This document shows, piece by piece, positions 1-48,202 of a DNA stretch of 48,202 nt. How positions within the stretch are numbered: position 1 is the stretch's first letter; each line of letters begins with the position of its first letter. Both the position numbers and the translations under genes were made by a program. The notes beneath the pieces are model-generated. The model saw nothing but the letters and a program-made list of their open reading frames with translations, did not search any database and was not told where the DNA came from. Source of the DNA: Candidatus Limnocylindrales bacterium (GTDB lineage Bacteria; Vulcanimicrobiota; Vulcanimicrobiia; Vulcanimicrobiales; Vulcanimicrobiaceae); NCBI GenBank assembly GCA_035488115.1, contig DATHLN010000136.1, forward strand, positions 1 to 48,202. The letters run 5' to 3'.

Positions 1-748
1 CGGCGGCACCGGCGCACCGCTCGTCCTGTTCGTCGACGCGCTGCTCTTCATGCAACACGCACCCTGCGTCGCCTTGAACCTCGGCGGCATCGCCAACATG
101 ACGCTCCTCCCCGAAGGCATCGCCTTCGACTCTGGCCCGGCGAACCTCCCGATCGACACCTACGTCGCCCTCCGCACGAACGGCACAAAACGCTACGACG
201 AAAACGGAGAGTTGGCGCGAAGAGGAACGGTCGACGAAGCGCTGCTCAACCGCCTGCTGGTCGACCCGTATTTCTCGCGCTCGTTACCGAAGACGACCGG
301 CCGCGAAGAATTCGGCGCGCCATACATCGCGCACTGGCGCGCCGAGCTCGATGCGCTTTCGCTCGCCGACGCCGTCGCGACGTTGACGGCATTGACGGTG
401 CGCACGGTTGCAGAGGCTAAGAAAGGGGCATCGCAACCTTCCCCGCTGATGATCGTCAGTGGTGGCGGGGCGCGTAATCCCGCGCTACTTGCCGGACTTC
501 GTGAGGAGCTTCCGGGCGTACGGATCGCGATCTCCGATGAATTCGGCGTGAACGCTGATGCAAAAGAAGCGATCGCGTTTGCTGTCCTCGGCTACACCAC
601 GCTACGCGGCCGTGCGGCAGGCCTACCGCGCGTCACGGGAGCGAGTGGCCCGCGAATCTTGGGTTCGATCGTCCCTCATGATCTCGACGCATTATTGAAA
701 ACGGTCCACGAAGAGGAATCCCGACAAGGCAGCATCGTGCCGGGGTGA
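1..748 (+). CDS. anmK: Anhydro-N-acetylmuramic acid kinase (5' truncated by window edge)
   Basis: Frame is open from base 2 (GGTGAPLV...). Motifs LNLGGIAN, FDSGPAN, PKTTGREEF, SGGGARN and KEAIAFA are typical of AnmK; lies upstream of murQ. Confidence 0.93.
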   Translation, partial: GGTGAPLVLFVDALLFMQHAPCVALNLGGIANMTLLPEGIAFDSGPANLPIDTYVALRTNGTKRYDENGELARRGTVDEALLNRLLVDPYFSRSLPKTTGREEFGAPYIAHWRAELDALSLADAVATLTALTVRTVAEAKKGASQPSPLMIVSGGGARNPALLAGLREELPGVRIAISDEFGVNADAKEAIAFAVLGYTTLRGRAAGLPRVTGASGPRILGSIVPHDLDALLKTVHEEESRQGSIVPG

Positions 749-886
749 GTGGGGCGCGGTGCTGTGGCGGGGCGTTGAGGAGGAGTGGAGCCCGGAGGGC
801 GGGAGCGACGACGAATGCGAGCGACCAGAGGCCCATGGATGGGCCGTCGGGAGCGTCCCCGCCACAGCACCGCGCCCCACTCGCCC
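743..886. repeat. Hairpin/MITE-like element E1: perfect 26-bp inverted repeat (747-772 / 857-882) around a core shared with 39000-39146
   Basis: gagtggggcgcggtgctgtggcgggg is the exact reverse complement of ccccgccacagcaccgcgccccactc. Core gggcgggagcg...gcgacc...catggatg...gggagcgt recurs at 39058-39114. Confidence 0.85.
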
Positions 887-941
887 AACCACCACCCCAA
901 CGCCAAGCGGACCGAACGCGCCCGAGGAGAATCAGCCGACG

Positions 942-1838
942 GTGACTGCTGTAGGCGTCGACGCGGGCGGTACTTCCACGGTAGCGGCATTGTCCAGAGA
1001 CGGCGCGCATCTCCGCGAATCGACGAAACCCGGCGCGAACGCGACGACGATTGGTACGGACGACGCGGCCGACATCATCATCACCGCCGTCCGCGACGTT
1101 CTGCAGGGCGAATCGCCCGATGCGATCTACGTCGGCGCCGCCGGCGCGGGACGCGAGCGCGTTGCGCGGGACCTCGAGGAGATGCTCCGCATCGCCTTCC
1201 GCGATGCGACCGTCAGGGTCGGCGACGATGCCGCGATCGCGTTCCGCGCCGCGATCCCGGACGGCGACGGCGCGGTGCTGATCGCCGGAACCGGATCGAC
1301 CGCATACGCGGAACACGGCGAACGAACGCAGCGCGTCGGCGGCCTAGGCTATCTCGCCGGCGACGAAGGATCGGCATTCTGGATGGGAATGCAGGCCGTC
1401 AAGCTGTACGGCCGCGTGCTGGACGGAAGGGCGAACCGCGACGAAACGACAGACCTCGTCGCACGCGCGCTCGGCGCCCCCGACCGCGAACGCTACATCG
1501 AGGCGCTCTACGACGAGCCGCTCAGGCCCTCGAAGATCGCCGCCCTCGCGCCGAGCATCATCGCGTTCGCCGGCAAAGGGAACCGCGCATCGACGAAGAT
1601 CGTGCAACAAGCCGCGCAAGAGCTCGGAGATCTGGTGAAGTCCGCGCTGCGAGCCGTCGAGCTCCTCGACGCCTCGCCGAGAATCGCGCTCGCCGGCGGC
1701 CTGTTCCGCGAGAACAGCCTGCTGACGTTCCTGATCGAACAACGCCTCACCGGCGACGTTGCCGGCGGGACGATCGTGAAGGGCGGCGACGAGCCCGTCC
1801 GCGGCGCGCTCCGCCTCGCCGAACGCCTCGCCCGATGA
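942..1838 (+). CDS. BadF/BadG/BcrA/BcrD-family sugar kinase (N-acetylglucosamine/MurNAc kinase-like)
   Basis: VGVDAGGTST, VLIAGTGS and GGLGYLAGDEGSAFW motifs. GTG start at 942 follows GAGGAG; the longer ORF-track N-terminus runs through element E1. Confidence 0.85.
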   Translation: MTAVGVDAGGTSTVAALSRDGAHLRESTKPGANATTIGTDDAADIIITAVRDVLQGESPDAIYVGAAGAGRERVARDLEEMLRIAFRDATVRVGDDAAIAFRAAIPDGDGAVLIAGTGSTAYAEHGERTQRVGGLGYLAGDEGSAFWMGMQAVKLYGRVLDGRANRDETTDLVARALGAPDRERYIEALYDEPLRPSKIAALAPSIIAFAGKGNRASTKIVQQAAQELGDLVKSALRAVELLDASPRIALAGGLFRENSLLTFLIEQRLTGDVAGGTIVKGGDEPVRGALRLAERLAR

Positions 1839-2719
1839 CGGAACTCCCGGCGACCGAAGCCCTCGACCCCGCGACCGCGGAGATCGACCGCCTCGACGAC
1901 ACCGAGCTCGCGCGCGTGCTCATCGAAACGCATCGCACCGCGGTCGACGCCGCACTCGCCGCAGCCAACGAGATCGCCCGCGCGACGACGCTGGTCGCCG
2001 AAGCGATCCGCCGGGGCGGCCGCGTCGTGCTGGTGGGCGCGGGCACGAGCGGCAGACTCGCGGTGCTCGACGCCTCCGAACTGCCCCCGACGTTCGGCCT
2101 CGATCCGGCCGTCGTCGAAGGACGTATCGCGGGCGGCGACATCGCACTGCGCCACGCGGTCGAAGGTGCGGAGGACGATGCGGACGCCGGCGCGCGCGCA
2201 GTGGAGGACGTCGGACCGAACGACGTGGTGATCGGGCTCTCCGCGAGCGGCGGCGCACCGTTCGTGCGGGCCGCAATGCTCGCCGCACGCGAACGCGGCG
2301 CGGCCACGATCGGGATCACCAACGCCGCGAACGGCGCGCTCGCGCGCGACGCCGCCGTCGGCATCATCGCCGCGACGGGCGCCGAACCGATCCAAGGCTC
2401 GACGCGGATGCGCGCCGGAACCGCGCAGAAGATCGTCCTCAACGCGATCTCGACCGGCGCGATGATCCGGCTCGGAAAGACCTACGGAAACCGCATGGTC
2501 GACGTCGTGGCGACGAACGCGAAACTGCGTGCGCGCAGCGAACGCCTCGTGCGCGACCTCGCCGGCGAGACCGACCCGCGCGCACTCCTCGACCGCGCCG
2601 GCGGTTCGGTGAAGACCGCCGTCGTCATGGCGCGCCGCGAGGTGGACCGCACGGAAGCCGAGCGCCTGCTTCGTGAGGCGGGCGGAAGACTCGCCCGCGT
2701 CATCGGCGATCGAGCGTGA
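1835..2719 (+). CDS. murQ: N-acetylmuramic acid 6-phosphate etherase
   Basis: GAGTSGRL, DASELPPTFG, AVEGAED, GSTRMRAGTAQK and GNRMVDV motifs; ATGA overlap with the upstream kinase. Confidence 0.95.
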   Translation: MTELPATEALDPATAEIDRLDDTELARVLIETHRTAVDAALAAANEIARATTLVAEAIRRGGRVVLVGAGTSGRLAVLDASELPPTFGLDPAVVEGRIAGGDIALRHAVEGAEDDADAGARAVEDVGPNDVVIGLSASGGAPFVRAAMLAARERGAATIGITNAANGALARDAAVGIIAATGAEPIQGSTRMRAGTAQKIVLNAISTGAMIRLGKTYGNRMVDVVATNAKLRARSERLVRDLAGETDPRALLDRAGGSVKTAVVMARREVDRTEAERLLREAGGRLARVIGDRA

Positions 2720-3125
2720 ACACCGTCCCGCCGCGGTCGGCGTAACCGCGGGCCGAGAAGAAGGCGCGCAACGCCGGATCGCTCGGCACCGCCGCTTCGA
2801 CGCGATTGACGCCGAGCTGATCGAGCCGCCCATGGAGGGTGGCTAGCAGCGCCGAGCCGATCCCGCGACGGCGCCGGTCCTCGGCGACGTAGAGATCGCG
2901 GATCGCGCCGACGAGGCCGCCCGTCTCGGTGGAGATCGCGAACGCGGCCGAAACGCAGCCTGCGGGTATACCGTCGTCGTACGCCAGCCACACGAACCCG
3001 TAGTCGGGGCGGTCGACGAACAGCGCCAGCGCATCGCCGAGAGCCGCCTCGTCCGCGCGGAAACGCTTCATCAACGCGAAGGCGTCGAACCGCTCGGCGC
3101 CCGCCATCGTACGGCACTCGATCAT
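2700..3125 (-). CDS. GNAT family N-acetyltransferase
   Basis: DLYVAEDRRRRGIGSALL acetyl-CoA motif A and FFSARGY C-terminal motif; start chosen at MIECR. Confidence 0.8.
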   Translation of the reverse strand: MIECRTMAGAERFDAFALMKRFRADEAALGDALALFVDRPDYGFVWLAYDDGIPAGCVSAAFAISTETGGLVGAIRDLYVAEDRRRRGIGSALLATLHGRLDQLGVNRVEAAVPSDPALRAFFSARGYADRGGTVFTLDRR

Positions 3126-3145
3126 CTCGGAAGGAACCTCACACC

Positions 3146-3538
3146 ATGCTCTTCGACTCGCTCCGCCGTTCGCTTCCCGTGCTCGCCGCGCTAGCGTTCG
3201 TCGCATCGTCGACGCTCGCCGCGCAGGCGCAGGTCACCCAACGCCAAGGTGCCTCGGTCCCGGGCGGCAAGATCCGTGACTGCCACGGCTACGTCCGCCA
3301 CGTCTCCGACACGAACATCCGCGTGCACTGCATCGACGGCGTCCCGGCCGACCTCTCGTTCCTCTACGCGCCGAACTTCGCGACGCTGGTGAAGAACGGC
3401 AAGAGCGTGCAGACCAAGGATCTCAGGCCGAACACGCCGGTGCACGTCGAGTTCACGCAGTCGCTCGGCGTCCGCAAAGCGTACAAGATCTTCGTCGCCG
3501 ATCCGCGCGGCCACGGGGACTACGGCTTCAAGAGTTAA
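3146..3538 (+). CDS. Hypothetical secreted small beta protein (OB-fold-like)
   Basis: Signal peptide ending AQA; DLRPNTPVHVEF pattern; host-like codon usage. Confidence 0.65.
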   Translation: MLFDSLRRSLPVLAALAFVASSTLAAQAQVTQRQGASVPGGKIRDCHGYVRHVSDTNIRVHCIDGVPADLSFLYAPNFATLVKNGKSVQTKDLRPNTPVHVEFTQSLGVRKAYKIFVADPRGHGDYGFKS

Positions 3539-3567
3539 ACGGACCGGCCGACGAGAAGAGCGCCGCG

Positions 3568-5142
3568 GTGCAGTCCATCGGGGCGCTTTTCTCATCACTG
3601 CTCGCGCTGACGTTCGTCGTCGTCCCGCTCGACGACCGGCCGGTGACGGCACAGCTGCCGCGCTTGCTCGGCGCGATCGCGGGCGTGCAGGTCGCGGAGC
3701 CGCCGCGGCCGATGCTCGGACACTATCTCACCCCCGGCGACGCACCCGGGATCATGCGCTGGCTGCGCAACGACGCGCCGTCCGACGCGCGCGCCTACGT
3801 CGTCTCGCAAGACATGATCGTCTACGGCGGCCTGGTCGCCTCGCGCATCCCCGGCGTCTCGCGCGCGCAAGCGTACACGCGGCTCCAGGACCTCGCTGCG
3901 ATCCGCGCAGCGCGGCCGAACGCGTCGTTCTCGGTCTTCGGTACCGTGATGAGGCTCGCACCGACCGGCGTGCCGAAGCTCGGCGACGCGGCGAATTTTC
4001 CGTTCGCGGGCGGCGGCGTCTGGGGTGCGATCCAGCAGTACGCGAACCTGCCCGATCCGCCGCAGACCGACGAGCAGCGCGCGTTCGCCGCGAAGCTGCG
4101 CGCGCAGCTCGGCCCGGCGCTCGACGCGTACCTGCAGACGCGGGCGCGTGATCGCGACGTCGATCTCTTCTCGCTGCGAACCGCCGCGGAAGGCGGGTTC
4201 GACCGCGTCGTGCTCGGGCAGGACGACGCCGGCCCGGTCGGATTGCACTTGCGCGACCTCGCCGCACTGCGCGACTTCGCGGCGCGCTGGATCCCGCCGT
4301 CGCGCGCGTCGATCGAGCCGGGCGCCGACGAGCTCGCGATGGTGCTGGTCGCGGCGGCGCTCGCGCGCGAGGCGCGGATCGTCCCGCGCGTCCACGTCGT
4401 GTACTCGCGGCCCGACGGCGGAAGCGTCAACGACCCGTTCGAGTTCGCGCCGATCGCGACGACGGTCGGCGACGTGATCCGCTCCTGCGGCGGCGTCGCG
4501 GCGCTCGACGGCCAGCGCGCGGACGTGGACTTGTTCGTGCGCGTCGCGGGCTCGAGCTCGCCCGACGAGGCGGCCTTCACCGGCGCGATCGTGCACGATC
4601 TCATCACGCCGGGCTCGCCGCTCGTGGCGATCGCCGACCTGACGTTCCTCGCCACCGACGACTACGCGCAGCAGCGCGCGCTGACCGACGCGCTGGTCGA
4701 GCGCGGTATCGCCGGGCGTGTCGCCGCGTTCGCGTCGTGGAACACCGTCGCGAACACGGTCGGCACGGCGCTGCCGGAGGCGATCGCCGTCGCGGCCGGT
4801 CGCAAGCTCGGGACGTACGACGATCGCGCGCACGCGACGTTCACCTTCATGCGCTACGTCGACGACGTCGCGTTCCACACCGCGGTGCGCCCACAGCTCA
4901 ACACCGGGTTGAACGCGCAGGGCGTGACCGATCACACCTACCTGACGCCGGAGGTCGCGCGGCGCACGGCGTCCGAGGATCGCGCGCTGCTCTGGCCGGC
5001 GGGGCTGGATCTGCTGGCGCGGATCGAGCCGCAGTTCCGCGACGCCGGGTTCACGATCACGCTGCCGTGGGACCGTACCTTCGAGACCGAGCTCGACATC
5101 CGGTTGGCGCGGCTCCGATCGCCCGTACGGCGGCGGCGTTAG
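3568..5142 (+). CDS. DUF4127 family protein
   Basis: VPLDDRPVT, YGGLVASR, LGQDDA, PGADE, ASWNTVANTVGTAL and LPWDRTFE are characteristic of DUF4127. Confidence 0.8.
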   Translation: MQSIGALFSSLLALTFVVVPLDDRPVTAQLPRLLGAIAGVQVAEPPRPMLGHYLTPGDAPGIMRWLRNDAPSDARAYVVSQDMIVYGGLVASRIPGVSRAQAYTRLQDLAAIRAARPNASFSVFGTVMRLAPTGVPKLGDAANFPFAGGGVWGAIQQYANLPDPPQTDEQRAFAAKLRAQLGPALDAYLQTRARDRDVDLFSLRTAAEGGFDRVVLGQDDAGPVGLHLRDLAALRDFAARWIPPSRASIEPGADELAMVLVAAALAREARIVPRVHVVYSRPDGGSVNDPFEFAPIATTVGDVIRSCGGVAALDGQRADVDLFVRVAGSSSPDEAAFTGAIVHDLITPGSPLVAIADLTFLATDDYAQQRALTDALVERGIAGRVAAFASWNTVANTVGTALPEAIAVAAGRKLGTYDDRAHATFTFMRYVDDVAFHTAVRPQLNTGLNAQGVTDHTYLTPEVARRTASEDRALLWPAGLDLLARIEPQFRDAGFTITLPWDRTFETELDIRLARLRSPVRRRR

Positions 5143-5160
5143 GCGCCCAACGCTTCGGGG

Positions 5161-6108
5161 CTACGGGTCGGTCGTGCCGATGTCGCCGGAGAGGCCGATC
5201 AGCTCTTCGGGGGCGAGGCGGTTCGTCGGGCGCAGCTCGGCGAAGCTGATCGTCACGTCGTCGAGACGGCCGCCGGACGTCTGGAGCGGCGCGAGCGCCG
5301 TCTCGCGGGCGACGTACGTTCCGCCTTGGAGCTGCGCGAAGTCGACGCGCCAGCCGACGTCCTGAAGGGGCGAACGGTTTCCGACCCCCGCGACGACGGC
5401 GCGGACCGGCAGCGAGGTCTTCGGCTCGGTCCACAGCTCGCGCAGGCGAAAGCGCTTCGGCTCGCGGAGCGGGCGCAGCCCGAGATGGTGCAGCGCGGTG
5501 CCGGCTTCGTCGACGTCGCCGAGGTTCGTGATCTCGTACGTGCGCGCGATCGTCCCGGTGCGGCCGATCCGCGGTAGCGTCGTGACCGCGGATGAAACCT
5601 GGCTCATGTCGTTGGTCGCGGCGATCGGCGGCGCGTTGAGCGCGAGCCCGAAGTCCTGATCGACCGCGAACGAGAGCTGGCCGATCGGGTCGTCCGTCGG
5701 CTCGTGCGTCAGGATCGCGCCCTTCGGCGGGATGCCCATGACGGGGCCGCTCGGGCCGCCGTTGACGCCGAAGTTGATCCCGTGCGGCACGTGCGGATGC
5801 GCCTCTTCCTCGCGGCTGATCGATTTCGCGTGAACCAGCCGGCGCCGCATGTCTTCGATCGTCGCCCAGGTGCTGGTGATCTCCCGGCCGCCGTGATGAA
5901 ACCGCAGGACGGTCACGTAGACCGTGTAGTGCGCGTAGGCGCTCTCCGAGCGCGCCGCGCGCGCGGCGGCGAACAGTGTATCGCCATCGGCGGCCGTCCC
6001 TGAAGCGGGCGCCGGGCTCGGTGTTCCGATCGGTGGCGGCGCCGCGCCGAGCATGCCCGCCGTCAAGACGGCCGCTGCGGCGATCCTCGCGAGACGATCA
6101 CGTGCCAT
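5161..6108 (-). CDS. Hypothetical secreted protein
   Basis: Signal peptide and Pro-rich linker; LRELWTEPKTSLPVR resembles beta-rich lipoprotein-sorting-like folds. Confidence 0.6.
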   Translation of the reverse strand: MARDRLARIAAAAVLTAGMLGAAPPPIGTPSPAPASGTAADGDTLFAAARAARSESAYAHYTVYVTVLRFHHGGREITSTWATIEDMRRRLVHAKSISREEEAHPHVPHGINFGVNGGPSGPVMGIPPKGAILTHEPTDDPIGQLSFAVDQDFGLALNAPPIAATNDMSQVSSAVTTLPRIGRTGTIARTYEITNLGDVDEAGTALHHLGLRPLREPKRFRLRELWTEPKTSLPVRAVVAGVGNRSPLQDVGWRVDFAQLQGGTYVARETALAPLQTSGGRLDDVTISFAELRPTNRLAPEELIGLSGDIGTTDP

Positions 6109-6149
6109 TCACGCCGTGAACGCCTCCGATCGCGCGGCGGTTCCGTGGA

Positions 6150-6557
6150 TCAGTGCTCGGGCTGGCAGAGCTCGATGAGCACTCCGGCGGTCGACTTCGG
6201 GTGCAGGAACGCGATCGTGTTTCCGTGCGCCCCTTTGCGCGGCTCCTCGTCGATGAGCCGCACGCCGGCCGCCTTGAGCCGAGCCAGCTCCGCGCGAATG
6301 TCGCTCACGCGGTACGCCGTATGGTGCAGCTTCGTCTCGGCCTCTCCGCGGTACTTCGCGATCGGCGAGTCCTCGCTGAGCGGCCGCAACAGCTCGATCA
6401 CCGCGTCCCCGGTGCGGAGCCCCACGGCCTCGATCCCCTGATCCGCGACGATCTGCCGATAGACCTGACTGAATCCCAGCGTCCCGGTGTACAGCCGGAT
6501 CGCCGCGTCGAGGTCCTTGACGACGATCGCGACGTGATCGATCGGCGCGTCGATCAT
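6150..6557 (-). CDS. mce: Methylmalonyl-CoA epimerase
   Basis: IDHVAIVV, IELLRP, LHHTAYRV and AFLHPKSTAGVLIEL VOC motifs; downstream of the mutase. Confidence 0.93.
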   Translation of the reverse strand: MIDAPIDHVAIVVKDLDAAIRLYTGTLGFSQVYRQIVADQGIEAVGLRTGDAVIELLRPLSEDSPIAKYRGEAETKLHHTAYRVSDIRAELARLKAAGVRLIDEEPRKGAHGNTIAFLHPKSTAGVLIELCQPEH

Positions 6558-7186
6558 TGCGATTCGCGGGGGCGTGCGGCATCGCTAAGCGCCGTGACCC
6601 ATTCGAGCGCAGATCCAATACTGCGAAAAGGCTTGATGCCGGCGCTTGCTAATTCACCTAGAACGGCTGCCTTGTCGCCGAAATCCTTGGTATTTTTCGT
6701 TGCGAAACCAACGTGCTTTTCAGGCTCATTGCGAGCGTGCTCTACGACGCTCGCCAAGATCATGTCGTCCGGCTCCGAGGGTATGACGCGCGGTTCGGCA
6801 CCGTCAGCCGCCCAACGCCGCGATAGCGCAATGAGCCGACCGTGCGTAGCGATGCGCTGTATGCAGCGAGCCGCCCGGCCTCGGACGGAGTTCATTTGCT
6901 TATCGGCTTGAACGCGCGCGTTGTCGAGAATCGCGGCCGCCGACGGTCCGAGAGCCGTTTGCCGTCTCTTGTAGTCATCGATGTGTTTCTGGAGCCGCCG
7001 GGTCAACGACGCCGTTCCACGGCGTTCGCGCTCCCAGACCTTGAACGTCTCCATCACGCAAACTTCGGGCAAGCACAGCTCTACCCGCTGTGACTCCGCG
7101 AAAGCCAAGAGCAGCTCGGCGTCAGCATCTTGGCCTTTCGCCACTGACATGACGAAGTTCGTCTCGACGTAGAGCCGCGGGCTCAT
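6554..7186 (-). CDS. PIN-domain protein (DUF4935-like)
   Basis: N-terminal LYVETNFV, CLPEVCVME, DDMILASV and FATKNTKDF match the PIN acidic/TxN motifs; more A/T-ending codons than flanks. Confidence 0.75.
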   Translation of the reverse strand: MSPRLYVETNFVMSVAKGQDADAELLLAFAESQRVELCLPEVCVMETFKVWERERRGTASLTRRLQKHIDDYKRRQTALGPSAAAILDNARVQADKQMNSVRGRAARCIQRIATHGRLIALSRRWAADGAEPRVIPSEPDDMILASVVEHARNEPEKHVGFATKNTKDFGDKAAVLGELASAGIKPFRSIGSALEWVTALSDAARPRESQ

Positions 7187-7596
7187 GCCGCTAGCGCAGC
7201 GACTACGTCCTCCGGAAGTGCGCTCTTCCCGGGCGGTTGCTTTGCTAGCGTAGACAATGAAAAGTGGTTCAGCCAAGCCTGCATCAAGCTGAGGAGATAG
7301 TCTTCGTACACCACCTCACGCGAGAAATCCGGGTCGTATTCGCTGAGGATCGCGGCGGTCGGCAGCTCGGCGACCGGCGTCGCGTCCATTCGCGGGTCGC
7401 GGTAGACCCAGATATGCTCGTTGTCGGCGAGTAGGGTCACGGCGATCTGCTGTCCGTGGTCCGCAGCATTCTGTCGAAGCTTTTCGAGGATGGACGAGCG
7501 GTCGGCATTCGAGAGCCGCCGCTTCACCTCAACCAGGATCACGCCGTACGGTGTCTCGACGGCGAAGTCCGGTCCAACGTCCTTCCACGGACTCAT
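7183..7596 (-). CDS. Small PD-(D/E)XK restriction-endonuclease-fold protein (hypothetical)
   Basis: PDFAVE...ILVEVK motif; ATGA-coupled to both neighbours. Confidence 0.6.
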
Positions 7597-9170
7597 GCGA
7601 TTCTCTCCCTGGCAACGTGCGTTCCGAAGACGTCACGTAAGACGTTGCAGATCTCGCCCAAGGTTGCACCCGCGTCCACGGCTTCGATGAAGGGCGGCAT
7701 GAGATTTGTAGTACCCTCGGCGGCGTGTCGTATCGCTTCGAGCGCCGATTCGGTGCGGGCGGCGTCGCGGCGTTCGCGGAAAGCGCGCGTGCGTGCGATT
7801 TGGTCGCGCTCGATTGCGGGATCGATGCGCTGGATCGGCATCGTCACCCCGTTCGCGCCTTCGTTGAACTTGTTCACGCCGACGACGACCTGCTTGCCGC
7901 GCTCGATCGCCTGCTGCGCGCGGTAGGCGCTCTCGCCGATCTGGTCCTGCATCCAGCCGCTCTCGACCGCCGCGACCGCGCCGCCCATCGCGTCGATCTC
8001 CGCGATCAGCTCGCGGGCGCGCGCGATGAGCTCGCCGGTCAGCGACTCGACGTAGTACGAGCCGGCGAGCGGGTCGACGACGTCGGAGACGCCGCTCTCG
8101 TACGCGATGATCTGCTGCGTGCGCAGCGCGACGCGCGCGGCGCGCTCCGTCGGGAGCCCGAGCGCCTCGTCCTGGCCGTTCGTGTGCAGCGACTGCGTCC
8201 CGCCGAGGACGGCCGCGAGCGCCTGTAGCGCGACGCGCACGACGTTGTTCTCCGGCTCCTGCGCGGTCAGCGTCGAGCCGCCGGTCTGGGTGTGGAACCG
8301 GAGCATCTGCGACTTCGGGTCGTGCGAGCCGAACTCGTCGCGCACGATCTCGGCCCACAGCGTGCGCGCGGCGCGGAACTTCGCGACCTCCTCGAAGAAG
8401 TCGTTGTGCGCGTTCCAGAAGAAGGAGATGCGCGGCGCCACCGTGTCGACGGCGAGCCCGGCTTGCTGCGCGGCGTGCAGGTACGCTTTCGCGTCGGCGA
8501 GCGTGAACGCGATCTCTTGCAGCGCCGTCGAGCCCGCTTCGCGGATGTGGTAGCCGGAGATCGAGATCGTGTTCCAGTTCGGCACCTCGGCCGCGCAGTA
8601 TGCCATCACGTCCGTGACGAGCCGCATCGAAGGGCCGGGCGGATAGATGTACGTGCCGCGCGCGACGTACTCTTTGAGGACGTCGTTCTGCACCGTCCCG
8701 CCGAGCTTGTCGAACGGGATCCCGCGGCGGCGCGCGACGGCGAGCACGAACGCGAGCAGGATCGAGGCCGGCGCGTTGATCGTCATCGACACCGTCACGC
8801 GGTCGAGCGGAATCTGGTCGAAGAGCGTCTCGACGTCCTCGATCGTGTCGATCGCCACGCCGACCTTGCCGACCTCGCCGCGAGACTGCGGCGCGTCGGA
8901 GTCGTAGCCGAGCTGGGTCGGCAGATCGAACGCCACCGAGAGCCCGCTCACGCCGTGCGCGAGCAGGTAGCGGTAGCGCTCGTTCGATTCGGCGGCGGTC
9001 GCGAAACCGGCGTACTGGCGCATCGTCCAGAGCCGCCCGCGGTACATGTCGCGGCGGATCCCGCGCGTGTACGGGAACTCGCCCGGCGGCGCGCGGCGTA
9101 CCGGCGGGTCGGGCTCCTCGTAGAACGGCCGCAGCGGGATGCCGCTGGCGTTGAGATCGCGGGCGCTCAC
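7593..9170 (-). CDS. Methylmalonyl-CoA mutase, substrate-binding (large) subunit
   Basis: [18 protein letters not shown] (Tyr specificity residue), [21 protein letters not shown] and GGTQSLHTN; no B12-binding domain. Confidence 0.95.
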
Positions 9171-9287
9171 GAAGGATCGTTGCGCCGGGCGAGGCGTCGC
9201 GACCTATGCAGCGCTCGATCGGCCGGTCGGCCGCCTGCCGTGGAGCGCGCGAAACAACGTCAGGTTTTCCGCCGTACCAGCGGGCGT

Positions 9288-10934
9288 ATGACGGGCTTTC
9301 GTATCGCGAGCGCGGCCTTTGCCGTGGCGCTCGGCTTCGGTTCGGCCGCTTCGGCGCAGGTGCTTCCTCCGGGCGCTCCGGCGCCGGCCGGCGCCGCTAG
9401 CGCGCTGACGGCCGCGCAGGTCGCCGCGATCGACAAGATCGCCGCGACGGTTATCGAGCGCAAGGCGACGCCGTCGGTCGCGATCGGCGTCGCCAAGAAC
9501 GGGCGGCTGATCTTCGCCAAGGCGTACGGCTACCGGAATCTCGACGACCGCGTCCCGGCCGACGCCGAGACGATGTACGGGATCGGCTCGAACACCAAGC
9601 AGTTCACCGCCGCGGCGATCATGATGCTGCGCGACCAAGGGAAGATCGACGTCGACGCGCCGGTCTCGCGGTATCTGCCCGGGATCCCGCACGGCGGCGA
9701 GGTGAAGATTCGCAACCTGCTCACCCACACCGGCGGCTACGCGGAGTACACGGAGCTGCCCGACATCGACATGATCGGTGCGCGCCCCGCGACGAATCAG
9801 GAGATCCTCGACAGCGTCGTGAGCCGTCCGCTCGGGTTCAAGCCCGGCACGAAGTGGCAGTACTCGAACACCGGGTACGTGATGCTCGCGACGATCGTCG
9901 AGAAGCTCTCGGGGATGAGCTATCCCGAGTTCCTGCGCACGAAGATCTTCGAGCCGCTCGGAATGACGCGCACGCATTTCGGCGATGAACAGCTCGTCGA
10001 GACCGATCGCGCGACCGGCTACACCCGCTTCGCGATGGGCGAGCAAGAGCACGAGCAGCATCTCGATTACTCGTGGTTCTCCGGCGCGGGCGCGATCGAG
10101 AGCACGCTCGCCGACATGGAGCGATGGAACGACGCCATCGATCGGGGTTCGCTGCTCTCCGCGTCCTCGCGCGAGATGATGCACACCTCGTTCAAGCTCG
10201 CCGACGGCAGCGACACGAGCTACGGATTCGGCCTGTTTCTGCGGACGCTGCCCGGCGGAAAGCATGTCGTGCTCCACGGCGGAGATACGACCGGCTTCGG
10301 GACGCAGGACGCGCGCTTCGTCGAGGACGGCATCGACGTGATCGTCCTGACGAATCAGGAGCCGGCCTCGTACAATGCCGTCCTGAACGCGGTGTACGGC
10401 GCGATCGTGGCTGCGCCGCCGCGGCCGCTGCCGACGTCGACGCCCGCGCCGACCGGCCCGGCTCCCGCGACCGCCGCGAACCCCGCGCCCGCGCAGCCCG
10501 CGGTCCCGGCCGCGACGCCCTCGGCCGGACCGTCCGCTTCACCGACGCCGATCCCGTATGCGAAGCCCGAGGTCGACGCGCTCGCGCGCCGCTGGCTCGA
10601 CGACGCGATCGTCGGCAAGATCGACCTCACGAAGCTGAGCGCCGGCTCGCGCGCCTCGCTGCGGCTGCCGCGCTACCAGGCGGCGCTTCGCGACCTGGCC
10701 CGGTTCGGGCCGCGCACCTACCGGCTGGTCAACGTCGACCGGCGCGCTCCGAGCTCGTCGTACCAGTACCTCATGCTCACGCCGACGCGGACGCTGATCT
10801 ACATCTTCGGGATCGACGACGACGGGCTGATCTCCGGCGGCGACGTCTTCGACCCGAACCCGCTCGCGCCGGACCGGCCGGCCGCTCCCCCGGCCGCCAC
10901 GTCGCCCGCACCCTCGCCGAGCCCGTCACCGTAA
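9288..10934 (+). CDS. Secreted serine hydrolase (class C beta-lactamase/AmpC-like family) with Pro/Ala linker and extra C-terminal domain
   Basis: GSNTK (SxxK), LLTHTGG, YSN and HGG motifs; signal peptide from MTGFRIAS. Confidence 0.88.
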   Translation: MTGFRIASAAFAVALGFGSAASAQVLPPGAPAPAGAASALTAAQVAAIDKIAATVIERKATPSVAIGVAKNGRLIFAKAYGYRNLDDRVPADAETMYGIGSNTKQFTAAAIMMLRDQGKIDVDAPVSRYLPGIPHGGEVKIRNLLTHTGGYAEYTELPDIDMIGARPATNQEILDSVVSRPLGFKPGTKWQYSNTGYVMLATIVEKLSGMSYPEFLRTKIFEPLGMTRTHFGDEQLVETDRATGYTRFAMGEQEHEQHLDYSWFSGAGAIESTLADMERWNDAIDRGSLLSASSREMMHTSFKLADGSDTSYGFGLFLRTLPGGKHVVLHGGDTTGFGTQDARFVEDGIDVIVLTNQEPASYNAVLNAVYGAIVAAPPRPLPTSTPAPTGPAPATAANPAPAQPAVPAATPSAGPSASPTPIPYAKPEVDALARRWLDDAIVGKIDLTKLSAGSRASLRLPRYQAALRDLARFGPRTYRLVNVDRRAPSSSYQYLMLTPTRTLIYIFGIDDDGLISGGDVFDPNPLAPDRPAAPPAATSPAPSPSPSP

Positions 10935-10974
10935 GCGGGGTTACGGTGAATCCGGGCGGCGATGCGCTATCGTT

Positions 10975-11463
10975 ATGAGCACGATGAAGCGCAGCACCGT
11001 TCTCACCGCCCTCGCCGGTATCGTCCTCGCCGGACCGGCCGCCGCGGGTGCCGCCGTAACGCGCGTCGGGCACGTCACGCATAGCGACGCGGACTGGCGC
11101 AAGCTGCTCACGCCCGAAGCGTATCAGGTGCTTCGCCATGAGGGGACGGAACGGCCGTTCTCGAGCCCGCTCGACGAGGAGAAGCGGGCCGGGACGTACT
11201 TCTGCGCCGGCTGCGATCTCGCGCTGTTCTCGTCGAAGACGAAGTTCGACAGCGGCACCGGCTGGCCGAGCTTCTGGCAGCCGCTCCCGAACGCAGTGAA
11301 CACGCACCACGACAGCTCGCTGTTCATGGATCGTATCGCGGTGACGTGCGCCCGCTGCGACGGGCACCTCGGGCACGTCTTCGACGACGGGCCGAAGCCG
11401 ACGGGGCTGCGCTACTGCATGAACGGCGTCGCGCTGCGGTTCCGGCCTGGGCGCGCCGCGTAG
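10975..11463 (+). CDS. msrB: Peptide-methionine (R)-S-oxide reductase, probably exported
   Basis: GTERPF, CAGC, KFDSGTGWPSF, HLGHVFDDGP and RYCMNG; N-terminal signal-like segment. Confidence 0.96.
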   Translation: MSTMKRSTVLTALAGIVLAGPAAAGAAVTRVGHVTHSDADWRKLLTPEAYQVLRHEGTERPFSSPLDEEKRAGTYFCAGCDLALFSSKTKFDSGTGWPSFWQPLPNAVNTHHDSSLFMDRIAVTCARCDGHLGHVFDDGPKPTGLRYCMNGVALRFRPGRAA

Positions 11464-11828
11464 ATCGCAAAGAGAATCGCGAACAGCGCCTGCACGGGGA
11501 TCGGCGCGATGATCTTCCAGCTCGCCGGAACCGCGCCGTGCACGATCGCCAGCCAGGGCATGACGACGGCGAAGGCCTGGTCGAGCGCGCAGAGCCAGAA
11601 CAGCACGCGGAACCGCGCCGGATCCCGAAACGCAACGACGTAGATCAGCGCGACGACGATCAGCTCCGCGCCGCCCAATCCGGCGAGCGTCGCGTCATGC
11701 ATCGGGATGTCGAGGAGCGGCGGGATCAGCTGCGGTGCGAAGATCGCGAGCAGCCCGACGTAGAGATCGATCAGGAACCCGATCGCGAGCGCGACCCGGA
11801 CGATCAGCGTGAAAACATCGCGCTTCAT
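11412..11828 (-). CDS. Hypothetical 4-TM membrane protein
   Basis: Four hydrophobic segments; directly downstream of the carboxylase gene. Confidence 0.6.
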   Translation of the reverse strand: MKRDVFTLIVRVALAIGFLIDLYVGLLAIFAPQLIPPLLDIPMHDATLAGLGGAELIVVALIYVVAFRDPARFRVLFWLCALDQAFAVVMPWLAIVHGAVPASWKIIAPIPVQALFAILFAIYAARPGRNRSATPFMQ

Positions 11829-11838
11829 GCGGAGGGGC

Positions 11839-13698
11839 TCAGGAGAGCGTGACCAGCGGCGTGCGCGCTTCGACGGTCGTTCCCGGCTGAACGTGGACGG
11901 CGCTCACCATGCCCGCTTTGTGGGCGCGGATCTCGTTCATCATCTTCATCGCCTCGATGACCGCGACGACGTCGCCTTCGGCGACGGTAGCGCCTTGCTT
12001 CGCCGCGATTTCCACGACGACGCCGTGCATCGGTGCGACGACGTCGTTCCCCGCGCCCGCCGCCGACTTTCGCGCCGCGCCGCCTTTCTTCGGCGCGGTG
12101 GTCCTCGCCGCACCGGCCCGGCTCGCGGCCGCACCGTTCGCGACCGGTCCGCCACGCGGCATCGGGAGATCGACGAACCGCACACGGAACAGCCGCTCGT
12201 TCACCTCGACGCGAATCGAGTCGTCCGCCTCCGCGTCACCGTGAGCCCGGCCGCCTGCCTCGATGTCACCCCGAGACCCGTGCCCCGCCGCGACGTCACC
12301 CTGAGCTTGTCGAAGGGTGAGCGACGCAGCAAAAGGCTCGAGCGTAGCCGTCCCGTACGACGCATCCCGAACATCATCGAAATCCACGAGCGCCCGAAGC
12401 AGCGGCAGGGTCGTCGGCACGCCCGTGATCACATACTCGTCGATCGCGCGCCCGAGCCGTTCCAGCGTCTCCTCGCGCGTCCGCCCGCGCACGATCAGCT
12501 TCGCGATCATCGAGTCGTAGTCGGGCGTGATCGTGAACCCGGGATACGCCGCCGAGTCGACGCGCACGCCGAACCCGCCCGGCTCCTTGTAGCGCTCCAC
12601 CGTCCCCGGCGCCGGCCGAAAATTCTGCGCCGGGTCTTCCGCGTTGACCCGCACCTCGATCGCGTGCCCGCGGAATCCCGCCTCGACCTGCTCTTGCGTG
12701 AACGAAAGCGGCCGCCCAGCGGCGACGAGGATCTGCTCGCGCACGAGGTCGATCCCCGAGATTTCCTCGGACACGGTGTGCTCGACCTGAATGCGCGTGT
12801 TCATTTCGAGAAAGTAGAACGCGTCGCCGCTGACGAGACACTCGATCGTCCCGGCCGAGTCGTAGCCGATCGCTCGCGCCGCCTGCACGCCGGCCGCGCG
12901 TAATCCCGCCCGCACGCCATCGGGGATCAGCGCGGGCGCCTCTTCCCACAGCTTCTGATGCCGGCGCTGCAGCGAGCAGTCGCGCTCGCCCACGTGCAGC
13001 ACGTTGCCGTGCTTGTCGGCGAGGACTTGCAGCTCGACGTGCTTCGGGTTCTCGAGATAGCGCTCGACGTAGATGGTCGGGTTGCCGAAGTACGCGCTCG
13101 CCTCGCGCTGCGCCGTCGAGAACGCCGACTCCAGCTCTTCGACGCTGCGCGCGACCTTGAGCCCCTTGCCGCCACCACCGCCGGACGCCTTGAGCGCGAG
13201 CGGAAGCCCGTATTTTTCGGCCGCCTGCTGCGCGGCGCGCGCGTCCGCGATGGAGTCCGTCCCGCCCGGGACGACCGGGACGCCGGCCGCGACCATCGCT
13301 TGACGGGCGCGAATCTTGTCGCCCATCGCGTCGATCGCTTCAGGATGCGGACCGATCCACGTAATTCCGGCCTCGATCACGCGCCGCGCGAAGGCGGCGT
13401 TCTCCGCGAAGAACCCGTAGCCCGGATGGATGGCATCCGCGCCCGAGCGGCGCGCCACGTCGAGCAGCTTGTCGGCGTTCAGATACGACTGCGACGGTGC
13501 CGCGCCGCCGAGATGATAGGCCTCGTCCGCATAGCGCACGTGCAGCGCATCGCGGTCGGCGTCGGAATAGACCGCGATCGTGCCGCAGCCGAGCTCTCTC
13601 GCGCTGCGCATGACCCGAATCGCGATCTCACCGCGGTTCGCGACGAGGATCTTCCGAAACGGTCGCGCGTCGCGCGACTCGCGCGGCGCGTCAGTCAT
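11839..13698 (-). CDS. Acetyl/propionyl-CoA carboxylase alpha subunit (biotin carboxylase fused to biotin carrier)
   Basis: ILVANRGEIA, HPGYGF, GGGGKG, RDCSLQRRHQK, EMNTRIQVEH and C-terminal EAMKM. Confidence 0.95.
   Translation of the reverse strand: MTDAPRESRDARPFRKILVANRGEIAIRVMRSARELGCGTIAVYSDADRDALHVRYADEAYHLGGAAPSQSYLNADKLLDVARRSGADAIHPGYGFFAENAAFARRVIEAGITWIGPHPEAIDAMGDKIRARQAMVAAGVPVVPGGTDSIADARAAQQAAEKYGLPLALKASGGGGGKGLKVARSVEELESAFSTAQREASAYFGNPTIYVERYLENPKHVELQVLADKHGNVLHVGERDCSLQRRHQKLWEEAPALIPDGVRAGLRAAGVQAARAIGYDSAGTIECLVSGDAFYFLEMNTRIQVEHTVSEEISGIDLVREQILVAAGRPLSFTQEQVEAGFRGHAIEVRVNAEDPAQNFRPAPGTVERYKEPGGFGVRVDSAAYPGFTITPDYDSMIAKLIVRGRTREETLERLGRAIDEYVITGVPTTLPLLRALVDFDDVRDASYGTATLEPFAASLTLRQAQGDVAAGHGSRGDIEAGGRAHGDAEADDSIRVEVNERLFRVRFVDLPMPRGGPVANGAAASRAGAARTTAPKKGGAARKSAAGAGNDVVAPMHGVVVEIAAKQGATVAEGDVVAVIEAMKMMNEIRAHKAGMVSAVHVQPGTTVEARTPLVTLS
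12295..12317. repeat. REP-like repeat copy, intragenic and in frame
   Basis: gtcaccctgagcttgtcgaaggg matches the reverse complement of the intergenic ccttcgacaagctcaggatgac copies. Confidence 0.8.
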
Positions 13699-13891
13699 CG
13701 AGCCGATCCGCCAAGCGCCAGCGTGAGCCCGACGGGACGGCTCCGCGCATGCGATCCAGATCAGCGGAATCGAGCCGTCCGGCCAAGCGCCAGCGCCGCG
13801 TCTCGGTCGGCGCCGGCGTCTCTTCGCTGTGCGTCACGGCGAGATACGCGACGGCGATCGCCGCGAGCTCGTCGGCGGTCGGGACGTGCAT
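13691..13891 (-). CDS. Small protein, acyl-CoA carboxylase epsilon subunit-like
   Basis: PTADELAAIAVA...RWRLAGR pattern; overlaps the start of the alpha subunit. Confidence 0.6.
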   Translation of the reverse strand: MHVPTADELAAIAVAYLAVTHSEETPAPTETRRWRLAGRLDSADLDRMRGAVPSGSRWRLADRLDD

Positions 13892-14667
13892 TAGCTCTGA
13901 GCCGCCTCCGGATACATCCCCATCGCATGGTATCCCGCGTCCACGAAGTGCACGTCGGCGGTGATCTGCGACGAAAGGTCGGAGGCGAGATACACCGCGA
14001 CGTTCCCGACGTCTTCCGCGGTCACGTTCCGCTGCAAGGGTGAAGCGGCCGCGACCTTCGCGGGCATCGATCCGAAGCCCGCGACCTGACGCGAGGAAGC
14101 AGTCTTGATCGGCCCCGCCGAGATGGCATTCACGCGGATCCCGCGCGAGCCGAGATCGAAGGCGAGATACCGCACCGACGCCTCGAGCGCGGCCTTCGCG
14201 ATCCCGGCGATGTTGTAGTTCGGGACGATCTGCGTCGCACCGAGATAGGTGAGCGCCATGATGGAGGCGCCGTCGTTGAAGTTGTCGACGAGGTGGCCGA
14301 CCAGCGTGATGAGCGAGTACGCGCTGATGTCCATCGCCATCGCGAACCCGTCACGCGAGGTCGTGTAGACCTTCCCCGAGAGATCTTCTTTCTTGACGAA
14401 CGCGATCGAGTGAACCAGCCCGTCGATCTTCCCGGCGCGTTCGGCGAGCGCGCGCAGCGAGGCGTCGCTCGTGACGTCGCACTCGAAGACCGGGGCGTTC
14501 CCGAACTCCTCGGCGTGCGAGCGGACCGCGTCCTCGACGCGTTCCCCCTGATAGGTCAGGATCAGCTTCGCGCCGTGCTCGTGGAGCCGGCGCACGATCC
14601 CGCTGGCGATCGACCACCGGTTGGCGACCCCGGTGACGAGAATGGTCTTTCCGTCGAGCAATCCCAC
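13891..14667 (-). CDS. fabI: Enoyl-ACP reductase
   Basis: GVANRWSIA, LVHSIAF, YNIAGIAKAALE and NAISAGPIKT. Confidence 0.93.
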   Translation of the reverse strand: MGLLDGKTILVTGVANRWSIASGIVRRLHEHGAKLILTYQGERVEDAVRSHAEEFGNAPVFECDVTSDASLRALAERAGKIDGLVHSIAFVKKEDLSGKVYTTSRDGFAMAMDISAYSLITLVGHLVDNFNDGASIMALTYLGATQIVPNYNIAGIAKAALEASVRYLAFDLGSRGIRVNAISAGPIKTASSRQVAGFGSMPAKVAAASPLQRNVTAEDVGNVAVYLASDLSSQITADVHFVDAGYHAMGMYPEAAQS

Positions 14668-14723
14668 GAGGACCGGTCATCGGCCGCCACGGTCCGACAA
14701 CCCTTTCGCCCGACGGTCGGCCC

Positions 14724-15260
14724 CTAGTCCCCGCTCCCCACCCGCGCCTGTGCAGCCTCCGCCATCCGTAGGTGCCGCGTGTCAACGGTGACCGTCGTGC
14801 GCAAGTAGGCGCGAACGGCCGGCGTGGTCGCGAACTCCAGCGCGTCGTGCGCGGTCTGGATATCGCTCTTGTGCGCGTCGACAAGCGCGCTGACGTACTC
14901 CCGGTCGAACTTCGCGCCGCTGTAGCGAGCGAGATGGCTGAGCTCGATCTGGTTGTCGTCGCCGGGTTTGAGCTGCGCCTGCTCGTCGCCGATCTGCCGT
15001 GCGACGTCCATACCGGCCAGCGCGGTGCGCGTGTGATCGCGCACCATCGCCTGCGCCAGCGCGCGAGCGGAAGGATCAGTCGCCTTCTGAAGGCCCAACC
15101 GGCCGAGCTGCACGTCGCCGACCGAGTCCTCGACGAAGAAGGAGATCGCCGACTGCTCGCCTTCGCTCACCGACGTTTTGGGCGACGGAAGACTCTGTGC
15201 GGATGCAGGTATCCAGAGAACGGCGACCAGCGCGGCGCCGACGAGGAGGTGTTTGTTCAT
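14724..15260 (-). CDS. DUF4142 domain secreted protein
   Basis: LAQAMVRDH, FDREYV...H and HLRMA; signal peptide from MNKHLL. Confidence 0.8.
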   Translation of the reverse strand: MNKHLLVGAALVAVLWIPASAQSLPSPKTSVSEGEQSAISFFVEDSVGDVQLGRLGLQKATDPSARALAQAMVRDHTRTALAGMDVARQIGDEQAQLKPGDDNQIELSHLARYSGAKFDREYVSALVDAHKSDIQTAHDALEFATTPAVRAYLRTTVTVDTRHLRMAEAAQARVGSGD

Positions 15261-15658
15261 CGCTCGTTTGTCCCCGCCGATCGGTCGTACGTCGCAGGCG
15301 GGCACTCCTCCGCCAACCCTCCCGCCGCCTCGTACGCCTTCGCCCAACCGCCGCTCAGGACGAAGCGCGGAAAGGTGATGAACTGCTCCGCGAAGATGCG
15401 AGCGAGCGCGTTCCCCGGCCCCGCGAACGGAATCGGCCGCTCCGCCTCGATCCCATGCCCGCGTCCCTGCGCAGCGAAGGCACCGGCCGCGACCACCGCA
15501 CAGCCGAGCGCCGCGAGCGGTGCTCTTACGACGAGCGAGGCCGCGACGCCGACCGTGGCGACGTCGAACACCGGCACGGCGAGTGCGTGGATGAGTAGGT
15601 TTTTCCGGTCGGCGTGAACGCGCGGGTAGTCACTGAGCTGGTCGGCGAGAAAAGACAT
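15257..15658 (-). CDS. DUF962/Mpo1-like membrane protein
   Basis: YPRVHADRKNLLIHALAVP and QGRGHGIE. Confidence 0.7.
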   Translation of the reverse strand: MSFLADQLSDYPRVHADRKNLLIHALAVPVFDVATVGVAASLVVRAPLAALGCAVVAAGAFAAQGRGHGIEAERPIPFAGPGNALARIFAEQFITFPRFVLSGGWAKAYEAAGGLAEECPPATYDRSAGTNER

Positions 15659-15686
15659 GAGCGCCCTCGATTCGGTGTCGCGCTAT

Positions 15687-17258
15687 CTACAGCGGAATGT
15701 TGCCGTGCTTGCGTTTCGGCCGTTCCACGCGTTTGTTGGCCAGCGCGTCGAGCGCTCGCGACACCGCGCGGCGGGTTTCCGATGCGTTGATGACGTCGTC
15801 GACGTAGCCGCGTTGGGCGGCGATGAACGGGTTGGCGAAATGGTCGGTGTACTCCGCGGCGAGCTCGGCGGCTTTTGCGTCGGGGTCGGGGGCTTCCGCG
15901 ATCTCGCGGCGGTTCAGGATTTTCACGGCACCGCTGGCCCCCATTACGGCGATTTCGGCGGTGGGCCAGGCGAAATTGAAGTCGGCGCGGATGTGCTTCG
16001 AGGACATGACGTCGTACGCGCCGCCGTAGGCCTTGCGCGTGATGACCGTGATCTTCGGGACCGTCGCTTCGGCGAACGCGAAGAGCAGCTTCGCGCCGTG
16101 CTTGATGATGCCGCCCCATTCCTGACTGGTTCCCGGCAAAAACCCCGGCACGTCGACGAACGTCAACAGCGGCACGTTGAACGCGTCGCAGAACCGCACG
16201 AACCGCGCCGCCTTGATGGACGCGTTGATGTCGAGCACGCCGGCGAGCGACATCGGCTGGTTCGCGACGACGCCGACGCTGCGGCCGCCGACGCGGCCGA
16301 ACCCGATCACCACGTTCTGCGCCCAAAGCGGCAGGATCTCGAAGAAGTCGCCGTCGTCGAGCACCGGGACGATCGCATCGACGATGTCGTATGGCTTGTT
16401 CGGCGAATCCGGTATCAGGTCGTCGAGCTCCGGTGCGGTGCGCAGCGGATCGTCGTCGGTTGCGACGAGCGGCGGATCGTCCAGGTTGTTCGACGGGATG
16501 AACGAGAGCAGCCGGCGGCAGTGCTCGTTCATCTCGTCCTCGTCGGCCGCGGTGAGATGCGCGACGCCGCTTCTCGTCGCGTGGGTCATCGCTCCGCCGA
16601 GCTCCTCGAAGCTCACGTCCTCGCCGGTCACCGTCTTCGTCACGTCCGGACCGGTGATGAACATCTGCGAGATGCCTTCGACCATCACCGTGAAGTCGGT
16701 GATCGCCGGCGAGTACACCGCGCCGCCCGCGCATGGCCCCGCGATCAGACTGATCTGTGGGATCACGCCGGACGCCTGCACGTTCCGCCAGAAGATTTCC
16801 GCATAGCCGCCGAGGCTCACGACGCCTTCCTGGATCCGCGCGCCGCCCGAATCGTTGATCCCGATCATCGGCGACCCGGTCCGCACGGCGAGATCCATCA
16901 CCTTGCAGATCTTCTCGGCGAAGACTTCGCCGAGCGAGCCGCCGAGCACCGTGAAGTCCTGCGAGAACAGGAAGACCTGACGACCGTCGATCGTCGCATG
17001 GCCCGTCACCACGCCGTCGCCGAGGAATTGCCGCTCGTCCAGACCGAACGCGGTCGTCCGGTGAACGGCGAAACGGTCGAGTTCGACGAAGGATTCGGGA
17101 TCGACCAACGCCTCGATTCGCTCGCGCGCCGTGCGTTTTCCGCGCGCGCGCTGGCGTTCGTTGGCCTCTTCGCCGGCGGGTGCGAGCGCTTCGGCGCGCA
17201 TAGCCTCTAGGCGGTGATAGGCGCGGTCGTGCGCCGATTCTGGTTCCGTTGCGGCCAT
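15687..17258 (-). CDS. pccB: Acyl-CoA (propionyl-CoA) carboxylase carboxyltransferase beta subunit
   Basis: [48 protein letters not shown] and KHGNIPL. Start set at MAATE because the ORF-track start lies inside a REP. Confidence 0.92.
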
Positions 17259-17311
17259 CGCGCGGCTCTTCGGCGCGGTCGCGCGGACTACCGGCAGCCC
17301 CTCGATTGGCT

Positions 17312-17338
17312 CATCCTTCGACAAGCTCAGGATGACAT
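17312..17338. repeat. REP-like repeat
   Basis: catccttcgacaagctcaggatgacat, identical to the core at 38565-38591; catcct/aggatg palindromic ends. Confidence 0.85.
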
Positions 17339-17361
17339 GGGAGCAAGGCGCCTTTGGCGCG

Positions 17362-17673
17362 CTACCAGATGCCGAGGGCTAGCTTGACGTCCTCGCTCGC
17401 CATCGTGCGCGGGTCCCAGGGCGGGCTGAACGTGATCTCGACGTTGGCGTTCTTCACGCCCTCGACGCTCTCGACTTTGCTCTGAACCGCCTGCTTGAAC
17501 ATCGGGCCGACCGGGCACATCGGCGAGGTCAGCGTCATCGTCACCGTGACGTCCTCGCCTTGCGGGCCCTCGCACACGACGTCGTAGACCAGGCCTAGGT
17601 CGAGGATGCCCATCATCAGCTCGGGGTCCTCGACGTCCTTGAGCGCTTCGCGCACCACTTCCGCGGTTACCAT
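17362..17673 (-). CDS. Metal-sulfur cluster assembly factor (DUF59/SufT/PaaD-like)
   Basis: VEDPEL...[14 protein letters not shown] and PPWDP. Confidence 0.9.
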
Positions 17674-17680
17674 ACGGCAC

Positions 17681-18367
17681 CTACGATTCGGCGATGGGCT
17701 CTAAGGTTACGACCCGGTCCACCGGCTGCCGTCCCAGCACGAACGGCCACGGCTGGGGCGCGAACCGCCGCGCTAGCCGAATCGCCGGCGCCATCAGCAG
17801 CAGCAGGCCGAACGAAAACGGCCCGAGCGTCAACACAGCAGCCATCGCTACCGCGAACGTCGGCACGATGACGAACCCGGCGAGCGCAGGGCGCCACGCC
17901 TCATGCCGCTCCGCTTCGTCGAGCACGCTCCACGCGCGCCGAAGTCCGCGCAGGTTCAGCGCCCAGCTGAAGATCGAAATGCCGAGGAAGACGCCGAGGT
18001 ACAGCGCGACGCTCGGCGCCGCGTACGAGCCCTCCGGACCGAGCAGCCGCATATAGGTGATCAGCGCGAACGGCACCAGCGCGATGAACGAAAGCAGCGC
18101 GAACAGCAGCGCGAGATCGAGCCGCCGAGGCGCGAACCCGATCGCCATGATGCGGTGGAAGCGCAGCCAGAACATCGCGACGAACTCGAAAGCCGCGAAA
18201 GAAACGAAGTAGTTCATCGGATGCCCGAAGACGTCGGCGGGCGTCTTCGGAATCTGCAGCTGTAGCGCGAGCGTCGACATCGAGAACCCGATCACGATGT
18301 CGCCGAACGACTCCAGCCGGCCGACCAGATGCCGTTCGCCGAGCGGGAGCGTTTGCCGGTACCGCAT
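17681..18367 (-). CDS. TMEM175/DUF1211 family membrane protein (putative K+ channel)
   Basis: RLESFGD (variant of RLEAFSD), FWLRFHR and LVPF; about six TM segments. Confidence 0.75.
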   Translation of the reverse strand: MRYRQTLPLGERHLVGRLESFGDIVIGFSMSTLALQLQIPKTPADVFGHPMNYFVSFAAFEFVAMFWLRFHRIMAIGFAPRRLDLALLFALLSFIALVPFALITYMRLLGPEGSYAAPSVALYLGVFLGISIFSWALNLRGLRRAWSVLDEAERHEAWRPALAGFVIVPTFAVAMAAVLTLGPFSFGLLLLMAPAIRLARRFAPQPWPFVLGRQPVDRVVTLEPIAES

Positions 18368-18382
18368 CCCGCCCCGCCGCGA

Positions 18383-19078
18383 TCAGACCGCTAGGTAGCG
18401 GTGCATCATCGCCTCGTCGGCCTTCAGCTCCGCGATCGTCCCCTGGCCGACGACGCGGCCGGTCGCGAGCACGTAGCCGCGGTCGGAGAGGCTCATCGCG
18501 ACCTGCGCGTTCTGCTCGACGAGCAGCACCGTGTGGCCCTCGCTGCGCAGGTTGCGCACGACCTCCTCGACGTTCCGCGCGATCAGCGGCGCGAGCCCTT
18601 CCATCGGCTCGTCGAGCAGGATGATCTCCGGATTGGCGATCAGCGCGCGCGCGATCGCGAGCATCTGCTGCTCGCCGCCGCTCAGCTTCGCCGGCTTGTC
18701 GCGGCGCTCGCCGAGCACCTCGAAGTAGTCGTAGATCCGCTTCTCGGTCCACGCGCCTTTGCGCCCCGAGAGCGCCGCGAGACGGAGGTTCTCACCGACC
18801 GTCAGGTTCGGGAAGATGCGCCGGTCCTCGGGGACGAACGCGATCCCGCTCTGCGCGACCGAGAACGGGCTCTTGTTCGTGATCTCCTTGCCCTTGAACC
18901 GCACCGTTCCGGTGCGCGCCGGGACGAGGCCCATGATCGTCTTGCAGGTCGTCGAGCGGCCCGAGCCGTTGCGGCCGAGCAGCGCGACGACCTCGCCCTC
19001 GTCGACGACCAGCGAGACGTTCTGCAGGACGTGCGACTTGTCGTAGTAGGCGTTGACGCCTTCGAGCTCGAGCAGCAC
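18383..19078 (-). CDS. livF: Branched-chain amino acid-type ABC transporter ATPase (LivF-like)
   Basis: GRNGSGRST, LSGGEQQML, LLDEP and LLVEQN. Confidence 0.88.
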   Translation of the reverse strand: MLLELEGVNAYYDKSHVLQNVSLVVDEGEVVALLGRNGSGRSTTCKTIMGLVPARTGTVRFKGKEITNKSPFSVAQSGIAFVPEDRRIFPNLTVGENLRLAALSGRKGAWTEKRIYDYFEVLGERRDKPAKLSGGEQQMLAIARALIANPEIILLDEPMEGLAPLIARNVEEVVRNLRSEGHTVLLVEQNAQVAMSLSDRGYVLATGRVVGQGTIAELKADEAMMHRYLAV

Positions 19079-19857
19079 TAGGCGAGTTCTCCCAAATACG
19101 CGCGCTGGACGGCTTCGTTGGCGCGGATCTCCTGCGGCGTCCCGATCGCCAGCACCGAGCCGGTCTGGAACACCGTGATCGTGGTCGAGATGGCCATCAC
19201 GACGTCGATGTCGTGCTCGACGAGCAAGATCGTTCGTCCGGGCGAGATGCGCTGGATCAGGTCGACGGTCTCGTGCGTCTCGGTCGGCGACATCCCGGCG
19301 AGCGGCTCGTCGAGCAGCAGCACCGGCGGATCGGTCGCGATCACGAGGCCGATCTCGAGCCGGCGCTGGTCGCCGTGCGAGAGGTTCTCTGCCCGCGCGT
19401 CGCGCGCTTCGAAGAGGCCGACGTCGTGCAGCACCTGCTCGGTCTTTTCGGCCAGATTTCCCATCCGCGCCGTCGGGAGGAAGAAGTTCGCTTTCCCGTC
19501 GTGGACCGCTTGCACGGCCAGCCGCACGTTCTCGTAGACCGTCAGGTGGCCGAAGATGTTGGTGATCTGGAACGAGCGCGCGATCCCGAGCCGCGCGCGC
19601 TGGTACGCGAGCAGCGAGGTGATCTCGCGGTCGTGGAACCAGATGCGCCCTTCGCTCGGCGGCAGCAGCCCGCTGAGCAGGTTGAAGAACGTCGTCTTCC
19701 CCGCGCCGTTCGGCCCGATGATCGTCCGCACGCCGCCTTCCGGGATCTCCAGCGTGACGTTGTTGACCGCGGTGAACCCGGAGAAACGCCGCGTCAAGCC
19801 TTGGGTCTTGAAGACGTAGCCGGTACCGGCGCCGGTCGCCGGAGCGGTGGCGGCCAT
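19078..19857 (-). CDS. livG: ABC transporter ATPase (LivG-like)
   Basis: GPNGAGKTT, LSHGDQRRLE, VEHD and AYLG. Confidence 0.88.
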   Translation of the reverse strand: MAATAPATGAGTGYVFKTQGLTRRFSGFTAVNNVTLEIPEGGVRTIIGPNGAGKTTFFNLLSGLLPPSEGRIWFHDREITSLLAYQRARLGIARSFQITNIFGHLTVYENVRLAVQAVHDGKANFFLPTARMGNLAEKTEQVLHDVGLFEARDARAENLSHGDQRRLEIGLVIATDPPVLLLDEPLAGMSPTETHETVDLIQRISPGRTILLVEHDIDVVMAISTTITVFQTGSVLAIGTPQEIRANEAVQRAYLGELA

Positions 19858-20981
19858 CAGTGCGACGCCTCCGTCGCCGGCGTCTCGTCGACCGGCGGCA
19901 GCTCTTCCGCCATGTCCGTCTTGACGCGCTCGGTGCGCGAGAAGTACCGCTTGAACGCCGTCCCGAGCCCGTAGTGCCGCACGTCGTCGAACAATCCCAT
20001 GATCCCGCGCGGCCCGACCAGCACGATGACGACGAAGACGACGCCGATCCAGGCCTCCCAGTACTTGGTGAGCTGGGAGACGTTGTTCTGGATCTCGTAG
20101 TAGACCGACGCGCCGAGGATCGGCCCGAGGAACGTCTGCACGCCGCCAAGCATCGACATCATCACGACGTTGCCGGAGTACTCGACCGAGCCGGCGTCCG
20201 GGTTGATCGCCTGCTGGTAGTACGTCCACAGCCAGCCGCCGATCGCCGGGAAGAGCGCGGAGAGCACGAACGCGTTGACGCGGTACTTGTCGACGTCGTA
20301 GCCGAGGAACCGCGCGCGCTGCTTGTTCTCGCGGATCGCGTGCAGCACGCTGCCGAACGGTGAGTGCAGAATATAGTACAGCCCGCACAGCGCGAGGAAC
20401 ACCGCGGCCGCGGTGAACCAGTAGAAGTGCATCGAGTCCTGCAGCCAGCCGAGGCCGGTCGGGTTCGGGCGCGCGATGTTCTGCATCCCGTCCTCACCGC
20501 CGGTCAGGTCGCTGAAGCGGTAGGTAATGAAGAAGATCACCTGCGCGAACGCCAGCGTGATCATCGAGAAGTAGATCCCGCTCGAGCGCGGGATGATGAT
20601 CCGCGCCAGCAGCCACGCCCACAGCACCGCGACCACGACGGAGATCAGCAGCGCGACGAACAAGTTGTTCGTCGCGTCGTGGTGCAGATGGCGGCCGAAC
20701 CAGACGACGTCGAAGCCCTTGGAATAGAGGGCCGTCGCGTAGGCGCCGATGGTGAAGAACATCGCGTGGCCGAACGAGAGCTCGCCGACGTGACCGAAGA
20801 GCAGGTTCCAGCCGCTCGCGAAGAGCGCGAAGATCACCATCGTCGTCGCGATCCCGACGAACCCGCTCCAGTTCCCGGTGAACGGGTTGGCGCCGGCGAC
20901 GTACGGCAGGACCACGAACAGCACCGCCGTCCAGAGTAGCGGGTGCAGCAGGAACCCCGCGACGGGATTCGGCTTGCTCAT
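19857..20981 (-). CDS. livM: ABC transporter permease (LivM-like)
   Basis: LSFGHAMFF, YFSMITLAFAQ, TGGEDG and AIRENKQRA. Confidence 0.88.
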   Translation of the reverse strand: MSKPNPVAGFLLHPLLWTAVLFVVLPYVAGANPFTGNWSGFVGIATTMVIFALFASGWNLLFGHVGELSFGHAMFFTIGAYATALYSKGFDVVWFGRHLHHDATNNLFVALLISVVVAVLWAWLLARIIIPRSSGIYFSMITLAFAQVIFFITYRFSDLTGGEDGMQNIARPNPTGLGWLQDSMHFYWFTAAAVFLALCGLYYILHSPFGSVLHAIRENKQRARFLGYDVDKYRVNAFVLSALFPAIGGWLWTYYQQAINPDAGSVEYSGNVVMMSMLGGVQTFLGPILGASVYYEIQNNVSQLTKYWEAWIGVVFVVIVLVGPRGIMGLFDDVRHYGLGTAFKRYFSRTERVKTDMAEELPPVDETPATEASH

Positions 20982-21856
20982 TCGAACAGGCCCTCGACGC
21001 CGAACAGGCCGCGCGGCCGCACCAGCAGGATGAGTCCCATGATGATGTAGCCGGTCATCTCGACCGCCGGCGGCCAGAGCAGCGCCATCAGGCTCGTCAG
21101 GATACCGATCAGCAGCCCGCCGACGATCGCGCCCCAGAACGAGCCGATCCCGCCGACGATCACGATCACGAACGTCAGCACGATCCACTGCGAGGCCAGG
21201 CTCGGCTGGATCGCGTAGATCGGCGCGGCGAGCGCGCCGGCTAGCCCGGCCATCAGGGAGCCGATCCCGAACACCAGCGTGAACATCATCGGCATGTTGA
21301 TCCCGAGGATCTTCACCATCTCGGCGTCGCGCGTCCCGGCGCGGATGATCATCCCGATGTTCGTCTTGTTCAGCAGCAGCCAGACGAGCGCGAGGATCAC
21401 GATCGTGAGCAGCACCAGCAGCACGTCCTTGTAGAACGGGAGCTGATAGGAGCCGATCGAGATCGAGTCGGGCATGTAGGCCGGCGTCGAGACGCGCACG
21501 GCGTCGTCGCCCCAGACCTTTCGCACGATCTGGGCGAAGATGAGCGCCGTCCCGAACGTCAGCAGCAGCGTGTACTCGGGGATCCGCTTGTAGAGCGGCC
21601 TGATGAGCGTCGACTCGAACAGCATCCCCAAGGCGCCGACGATCACCGCCGAGACGAGGATCGCCGGCCAGAACCCGATCTTGTCGTTCAGCTGGAACAT
21701 CAAGTAGGCGCCCAGCATGAAGAACGAGCCGTGAGAGAAGTTGATGACGCCCATCAGCCCCAGGATGATGTTCAGACCGAGCGCGACGAGGATGTAGAGC
21801 ATCCCCAGGGTGACGCCGTTGACGAGCTGATCGAGGAGCTCAGGCGCCGAGAGCAT
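20978..21856 (-). CDS. livH: ABC transporter permease (LivH-like)
   Basis: NGVTLG...ALGL, INFSHG, VGGIGS and RPRGLFG. Confidence 0.88.
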   Translation of the reverse strand: MLSAPELLDQLVNGVTLGMLYILVALGLNIILGLMGVINFSHGSFFMLGAYLMFQLNDKIGFWPAILVSAVIVGALGMLFESTLIRPLYKRIPEYTLLLTFGTALIFAQIVRKVWGDDAVRVSTPAYMPDSISIGSYQLPFYKDVLLVLLTIVILALVWLLLNKTNIGMIIRAGTRDAEMVKILGINMPMMFTLVFGIGSLMAGLAGALAAPIYAIQPSLASQWIVLTFVIVIVGGIGSFWGAIVGGLLIGILTSLMALLWPPAVEMTGYIIMGLILLVRPRGLFGVEGLFE

Positions 21857-22070
21857 GCCGAGGAAAGGGATTTCGAGGTCCTCCGGGCTGCGCGGAAAGA
21901 CCCTCCGTTCGCCCTTCGGGGGCCCGCTTCCATGCTGCACCTGCGCCGGGTTTGAAACTTGCTGATCCCGCCGAAAGTTAAGAGGAGACCTAATGCCGCG
22001 CGGGAGCTTTCGAGACCCGGCGGGGTTGGGCGGCAGGAGCGGCCCTCCGCTCAGGAGATTCGTACGACCA

Positions 22071-24572
<2,502 letters not shown>

Positions 24573-24585
24573 ATTGCGAATGAGC

Positions 24586-24616
24586 GGCCCCGTACGGAAG
24601 TGCGGGGCCCTTTTTT
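24586..24616 (+). terminator. Intrinsic terminator after clpC
   Basis: ggccccgtac-ggaa-gtgcggggcc hairpin followed by T6. Confidence 0.85.
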
Positions 24617-24632
24617 GCCGAACACCGATAGG

Positions 24633-27600
24633 TTGACCCCGTACGCGCTTTGGCGGTCCCGCCTTCCGGCGGTGATCGGAACTTGGTTCGCACGTGACCT
24701 GACCCGCGCAGCGCTCGCCCTCGTGGACGGAGGGCGCGTCGTCTTGCGCTCGGTCGAACCGGGCCGCATCGAAGCGACGGTGAAAGACCGCGTCCCGGTC
24801 GCGACGTCGGTCGAGTGGGCGACCGGCACGGGCCCGCAGGCCTTGCGCGCGGTCTGCACCTGCGGTACGACCGGCGTTTGCGAGCACGTCGTCGCGACGC
24901 TGGAGGTCGTGCGCAGCGCCGAGGAGGCGTCGTTGCCCGAGGCGACCGGGGAGAACGGCGAGGCCGAGCTCGCCTGGCTTCCGGACGCGGAGCAGGATGC
25001 CGCCCGCGCCCGCGCCCGCGCGGTCTGGCCGGTGCTCGCGCTCGGAAACGGCGGCTCGCTGACCGGGACGCTGTACCTCGACACGCCGCGCTTGCGCGGC
25101 GTGATCCGCGATGCCGACGCGATCCTCGCGATGATGGACCAGACGCCGCCCGACGACTGGGACGACGTCGACCGCACGCTGCTGCGCGACGACGCGGTGC
25201 AGGAAGCGTTCGGCTCACGGTCGTCCTCGAAGGCGCTGGCGCGGGCGATGTTCCGGCTGGCGCGGCATCCGCGGCTGCGGTTCGACGACGCGCCCGGCGA
25301 GAACCGGCATCCCTCGGAGCTCGCGCCGTTCGCGGTCGAGACGCGCGGCGTGAAACTCCGCGCGGAGCGCGTCGGCTCACGGTTCGTCCCGGCGCTCGAG
25401 GCGCCGGACGGTGCGCGCGTCTCGCCGGCGGACGCGGCCATCGTTGAAGGGCCACCGGCATGGGTCGTCATGGGCCGGACCGCGTATCTGCTCGACGGAA
25501 CGTTCGATCCGCGCAAGGTGATCGCGGCCTCGCGCGCGGCGACGAACGGTGCCGCGCCGGCCGACGACGGCGGAATGCCGACGGTGCGCGCGATCGCGCG
25601 CGTCGCGCCGTTCCTGACCGACCGCGAGCGCGCCGGCCTCGGCGTCGTCGACGCGGAGCGCCCGGCGCTGATCGTGCGCGCGGCCTGGCGCGAAGGCGCG
25701 CTGCTCGCGCGCGTCGCGTTCGTCGACCGCGCGACCGGCGCGCACGCGCCGTTCGGCGCACAGGGCGCGGTGAGCGCGAGCGCCGGGCGCTTCGTGCGCT
25801 GGGCGCCCGAGGTCGCACGCGGCTTCGCCCGCCGCTTCTTGGAAGCGGGGTTCGTACCGCGCGGCACGGACGGATTCGCGCTGCACGACGCCGACCGCGC
25901 CGCGGAGATCGTGCGCACCGTCTGGCCGTCGTGGGACGACACCGAGGTGCGTCTCGACGAATCGCTCGCCGCGCTCGCTGGCGGCGGCAAGGTGGACGTC
26001 TCGGTCAGCGCGACCGCCGCCGAAACCGGCGACTGGTTCGACCTCGACGTCTCGGTGTTCGTCGGCGGCGGCGAACCGCTCACGCGCGAAGAATTGCGCG
26101 CGCTCCTCGGCGCAAAAGGCCGCTACGCGGAAGTGCGCGGCAAGCTGGTCGACGTCGGCGACTTGCGTTCGCGGCAGAACTTGTTGTCGGAGCTGACCGA
26201 CCGCCGCCGCACGGGACTCGCATCGCTCGTCGCGATGCGCGACGAATTGCACGAAGCGTTCGGTGACGTCGCATTACCGGAAGAAGTCGAAAAGATTCGC
26301 GAGCGTTTGCGCAACTTCGAAGGCATTGAAGAAGTTGAACCTCCTGAGGTGTTGCAAAACGTTTTGCGCGACTATCAGCGTCGCGGTTTAGACTTCTTGT
26401 CGTACTTGTCGTCGTTCCGCTTCGGCGGAATTTTGGCTGACGACATGGGCGTCGGTAAGGCCGCCCCCCTACACAACCGTGCCATTACGCCGCGCGGTGT
26501 GCGCCGATTCGGCGATTTGCAAGTCGGCGATGAAGTGATGGGCCGCGACGGCCTTCCGCACAAAATCGTCGGCGTTTACCCGCAAGGTATACTTCCCGCT
26601 TTCCGCATCACGTTCAGCGACGGTTCCTCAACGCTGTGCTCTGATGATCATCTCTGGGCAGTGAACTCGGCAGTTCGCAAGAAGCGCGGCCTGCCATATC
26701 GCGTACTCAGCACGGCGCAAATTCGCGAGCGGTTGCACGATGCGGCCGGAAACGCCCGCCACTACATACCAATCGCGGACCCGATGCACTTCGGACAGCG
26801 CCCGAAGCTTCCAATAGACCCGTATTTGCTCGGCTGTATCCTTGGCGATGGTGGAATCACCGCCCGCAACAGTCTTTCGTTCACCACCGCGGATACCGAG
26901 TTGCTCGAAGAATGCCGATCATTACTGCCGACCGGCTCAGATTTCTTCGCAGTCAAAGACCGACCGTATAAATTCCGGATTGGGAGCGTGGTGCGCGGTA
27001 GACGCGCGCTCCTTGACGCCCTCGACGAGCTGGATTTGGTTGGTCTTGGTTCGTCGATGAAGTTCGTGCCGTCTGTGTATAAGACGGCATCTCTTCGGGA
27101 CCGTCTCTCCCTTCTTCAGGGTCTTCTCGACACGGACGGCACAACGCAGCCCCAAAACGGGAATGTCGAATTTACGTCGACCTCGGATCAACTTGCGCAG
27201 GATGTCGCGTGGATCGTCCAATCGTTGGGTGGGATAGCGCGCATGCGCTACAAGGCGCAGCCGAAGTACATGTACAAGGGCGAGCAGCGGATCGGTAAGC
27301 CGGCGTACCGAGTCGGGATCTCGCTGCCACCGGAATTCGCGCCATTTCGCTTGGCGAGAAAAATGGCGCGCTACACGCCGCGGTCGAAGTATCTTCCGAC
27401 GCGCGCCATCGTGAGTGTTGAGTACGAGCAAGACTGTGAGATGATGTGCATTGCGGTCAATGCGCCCGATAAGCTGTTCCTCCTCGACGACTTCATTGTC
27501 ACGCACAATACGGTGCAGGTAATCGCGCACGTGCTGCGGCGGAAGGAGCACGAGGGCGAAGTTCCTGTGCTCGTGATCGCGCCGACGTCGGTGACGCACA

Positions 27601-28817
27601 CGTGGGACAACGAGATCAAGAAGTTTGCGCCGTCATTACGCACGCTTCGGCTACAGTCGGGGAGCGATCGGGCGGCGAAGTACGACACGATCCACGACTA
27701 CGACGTCGTGATCACGTCGTATGCGCTCGCGCGGCTCGATGCGCATCAGCTCGAGCGGTTCCGCTTTCGGACGCTGGTCCTCGACGAGGCGCAGAACGCA
27801 AAGAACCCCGCCTCGCAGATCGCCAAGGTCGTGCGCGGTTTGCAGGCGGATCACCGGCTTGCGCTGACCGGTACGCCGGTCGAGAACTCGCTGCGCGATC
27901 TGTGGGCGATCTTCGGGTTCGTCGAGCCGGGGCTGCTCGGGTCGGAGACCTCGTTCCGGCGGCGGTTCGAGCTGCCGATCGCGGACGGCGACGAAGGCGC
28001 GGCCGCGGCGCTGCGTTCACGGCTCGAGCCGTTCCTGCTGCGGCGGACCAAGGAAGACGTCGCGCGCGAGCTGCCGGAGCGCACGGAGGCCGTGATCGAG
28101 TGCGAGCTCACGCCGCTGCAGCGGCGGCTGTACCGCGGGATCGCGGAGGCCGCGCGGCGCGACGTGCTCGCGAAGTACGACGAAGAAGGCGCCGAAGCGG
28201 CGACCGTCCACGTGCTCGCCGCGCTGACACGGCTGCGGCAAGTCTGCGCCCACCCCGGCTTGCTGGTGCCCGAGTATCTCGAGGATCCCGAGGCGAGCGG
28301 GAAGTTCGACGCGTTCATCGAGACGGTCGAAGAAGTCCTCGACGGCGGTCACAAGGTGCTCGTGTTCAGCGCGTTCGCCTCGATGCTGCGCATCATGCGC
28401 ACCGCGCTCGAACGCAAGCAGATCGCGTACGGCTATCTCGACGGCTCGACCAAGGACCGCGACCGCCAGGCCGAAGTCGACCGCTTCATGGCAGACGGCG
28501 GTCCGCCGGTGTTCCTGTGCTCGCTCAAAGCGGGCGGCGTCGGGCTGACGCTCACCGCGGCGGACTATGTCGTGCTGTACGACCCGTGGTGGAATCCCGC
28601 GGTCGAACGTCAGGCGATCGACCGCACCCACCGCATCGGTCAGACGCGCCCGGTCACCGCGTACCGCATGGTCACCGCCGGATCGGTCGAGGAGAAGATT
28701 CGCGCGCTCGCCGAGCGGAAGACGGCGCTCTCGAAGGCCGTTGTCAAGGCCGACAGCGCGGTTGCGAAGACGCTCACACGTGAAGACCTCGCCTTCCTGT
28801 TCAGCGATCCGGAGTAG
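24633..28817 (+). CDS. SWIM zinc finger SNF2/DEAH helicase containing an intein
   Basis: CTC...CEH (SWIM), LRDYQ, LADDMGVGK|T, LDEAQ, LTGTPVEN, LKAGGVGL and QAIDRTHRIGQ; start codon uncertain. Confidence 0.92.
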   Translation: MTPYALWRSRLPAVIGTWFARDLTRAALALVDGGRVVLRSVEPGRIEATVKDRVPVATSVEWATGTGPQALRAVCTCGTTGVCEHVVATLEVVRSAEEASLPEATGENGEAELAWLPDAEQDAARARARAVWPVLALGNGGSLTGTLYLDTPRLRGVIRDADAILAMMDQTPPDDWDDVDRTLLRDDAVQEAFGSRSSSKALARAMFRLARHPRLRFDDAPGENRHPSELAPFAVETRGVKLRAERVGSRFVPALEAPDGARVSPADAAIVEGPPAWVVMGRTAYLLDGTFDPRKVIAASRAATNGAAPADDGGMPTVRAIARVAPFLTDRERAGLGVVDAERPALIVRAAWREGALLARVAFVDRATGAHAPFGAQGAVSASAGRFVRWAPEVARGFARRFLEAGFVPRGTDGFALHDADRAAEIVRTVWPSWDDTEVRLDESLAALAGGGKVDVSVSATAAETGDWFDLDVSVFVGGGEPLTREELRALLGAKGRYAEVRGKLVDVGDLRSRQNLLSELTDRRRTGLASLVAMRDELHEAFGDVALPEEVEKIRERLRNFEGIEEVEPPEVLQNVLRDYQRRGLDFLSYLSSFRFGGILADDMGVGKAAPLHNRAITPRGVRRFGDLQVGDEVMGRDGLPHKIVGVYPQGILPAFRITFSDGSSTLCSDDHLWAVNSAVRKKRGLPYRVLSTAQIRERLHDAAGNARHYIPIADPMHFGQRPKLPIDPYLLGCILGDGGITARNSLSFTTADTELLEECRSLLPTGSDFFAVKDRPYKFRIGSVVRGRRALLDALDELDLVGLGSSMKFVPSVYKTASLRDRLSLLQGLLDTDGTTQPQNGNVEFTSTSDQLAQDVAWIVQSLGGIARMRYKAQPKYMYKGEQRIGKPAYRVGISLPPEFAPFRLARKMARYTPRSKYLPTRAIVSVEYEQDCEMMCIAVNAPDKLFLLDDFIVTHNTVQVIAHVLRRKEHEGEVPVLVIAPTSVTHTWDNEIKKFAPSLRTLRLQSGSDRAAKYDTIHDYDVVITSYALARLDAHQLERFRFRTLVLDEAQNAKNPASQIAKVVRGLQADHRLALTGTPVENSLRDLWAIFGFVEPGLLGSETSFRRRFELPIADGDEGAAAALRSRLEPFLLRRTKEDVARELPERTEAVIECELTPLQRRLYRGIAEAARRDVLAKYDEEGAEAATVHVLAALTRLRQVCAHPGLLVPEYLEDPEASGKFDAFIETVEEVLDGGHKVLVFSAFASMLRIMRTALERKQIAYGYLDGSTKDRDRQAEVDRFMADGGPPVFLCSLKAGGVGLTLTAADYVVLYDPWWNPAVERQAIDRTHRIGQTRPVTAYRMVTAGSVEEKIRALAERKTALSKAVVKADSAVAKTLTREDLAFLFSDPE
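26460..27509 (+). mobile_element. 350-aa class 3 intein with LAGLIDADG homing endonuclease, inserted in Walker A (GK|T)
   Basis: Begins with Ala after MGVGK and ends VTHN before Thr. Block B SDDHLW, block F MMCIAV, LAGLIDADG motifs LGCILGDG and LQGLLDTDG; lower GC than host. Confidence 0.93.
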
Positions 28818-29040
28818 GCGCCAAATCTAGCGCTGCCGCGGCGTAGACGGATACTAGACGCCGCCTCGGCAGGATGACGCAAGAGGCAGCGGTCACGATC
28901 GCCGCCCGCGGCGATCACATCTCGTCTCGCGACCGTCTTCCAGCCCAGCGTTAGCTGCTCAACCCCTCACCGGCGCTGCCGATGATAGACGTACGCGACG
29001 CGCATGGATCAGCGCGCCGCTCATCATCACTCGTACAAGG

Positions 29041-29451
29041 ATGTCTTCCATGAAACGCATCGTTCTTGCGCTGGCGCTGGCGGTTTCGTTCGCCGCGCCT
29101 GCGTTCGCCGAGCCGTCGGCCTATCTCGCACCCGCCGACCGTTATTTCGGCCGGCTGAAGATGAGCATCCTGGGCGTTCGCAACTCGATCAAAGACCTCG
29201 CAGCGCGCGCGGACGCGCACCCGGAAGACGCGGAGCACATCTACGACAAAGCGGTCCTCGTCGAAGACGCGCTCCACGACTGGCAGAAGCACTTCCCCCG
29301 TGATCCGTGGATCCCCAAGTACGCCTACAGCCTCGCTCAGCTCTACGGGAAGCTCGACCTCGACGATGCGCGCGTGCGCAAGAACGACACGCTGGACTGG
29401 TTGATCGCCACCTATCCGGAGTCTGAATATGCAATGCTTCCGCGTGACTAA
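29041..29451 (+). CDS. Hypothetical secreted helical protein (paralog A)
   Basis: Signal peptide; APADRYFGRLKMSILGVRN...DWQKHFPRDPW. Confidence 0.8.
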   Translation: MSSMKRIVLALALAVSFAAPAFAEPSAYLAPADRYFGRLKMSILGVRNSIKDLAARADAHPEDAEHIYDKAVLVEDALHDWQKHFPRDPWIPKYAYSLAQLYGKLDLDDARVRKNDTLDWLIATYPESEYAMLPRD

Positions 29452-29833
29452 GATCGCCGCATTGGCGATGATGCTCGTCGCGTGCCTCGCTCCGGCGGTG
29501 CGCGCGGCGAACATGAGCGATCTCGCCCCGGCCGACCAGTACTTCGGCCAGCTCAAGATGAGCGTGCTCGGCATCCGCAACGAGCTCAACGCGCTCGAGC
29601 GCCGCGCGGTCGGCGGCGACCGCAACGTCGCCGCGATGAACGGCAAGCTCGCGATGGTCGACGACGCGATGCGCGACTGGCGCCGGCACTACCCGCGCGA
29701 CTCGTGGCTCCCGCGCTTCGAGGCGCAACGCGCGCGAGTCGCCGGCTACATCGCGTCCGCGGGCTACGGCCGGCGCTACGTGCCGACGGCCGACACCGCA
29801 ATTCGCATCTGGAACTCCATCCCGCACCGATAG
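29444..29833 (+). CDS. Hypothetical secreted helical protein (paralog B)
   Basis: Signal peptide; APADQYFGQLKMSVLGIRN...DWRRHYPRDSW. Confidence 0.78.
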   Translation: MTKIAALAMMLVACLAPAVRAANMSDLAPADQYFGQLKMSVLGIRNELNALERRAVGGDRNVAAMNGKLAMVDDAMRDWRRHYPRDSWLPRFEAQRARVAGYIASAGYGRRYVPTADTAIRIWNSIPHR

Positions 29834-30628
29834 TCAGGACGGTCGCGGCGCGGGCGGCGCGGGCGGGGGCACCGGCGCCGCCGGCGTCCCCGGCGTACGG
29901 TCGCGCATCTCGCGCTGGATGTCGCGCAGCTCGCGCTCGACCTCGCGGAGCCGCTGCTCGAGATCGGGGCGCGCCGTGAACGGCTGCACGTACAGCGGAC
30001 GGAAGGTTTGTGCGTTGCGCAGCGCGCGCAGCGCCCGTTCCATCTCGGCCGAGACGATCGGCGAGGGGATCACGATCGGATGCGCCTGCAGGTCGCGGAG
30101 CGCGCGCTCGACGTCGCGCGAGATGACCGGCGCCGGGATCGCCGGCGGGTTGATGAAGACGCCGCGCAGCCGGCCCTCGGCGTACGAGAGCGGCATCTCG
30201 CGCAGATCGCAGCCCGTGCAGCCGCGCAGGAAGCGCTTGTAGTCGGCGCCGACGATGCTGCGCGCGTCGAGCCGGACGCCTTCCATCACGACGCCCTCGG
30301 TCTTCGCGCGGGCGAACGAGGTGTTGCGGAAGCGAACGCCGGTGAAGCGCGCGTTGCGCAGGTCGGCGTCGTCGAACTTCGCGTCCTCGAGGTCCGCGCC
30401 GACGAACGAGGCGCCGTTCAGGTTCGCGCGGGAGAGGTCGACGCCGCGCAGGTCGGCGCCGACGAAGTGCAGACCGTGCAGGTCGCGGCCGCGGAGATCG
30501 TGCGGGAAACGGCAGCCGGCGCACGAGTTCACCAGCTGGCGGACGAGATCGTCCTCGGCGCTCGCGGGCGCGCCGGGCGGCAGAACGAGCAGCGCGAAAG
30601 CCGCGATCAGAACGAGACGGCGGAGCAT
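29834..30628 (-). CDS. Secreted pentapeptide-repeat protein with CxxC motifs and divergent coiled-coil/Pro-rich tail
   Basis: Signal peptide; CAGC and CTGC; A(D/N)Lxx repeats. Confidence 0.85.
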   Translation of the reverse strand: MLRRLVLIAAFALLVLPPGAPASAEDDLVRQLVNSCAGCRFPHDLRGRDLHGLHFVGADLRGVDLSRANLNGASFVGADLEDAKFDDADLRNARFTGVRFRNTSFARAKTEGVVMEGVRLDARSIVGADYKRFLRGCTGCDLREMPLSYAEGRLRGVFINPPAIPAPVISRDVERALRDLQAHPIVIPSPIVSAEMERALRALRNAQTFRPLYVQPFTARPDLEQRLREVERELRDIQREMRDRTPGTPAAPVPPPAPPAPRPS

Positions 30629-30644
30629 GATGGGGTCCTTTCTC

Positions 30645-31526
30645 TCAGGCGGGGGCCAGCGCGCCGGTGAGGTCGGCGTGGCCGTATTCGACCAGCTCCT
30701 GGCGCGTTACGGTGCGGCACGAGCGCGGCGCCGTGTCGCGGTCGTCGCGCCGATCTTCGCGGTTGCAGTAGCGCGCGGCGCGGAAGTCGATCCCGTGCAG
30801 GTCGACACCGCGCAGATCGGTGCAGACGGTGCGCCGGTTGGTGTCGTCGTAGTAGCCGTCACGTGCCTGCGTGCACAGGATCGCATCGCCGATCGTCGCG
30901 CCCGCGAGCTTCGCGCCGCGCAGGCTGGCGCCGACCAGATCGGCGCCGCGCAGGTCCACGCGCGAGAGGTCGGCATCGCGCGCGCTCATCCCGACCAGCC
31001 GGGCGTCGTTGAGGTGCGCGCCGGCGAGCTTCGCGTCCCGCAGGCTCGCGCCGACGAGCTTGCTGCCGCGAAGATCGGCGTCGTGCAGATCGATCCCGTG
31101 GAGCGAGCAGCCGGTGCAGTCGCGCAGGATGATCCGTCCGGCCGCACCGTCGACGTCCGCCTGCGAGACGCTGGCGCCGACGAACGTGATCCCGTCGGTG
31201 TTCGCGCGAGCGAACGTCGTGTGCCGAAGCCGCACGCCGACGAAGCGCGCGTTGCGCAGATCGGCGCCGTCGAAGCGCGTTCCGTCGAGGTTCGCGCCGG
31301 TGAACTCCGCGTCGCGCAGATTCGCATTGGAGAGATCGACGTCGCGCAGATCGCTGCCGACGAAGCGCAGCCCGTGCAGGTCGCGGCCGTGCAGATCCTT
31401 CGGCAGCCGGCAGCCGACGCACGAGTTGATCAGCTGCCGTGCGAGGTCGTCGTCGGCCGCGACCGCCGGCGCGGACGGTGCGGCGAGGGCGAGCGCCAGA
31501 GCGGCGAGGGCGAGAGAACGGATCAC
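30645..31526 (-). CDS. Secreted pentapeptide-repeat protein with CxxC motifs
   Basis: AGGAGG RBS; signal peptide; CVGC and CTGC; ADL/ANL/ARF repeats. Confidence 0.88.
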   Translation of the reverse strand: MIRSLALAALALALAAPSAPAVAADDDLARQLINSCVGCRLPKDLHGRDLHGLRFVGSDLRDVDLSNANLRDAEFTGANLDGTRFDGADLRNARFVGVRLRHTTFARANTDGITFVGASVSQADVDGAAGRIILRDCTGCSLHGIDLHDADLRGSKLVGASLRDAKLAGAHLNDARLVGMSARDADLSRVDLRGADLVGASLRGAKLAGATIGDAILCTQARDGYYDDTNRRTVCTDLRGVDLHGIDFRAARYCNREDRRDDRDTAPRSCRTVTRQELVEYGHADLTGALAPA

Positions 31527-31543
31527 GACGAGCCTCCTTGGTG

Positions 31544-31559
31544 AACTAACGAAATAAGA
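31544..31559. promoter_or_regulatory. Candidate BlaI-family operator
   Basis: aactaacgaaataaga has the same AACTAA-N4-WTAAGA form as 34785-34800; AT-rich in a ~70% GC context. Confidence 0.55.
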
Positions 31560-31589
31560 CTTAAGAGCAAAAAAGAAGAGCGGGCGGCA

Positions 31590-34367
31590 TCAGCCGTCCA
31601 GCCCGCTGCTTCCGGTCATGGTCATCCCGGCGGTGTGCGCGCCGTGCAGCTCCACGCCGGCGAGGTTGCAGCCCTCGAAGCGCGCGTTGGTGAGGTTCGC
31701 GCCGGACAAGTTCGAGCCGGTCAGGTCGACGCCGCTGAAGCGCACGCCCGAGAGGTTCGCCTCGCGCAGATCGGAGTGACTGAGGTCGGCGCCGCTCAGC
31801 GTGATCCCGTGCAGGTCCTGACCGTGCAGGTCGAGGTGCGAGAGATCGCAGCCGGTGCAGTTCGCGAGCACGCTGCGCAACGCCGTGCCGCGCAGGCTCA
31901 TGCTGCGCACCGAGACGCCGTTCAGCCTGATCCCTTCGAGGTTCGCGCCGTCGAGGTTCGCATTGCGCATCTCGGTGCCGTTGAGCTGCGCGTTGCGCAG
32001 GTCGGCCCGCATCAGGTTGGCACGGGCCAGCGACACGCCGGTCAGCTGCGCACCGGAGAAGTTCACGCCGCGCAGGTCCGCGTCGTTGAAGTTCGCGCCG
32101 TTCAGCAGCAGCCCGTGGAGGTCTTGGCCGTGCAGATCGAGCTTCGCGAAGTCGCAGCCGGTGCAGCTGGCGATCAAGCTGCGGAGCGTCGTGCCGCGCA
32201 GGCTGACGTGCTGGACCGAGGCGCCGATCAACTTGATCCCGTCGAGCTGCGCGTTGTCGAAGTTCGCCTCGCGCAGGTCGACGCCGTTCAGCTCGGCGTT
32301 GCGCAGGTCCGCACCCGAGAGGTTCGCACCGCGCAGCGAGACGCCGAGGAGCTGCGCGCCGCTCAGATTCGCGCCGCGCAGGTCCGCGCCGGAGAGATCG
32401 TCGCCGTTGATCTTCAGACCGTGCAGGTCGACGTTGCGCAGATCGGCGCCGTGCAGCGAGCACGCCATGCACGAGGCGACCAGCTCGCGCGAGAGCTTCA
32501 CGCCGGCGACCCGGGTGCGGTTCGACCACGTCGACTCTTGCGCGATTTGCGCCGGCATCGAGCCCATCGCGATCTTCATCGCTTTCGCGACCTCGGGCCC
32601 GATCTCGACGGTCTCGTGGGTCCGCTTGGCCCGCGCGAGCGCGTTCTCGGCGGCGCTGGTCAGCTTGGCGATCTGCTGCGGCGTCAGCGGCGGAACGTCA
32701 TGCGGGAAGATGACGTACCGCGTCCCATTGGGCGGCAGCTCGGGGATGCTCGGTGCCACAGGGACCCCAGCGTTCGCGCCGGGCGGCGCGGGCGGCGGCG
32801 GAGCCACCGTCCCCGATCCGGTCGAGACGGTCGTGCCGCGGGCCGTGAGTGCGTCGTGCGCGCTCGCGTCGTGCGACGCGAGGCTGCGCGAACCGGTGGA
32901 TTGCGAGGCCGACGCCTCGCCGGCGTACTTCGAGCCGCGCGACGGGCTCTCGTGCGAGCGCGGCGCAACGGTCGGCATCGGGACGAGCTGGAAGTTCACC
33001 GTCTTCGGCTCGAGGACCGCGACCTGGCGCGTGTCGCTCGCTCGGAGATCGGTCTGCTGATTACCGCGCGCGACGGCGGACGATGCGGGGTGCGAGATTT
33101 TCGTATGCGCGCTGCGGACGGCCGCCGCATGCCACGTCACCGGCGCGGCCGCGTTCACGGTAGCCGCGCCGGCCGGCGCTTCCGCAACCGCGGGCAGCTC
33201 GACGGCGGGGGCGCTCGTCGCGACGACGGCGACCGCGAGGACGCTCGCGACCGCGACGCCGAGCGCGGCGAGCGGCGAGCGGTGCAGGCGTGCGCGCTTC
33301 TTGTCGAGCAGCTGCTCGATCCGGACGGTGATCTGCTTGCGCGTGAGCAGCGCTCCCGGCGCGACGACCGCGTGCTCCGGCATCCGCATCTCGCGCGCGA
33401 GCCGCCAGAGCGAGGTCGCATACGCGTGCGCTTCGCCGGTCTTCTCGACGACCGCGTCGTCGGAGGCGATCTCGCGCTCGAGCGCGATCCGGCGCCCGAC
33501 CATCCAGACGATCGGGTTGAACCAGAAGATCCGCTCGATGACGCGCTGCACGAGGTTCGTCCAGTCGTCGTAGCGCCGCAGGTGCGCGTGCTCGTGCAGC
33601 ACCAGCTGCTCGATTGCGGCGAGGCCGTCGGCGGTCGCGAGCTCGGTCGGGATCAAGATCACGGGACGGCGGAAGCCGATCGCGACCGGCGTCTCGATCT
33701 CGAAGGAGAGGCGCAGGTAGATCTCGCGGCCGGGGCCGATCTCGGTGAGCCACGGCAGCTCGTCGGCGAGGGTGCCGTCGAGCGGGCTCGAGCGCCGCTT
33801 GAGACCGCGCACCCGAGCGATGCTCGCCGCCAGACCGATCAGACCGATGAGCGCGCCGAGCACCCACACGCCGACGACGCCGATCGCGAGGTTGCGCGAC
33901 ATGCGCGGCGTCCAGCGGATCACCGGCAGCCGGTCGAGCAGCGACGGACCGCCGAGCGCGATCGGCTGGTACGCGGCGCGGTTTGCCGCCGCAGACAAAC
34001 GCTGCGGAGCGGCGCCGGTGCCGCGAACCTCGTGCCGAGCTGCGCGGCGCTGCATCGCGGTCGTCTCGGCCGCGGAGCGGGCCGGCGCGGCGAGGGTCGC
34101 CGCGCCGGTCGCCGGTGCAGCATCCGGCGCCGGCGCGGAGGTGGTGGCGGCCGGAGCGGCCGCGGTTGCGCGGGCGATGGAGACGCCGATCCCCGCGAGC
34201 GGCATCAGCGCCGTCGCGAGCAAAGCCGTGGTCCACAGCGCGTGCCTCGAGGAAGCGGTCAGGTTCAGCGTGCGCGTCGCCACGAGGACGAGCGCCGCGA
34301 GCACGCCGCCTAGGACGACGCTCGCGAGGATCGCGCGGAGCGCGACGCCGACGACCGCCTCGATCAT
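31590..34367 (-). CDS. BlaR1-like M56 metallopeptidase fused to C-terminal CxxC/pentapeptide-repeat domain
   Basis: TM segments, LHEHAH (HExxH), FWFNP and EREIASD; low-complexity linker, then three CxxC-capped pentapeptide blocks. Confidence 0.9.
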   Translation of the reverse strand: MIEAVVGVALRAILASVVLGGVLAALVLVATRTLNLTASSRHALWTTALLATALMPLAGIGVSIARATAAAPAATTSAPAPDAAPATGAATLAAPARSAAETTAMQRRAARHEVRGTGAAPQRLSAAANRAAYQPIALGGPSLLDRLPVIRWTPRMSRNLAIGVVGVWVLGALIGLIGLAASIARVRGLKRRSSPLDGTLADELPWLTEIGPGREIYLRLSFEIETPVAIGFRRPVILIPTELATADGLAAIEQLVLHEHAHLRRYDDWTNLVQRVIERIFWFNPIVWMVGRRIALEREIASDDAVVEKTGEAHAYATSLWRLAREMRMPEHAVVAPGALLTRKQITVRIEQLLDKKRARLHRSPLAALGVAVASVLAVAVVATSAPAVELPAVAEAPAGAATVNAAAPVTWHAAAVRSAHTKISHPASSAVARGNQQTDLRASDTRQVAVLEPKTVNFQLVPMPTVAPRSHESPSRGSKYAGEASASQSTGSRSLASHDASAHDALTARGTTVSTGSGTVAPPPPAPPGANAGVPVAPSIPELPPNGTRYVIFPHDVPPLTPQQIAKLTSAAENALARAKRTHETVEIGPEVAKAMKIAMGSMPAQIAQESTWSNRTRVAGVKLSRELVASCMACSLHGADLRNVDLHGLKINGDDLSGADLRGANLSGAQLLGVSLRGANLSGADLRNAELNGVDLREANFDNAQLDGIKLIGASVQHVSLRGTTLRSLIASCTGCDFAKLDLHGQDLHGLLLNGANFNDADLRGVNFSGAQLTGVSLARANLMRADLRNAQLNGTEMRNANLDGANLEGIRLNGVSVRSMSLRGTALRSVLANCTGCDLSHLDLHGQDLHGITLSGADLSHSDLREANLSGVRFSGVDLTGSNLSGANLTNARFEGCNLAGVELHGAHTAGMTMTGSSGLDG

Positions 34368-34751
34368 CTACTGCTGCCCTTTCGCCTTGTCGAGAAGCTC
34401 GCGGAGCCGGTCCAGCTCCGCATCATCTACTGCCTCGGACTCGAGAAGATTCAGCACGAGCTCGCGAGGCGAGCCGTCGAAGAAGCGCGAGAGAACGTGG
34501 CTGACCACGCTGCGCTGTGCCTCGTCACGCGCGACGACGGCGCGGTAGATGAAGGCGCGCCCGGCCGCTTTGTGGCGGACGTAGCCTTTCTGCTCGAGGA
34601 TACGCATGGTGGTGAGGACGGTGTTGTACGCGAGCGGCGGATCGCCGATCGCGTCGACGACATCAGCGACGCTCGACTCGCAACGGTCCCAGAGGACTTG
34701 CATGAGGCGGTACTCCGCCTCCGTGAGGGTCGGCGACTTCTTGCGGGGCAT
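34368..34751 (-). CDS. BlaI/MecI/CopY family transcriptional repressor
   Basis: LTEAEYRLMQVLW, LAYNTVLT...LEQKG, GRAFIY and FFDGS. Confidence 0.93.
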   Translation of the reverse strand: MPRKKSPTLTEAEYRLMQVLWDRCESSVADVVDAIGDPPLAYNTVLTTMRILEQKGYVRHKAAGRAFIYRAVVARDEAQRSVVSHVLSRFFDGSPRELVLNLLESEAVDDAELDRLRELLDKAKGQQ

Positions 34752-34757
34752 ACCCCG

Positions 34758-34800
34758 ACGCTATCATGCCGGGTGTCCCAAGTCAACTAAAGTTTTAAGA
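34758..34800 (-). promoter_or_regulatory. sigma70-type promoter (TTGACT-17-TAGCGT) for a probably leaderless blaI mRNA, with operator overlapping -35
   Basis: -10 ends 6 nt before the ATG; aactaaagttttaaga at 34785-34800. Confidence 0.6.
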
Positions 34801-34808
34801 AGAACAGA

Positions 34809-35408
34809 TTAGGCGGCGCATAGCGCAGGCTCGCCGGCCGCGCGGACCGCCTCGAGAAGCCCGTCGAGCCCCCGCTCACCGGCCAGCCCGGCGAGCGCCT
34901 CCTGCGTGAGCGGCGCGCCGCCGCCGGCCGGGACGAACACCACATCCTCGGGCTCGGCGATCCGCGCGTGCGCCTCGTAGACGTGCTCGCCGTCGACCAG
35001 CACGATCCCGCGGTCGTCGAAGTCCACCATGATCACGCGAATCCCCTGAGCCGCGGCTGCGGAGCGGACGCCGGCCGGGAGGTTCGCCGTCGCGAGGAGC
35101 GCCGCGACCGGGCGGTCCCGCAGTGCCGCGCGGGCCGACGGCTCGTCGGCGACCGGCGGGAGCGGGGCCAGCGCGGCCCGGATCGACGCGACGCCGAGCA
35201 GCGCGGCCGCGAAGGCCGCCGTCCCGGGCGCCAGCGCGCTCGCGACGTGGTCGCCGGGCTCGACGCCGCGCGCGGCGAGGGCCGCGCCGAGCGCGTCCGC
35301 GGCGTTGCACAGCGCGACATGGTCCAGCTCGACCCCGTCCGCGCCGGAGACTCCTCGGCTCGGGGCACAGCCGCGGCACACGAGATCGATGAGCGTCTTC
35401 GCAAGCAT
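34809..35408 (-). CDS. Short AMP-binding (acyl-CoA synthetase N-terminal-like) protein, probably catalytically dead
   Basis: LGAALAARGVEPGDHVA... resembles the ANL N-terminus; the P-loop region is degenerate and the C-terminal half is absent. Confidence 0.55.
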   Translation of the reverse strand: MLAKTLIDLVCRGCAPSRGVSGADGVELDHVALCNAADALGAALAARGVEPGDHVASALAPGTAAFAAALLGVASIRAALAPLPPVADEPSARAALRDRPVAALLATANLPAGVRSAAAAQGIRVIMVDFDDRGIVLVDGEHVYEAHARIAEPEDVVFVPAGGGAPLTQEALAGLAGERGLDGLLEAVRAAGEPALCAA

Positions 35409-35463
35409 GCCGGAGCTTTGCCCCGCGACCGTCCAAGTGAAACCGCCGACCCCGCCAATTGAA

Positions 35464-35489
35464 ACGGCGGCCGCTTGCGCGACCGCCGT
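35464..35489 (-). terminator. Probable terminator after the substrate-binding protein gene
   Basis: acggcggccgc-ttgc-gcgaccgccgt hairpin followed by TTTCAATT on the minus strand. Confidence 0.55.
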
Positions 35490-35517
35490 CCGGATCCGAT
35501 GCTTGGGAGCGCCGGTG

Positions 35518-36867
35518 CTATTTGGTCGAGACGACCGTGTAGTTTTCGCGCGGCCCGATCTTCTCCGAGGTGATGACCTTCTCGGCCGCGGTGCTGTCCG
35601 GGTTCGAGCACGGCTCAGCGGCGTAGTCGCCGCCGACCGTCGAGGCGATCGTGAAGAACTCGTTCGGCGAACGGCGCTTGTTCTTCGCGACGATCTCGCC
35701 CGCGTAGGTTTGCTGGATCGCTTGGTGGTCGCACTTGCGGAAGTACGCGCCGCTCTTCTTGGCCGCGTCGTAGTGGTAGTTCTCGAACGCCTCGACGATC
35801 TTCTCGGTCGCCGTCGAGCCGGCCGCGTTGACGCGGTTGATGATGTTCTTGCCGGCCATGTAGCCGAGGTATTGACGCCAGTCGACTTCGGAGACGTTCG
35901 GTTTGAGCGCGTTGTAGACGCGCGGCGCGTCGCCGCCGGCCTCCGGTCCCCACACGTAGCCCCACAGCGAGCCGACGAGATCGTCGACCGGCATGCCGAC
36001 CGCGACGTCGTTACCGCACAGGATCCCACCGAACGTCATTTTCTTGTTGAGGCCGAGTTGGACGGCGGCCTTCGTGGCGTTTTGGCAGTCGGGTCCATAG
36101 TTACAGAACACGAGCACGTTCGCGTCGGTATTGCGCGCCTTGGTGAGATACGACGAGTAGTCGGTCTGGCCGAGCGGATGCAGGTCGACGCCGACCTCGG
36201 AGCCGCCCTGGGCGAGCAGGATCTTACGGAACCGCTCGTGGGCGTCGGTACCGAACGCGTAGTCGGCGACGAGGAAGTACCACTTCTTCCCGTGCTTGAG
36301 GAGCGCAGGGCCGACCGCGTTCGCCAGCATCGCGTTCGAGCAGGTCTGGCGGAAGGTGACCCGGTGCGCCTTGGCGCCCGTGATGTTGGTGTCATGGGTG
36401 CCGACCGCGAGGAAGAACGTGTTGTTCTCGGCGGCGGTTGCCGAGACGGCCAGCCCGACCGCGGAACTGAGGCAGCCGGTCAAGAGGTCGACCTTCTCCT
36501 GCGAGATCAGCCGCTTCGCTTCGGTGGTACCGGTCGCCGCTTTGTTGGCGTCGTCGCCCTTGATGATCTCGTACTTGATGCGGTTGTTCTTGCGCATCGC
36601 CTCGGCGACGGCCACTTCCATCCCGTGCTGCTGCGACTGCGACGCGGCCGCGTAGACGCCGGAGAAGCCGTCGATGTGGCCGATCTTGACGGTCGCGCCG
36701 CCGCCGGCGGCGATCACGTCGCGGGGCGGAAGGAGAGGCGACGCGCCGGCCGCGCGCGTCTCGAGAAGCGGAAAGCCGAGTGCGGCCGCGCCGGCGATGC
36801 CGAGGGCGCCGGTACGGCGAAGAAACTCCTTCCGATCGACGGAAGAGTCCGGGCGATGGTCGTCCAT
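35518..36867 (-). CDS. Liv-type ABC substrate-binding protein with Tat-like signal
   Basis: AAGGAG RBS; DRKEFL Tat-like motif; KIGHID, GCLSSAVG, ADYAFG and DYSSYL. Confidence 0.88.
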   Translation of the reverse strand: MDDHRPDSSVDRKEFLRRTGALGIAGAAALGFPLLETRAAGASPLLPPRDVIAAGGGATVKIGHIDGFSGVYAAASQSQQHGMEVAVAEAMRKNNRIKYEIIKGDDANKAATGTTEAKRLISQEKVDLLTGCLSSAVGLAVSATAAENNTFFLAVGTHDTNITGAKAHRVTFRQTCSNAMLANAVGPALLKHGKKWYFLVADYAFGTDAHERFRKILLAQGGSEVGVDLHPLGQTDYSSYLTKARNTDANVLVFCNYGPDCQNATKAAVQLGLNKKMTFGGILCGNDVAVGMPVDDLVGSLWGYVWGPEAGGDAPRVYNALKPNVSEVDWRQYLGYMAGKNIINRVNAAGSTATEKIVEAFENYHYDAAKKSGAYFRKCDHQAIQQTYAGEIVAKNKRRSPNEFFTIASTVGGDYAAEPCSNPDSTAAEKVITSEKIGPRENYTVVSTK

Positions 36868-36978
36868 GGTGCTCCTTACCGGGAGTTCAGGGCTGCTTTT
36901 GGGCCAAGTTTCTTCGAAACGCCTGAGCACCCTACATCATCGCACGGACACCGTATGGAAACGACGAAGACGTAACGC

Positions 36979-37974
36979 GTGGCGGAGGAACGGGCCGAAC
37001 CCAAAGTCGTCCTCCTCGTCCGGCTGCTCAGCGCAATCGACGAGGGGCGCTTCACGTTCGAGGAGCTCAAGGATCAGATCGCGGACGAGAAGCCGCCCAG
37101 CACGCGAACGCTGCGGCGCTATCTGAGCGTCCTCGCCGACGCGGGTTTTCCGTGGTTTTTCGACCGCGCGAGCGGGACGTACCGGTTCGCCGACGGCTAC
37201 AGCCTGCGCCGATTGAACCTTTCGCACCGGGAATTACAGGGACTCGTGACCCTGAAGCGCTTGGGCTCCTCGCTCGGTCCGGCGCTTGCGACGGCGATCG
37301 AGGAGACGACGCAGAAGCTGCTGCGCTCCAGCGACCGCCGGACCGAGGTCTCGATCGAGAGCAGCTCGCTGGCGATTCGGCTGGAGCCGGTCGCGATGGA
37401 CGCGGCGGCGGAGCGCGCGTTCGAGCAGCTGCAGAGTGCCGAGCGCGACCGAAGGCGCGTGCAGTTCGGCTACACGGACAAGAAGGGCGCGCGGACGCAG
37501 CGGCGCGTCGACCCGTACGGCTTCATCGTCTCGGGCGGGCGGGTCTACCTGGTCGGCTACGACCACAACCGCACCGACATGCGCGTCTTCGCGGTCGACA
37601 ACGTCTCCGACGTCGCGGTGACGCCGCAGAAGTACGAGAAGCCGGCCGATTTCAACCTCGAGGCGTACGGTGCCGACTCGGTGAGCGGCGTCGTTCACGG
37701 CGACGCGGTGACCGACGTGACGGTACGTTTCTCGCCGGTCGTCGCGAAGGCGGCGGCCGCGTCGAGCACGACGCGCGAGCGCCGGGTCGAGCCGCGCGAC
37801 GACGGCGGCGTCGACATCACGTACCGCGTCGCGGACCCGCTCGAGATCGTGCGGATGTCGCTCGGCTGGGGAGCCGAGGCGGAAGTGATCGCGCCCGAGG
37901 AGGCGCGCCGCGCCGCCGCCGAGATCGCGCGCGAGGTCGCGGCGCGCTACGCCGTCCCGCGCGGTTCCGCCTGA
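36979..37974 (+). CDS. HTH-WYL-WCX transcriptional regulator (PafB/PafC-like)
   Basis: N-terminal HTH (STRTLRRYLSVL), RRVDPYG...VYLVGYD...RVFAVDNV (WYL) and GWGAEAEVIAPEE (WCX). Confidence 0.9.
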   Translation: MAEERAEPKVVLLVRLLSAIDEGRFTFEELKDQIADEKPPSTRTLRRYLSVLADAGFPWFFDRASGTYRFADGYSLRRLNLSHRELQGLVTLKRLGSSLGPALATAIEETTQKLLRSSDRRTEVSIESSSLAIRLEPVAMDAAAERAFEQLQSAERDRRRVQFGYTDKKGARTQRRVDPYGFIVSGGRVYLVGYDHNRTDMRVFAVDNVSDVAVTPQKYEKPADFNLEAYGADSVSGVVHGDAVTDVTVRFSPVVAKAAAASSTTRERRVEPRDDGGVDITYRVADPLEIVRMSLGWGAEAEVIAPEEARRAAAEIAREVAARYAVPRGSA

Positions 37975-38018
37975 GCGAGCAGGAACGGAGAAACCGCGGG
38001 TCGCGTTCTTCCAGGGAC

Positions 38019-38534
38019 ATGACGCGCTCGATGAAGCTCTTCGTCGCCCTCGCCGCCGCCGCCGCGTTATCGTGCGGCGCGGCCGCGCGCGCGGCCGTCC
38101 CCGCGGGCCAGCCCGTCGACGGGATCCGTTGCGACCAGATGGAGGGCTCGCTGATGCACATCCACCAGCACTTGCGGATCCTCGATCACGGCAAGCCGGT
38201 CGCGATTCCCGACGACATCGGCCGCCCGATGATCGGCCAGTGCTTCTACTGGATCCACACGCACACGCCCGACGGCATCATCCACATCGAGTCGCCGAGC
38301 TTCAAGACGTTCACGCTCGGCAACTTCTTCGACGTCTGGGGCGAGCCGCTGACGAAAACCGACGTCGCCGGCGCGCGCCCGAAAAAGAACGAGCGCATCA
38401 TGGTCTGGGTGAACGGCAACCGTTACAACGGCGACCCTCGCGCGATCCAGCTGACGCAACATCTCGACGCGACGATCGAGGTCGGCCCACCGTATTCCAG
38501 GCCCGCGCCGTTCACCGCGTGGAACGGCAACTGA
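38019..38534 (+). CDS. Hypothetical secreted His-rich protein
   Basis: Signal peptide; HIHQHL, YWIHTHTPDGIIHIES and FTLGNFFDVWG. Confidence 0.8.
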   Translation: MTRSMKLFVALAAAAALSCGAAARAAVPAGQPVDGIRCDQMEGSLMHIHQHLRILDHGKPVAIPDDIGRPMIGQCFYWIHTHTPDGIIHIESPSFKTFTLGNFFDVWGEPLTKTDVAGARPKKNERIMVWVNGNRYNGDPRAIQLTQHLDATIEVGPPYSRPAPFTAWNGN

Positions 38535-38557
38535 GGTAGCGTGATCGACGTACCGGC

Positions 38558-38640
38558 TGCGGCGCATCCTTCGACAAGCTCAGGATGACATTGCGGACGG
38601 GGGCGATGCCATTTTGCGGAAAGCCGCGATGACATTGCGG
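38558..38640. repeat. REP-like repeat followed by two degenerate tandem half-copies
   Basis: 36-mer tgcggcgcatccttcgacaagctcaggatgacattg (34/36 identical to 43036-43071). gatgacattgcgg occurs at 38584 and 38628, with a variant at 38605. Confidence 0.85.
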
Positions 38641-38643
38641 TTT

Positions 38644-38857
38644 AGACGCGACGAAGCCGCGGGGCGTGGGCGCCGTCGCGGCTTCGTTTTCTCGCGCGAG
38701 ATCGAGGGAGGCGCGACTTCTCGCTGATCGGCTCAGCCAGGAGGGCGTCATAGTCGTTTCGGTGTTGTGATCGCATCCGTCGGGCTTGCGCCTTCCGTGT
38801 CTACGTTCGTTTCACCGGCGAGCTTCTCGCCGCTCGCCGCCGGCTCGTCACCGGCGT
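38644..38857 (-). ncRNA. Putative structured ncRNA, copy 1
   Basis: Own promoter upstream; hairpin ggcgagc-ggcgagaa-gctcgcc; ggc-GCAA-gcc tetraloop; terminal hairpin homologous to copies 2 and 3. Ends approximate. Confidence 0.65.
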
Positions 38858-38863
38858 GCACGC

Positions 38864-38892
38864 ATCATAAAATCAAAGAAACCGGGTTGCAA
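38864..38892 (-). promoter_or_regulatory. sigma70-type promoter TTGCAA-17-TATGAT
   Basis: Near-consensus hexamers with 17 nt spacing; same position relative to the RNA in all three copies. Confidence 0.75.
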
Positions 38893-38999
38893 TACCCTCA
38901 AACCCAACATCCACAAGAAATTCGAGTTGTGCCCCAATCTTCACAACCAATCCCTGCTTTTCACACCCAAACCTTCGTCGCATTGAGAACATAGTGCCA

Positions 39000-39146
39000 G
39001 GGATGGGCGACACGCGGGGGGTTCGCGGGGTGCTTTCGTAGGCGCGCAGCCCTGGAAGGGCGGGAGCGCCGAAGAACGCAGCGACCGTAGCGCATGGATG
39101 CGCGGAGGGAGCGTGCCCAGCGAACCCCCTGCGTGTCGCCCATCCC
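39000..39146. repeat. Hairpin/MITE-like element E2: 27-bp inverted repeat (one mismatch, G-U compatible) around a core homologous to E1
   Basis: Arms at 39000-39026 and 39120-39146; core 39058-39114 aligns with 797-856. Confidence 0.85.
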
Positions 39147-39161
39147 CGCCACCCTGCGTTC

Positions 39162-39376
39162 AAACGCGACGAAACCGCCCAAATTTCTCTGGTCGGTTTC
39201 GGTCAGCACGAGAATCCGATCTGCGAGCGTCCTCGCCGCCTTTCGGCGGCCATTACGTCGTCGAACTTCGAGTCGATGCTTCTCTCTTGAACGCGCCCGG
39301 CTTGCACCGTTCGCATTCCGATCTGTCCGCATCAGCGAGCTTCTCGCCGCTCGCCCGTCGTCGTTGCCGTCGACGT
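39162..39376 (-). ncRNA. Putative structured ncRNA, copy 2
   Basis: GCAA and GAAA tetraloop hairpins; GCGAGAA-loop hairpin; 3' half clearly homologous to copy 3; terminal hairpin followed by Ts. Confidence 0.7.
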
Positions 39377-39382
39377 GTTCAC

Positions 39383-39412
39383 ATCATACGTGCACCACCG
39401 TACACCGCGCAA
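39383..39412 (-). promoter_or_regulatory. sigma70-type promoter TTGCGC-18-TATGAT
   Basis: Homologous to 38864-38892, including the flanking gcaataccc. Confidence 0.7.
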
Positions 39413-39521
39413 TACCCCAACGCCCCGAAACGCCGCTTCTCCACAAGAACTTTCACTTTTCCACGATGTTCCGCAGCATTCCACGCTTTCCACATGCACC
39501 GATGCATCCGCGCGACGCGCG

Positions 39522-39698
39522 AAAAGCGACGAGGCCGCCCAGGTTTCCCCGTGCGGCCTCGTCAGCGTGAGAATCGATCTGCGCGTGTCCTCGCCGATTC
39601 ATCGTCGGCCAAGACGGCGTCGAACTCGCCTCGATGCCTCGTCGCCTCGGCACCGGTGAGCTTCTCGCGGGCTCACCCGCCTTCGTCGCCTCCGGCGT
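39522..39698 (-). ncRNA. Putative structured ncRNA, copy 3 (shorter)
   Basis: ggtgagc-ccgcgagaa-gctcacc hairpin with a compensatory change; terminator gacgaggccgc...gcggcctcgtc-gctttt. Confidence 0.7.
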
Positions 39699-39704
39699 GG
39701 ACGC

Positions 39705-39733
39705 ATCATAGTTCGACTCGCGGCGCGGCGCAA
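39705..39733 (-). promoter_or_regulatory. sigma70-type promoter TTGCGC-17-TATGAT
   Basis: Same hexamers and position as in the other two copies. Confidence 0.7.
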
Positions 39734-39807
39734 GGGGTTCAGGCCGGATCGTTACGCAGCCTGACAAATCCGGAGTTATCCACCGTGTTCGCGAATCGTT
39801 CGCGATG

Positions 39808-40551
39808 TCACCCGCCGAGGTACGCCGCGACGACGTCGCGGTGCGTCGCGAGCTCGGCGCCCGTCCCGGTCAGGACGATCCGCCCGCGCTCCATGACGTA
39901 GGCGCGGTCGGCGAGCGCGAGGGCGCGGCGCGCATTCTGCTCGACGAGCAAAATGGACGTCCCGCGAGCCCGCTCGTCGGCGACGATGGCGAAGATCTCG
40001 TCGACCAGCTTCGGCGCGAGCCCCATCGAGGGCTCGTCGAGGAGCAGGGCGCGGGGCCCGATCGCCAGCGCGCGCGCGATCGCGAGCATCTGCTGCTCGC
40101 CGCCCGAGAGCGAGCCCGCCGGGACGTTGCGCCGCGCGCGCAGGATCGGGAAGCGGTCGAAGAGCCCGCCGATCCGCGCGTAGCCTTCGGATCCGCGCGC
40201 GCTCGCGGCGACCTGGAGGTTCTCCTCGACGCTCATCCCGGGGAGCATCCGGCGCCCTTCGGGGACGAGGACGAGGCCGAGCTTGACCCGCGCGTGCGAG
40301 GAGAGCCGGGTGATCTCGGCGCCGTCGAAGCGGACGTGCCCGCCGCGGATCGGGCGGACGCCGGCGAGCGCCATCAGCAGCGTCGTCTTCCCGGCGCCGT
40401 TCGCGCCGACGATCGCGCACAGCGTCCGCTCCTGCAGCTCGATCGAGACGTCGTGCAGCACCTCGATGTTCCCGTAGCCCGAGCGCAGCGAGTCGACCGC
40501 GAGCAGCGGTGCCGCCGCCGGCGCCGGAACGGGAGCCGGGACCGCGCTCAC
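39808..40551 (-). CDS. livF: ABC transporter ATPase (LivF-like)
   Basis: GANGAGKTT, LSGGEQQML, DEPSMGLAP and VEQN. Confidence 0.9.
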   Translation of the reverse strand: MSAVPAPVPAPAAAPLLAVDSLRSGYGNIEVLHDVSIELQERTLCAIVGANGAGKTTLLMALAGVRPIRGGHVRFDGAEITRLSSHARVKLGLVLVPEGRRMLPGMSVEENLQVAASARGSEGYARIGGLFDRFPILRARRNVPAGSLSGGEQQMLAIARALAIGPRALLLDEPSMGLAPKLVDEIFAIVADERARGTSILLVEQNARRALALADRAYVMERGRIVLTGTGAELATHRDVVAAYLGG

Positions 40552-41267
40552 GCGAGCGCCTCCGCGCCGCTGCCGAGATACGCCTCGACGACGACCGGAT
40601 CGCGCGCGACCTCCGACGGCGTGCCGCGCGCGATGACCTCGCCGAAGTTGAGCACGACGACGCTGTCACAGGCCGCGCGCACCAGCGGCATGTCGTGCTC
40701 GATCAGCAGCACCGCGATCCCGCTCGCAGCGATCGCGCGGATCGTCTCCACCAGGCGCGACGTCTCCGACGGGTTCATCCCGGCGGCCGGCTCGTCGAGC
40801 ATCAGCACCTTCGGCGAGGCGGCGAGCGCGCGCGCGATCTCGAGCCGCCGCTGGTCGCCGTAGGGCAGCGCGCCGGCCCGCGCGTCGAGGTCGATCCCCG
40901 GGATCCCGGCGCGCTCGAGCAGCGCCGCGATCTCGTCGTTCGTCAGCCGCGTCTTGCGCGCGTACGCGCCGGCGGCAAGGTTCGCGCGGACGTCGAGCGC
41001 GCCGAAGAGCCGGATGTTCTGATAGGTCCGCGCGATTCCGGTGCGCGCGATCAGGTGCGGCGGGAGCGAGTTGATGCGCGCGCCGTCGAGCGAGATCTGC
41101 CCCGTCGCGAGCGGCGCGAGCCCGGTCGTCGCGTTGACGAGCGTCGTCTTGCCGGCGCCGTTCGGCCCGATCAGACCGACGACGTGCGACGGCACGACCG
41201 TGAGCGTGACGTCCTTGAGCGCGTCGACGCCGCCGTACCGGACGCTCACGTGCTCGAGCGCGAGCAT
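40548..41267 (-). CDS. livG: ABC transporter ATPase (LivG-like)
   Basis: GPNGAGKTT, LPYGDQRRLEIARAL and DEPAAGMN. Confidence 0.9.
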   Translation of the reverse strand: MLALEHVSVRYGGVDALKDVTLTVVPSHVVGLIGPNGAGKTTLVNATTGLAPLATGQISLDGARINSLPPHLIARTGIARTYQNIRLFGALDVRANLAAGAYARKTRLTNDEIAALLERAGIPGIDLDARAGALPYGDQRRLEIARALAASPKVLMLDEPAAGMNPSETSRLVETIRAIAASGIAVLLIEHDMPLVRAACDSVVVLNFGEVIARGTPSEVARDPVVVEAYLGSGAEALA

Positions 41268-42134
41268 CTACGCGTGCACGCGAACCGGATCGCGCGGCGC
41301 GCCGCGGCGCCATTTCCACAGCGACGCGAGCCCGCCCGGCGCGAACAGGATGACGACGAGCAGGATGATCCCGTTGCTGACCTCGCGGTAGTCGGCCAGG
41401 AAGCGGATCGCTTCGGGGAGGATCGAGAGCGCGGTCGAACCGATCACCGCGCCGACCGGGCTGGTGACGCCGCCGACGACGCACCACACCAGGATCTGCT
41501 CCATGCGCGCGAAGCCGAAGTCGTTCGGCGTGATGAAGAAGGAGGCGTGCGCGTAGAGCGCGCCGCCGAGCCCTGCGATCGCGCCGCCGAGCGCCAGCGA
41601 GAGCGTGCGGATCGCGCCGACGTCGATCCCGACCCCGCGCGCCGCGTACTCGTCCTCGCGCACCAGCGCGACGGCCAGCGCGAACTTCGTCCGCGAGAGC
41701 AGCCACAGCGCGATCGCGACGACGGCGAGCGAGCCGTAGATCACGGGAGTCGTCGCATCGTTCGGGATCCCGCTCATCCCCTCGGCGCCGCCGGTGATCT
41801 TCAAGTTGTTCGCGATCACGCGCACGATCTCGCCGAAGCCGATCGTCGCGATCGCGAGGAAGACGCCGCGCAGCCGGCGGACGGGGTACGCGAGCAGCGC
41901 CGCGACGACCGTCGAAACCAGCACCGCCGCGACGATCGTCGCGAGGAGCGGCCAGTGGTAGTTCAGCGCGAGGATCGCCGAGACGTACGCCGCGATCCCC
42001 ATGAACGCGGCCTGCGCGAGCGCGAGCTGACCCGCCTGCAGGGAGACCGAGAGCGAGAGCGCCAGAATCGCGTTGACGCCGATCTGGTCGATCAGCCGCG
42101 AGTGCTTCGCGTAGAAGTCGAGCAGCGTCTGCAC
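41268..42134 (-). CDS. livM: ABC transporter permease (LivM-like)
   Basis: RLRGVFLAIATIGFGEI, TGGAEG and REDEYAA. Confidence 0.88.
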   Translation of the reverse strand: MQTLLDFYAKHSRLIDQIGVNAILALSLSVSLQAGQLALAQAAFMGIAAYVSAILALNYHWPLLATIVAAVLVSTVVAALLAYPVRRLRGVFLAIATIGFGEIVRVIANNLKITGGAEGMSGIPNDATTPVIYGSLAVVAIALWLLSRTKFALAVALVREDEYAARGVGIDVGAIRTLSLALGGAIAGLGGALYAHASFFITPNDFGFARMEQILVWCVVGGVTSPVGAVIGSTALSILPEAIRFLADYREVSNGIILLVVILFAPGGLASLWKWRRGAPRDPVRVHA

Positions 42135-42150
42135 CGCGGCGCCTCGCGCG

Positions 42151-43032
42151 CTACGCGGCGCGCAGCGCGCGCTTGCCGAACAGGCCGGTCGGGCGCAGCA
42201 CCAGCAGCACGAACATCACGCCGAAGAGGATCGCGTCGCGCCACTCGGAGAGCCCGTAGGCGATCGCGAGCGTCTCGACCGCGCCGAGGATGAACCCGCC
42301 GATCACGGCGCCGGTGACGCTCCCCATCCCGCCGAGGATGATCACCGCGAGACCTTTGAGCTCGATCGGTCCGCCCATGTCGAGCGTGATGCTGTTGTAG
42401 CGCAGCGCGGTCAGCACGCCGGCCGCGCCGCCGAGCGAGGAGGCGATGAAGAACGTCGCTGCGATCGTGAGCTCCAGATTCACGCCGAGCAGCGCCGCCG
42501 CGACGCGGTCCTCCGCGACCGCGCGAATCCGCCGCCCGAGCGGCGTCGCGCGCAGGACCCAGCTGAGCACCAGCATCAGCACGATCGCCGCCAGGAAGAT
42601 CGTCAGCTCGACGGTGGTGAACGTGACCGGCCCGGCGTGGATCACCGGCGCCGTGTCGAGTCCGCCGACGGTGAAGTGCCGCTCGTCGACGCCGTAGATC
42701 CCGCGCAGCACCGCGCCGATGATGATCGCGACGCCGATCGAGGAGATCAGCGGGACGAGCGTCCCGGCGTTGCGCGCGCGCAGCGGCGCGAACGCGACGC
42801 GGTCGAGCAGAATCCCCATGATCCCGGCCATCACGGCGGCGATCAGGAACGCGAGGACGAGCGGGACGCCCATCCCCGCGAGCGAGAACGCGGCGAACGC
42901 GGCGGCCGTGAAGATCGCCGCGTGCGCCAGATTGAGGATGTCGAGCACGCCGAAGACCAGCGTGTACCCGACCGCGAACAGCGCGTAGACCGCGCCGAGG
43001 AACAGCCCGTTCAGCAGCTGCTGTGCTAGCAT
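42151..43032 (-). CDS. livH: ABC transporter permease (LivH-like)
   Basis: QQLLNGL...YALFAVGYTLVFG, LNLAH, GGMGS and RPTGLFG. Confidence 0.9.
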   Translation of the reverse strand: MLAQQLLNGLFLGAVYALFAVGYTLVFGVLDILNLAHAAIFTAAAFAAFSLAGMGVPLVLAFLIAAVMAGIMGILLDRVAFAPLRARNAGTLVPLISSIGVAIIIGAVLRGIYGVDERHFTVGGLDTAPVIHAGPVTFTTVELTIFLAAIVLMLVLSWVLRATPLGRRIRAVAEDRVAAALLGVNLELTIAATFFIASSLGGAAGVLTALRYNSITLDMGGPIELKGLAVIILGGMGSVTGAVIGGFILGAVETLAIAYGLSEWRDAILFGVMFVLLVLRPTGLFGKRALRAA

Positions 43033-43035
43033 GCT

Positions 43036-43071
43036 TGCGGCGCATCCTTCGAAAGGCTCAGGATGACATTG
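43036..43071. repeat. REP-like repeat between SBP and permease genes
   Basis: tgcggcgcatccttcgaaaggctcaggatgacattg, two mismatches to 38558-38593. Confidence 0.85.
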
Positions 43072-43113
43072 GGGCTGAGCACCGTCTACGCGCTCTCGCT
43101 CACGTCAGTCACG

Positions 43114-44250
43114 TCAGTGAAAATACGTGAATCCGCCCTTGACGATCGAGAGGATCACCGGGCTCGACTTGGCGTCGCGGTTGCTGTCGAAGCCGATCGG
43201 GCCGAGGACCGTCTGGATCGAGCGGACGTTCTTGAGCGCCGAGAGCATCTCGTCTTTGTTCGTCGCGCCGCCCTTGACGAGCGCGGCGACGATCTGCGCG
43301 GCCGCGTACGACTGCGCCGCGAACTGGTCGGGGCCTTTCCCGTACTTCGCGGTGTAGTGCTTCACGAACTCGACGTTCGAGGGATACTTCGCGCCCGAGT
43401 ACCAAGCCGCGCCGACGACCGTCCCTTGCGCTGCCGGACCCGCCACGCTGTACATGTCGGGCGCGTTCAAGCCGTTGCCGCCGATCATGTGCGTCTTGAT
43501 CCCGAGCTTCCCGGCCTGCTGGATGATCTTCGTCGCCTCGGGGAAGAGCGCGCCGATCGCGATCACGTCGGGGTGCTTCGACTCGATCCGCGTGAGCGCG
43601 GGCTGGAAGTCGGTGTCCTTGATGTGGAACGTCTCGGTGTCGACGACGTCGACGCCGGCGGCCTTCAGCTCGCGGGCGAAGATGTCGCCGTCGGTCTTGG
43701 TGAAGGCGTTGTCGTCGCCGTAGATGATCGCCGCGGTCTTGTAGTGCCACTTGTCGTGCGTGCGCTTCACCGTGGTCGGGATCACCTGCGACTCGGCGAG
43801 CGAGTCGCGGTAGACGGTCGGCCCGATCGCCGTCACGCCTTCGGCCGTCGTCGAGGTTCCCATCACCGGGAAGTTCGCGTTCTTTGCAATCGGGAAGGCT
43901 TTGAACGCTTCGCCCGAGAGCGTCGGGCCGAGCACGATCGGCGTCTGCCCGTCGGTGGTGAACTTCTGCATCAGGTTGACGACCTGGGCGCCGTCGGTCG
44001 CCGCGTCCTGGACGTCGAAGACCAAGTCCGCGCCGCCCGCGTCGATCTTGCCGGACTTGACGTCCTCGTTGGCGAGCTCGTACGCGTTCTTCTGCGGGGT
44101 GCCGTAGACGCCGGCGGCGCCGGTGACGTCGGCGATCACGCCGACGTGCACGTGCTTGCCGGCCGCCGGTCCTCTCGGTGCTGCGCTCGACGGCGCGACG
44201 AGCGCGGCGAGCGCGACGAGCGCGAGCGCCGAGACCGTGAATCGGTTCAT
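43114..44250 (-). CDS. Branched-chain amino acid ABC substrate-binding protein (LivK/J-like)
   Basis: Sec signal; GVIADVTG, LGPTLS, DTDFQ and PDQFAAQSY; GGAG RBS and ATGA overlap support the start at 44250. Confidence 0.88.
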   Translation of the reverse strand: MNRFTVSALALVALAALVAPSSAAPRGPAAGKHVHVGVIADVTGAAGVYGTPQKNAYELANEDVKSGKIDAGGADLVFDVQDAATDGAQVVNLMQKFTTDGQTPIVLGPTLSGEAFKAFPIAKNANFPVMGTSTTAEGVTAIGPTVYRDSLAESQVIPTTVKRTHDKWHYKTAAIIYGDDNAFTKTDGDIFARELKAAGVDVVDTETFHIKDTDFQPALTRIESKHPDVIAIGALFPEATKIIQQAGKLGIKTHMIGGNGLNAPDMYSVAGPAAQGTVVGAAWYSGAKYPSNVEFVKHYTAKYGKGPDQFAAQSYAAAQIVAALVKGGATNKDEMLSALKNVRSIQTVLGPIGFDSNRDAKSSPVILSIVKGGFTYFH

Positions 44251-45050
44251 CCTGTACTCCATGAGTCGTGTGAGCTGGCTAAGTACGGGCGGAGCGCCCG
44301 CATGAACGCCCCGAAGCGCAGGTCGTTCTCCTCACTGCTCGGGAGTTCCGTGTAGACGACGACGATCCAGCGCGATCCGTCGTGCAGCGTCAGGATCCCG
44401 CCGTCGTGCGCGCACTCGTCGGTGTCGCCCGTCTTGTGGGCGAAGGCGTCCCCTGCGTCGAGACCGCGCGACAGCTTCACGTCCCACCACGACGTCGCGA
44501 GGATCCGCCGCAGCGCGGCCGCGTCGGGGACGCGATCCTCCGCGATCGCCGCGAAGAGCTCCGCCGCTTCGCGCGCCGGAAACGTGTTCCGGCCGCTCGC
44601 CTCGGGGTCGTCGATCAGCGGCAGCGAACCCGAGAGCTTCCGGCGGAAGACCGTCTCGGTGAAGCCGAGCGCGTGCACGTCCGCGGTCGCGCGCTCGCGC
44701 CCCAGGACGTCGTAGAGCTGGTTGGTCGCGACGTTGTCCGAGCGCTGGAGCATCAGCGTGATGAGCTCCTCGACCGTCGTCTCGTAGCCGGGGACCATCG
44801 GCGAGGGCGCATCGTTGACGGTCGCGTTCCGCGCGTCGACGGTGACCCGGGTGTCCCAGCGCAGCCGGCCTTCCGTCATGGCGACGGCCGCGGCGACCGC
44901 CAGCGGGACCTTGATCATCGAGGCCGGGTAGATCGGCCGCCCGTCGTCCCGGCTCCAGGCGGGACCGCCCGGGGCGAGGCTGCGGACGTGCATCTGCGAT
45001 TCGCCCAAGCCCGTTTGCTCGGCGAGCTCCGCTAGGTCGGGTCGGCGCAT
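44247..45050 (-). CDS. Class A beta-lactamase-like serine hydrolase (no signal peptide)
   Basis: PASMIK (SxxK), SDN and HKTG. Confidence 0.85.
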   Translation of the reverse strand: MRRPDLAELAEQTGLGESQMHVRSLAPGGPAWSRDDGRPIYPASMIKVPLAVAAAVAMTEGRLRWDTRVTVDARNATVNDAPSPMVPGYETTVEELITLMLQRSDNVATNQLYDVLGRERATADVHALGFTETVFRRKLSGSLPLIDDPEASGRNTFPAREAAELFAAIAEDRVPDAAALRRILATSWWDVKLSRGLDAGDAFAHKTGDTDECAHDGGILTLHDGSRWIVVVYTELPSSEENDLRFGAFMRALRPYLASSHDSWSTG

Positions 45051-45060
45051 ACCGGCGGTC

Positions 45061-45125
45061 TGCAAGCAGGTACTTGCACGAATCCAAGCGACCTGGTAAA
45101 GTGTTCATGCAAGTACCCGCACGCA
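45061..45125 (+). promoter_or_regulatory. Promoter TTGCAC-17-TAAAGT (extended -10) flanked by two related palindromic operators (45061-45078, 45108-45125), probably TetR sites
   Basis: tgcaag-caggta-cttgca overlaps -35; the second site matches its reverse complement at 15/18. Confidence 0.7.
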
Positions 45126-45136
45126 CGAGACACGTC

Positions 45137-46120
45137 ATGGAAGATATTCTGAATCACACGCCACTTCGTTTGCACGCCGACGCCCAGGACGCCCGTCCGC
45201 GAATCACCAGCGCCGTCGACGAGCTCCTCGCCGCCGAACAGGAGAGCCCCCGCCTGCGCGTGGTGCTCGGCGGCAACCGCCTCCCCGCCGACACGATCGC
45301 GGCGCTCGTCACCGGCTTGCGCCGGCTGCGCGAGCGCGGCGGCGCGGTCGAGGTCACGCCCGACAGCGGCCCGGTCCGCGACGCGCTCGCCCTCAACGGG
45401 CTCGATCGCGTCTTCGCGTTCCCGCTGAACCCCGAGGAGCGCCGCCCGCGCCGCAACCTGCTGAGCCGGCTCGCCGCCGCGTCGTTCGCGGCGCTGTTCG
45501 CGTTTCTCGGGATCCCGGCGTACGCGGCCGCCGACCGCCCGACCGATCCGGCGGCGATCCTCGCCAAGGTCGAGGAGCGCAACCCGAGCCTCAACACGTA
45601 CCAGGGCCGGCTGCACGTCGACCTGCGCATGACGTCGTTCCCGTTCCTCATGCAGCACCTCGACGGAACGACGTACTACAAGCGGCCCTCGAACTACGAG
45701 GTCGTCTTCGACCGCGTCCCGCCGCTCGCGAAGGGCTTCGACAAGATGTTCGCGGACATCGGCGACCCCGCGAACTGGGAGAAGCGCTTCCACATCACCT
45801 ACGAGGGCGAGAAGGACTACAACGGCCGCAAGGACCTCGCGCTGCGGCTCGTGCAGCGCGTGCGCGGGATGATCGACCACGAGACCGTGCTGATCGATCC
45901 CGGCTCGTGGCAGATCGACTCGATCCGCTACGATTACTACAATGGCGGGCACATCACGATGACGCAGACGTTCCGCGAGGTCGGCGGCTACTCGATGCTC
46001 GCCGAGCAGAACGCCGAGATTGCGATCCCGTACGCGAAAGCCGTCGCTCACGGCACCTACGCCGACTACAAGACCAACGTCGCGATCGACGACGCGGTCT
46101 TCACGAAGAAGCACAACTGA
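45137..46120 (+). CDS. STAS-like domain + TM/signal segment + LolA/lipoprotein-sorting-like domain protein
   Basis: LVTGLRRLRERGGAV...VRDALALNGLDRVF (STAS C-terminus), a hydrophobic segment, then a beta-rich domain (VLIDPGSWQIDSIRYDY). Confidence 0.65.
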   Translation: MEDILNHTPLRLHADAQDARPRITSAVDELLAAEQESPRLRVVLGGNRLPADTIAALVTGLRRLRERGGAVEVTPDSGPVRDALALNGLDRVFAFPLNPEERRPRRNLLSRLAAASFAALFAFLGIPAYAAADRPTDPAAILAKVEERNPSLNTYQGRLHVDLRMTSFPFLMQHLDGTTYYKRPSNYEVVFDRVPPLAKGFDKMFADIGDPANWEKRFHITYEGEKDYNGRKDLALRLVQRVRGMIDHETVLIDPGSWQIDSIRYDYYNGGHITMTQTFREVGGYSMLAEQNAEIAIPYAKAVAHGTYADYKTNVAIDDAVFTKKHN

Positions 46121-46713
46121 TGCTGATCACCGGACACCGTTCGCACGCCGGCGTCGAAGAGACGCGCGGCAAGATCCTGGCCGCGGCGCGCGAGCTTTTC
46201 GAGCGCAACGGCACGCGCGGGACGACCACGCGTGAGGTCGCGGAGCGAGCGGGGGTCAACGAGGCGACGCTGTTCCGGCACTTCGGCTCGAAGCGCGCGC
46301 TGCTCGACGCGATGCGCGAGCAGGCCTGCGGGGTCGCGGAGTTCCGCTCGATCCTGGCCTCGCTGCCGGGCGACGACCTCGCGACGGACTTGCGCATCCT
46401 TGCTTACGAGATCGTCGAGGGGATGATGGCGCGGCGCGGGATGATGTGCGTCTCGCTCGCCGAGGACGCCGCCGGGACCGCCGAGTCCCCGGAATGGCGC
46501 GGTCCGGCGCAGATCAAGGCCGAGCTGGCCTCGTATTTCGAGGAGAAGCTGCGCGAAGGGCTGATCCGCGGCGAGCCGGCGTTCGTGTCGCGCTATTTCT
46601 TGGGCATGCTCTTCTCGTACGTGGTCGGGCGCAAGCTCTGGGACAGCACCGTCCCGGACCGCGCCGTGCTCGACCGCATCGTCGACGTCTTCCTCAACGG
46701 AGTCACCGCGTAA
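46120..46713 (+). CDS. TetR/AcrR family regulator
   Basis: ILAAARELF...TTTREVAERAGVNEATLFRHFGSK. Confidence 0.93.
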   Translation: MLITGHRSHAGVEETRGKILAAARELFERNGTRGTTTREVAERAGVNEATLFRHFGSKRALLDAMREQACGVAEFRSILASLPGDDLATDLRILAYEIVEGMMARRGMMCVSLAEDAAGTAESPEWRGPAQIKAELASYFEEKLREGLIRGEPAFVSRYFLGMLFSYVVGRKLWDSTVPDRAVLDRIVDVFLNGVTA

Positions 46714-46714
46714 C

Positions 46715-48142
46715 TTGGAAACCCGAACCGAGACCCCCCCGGCGCAGCGGACCACCGTCACGGACGGCGGTCGCGGCGCCGCGCCGCCGCCGAGCGCGCC
46801 GGGCGCGCCTCCGAGCGGGACGACCGTCGAGACGGAGACGACGACCAAACGTCGCCGGCCGCCGGTGTGGGTCATCGTGATCGGGGCGATCGTCGTGATC
46901 GCCGCGCTGATCTGGGGCTATCATTATCTCTCGTACGCGACGACCCACCAGACGACCGACGACGCCCGGGTCGACGCCGACCCGGTGACGGTCTCGAGCA
47001 AGATCGCGGAGCGCGTCGCCCAGGTTCTGGTCGACACGAACCAGCGCGTCAGCAAGGGACAGATCCTGATCCGGCTCGACGACACCGACGAGCGGACCGC
47101 GGTCCAGCAGGCGCAGGCCGCGCTCCAGGCGCAGCGCGCGAACGCGCGCGCCGCGCAGGAGAACGTCTCGCTGACCGCCGCGCAGGTCGCGGCGCAGTCG
47201 ACGCAGGGGAGCGGCGGCGTCGCCGCGGCGCAGAGCTCGATTGCCAGCGCGGCCGCGCAGGCGCAGTCGGCGCAGCAGCAAGCCGACGCGGCGCGCACCG
47301 CGATCGCGCAGGCGCAGGACCAAGTGCGCGTCGCGCAGGCGCAGGTTCCGGCCGCGCGTGCGGCATTGGACCGCGCGAACGCCGATCTGTCGCGCTACAC
47401 CGCGCTGGTGCGCACCGGCGACATCGCCTCGCAGCAGCTCGACGCGCAGCGCGCGGCGCAAGCGCAGGCGGCTTCGCAGTACCGCGCCGCGGTCGACAAC
47501 GTCGCGGCGGCGCAGAGCGCGGTCGCGCAGGCGCAGGCGCGCTACACCTCGGCGATCGCGGCGGCGAACGCGGCGAGCGCGGGGATCGGCGCGCAGCAGG
47601 GACAGCTGCAGACGGCGCAAGGGCGCTTGAGCGAGAGCGACAACCCGTACCGTGTCTCGGCGACGAAGGCGCAGGCGGATGCGGCGTACGCGCAAGCGGG
47701 CTCGCTGCAAGCGCAGGTCACCGCGGCGCAGAACCGGCTCTCGTACACGGTGATCCGCTCGCCGATCGACGGCTACGTCGGGATGAAGAACGCCGAGGTC
47801 GGCGCGGCAGTGACGCCCGGACAATCGCTGATGACGCTGATCCCGGCGAAGGGCACGTACATCACCGCGAACTACAAGGAGACGCAGCTCGGCAAGGTGC
47901 GCGTCGGACAGCCGGTCGACATCAGCGTCGATGCGTACAAGGGCGTCGACTTCCACGGCCACGTCGCGGCGATCGCGCCCGCCTCGCAGAACACGTTCAG
48001 CCTGGTTCCGGCGCAGAACGCGACGGGGAACTTCGTGAAGGTCACGCAGCGATTGCCGGTCCGCATCGTCGTCGACGATCCGCCGGCCGCCATGCCGCTG
48101 CGCGTCGGGATGTCGGTCGAGACCTCGATCGCGGTCAAGTAG
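46715..48142 (+). CDS. HlyD/EmrA family efflux membrane fusion protein
   Basis: TDDARV, long Ala/Gln coiled coil, IRSPIDG, ANYKETQL and NATGNFVKVTQRLPVRI. Confidence 0.92.
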   Translation: METRTETPPAQRTTVTDGGRGAAPPPSAPGAPPSGTTVETETTTKRRRPPVWVIVIGAIVVIAALIWGYHYLSYATTHQTTDDARVDADPVTVSSKIAERVAQVLVDTNQRVSKGQILIRLDDTDERTAVQQAQAALQAQRANARAAQENVSLTAAQVAAQSTQGSGGVAAAQSSIASAAAQAQSAQQQADAARTAIAQAQDQVRVAQAQVPAARAALDRANADLSRYTALVRTGDIASQQLDAQRAAQAQAASQYRAAVDNVAAAQSAVAQAQARYTSAIAAANAASAGIGAQQGQLQTAQGRLSESDNPYRVSATKAQADAAYAQAGSLQAQVTAAQNRLSYTVIRSPIDGYVGMKNAEVGAAVTPGQSLMTLIPAKGTYITANYKETQLGKVRVGQPVDISVDAYKGVDFHGHVAAIAPASQNTFSLVPAQNATGNFVKVTQRLPVRIVVDDPPAAMPLRVGMSVETSIAVK

Positions 48143-48150
48143 GCCCCGCG

Positions 48151-48202
48151 ATGTCCCGACTGCGTTCGACCGCTCTCGCGCTGAGCGCGAGCATCTTCGT
48201 CG
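48151..48202 (+). CDS. Start of an exported protein (cut by window edge; possibly the efflux outer-membrane component)
   Basis: ATG 8 nt after the hlyD stop; MSRLRSTALALSASIFV is signal-like. Identity is guessed from context only. Confidence 0.45.
   Translation, partial: MSRLRSTALALSASIFV

Follow-up and report, generated by a model that had tools for sequence, protein, structure and literature searches.

The three tandem minus-strand RNA copies in the window (the whole 48,202-nt stretch of DNA analysed here) are members of a standalone noncoding RNA (ncRNA) family, 150-230 nt long, found in one order of Eremiobacterota (Vulcanimicrobiota). By its protein names, the source organism belongs in Ca. 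Eremiobacterota, close to Ca. Elarobacter. It is very likely that a functional ncRNA family exists. A multicopy standalone ncRNA with independent promoters had been proposed in the first-pass annotation, and this proposal is backed by covariation, promoter conservation, convergent downstream genes, inverted copies at two loci, and contigs from an RNA library. Three features go beyond that annotation: a pseudoknot that joins two of the motifs it had listed, a DnaA-box-like module upstream of the promoters, and a link to the gene of a WYL regulator.

As shown in Table 1, the array is flanked on one side by the end of a liv-type ABC operon and on the other by two convergent genes, and there is no sense-direction gene downstream. 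The sequence elements listed earlier on the minus strand are all where they had been placed, including the GCGAGAA loops (38824, 39341, and 39662), the (A/T)TCTC segments (38696, 39208, and 39567), and the terminal GCGGYYTCGTCGC (38648, 39166, and 39526). TTGC-N19/20-TATGAT occurs only five times in the whole 3.08 Mb draft genome. Three of these are the array promoters, and one of the remaining two immediately precedes the SRP RNA match. The promoter scoring within the terminator scan gave a score for the copy-1 promoter alone. All three copies fold better than their shuffled sequences (z-scores of -3.55, -4.20, and -3.61 for copies 1, 2, and 3), and in each the minus strand folds more strongly than the plus strand. 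The terminal hairpins are where they had been described and the T-run is clearest in copy 3, but the 3' T-runs of the three copies are weak and none of the three hairpins is listed on the minus strand by the terminator scan. The GCAA tetraloop hairpin is present and belongs to a variable domain, which is short or absent in some copies. No fourth copy was found by a three-copy profile search of the source genome (a draft, 65.9% complete).

Table 1. Positions of the RNA copies, their associated elements, and neighbouring genes in the window
Feature	Position	Strand	Description	Score
RNA copy 1	38644..38859	-	~215 nt, ends inferred	126.9 bits with own model R1
RNA copy 2	39162..39378	-	~215 nt, ends inferred	209.1 bits (R1)
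RNA copy 3	39522..39700	-	~178 nt, short P3 domain, clearest T-run	158.6 bits (R1)
Predicted sigma70-type promoter, copy 1	38864..38892	-	TTGCAA-17-TATGAT	
Predicted sigma70-type promoter, copy 2	39383..39412	-	18-nt spacer	
Predicted sigma70-type promoter, copy 3	39705..39733	-	17-nt spacer	
Candidate DnaA-box-like module upstream of copy 1	38907..38965	-	Main box 38907-38915; degenerate boxes at 38937 and 38957	
Candidate DnaA-box-like module upstream of copy 2	39437..39494	-	Boxes at 39437, 39457, 39477, and 39486; promoter-proximal two 20 bp apart	
Single DnaA-box-like 9-mer upstream of copy 3	39776..39784	-	Reduced module	
Predicted pseudoknot, copy 1	38696..38831	-	Loop 38824-38831 with 38696-38702	
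Predicted pseudoknot, copy 2	39208..39348	-	Loop 39341-39348 with 39208-39214	
Predicted pseudoknot, copy 3	39567..39669	-	Loop 39662-39669 with 39567-39573, one mismatch	
WYL-WCX transcription regulator (PafBC/YafY-like)	36979..37974	+	Convergent; order-wide synteny with the RNA	
171-aa conserved protein	38019..38534	+	Signal-peptide-like N-terminus; convergent here; often adjoins the RNA in relatives	
livF-like ABC ATPase	39808..40551	-	Last gene of upstream transporter operon; context only	
Palindromic repeat element, ~160 bp	38994..39152	.	Spacer between copies 2 and 1; outside the RNA family	

The window has other features of its own. The palindrome between copies 2 and 1 is near-perfect (fold of -115 kcal/mol), has related copies at 733-860 and on contig C110, and is found in many copies in genus relatives, often in array spacers; it is likely a MITE or REP-like element. 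A REP-like repeat is found at 38540-38640, and the draft genome has 94 occurrences of its core, TGTCATCCTGAGC. An SNF2-type helicase gene (24600-28817, plus strand) has an internal LAGLIDADG domain, likely an intein with a homing endonuclease. At 29834-34751 (minus strand), a BlaI-like repressor gene precedes that of a BlaR1-type M56 peptidase with fused pentapeptide repeats, after which come two further pentapeptide-repeat genes. Two beta-lactamase-fold genes exist (44247-45065, minus strand, and 8292-10934, plus strand), the evidence being a weak class A-like match far under the cut-off and a Pfam beta-lactamase match.

A DNA search of 60 relatives yields 30 loci including the source locus, with one to four copies per fetched locus; the 30 genomes of the genus together have 87 complete copies. 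Their mean pairwise identity is 67% in alignment A2, which has 86 genus copies (a copy cut at a contig end is omitted; one row is from the unpublished genome G033). The promoter is well kept: the -35 element starts with TTGC in 83 of the 87 copies, the spacer is 17 or 18 nt in 86, and the -10 element is TATGAT in 60. Wherever a locus extends far enough, livF is found upstream and convergent genes downstream. Two loci (L014 and L016) have one inverted copy each, indicating that the copies are independent units. No open reading frame is conserved among the copies, as had been noted: the most common start position is found in only 27 of 86 homologues. Paralogues cluster by array position and not by genome (the nearest neighbour is within the same locus for 4/86), and from their sequences they are vertically inherited. 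Two array copies with an internal deletion or a shortened body (L038 1150-1360 and L023 1275-1458, from genomes G020 and G016) are possible decaying paralogues.

The RNA consists of a 5' hairpin (P1), a hairpin (P2), a variable domain (P3), a long bulged helix (P4), and a terminal hairpin (P5). The P2 loop (GCGAGAA) pairs over a long range with the strand between P4 and P5 (the TCTC segment), forming a pseudoknot. In the 86 genus sequences, 93.1% of cells are paired and 39 of 56 pairs are changed on both sides; when partners are slid as a control, only 29-40% are paired. The pseudoknot (7 bp) is 97.2% paired, with two-sided change in five pairs. Since kinship among these sequences inflates covariation counts, distant forms provide the stronger evidence. 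In 17 diverged sequences (described below), 83.7% of cells are paired, 34 of 54 pairs have two-sided change, and the pseudoknot is 95.0% paired.

The pseudoknot is contained in neither covariance model used here (R1 and R2). Over 191 RNAs, its Watson-Crick run averages 5.39, versus 3.75 +/- 0.10 for shuffled partners, and pairing the loops of one type with the strands of the other gives runs of 2.4-3.1. Loop and strand change together and pairing is kept (e.g., GCGAGAA/TTCTCGC, ACGTAT/ATACGT, GTATC/GATAC, ACGTG/CACGT, and ACGCAT/ATGCGT). Of the 105 family-type copies, 23 have a short pseudoknot of 2-3 bp, and many of these are second paralogues. Invariant core positions of P4 are common to both types; few positions overall are invariant across the two. 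A MAFFT alignment of the two types together (A3) placed P3 and P4 wrongly and was set aside. A short distal P3 helix is only 39.8% paired on alignment A4 and is therefore unsupported in that register, and the pairings tried for the conserved 3' tail and 5' CAC gave no resolution.

A search of genomes with a model built from the copies, as had been suggested, recovers relatives with a covarying fold. Model R1 finds the RNA in three further genera, adjoining the WYL gene in every one. Downstream of 26 WYL orthologues, a much diverged RNA is found in 17, and model R2 was built from 17 such sequences. R2 matches 92 of 115 genomes of the family, 2 of 3 of the sister family, and 3 of 32 of a third family. 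Among these, matches in G061, G082, and G052 are within coding sequence and were dropped; that in G058 lacks the promoter module and was also dropped, as was that in G066, which was removed along with G061 of the same genus, its own sequence unread. Of the weak R1 matches (E 1e-4 to 0.05) in 60-odd genomes of the class, the eight inspected are coding sequence and were dropped as well. Among ten WYL-flanking regions from genomes with no model match, the RNA is found only in G038 (full) and G139 (partial, at a contig end). The final tally (R2 matches minus two in the family and three in the third family, plus 12 R1 genomes, G139, and G038) comes to about 103 of the 115 genomes of the family, all 3 of the sister family, and none of the 32 other genomes of the class. 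There is no match in other classes of the phylum. Note that the unpublished genome G161 is included in the R1, R2, and WYL tallies, and the unpublished G059 in the draws from the class; no conclusion rests on unpublished genomes.

A pattern scan of GTDB genomes gives at least 121 loci, and the named records that score are from Vulcanimicrobiota except three. These three, among the matches listed, are L168, L190, and L238, from Acidiferrales, Verrucomicrobiia, and Acidoferrum metagenome-assembled genomes, respectively, and we suspect them to be misbinned contigs. The genus and family models detect each other's type weakly (E 2.6e-6 for R1 on L075; E 1.1e-7 for R2 on L042). R2 gives E 0.002 on copy 2 of the window, and at E <= 1e-4 it detects none of nine genus genomes. 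The two types nevertheless appear to be one family because they have in common synteny, the promoter module, topology, and P2 and P4 core sequence.

Upstream of the -35 element, co-oriented 9-mers of the form TGTGGA(C/G/T)AA are found, which we take to be the DnaA box consensus in reverse complement. The density of 9-mers at most one mismatch away from TGTGGATAA is 4.38 per kb upstream of 90 copies versus 0.025 per kb in the genome, and all 67 such upstream 9-mers are on the RNA strand. In the genus, 64 of 86 copies have a spacing of 20 bp between their last two boxes. Of the 86, 44 have a main box whose start precedes the RNA by 66-67 nt, and in another 27 the distance is 55-58 nt, one helical turn closer. 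By the pattern used, three have no box. In the diverged type, the main box is 66-67 nt upstream in 73 of 83 anchored copies (of 105). 9-mers of the dnaA/oriC type thus keep a fixed phase relative to the promoter.

These 9-mers also flank dnaA in each of the five genomes examined, including the gap between dnaA and dnaN, although this comparison is partly circular because the boxes near dnaA were chosen with the same pattern. The region upstream of dnaA is the densest box cluster of the source genome. The boxes of the window array are degenerate and outside the 15 densest clusters. In four near-complete genomes (G020, G133, G120, and G030), 1.25-1.4 Mb separate the locus from dnaA, which rules out the array as the replication origin (oriC). 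At several places in one of these (G020, contig C1), exact DnaA-box-like 9-mers repeat as pairs with a 1455-bp spacing, which suggests an insertion element in multiple copies carrying boxes.

The module accompanies the RNA elsewhere in the genome. Many genomes have unlinked second copies that keep it, with OPT transporter/nadA, yqeY/HIT, or infA as neighbours, and some of these copies lie ahead of a same-strand gene. In G153 and G125, the only RNA copy (L139 and L140) is flanked by a miaB-like radical SAM gene and by mutS, whose strand it shares, and its box module is modified. Across 301 genomes of the phylum (the unpublished G059, G273, G278, G286, and G301 included), the box pair is found one to five times in most family genomes, with a reversed control near zero. 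It is at RNA genes wherever positions were compared, and other classes are at the level of the reversed control. Nine family genomes have no credible RNA match, and where inspected they lack the promoter-linked module. Judging from these sequences, the boxes probably bind DnaA. Bound DnaA would activate rather than repress the promoter, given the position of the main box near -62, which is presumably that of a class I activator.

The WYL regulator gene of the window encodes an HTH-WYL-WCX protein (Pfam WYL and WCX). Its orthologue is found in 113 of 115 family genomes, 3 of 3 in the sister family, and 0 of 32 in the third family, and in 31 of the 32 best-scoring loci it is no more than 1.5 kb away from the RNA. 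The shared range can be explained by common ancestry. The gene is missing from the draft genome G119, which is 94% complete and has the RNA. It lies at a distance from second copies and from the copies of G153 and G125, and it is kept in several genera that have neither RNA nor module. PafBC, also a WYL protein, is reported to be activated by ssDNA and not by ssRNA in the available passages of PMC11804915. PafBC/DriD-type regulators share the HTH-WYL-WCX layout, with an Sm-like nucleic-acid-binding domain; they differ in being described there as a single gene responding to ssDNA, not ssRNA, with no ncRNA partner (PMC11804915). It is unlikely that the neighbouring WYL regulator is the partner of the RNA or in the same circuit. 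The other neighbour, the 171-aa protein, has His-rich motifs and no Pfam match, and its order relative to the RNA and WYL genes varies across the family. In one genome (L092/L093, G127:C6:325600-327600), the RNA and a truncated WYL gene form an exact inverted repeat near a contig end, which is either an assembly artefact or a real hairpin.

Signal from an RNA library is found in one soil metatranscriptome, in which 190 contigs of at least 97% likeness (155 of at least 99%) fall on the three RNA bodies and cover parts of each; the contigs carry no strand, ends, or level. For copy 3, a 120-nt contig piece (39571-39690) has no difference from the window. In run X1, summed contig depth is ~2.4e5 in the copy-2 bin, 2.8e3 in copy 1, 5.8e2 in copy 3, and 0-41 in flanking genes, and promoters and most spacers have no contig at 97%. 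Because these are contigs of one run, the depths are no measure of level, the missing cover is no evidence on ends, and neither is used as such.

As had been claimed, the RNA does not match known families. In Rfam 15 there is no match in the window, with only chance hairpins at E <= 10, and 16 diverged loci give three weak terminator-type matches. ARAGORN finds nothing in the window. tRNA, tmRNA, SRP RNA, and RNase P RNA are absent from the window; the last three are found elsewhere in five of five genomes including the source, which also has tRNAs elsewhere. Likenesses to group II intron domain 5, tmRNA, SRP helix 8, and T-box have no Rfam support. A riboswitch, T-box, or cis leader is rejected by the convergent genes at the main locus and by the inverted copies, even though some second copies precede a same-strand gene. 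No toxin peptide, toxin, reverse transcriptase, or nuclease is adjacent, which rejects type I or III toxin-antitoxin systems, retrons, and RNA-guided nucleases. Likewise, the guide-carrier role suggested earlier has no support from the scanned neighbours, among which there is no nuclease, transposase, or reverse transcriptase partner.

Among the closest known systems is raiA/ModT, which is also ~200 nt, standalone, and pseudoknotted, with variable peripheral stems on a conserved core, and which, according to the available passages, works in trans and occurs in complexes with protein, its function not known (PMC12968392, PMC11706538). However, raiA/ModT has a long P1 joining its 5' and 3' ends and two pseudoknots (PMC12968392). 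Here, the end hairpins are local, with no closing P1, and a single pseudoknot is seen, which sets the RNA apart from raiA/ModT. Those passages mention no DnaA-box module or tandem array. A further RNA of similar size is CcnA of Caulobacter crescentus, a 182-nt ncRNA in replication and cell-cycle control with weak DnaA boxes, as the accessible part of PMC8959179 describes. The RNA studied here is not described in the available portions of PMC10434106, and the terms Eremiobacter, Vulcanimicrob, WYL, and DnaA are all missing from the main text of PMC11109978. No description was found in the literature, leaving aside the motif tables in supplements to discovery papers. The RNA family is new. Its kind, an orphan structured ncRNA, is a known one until a function is established.

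In the explanation we prefer, DnaA bound at the phased upstream boxes would activate the sigma70-type promoters of the RNA genes. The compact RNA, having no conserved seed, reading frame, or enzyme partner, would work by binding protein, acting in trans as a scaffold or sponge. The activity of that protein would thereby follow the replication state of the cell, and paralogues with different box phasing and P3 domains would tune dose or partner. Of the four functions suggested in the first-pass annotation, scaffold or sponge appears the most likely. Protein binding is slightly favoured as the mode of action. The whole chain, a DnaA-activated, pseudoknotted, protein-binding RNA that couples protein activity to replication state, is tentative and falls a little short of being probable.

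The upstream repeats could instead bind a dedicated regulator, of OmpR type or the WYL protein itself, making the RNA an effector of a stress regulon that is not tied to replication. Direct repeats with a 10-11 bp period also fit OmpR-type regulators. The near-exclusive association of the 20-bp box pair with these RNA genes, the 11-bp period of TGTG repeats in the diverged type, and the adjacent WYL gene of the same range are consistent with this. We consider it unlikely, as the 9-mers are the same as those flanking dnaA, no such boxes are seen by eye upstream of the WYL genes, and WYL persists where module and RNA are gone. It is even more doubtful that an RNA switched on by DnaA oligomers is a ligand or decoy of a WYL DNA-damage regulator, i.e., an RNA replication checkpoint tuned by tandem paralogues with differing promoter phasing. 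An improbable reading is an RNA that binds RNA polymerase. Like Ms1 and 6S RNA, the RNA is standalone with conserved synteny (180-300 nt for these families), Ms1 also has short hairpins at both ends, and its homologues can lose all detectable sequence similarity, according to the available part of PMC9130861; the RNA also has two long irregular helices. Against this, neither consensus has a long 5'-3' closing helix with a central bubble, and the fold is closed by a pseudoknot. The genes are multicopy, there is no Rfam match, and the neighbours (WYL, livF, hutH-like, OPT, and nadA, among others) are not the HAD hydrolase and oxidoreductase of Ms1. In these respects the RNA departs from both 6S RNA and Ms1. 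A separate 6S-like RNA is found elsewhere in four of five genomes tested, the source genome not among them (84.6, 45.7, 43.1, and 28.6 bits; cut-off 46.4), exceeding the cut-off in one and being weak in a genus member.

Base pairing with a message, e.g., that of the convergent WYL gene, is suggested by the 17 of 26 WYL loci in which the RNA, encoded on the opposite strand, ends no further than ~400 nt from the WYL stop. Yet the RNA does not overlap coding sequence, its conserved loop is occupied by the pseudoknot, neither consensus has a long conserved single-stranded seed, and another gene is found between RNA and WYL in the genus of the window, all of which makes this distinctly improbable. 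The compact pseudoknotted fold with P4 core positions invariant in both types would also suit a ribozyme or a small-molecule-binding RNA acting in trans; this is very improbable, given no match to ribozyme or riboswitch families, the small number of invariant positions across types, and no consistently adjacent substrate or pathway gene. Selection might act on the DNA, the locus titrating or recycling DnaA like datA or DARS with the RNA secondary. Phased, co-oriented boxes so far from dnaA, multiplied in the genus, agree with such a role, but covariation of the RNA type, including a pseudoknot and many G-U pairs, and the fixed phase of the boxes to the RNA start, leave it little chance indeed. 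It is barely credible that the copies belong to a mobile or repetitive element (MITE/REP) or serve as a leader acting in cis. They are multicopy, their spacers have REP-like and palindromic repeats, and some second copies precede a same-strand gene. However, the locus is syntenic across the order, paralogues are apparently inherited vertically, and terminal inverted repeats are absent. A BLAST search of 50,697 phage and 72,556 plasmid records gives no match, none of five pattern matches in viral contigs scored, and no sense-strand gene follows at the main locus, where this reading is already contradicted.

Standalone complex bacterial RNAs of unknown function are rare, and the known ones, raiA/ModT and Ms1, proved to act on growth transitions. 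Since the range is one order, the generality of the family is limited. It offers concrete handles: a pseudoknot with two-sided changes, a promoter module whose phase is fixed, paralogues that have been kept, and a neighbouring gene that may encode the partner. It gives a widespread, little-studied soil lineage a first RNA marker specific to the order. If DnaA drives the RNA, this would be a direct link from the replication initiator to a structural RNA, of a kind not found in the literature searched.
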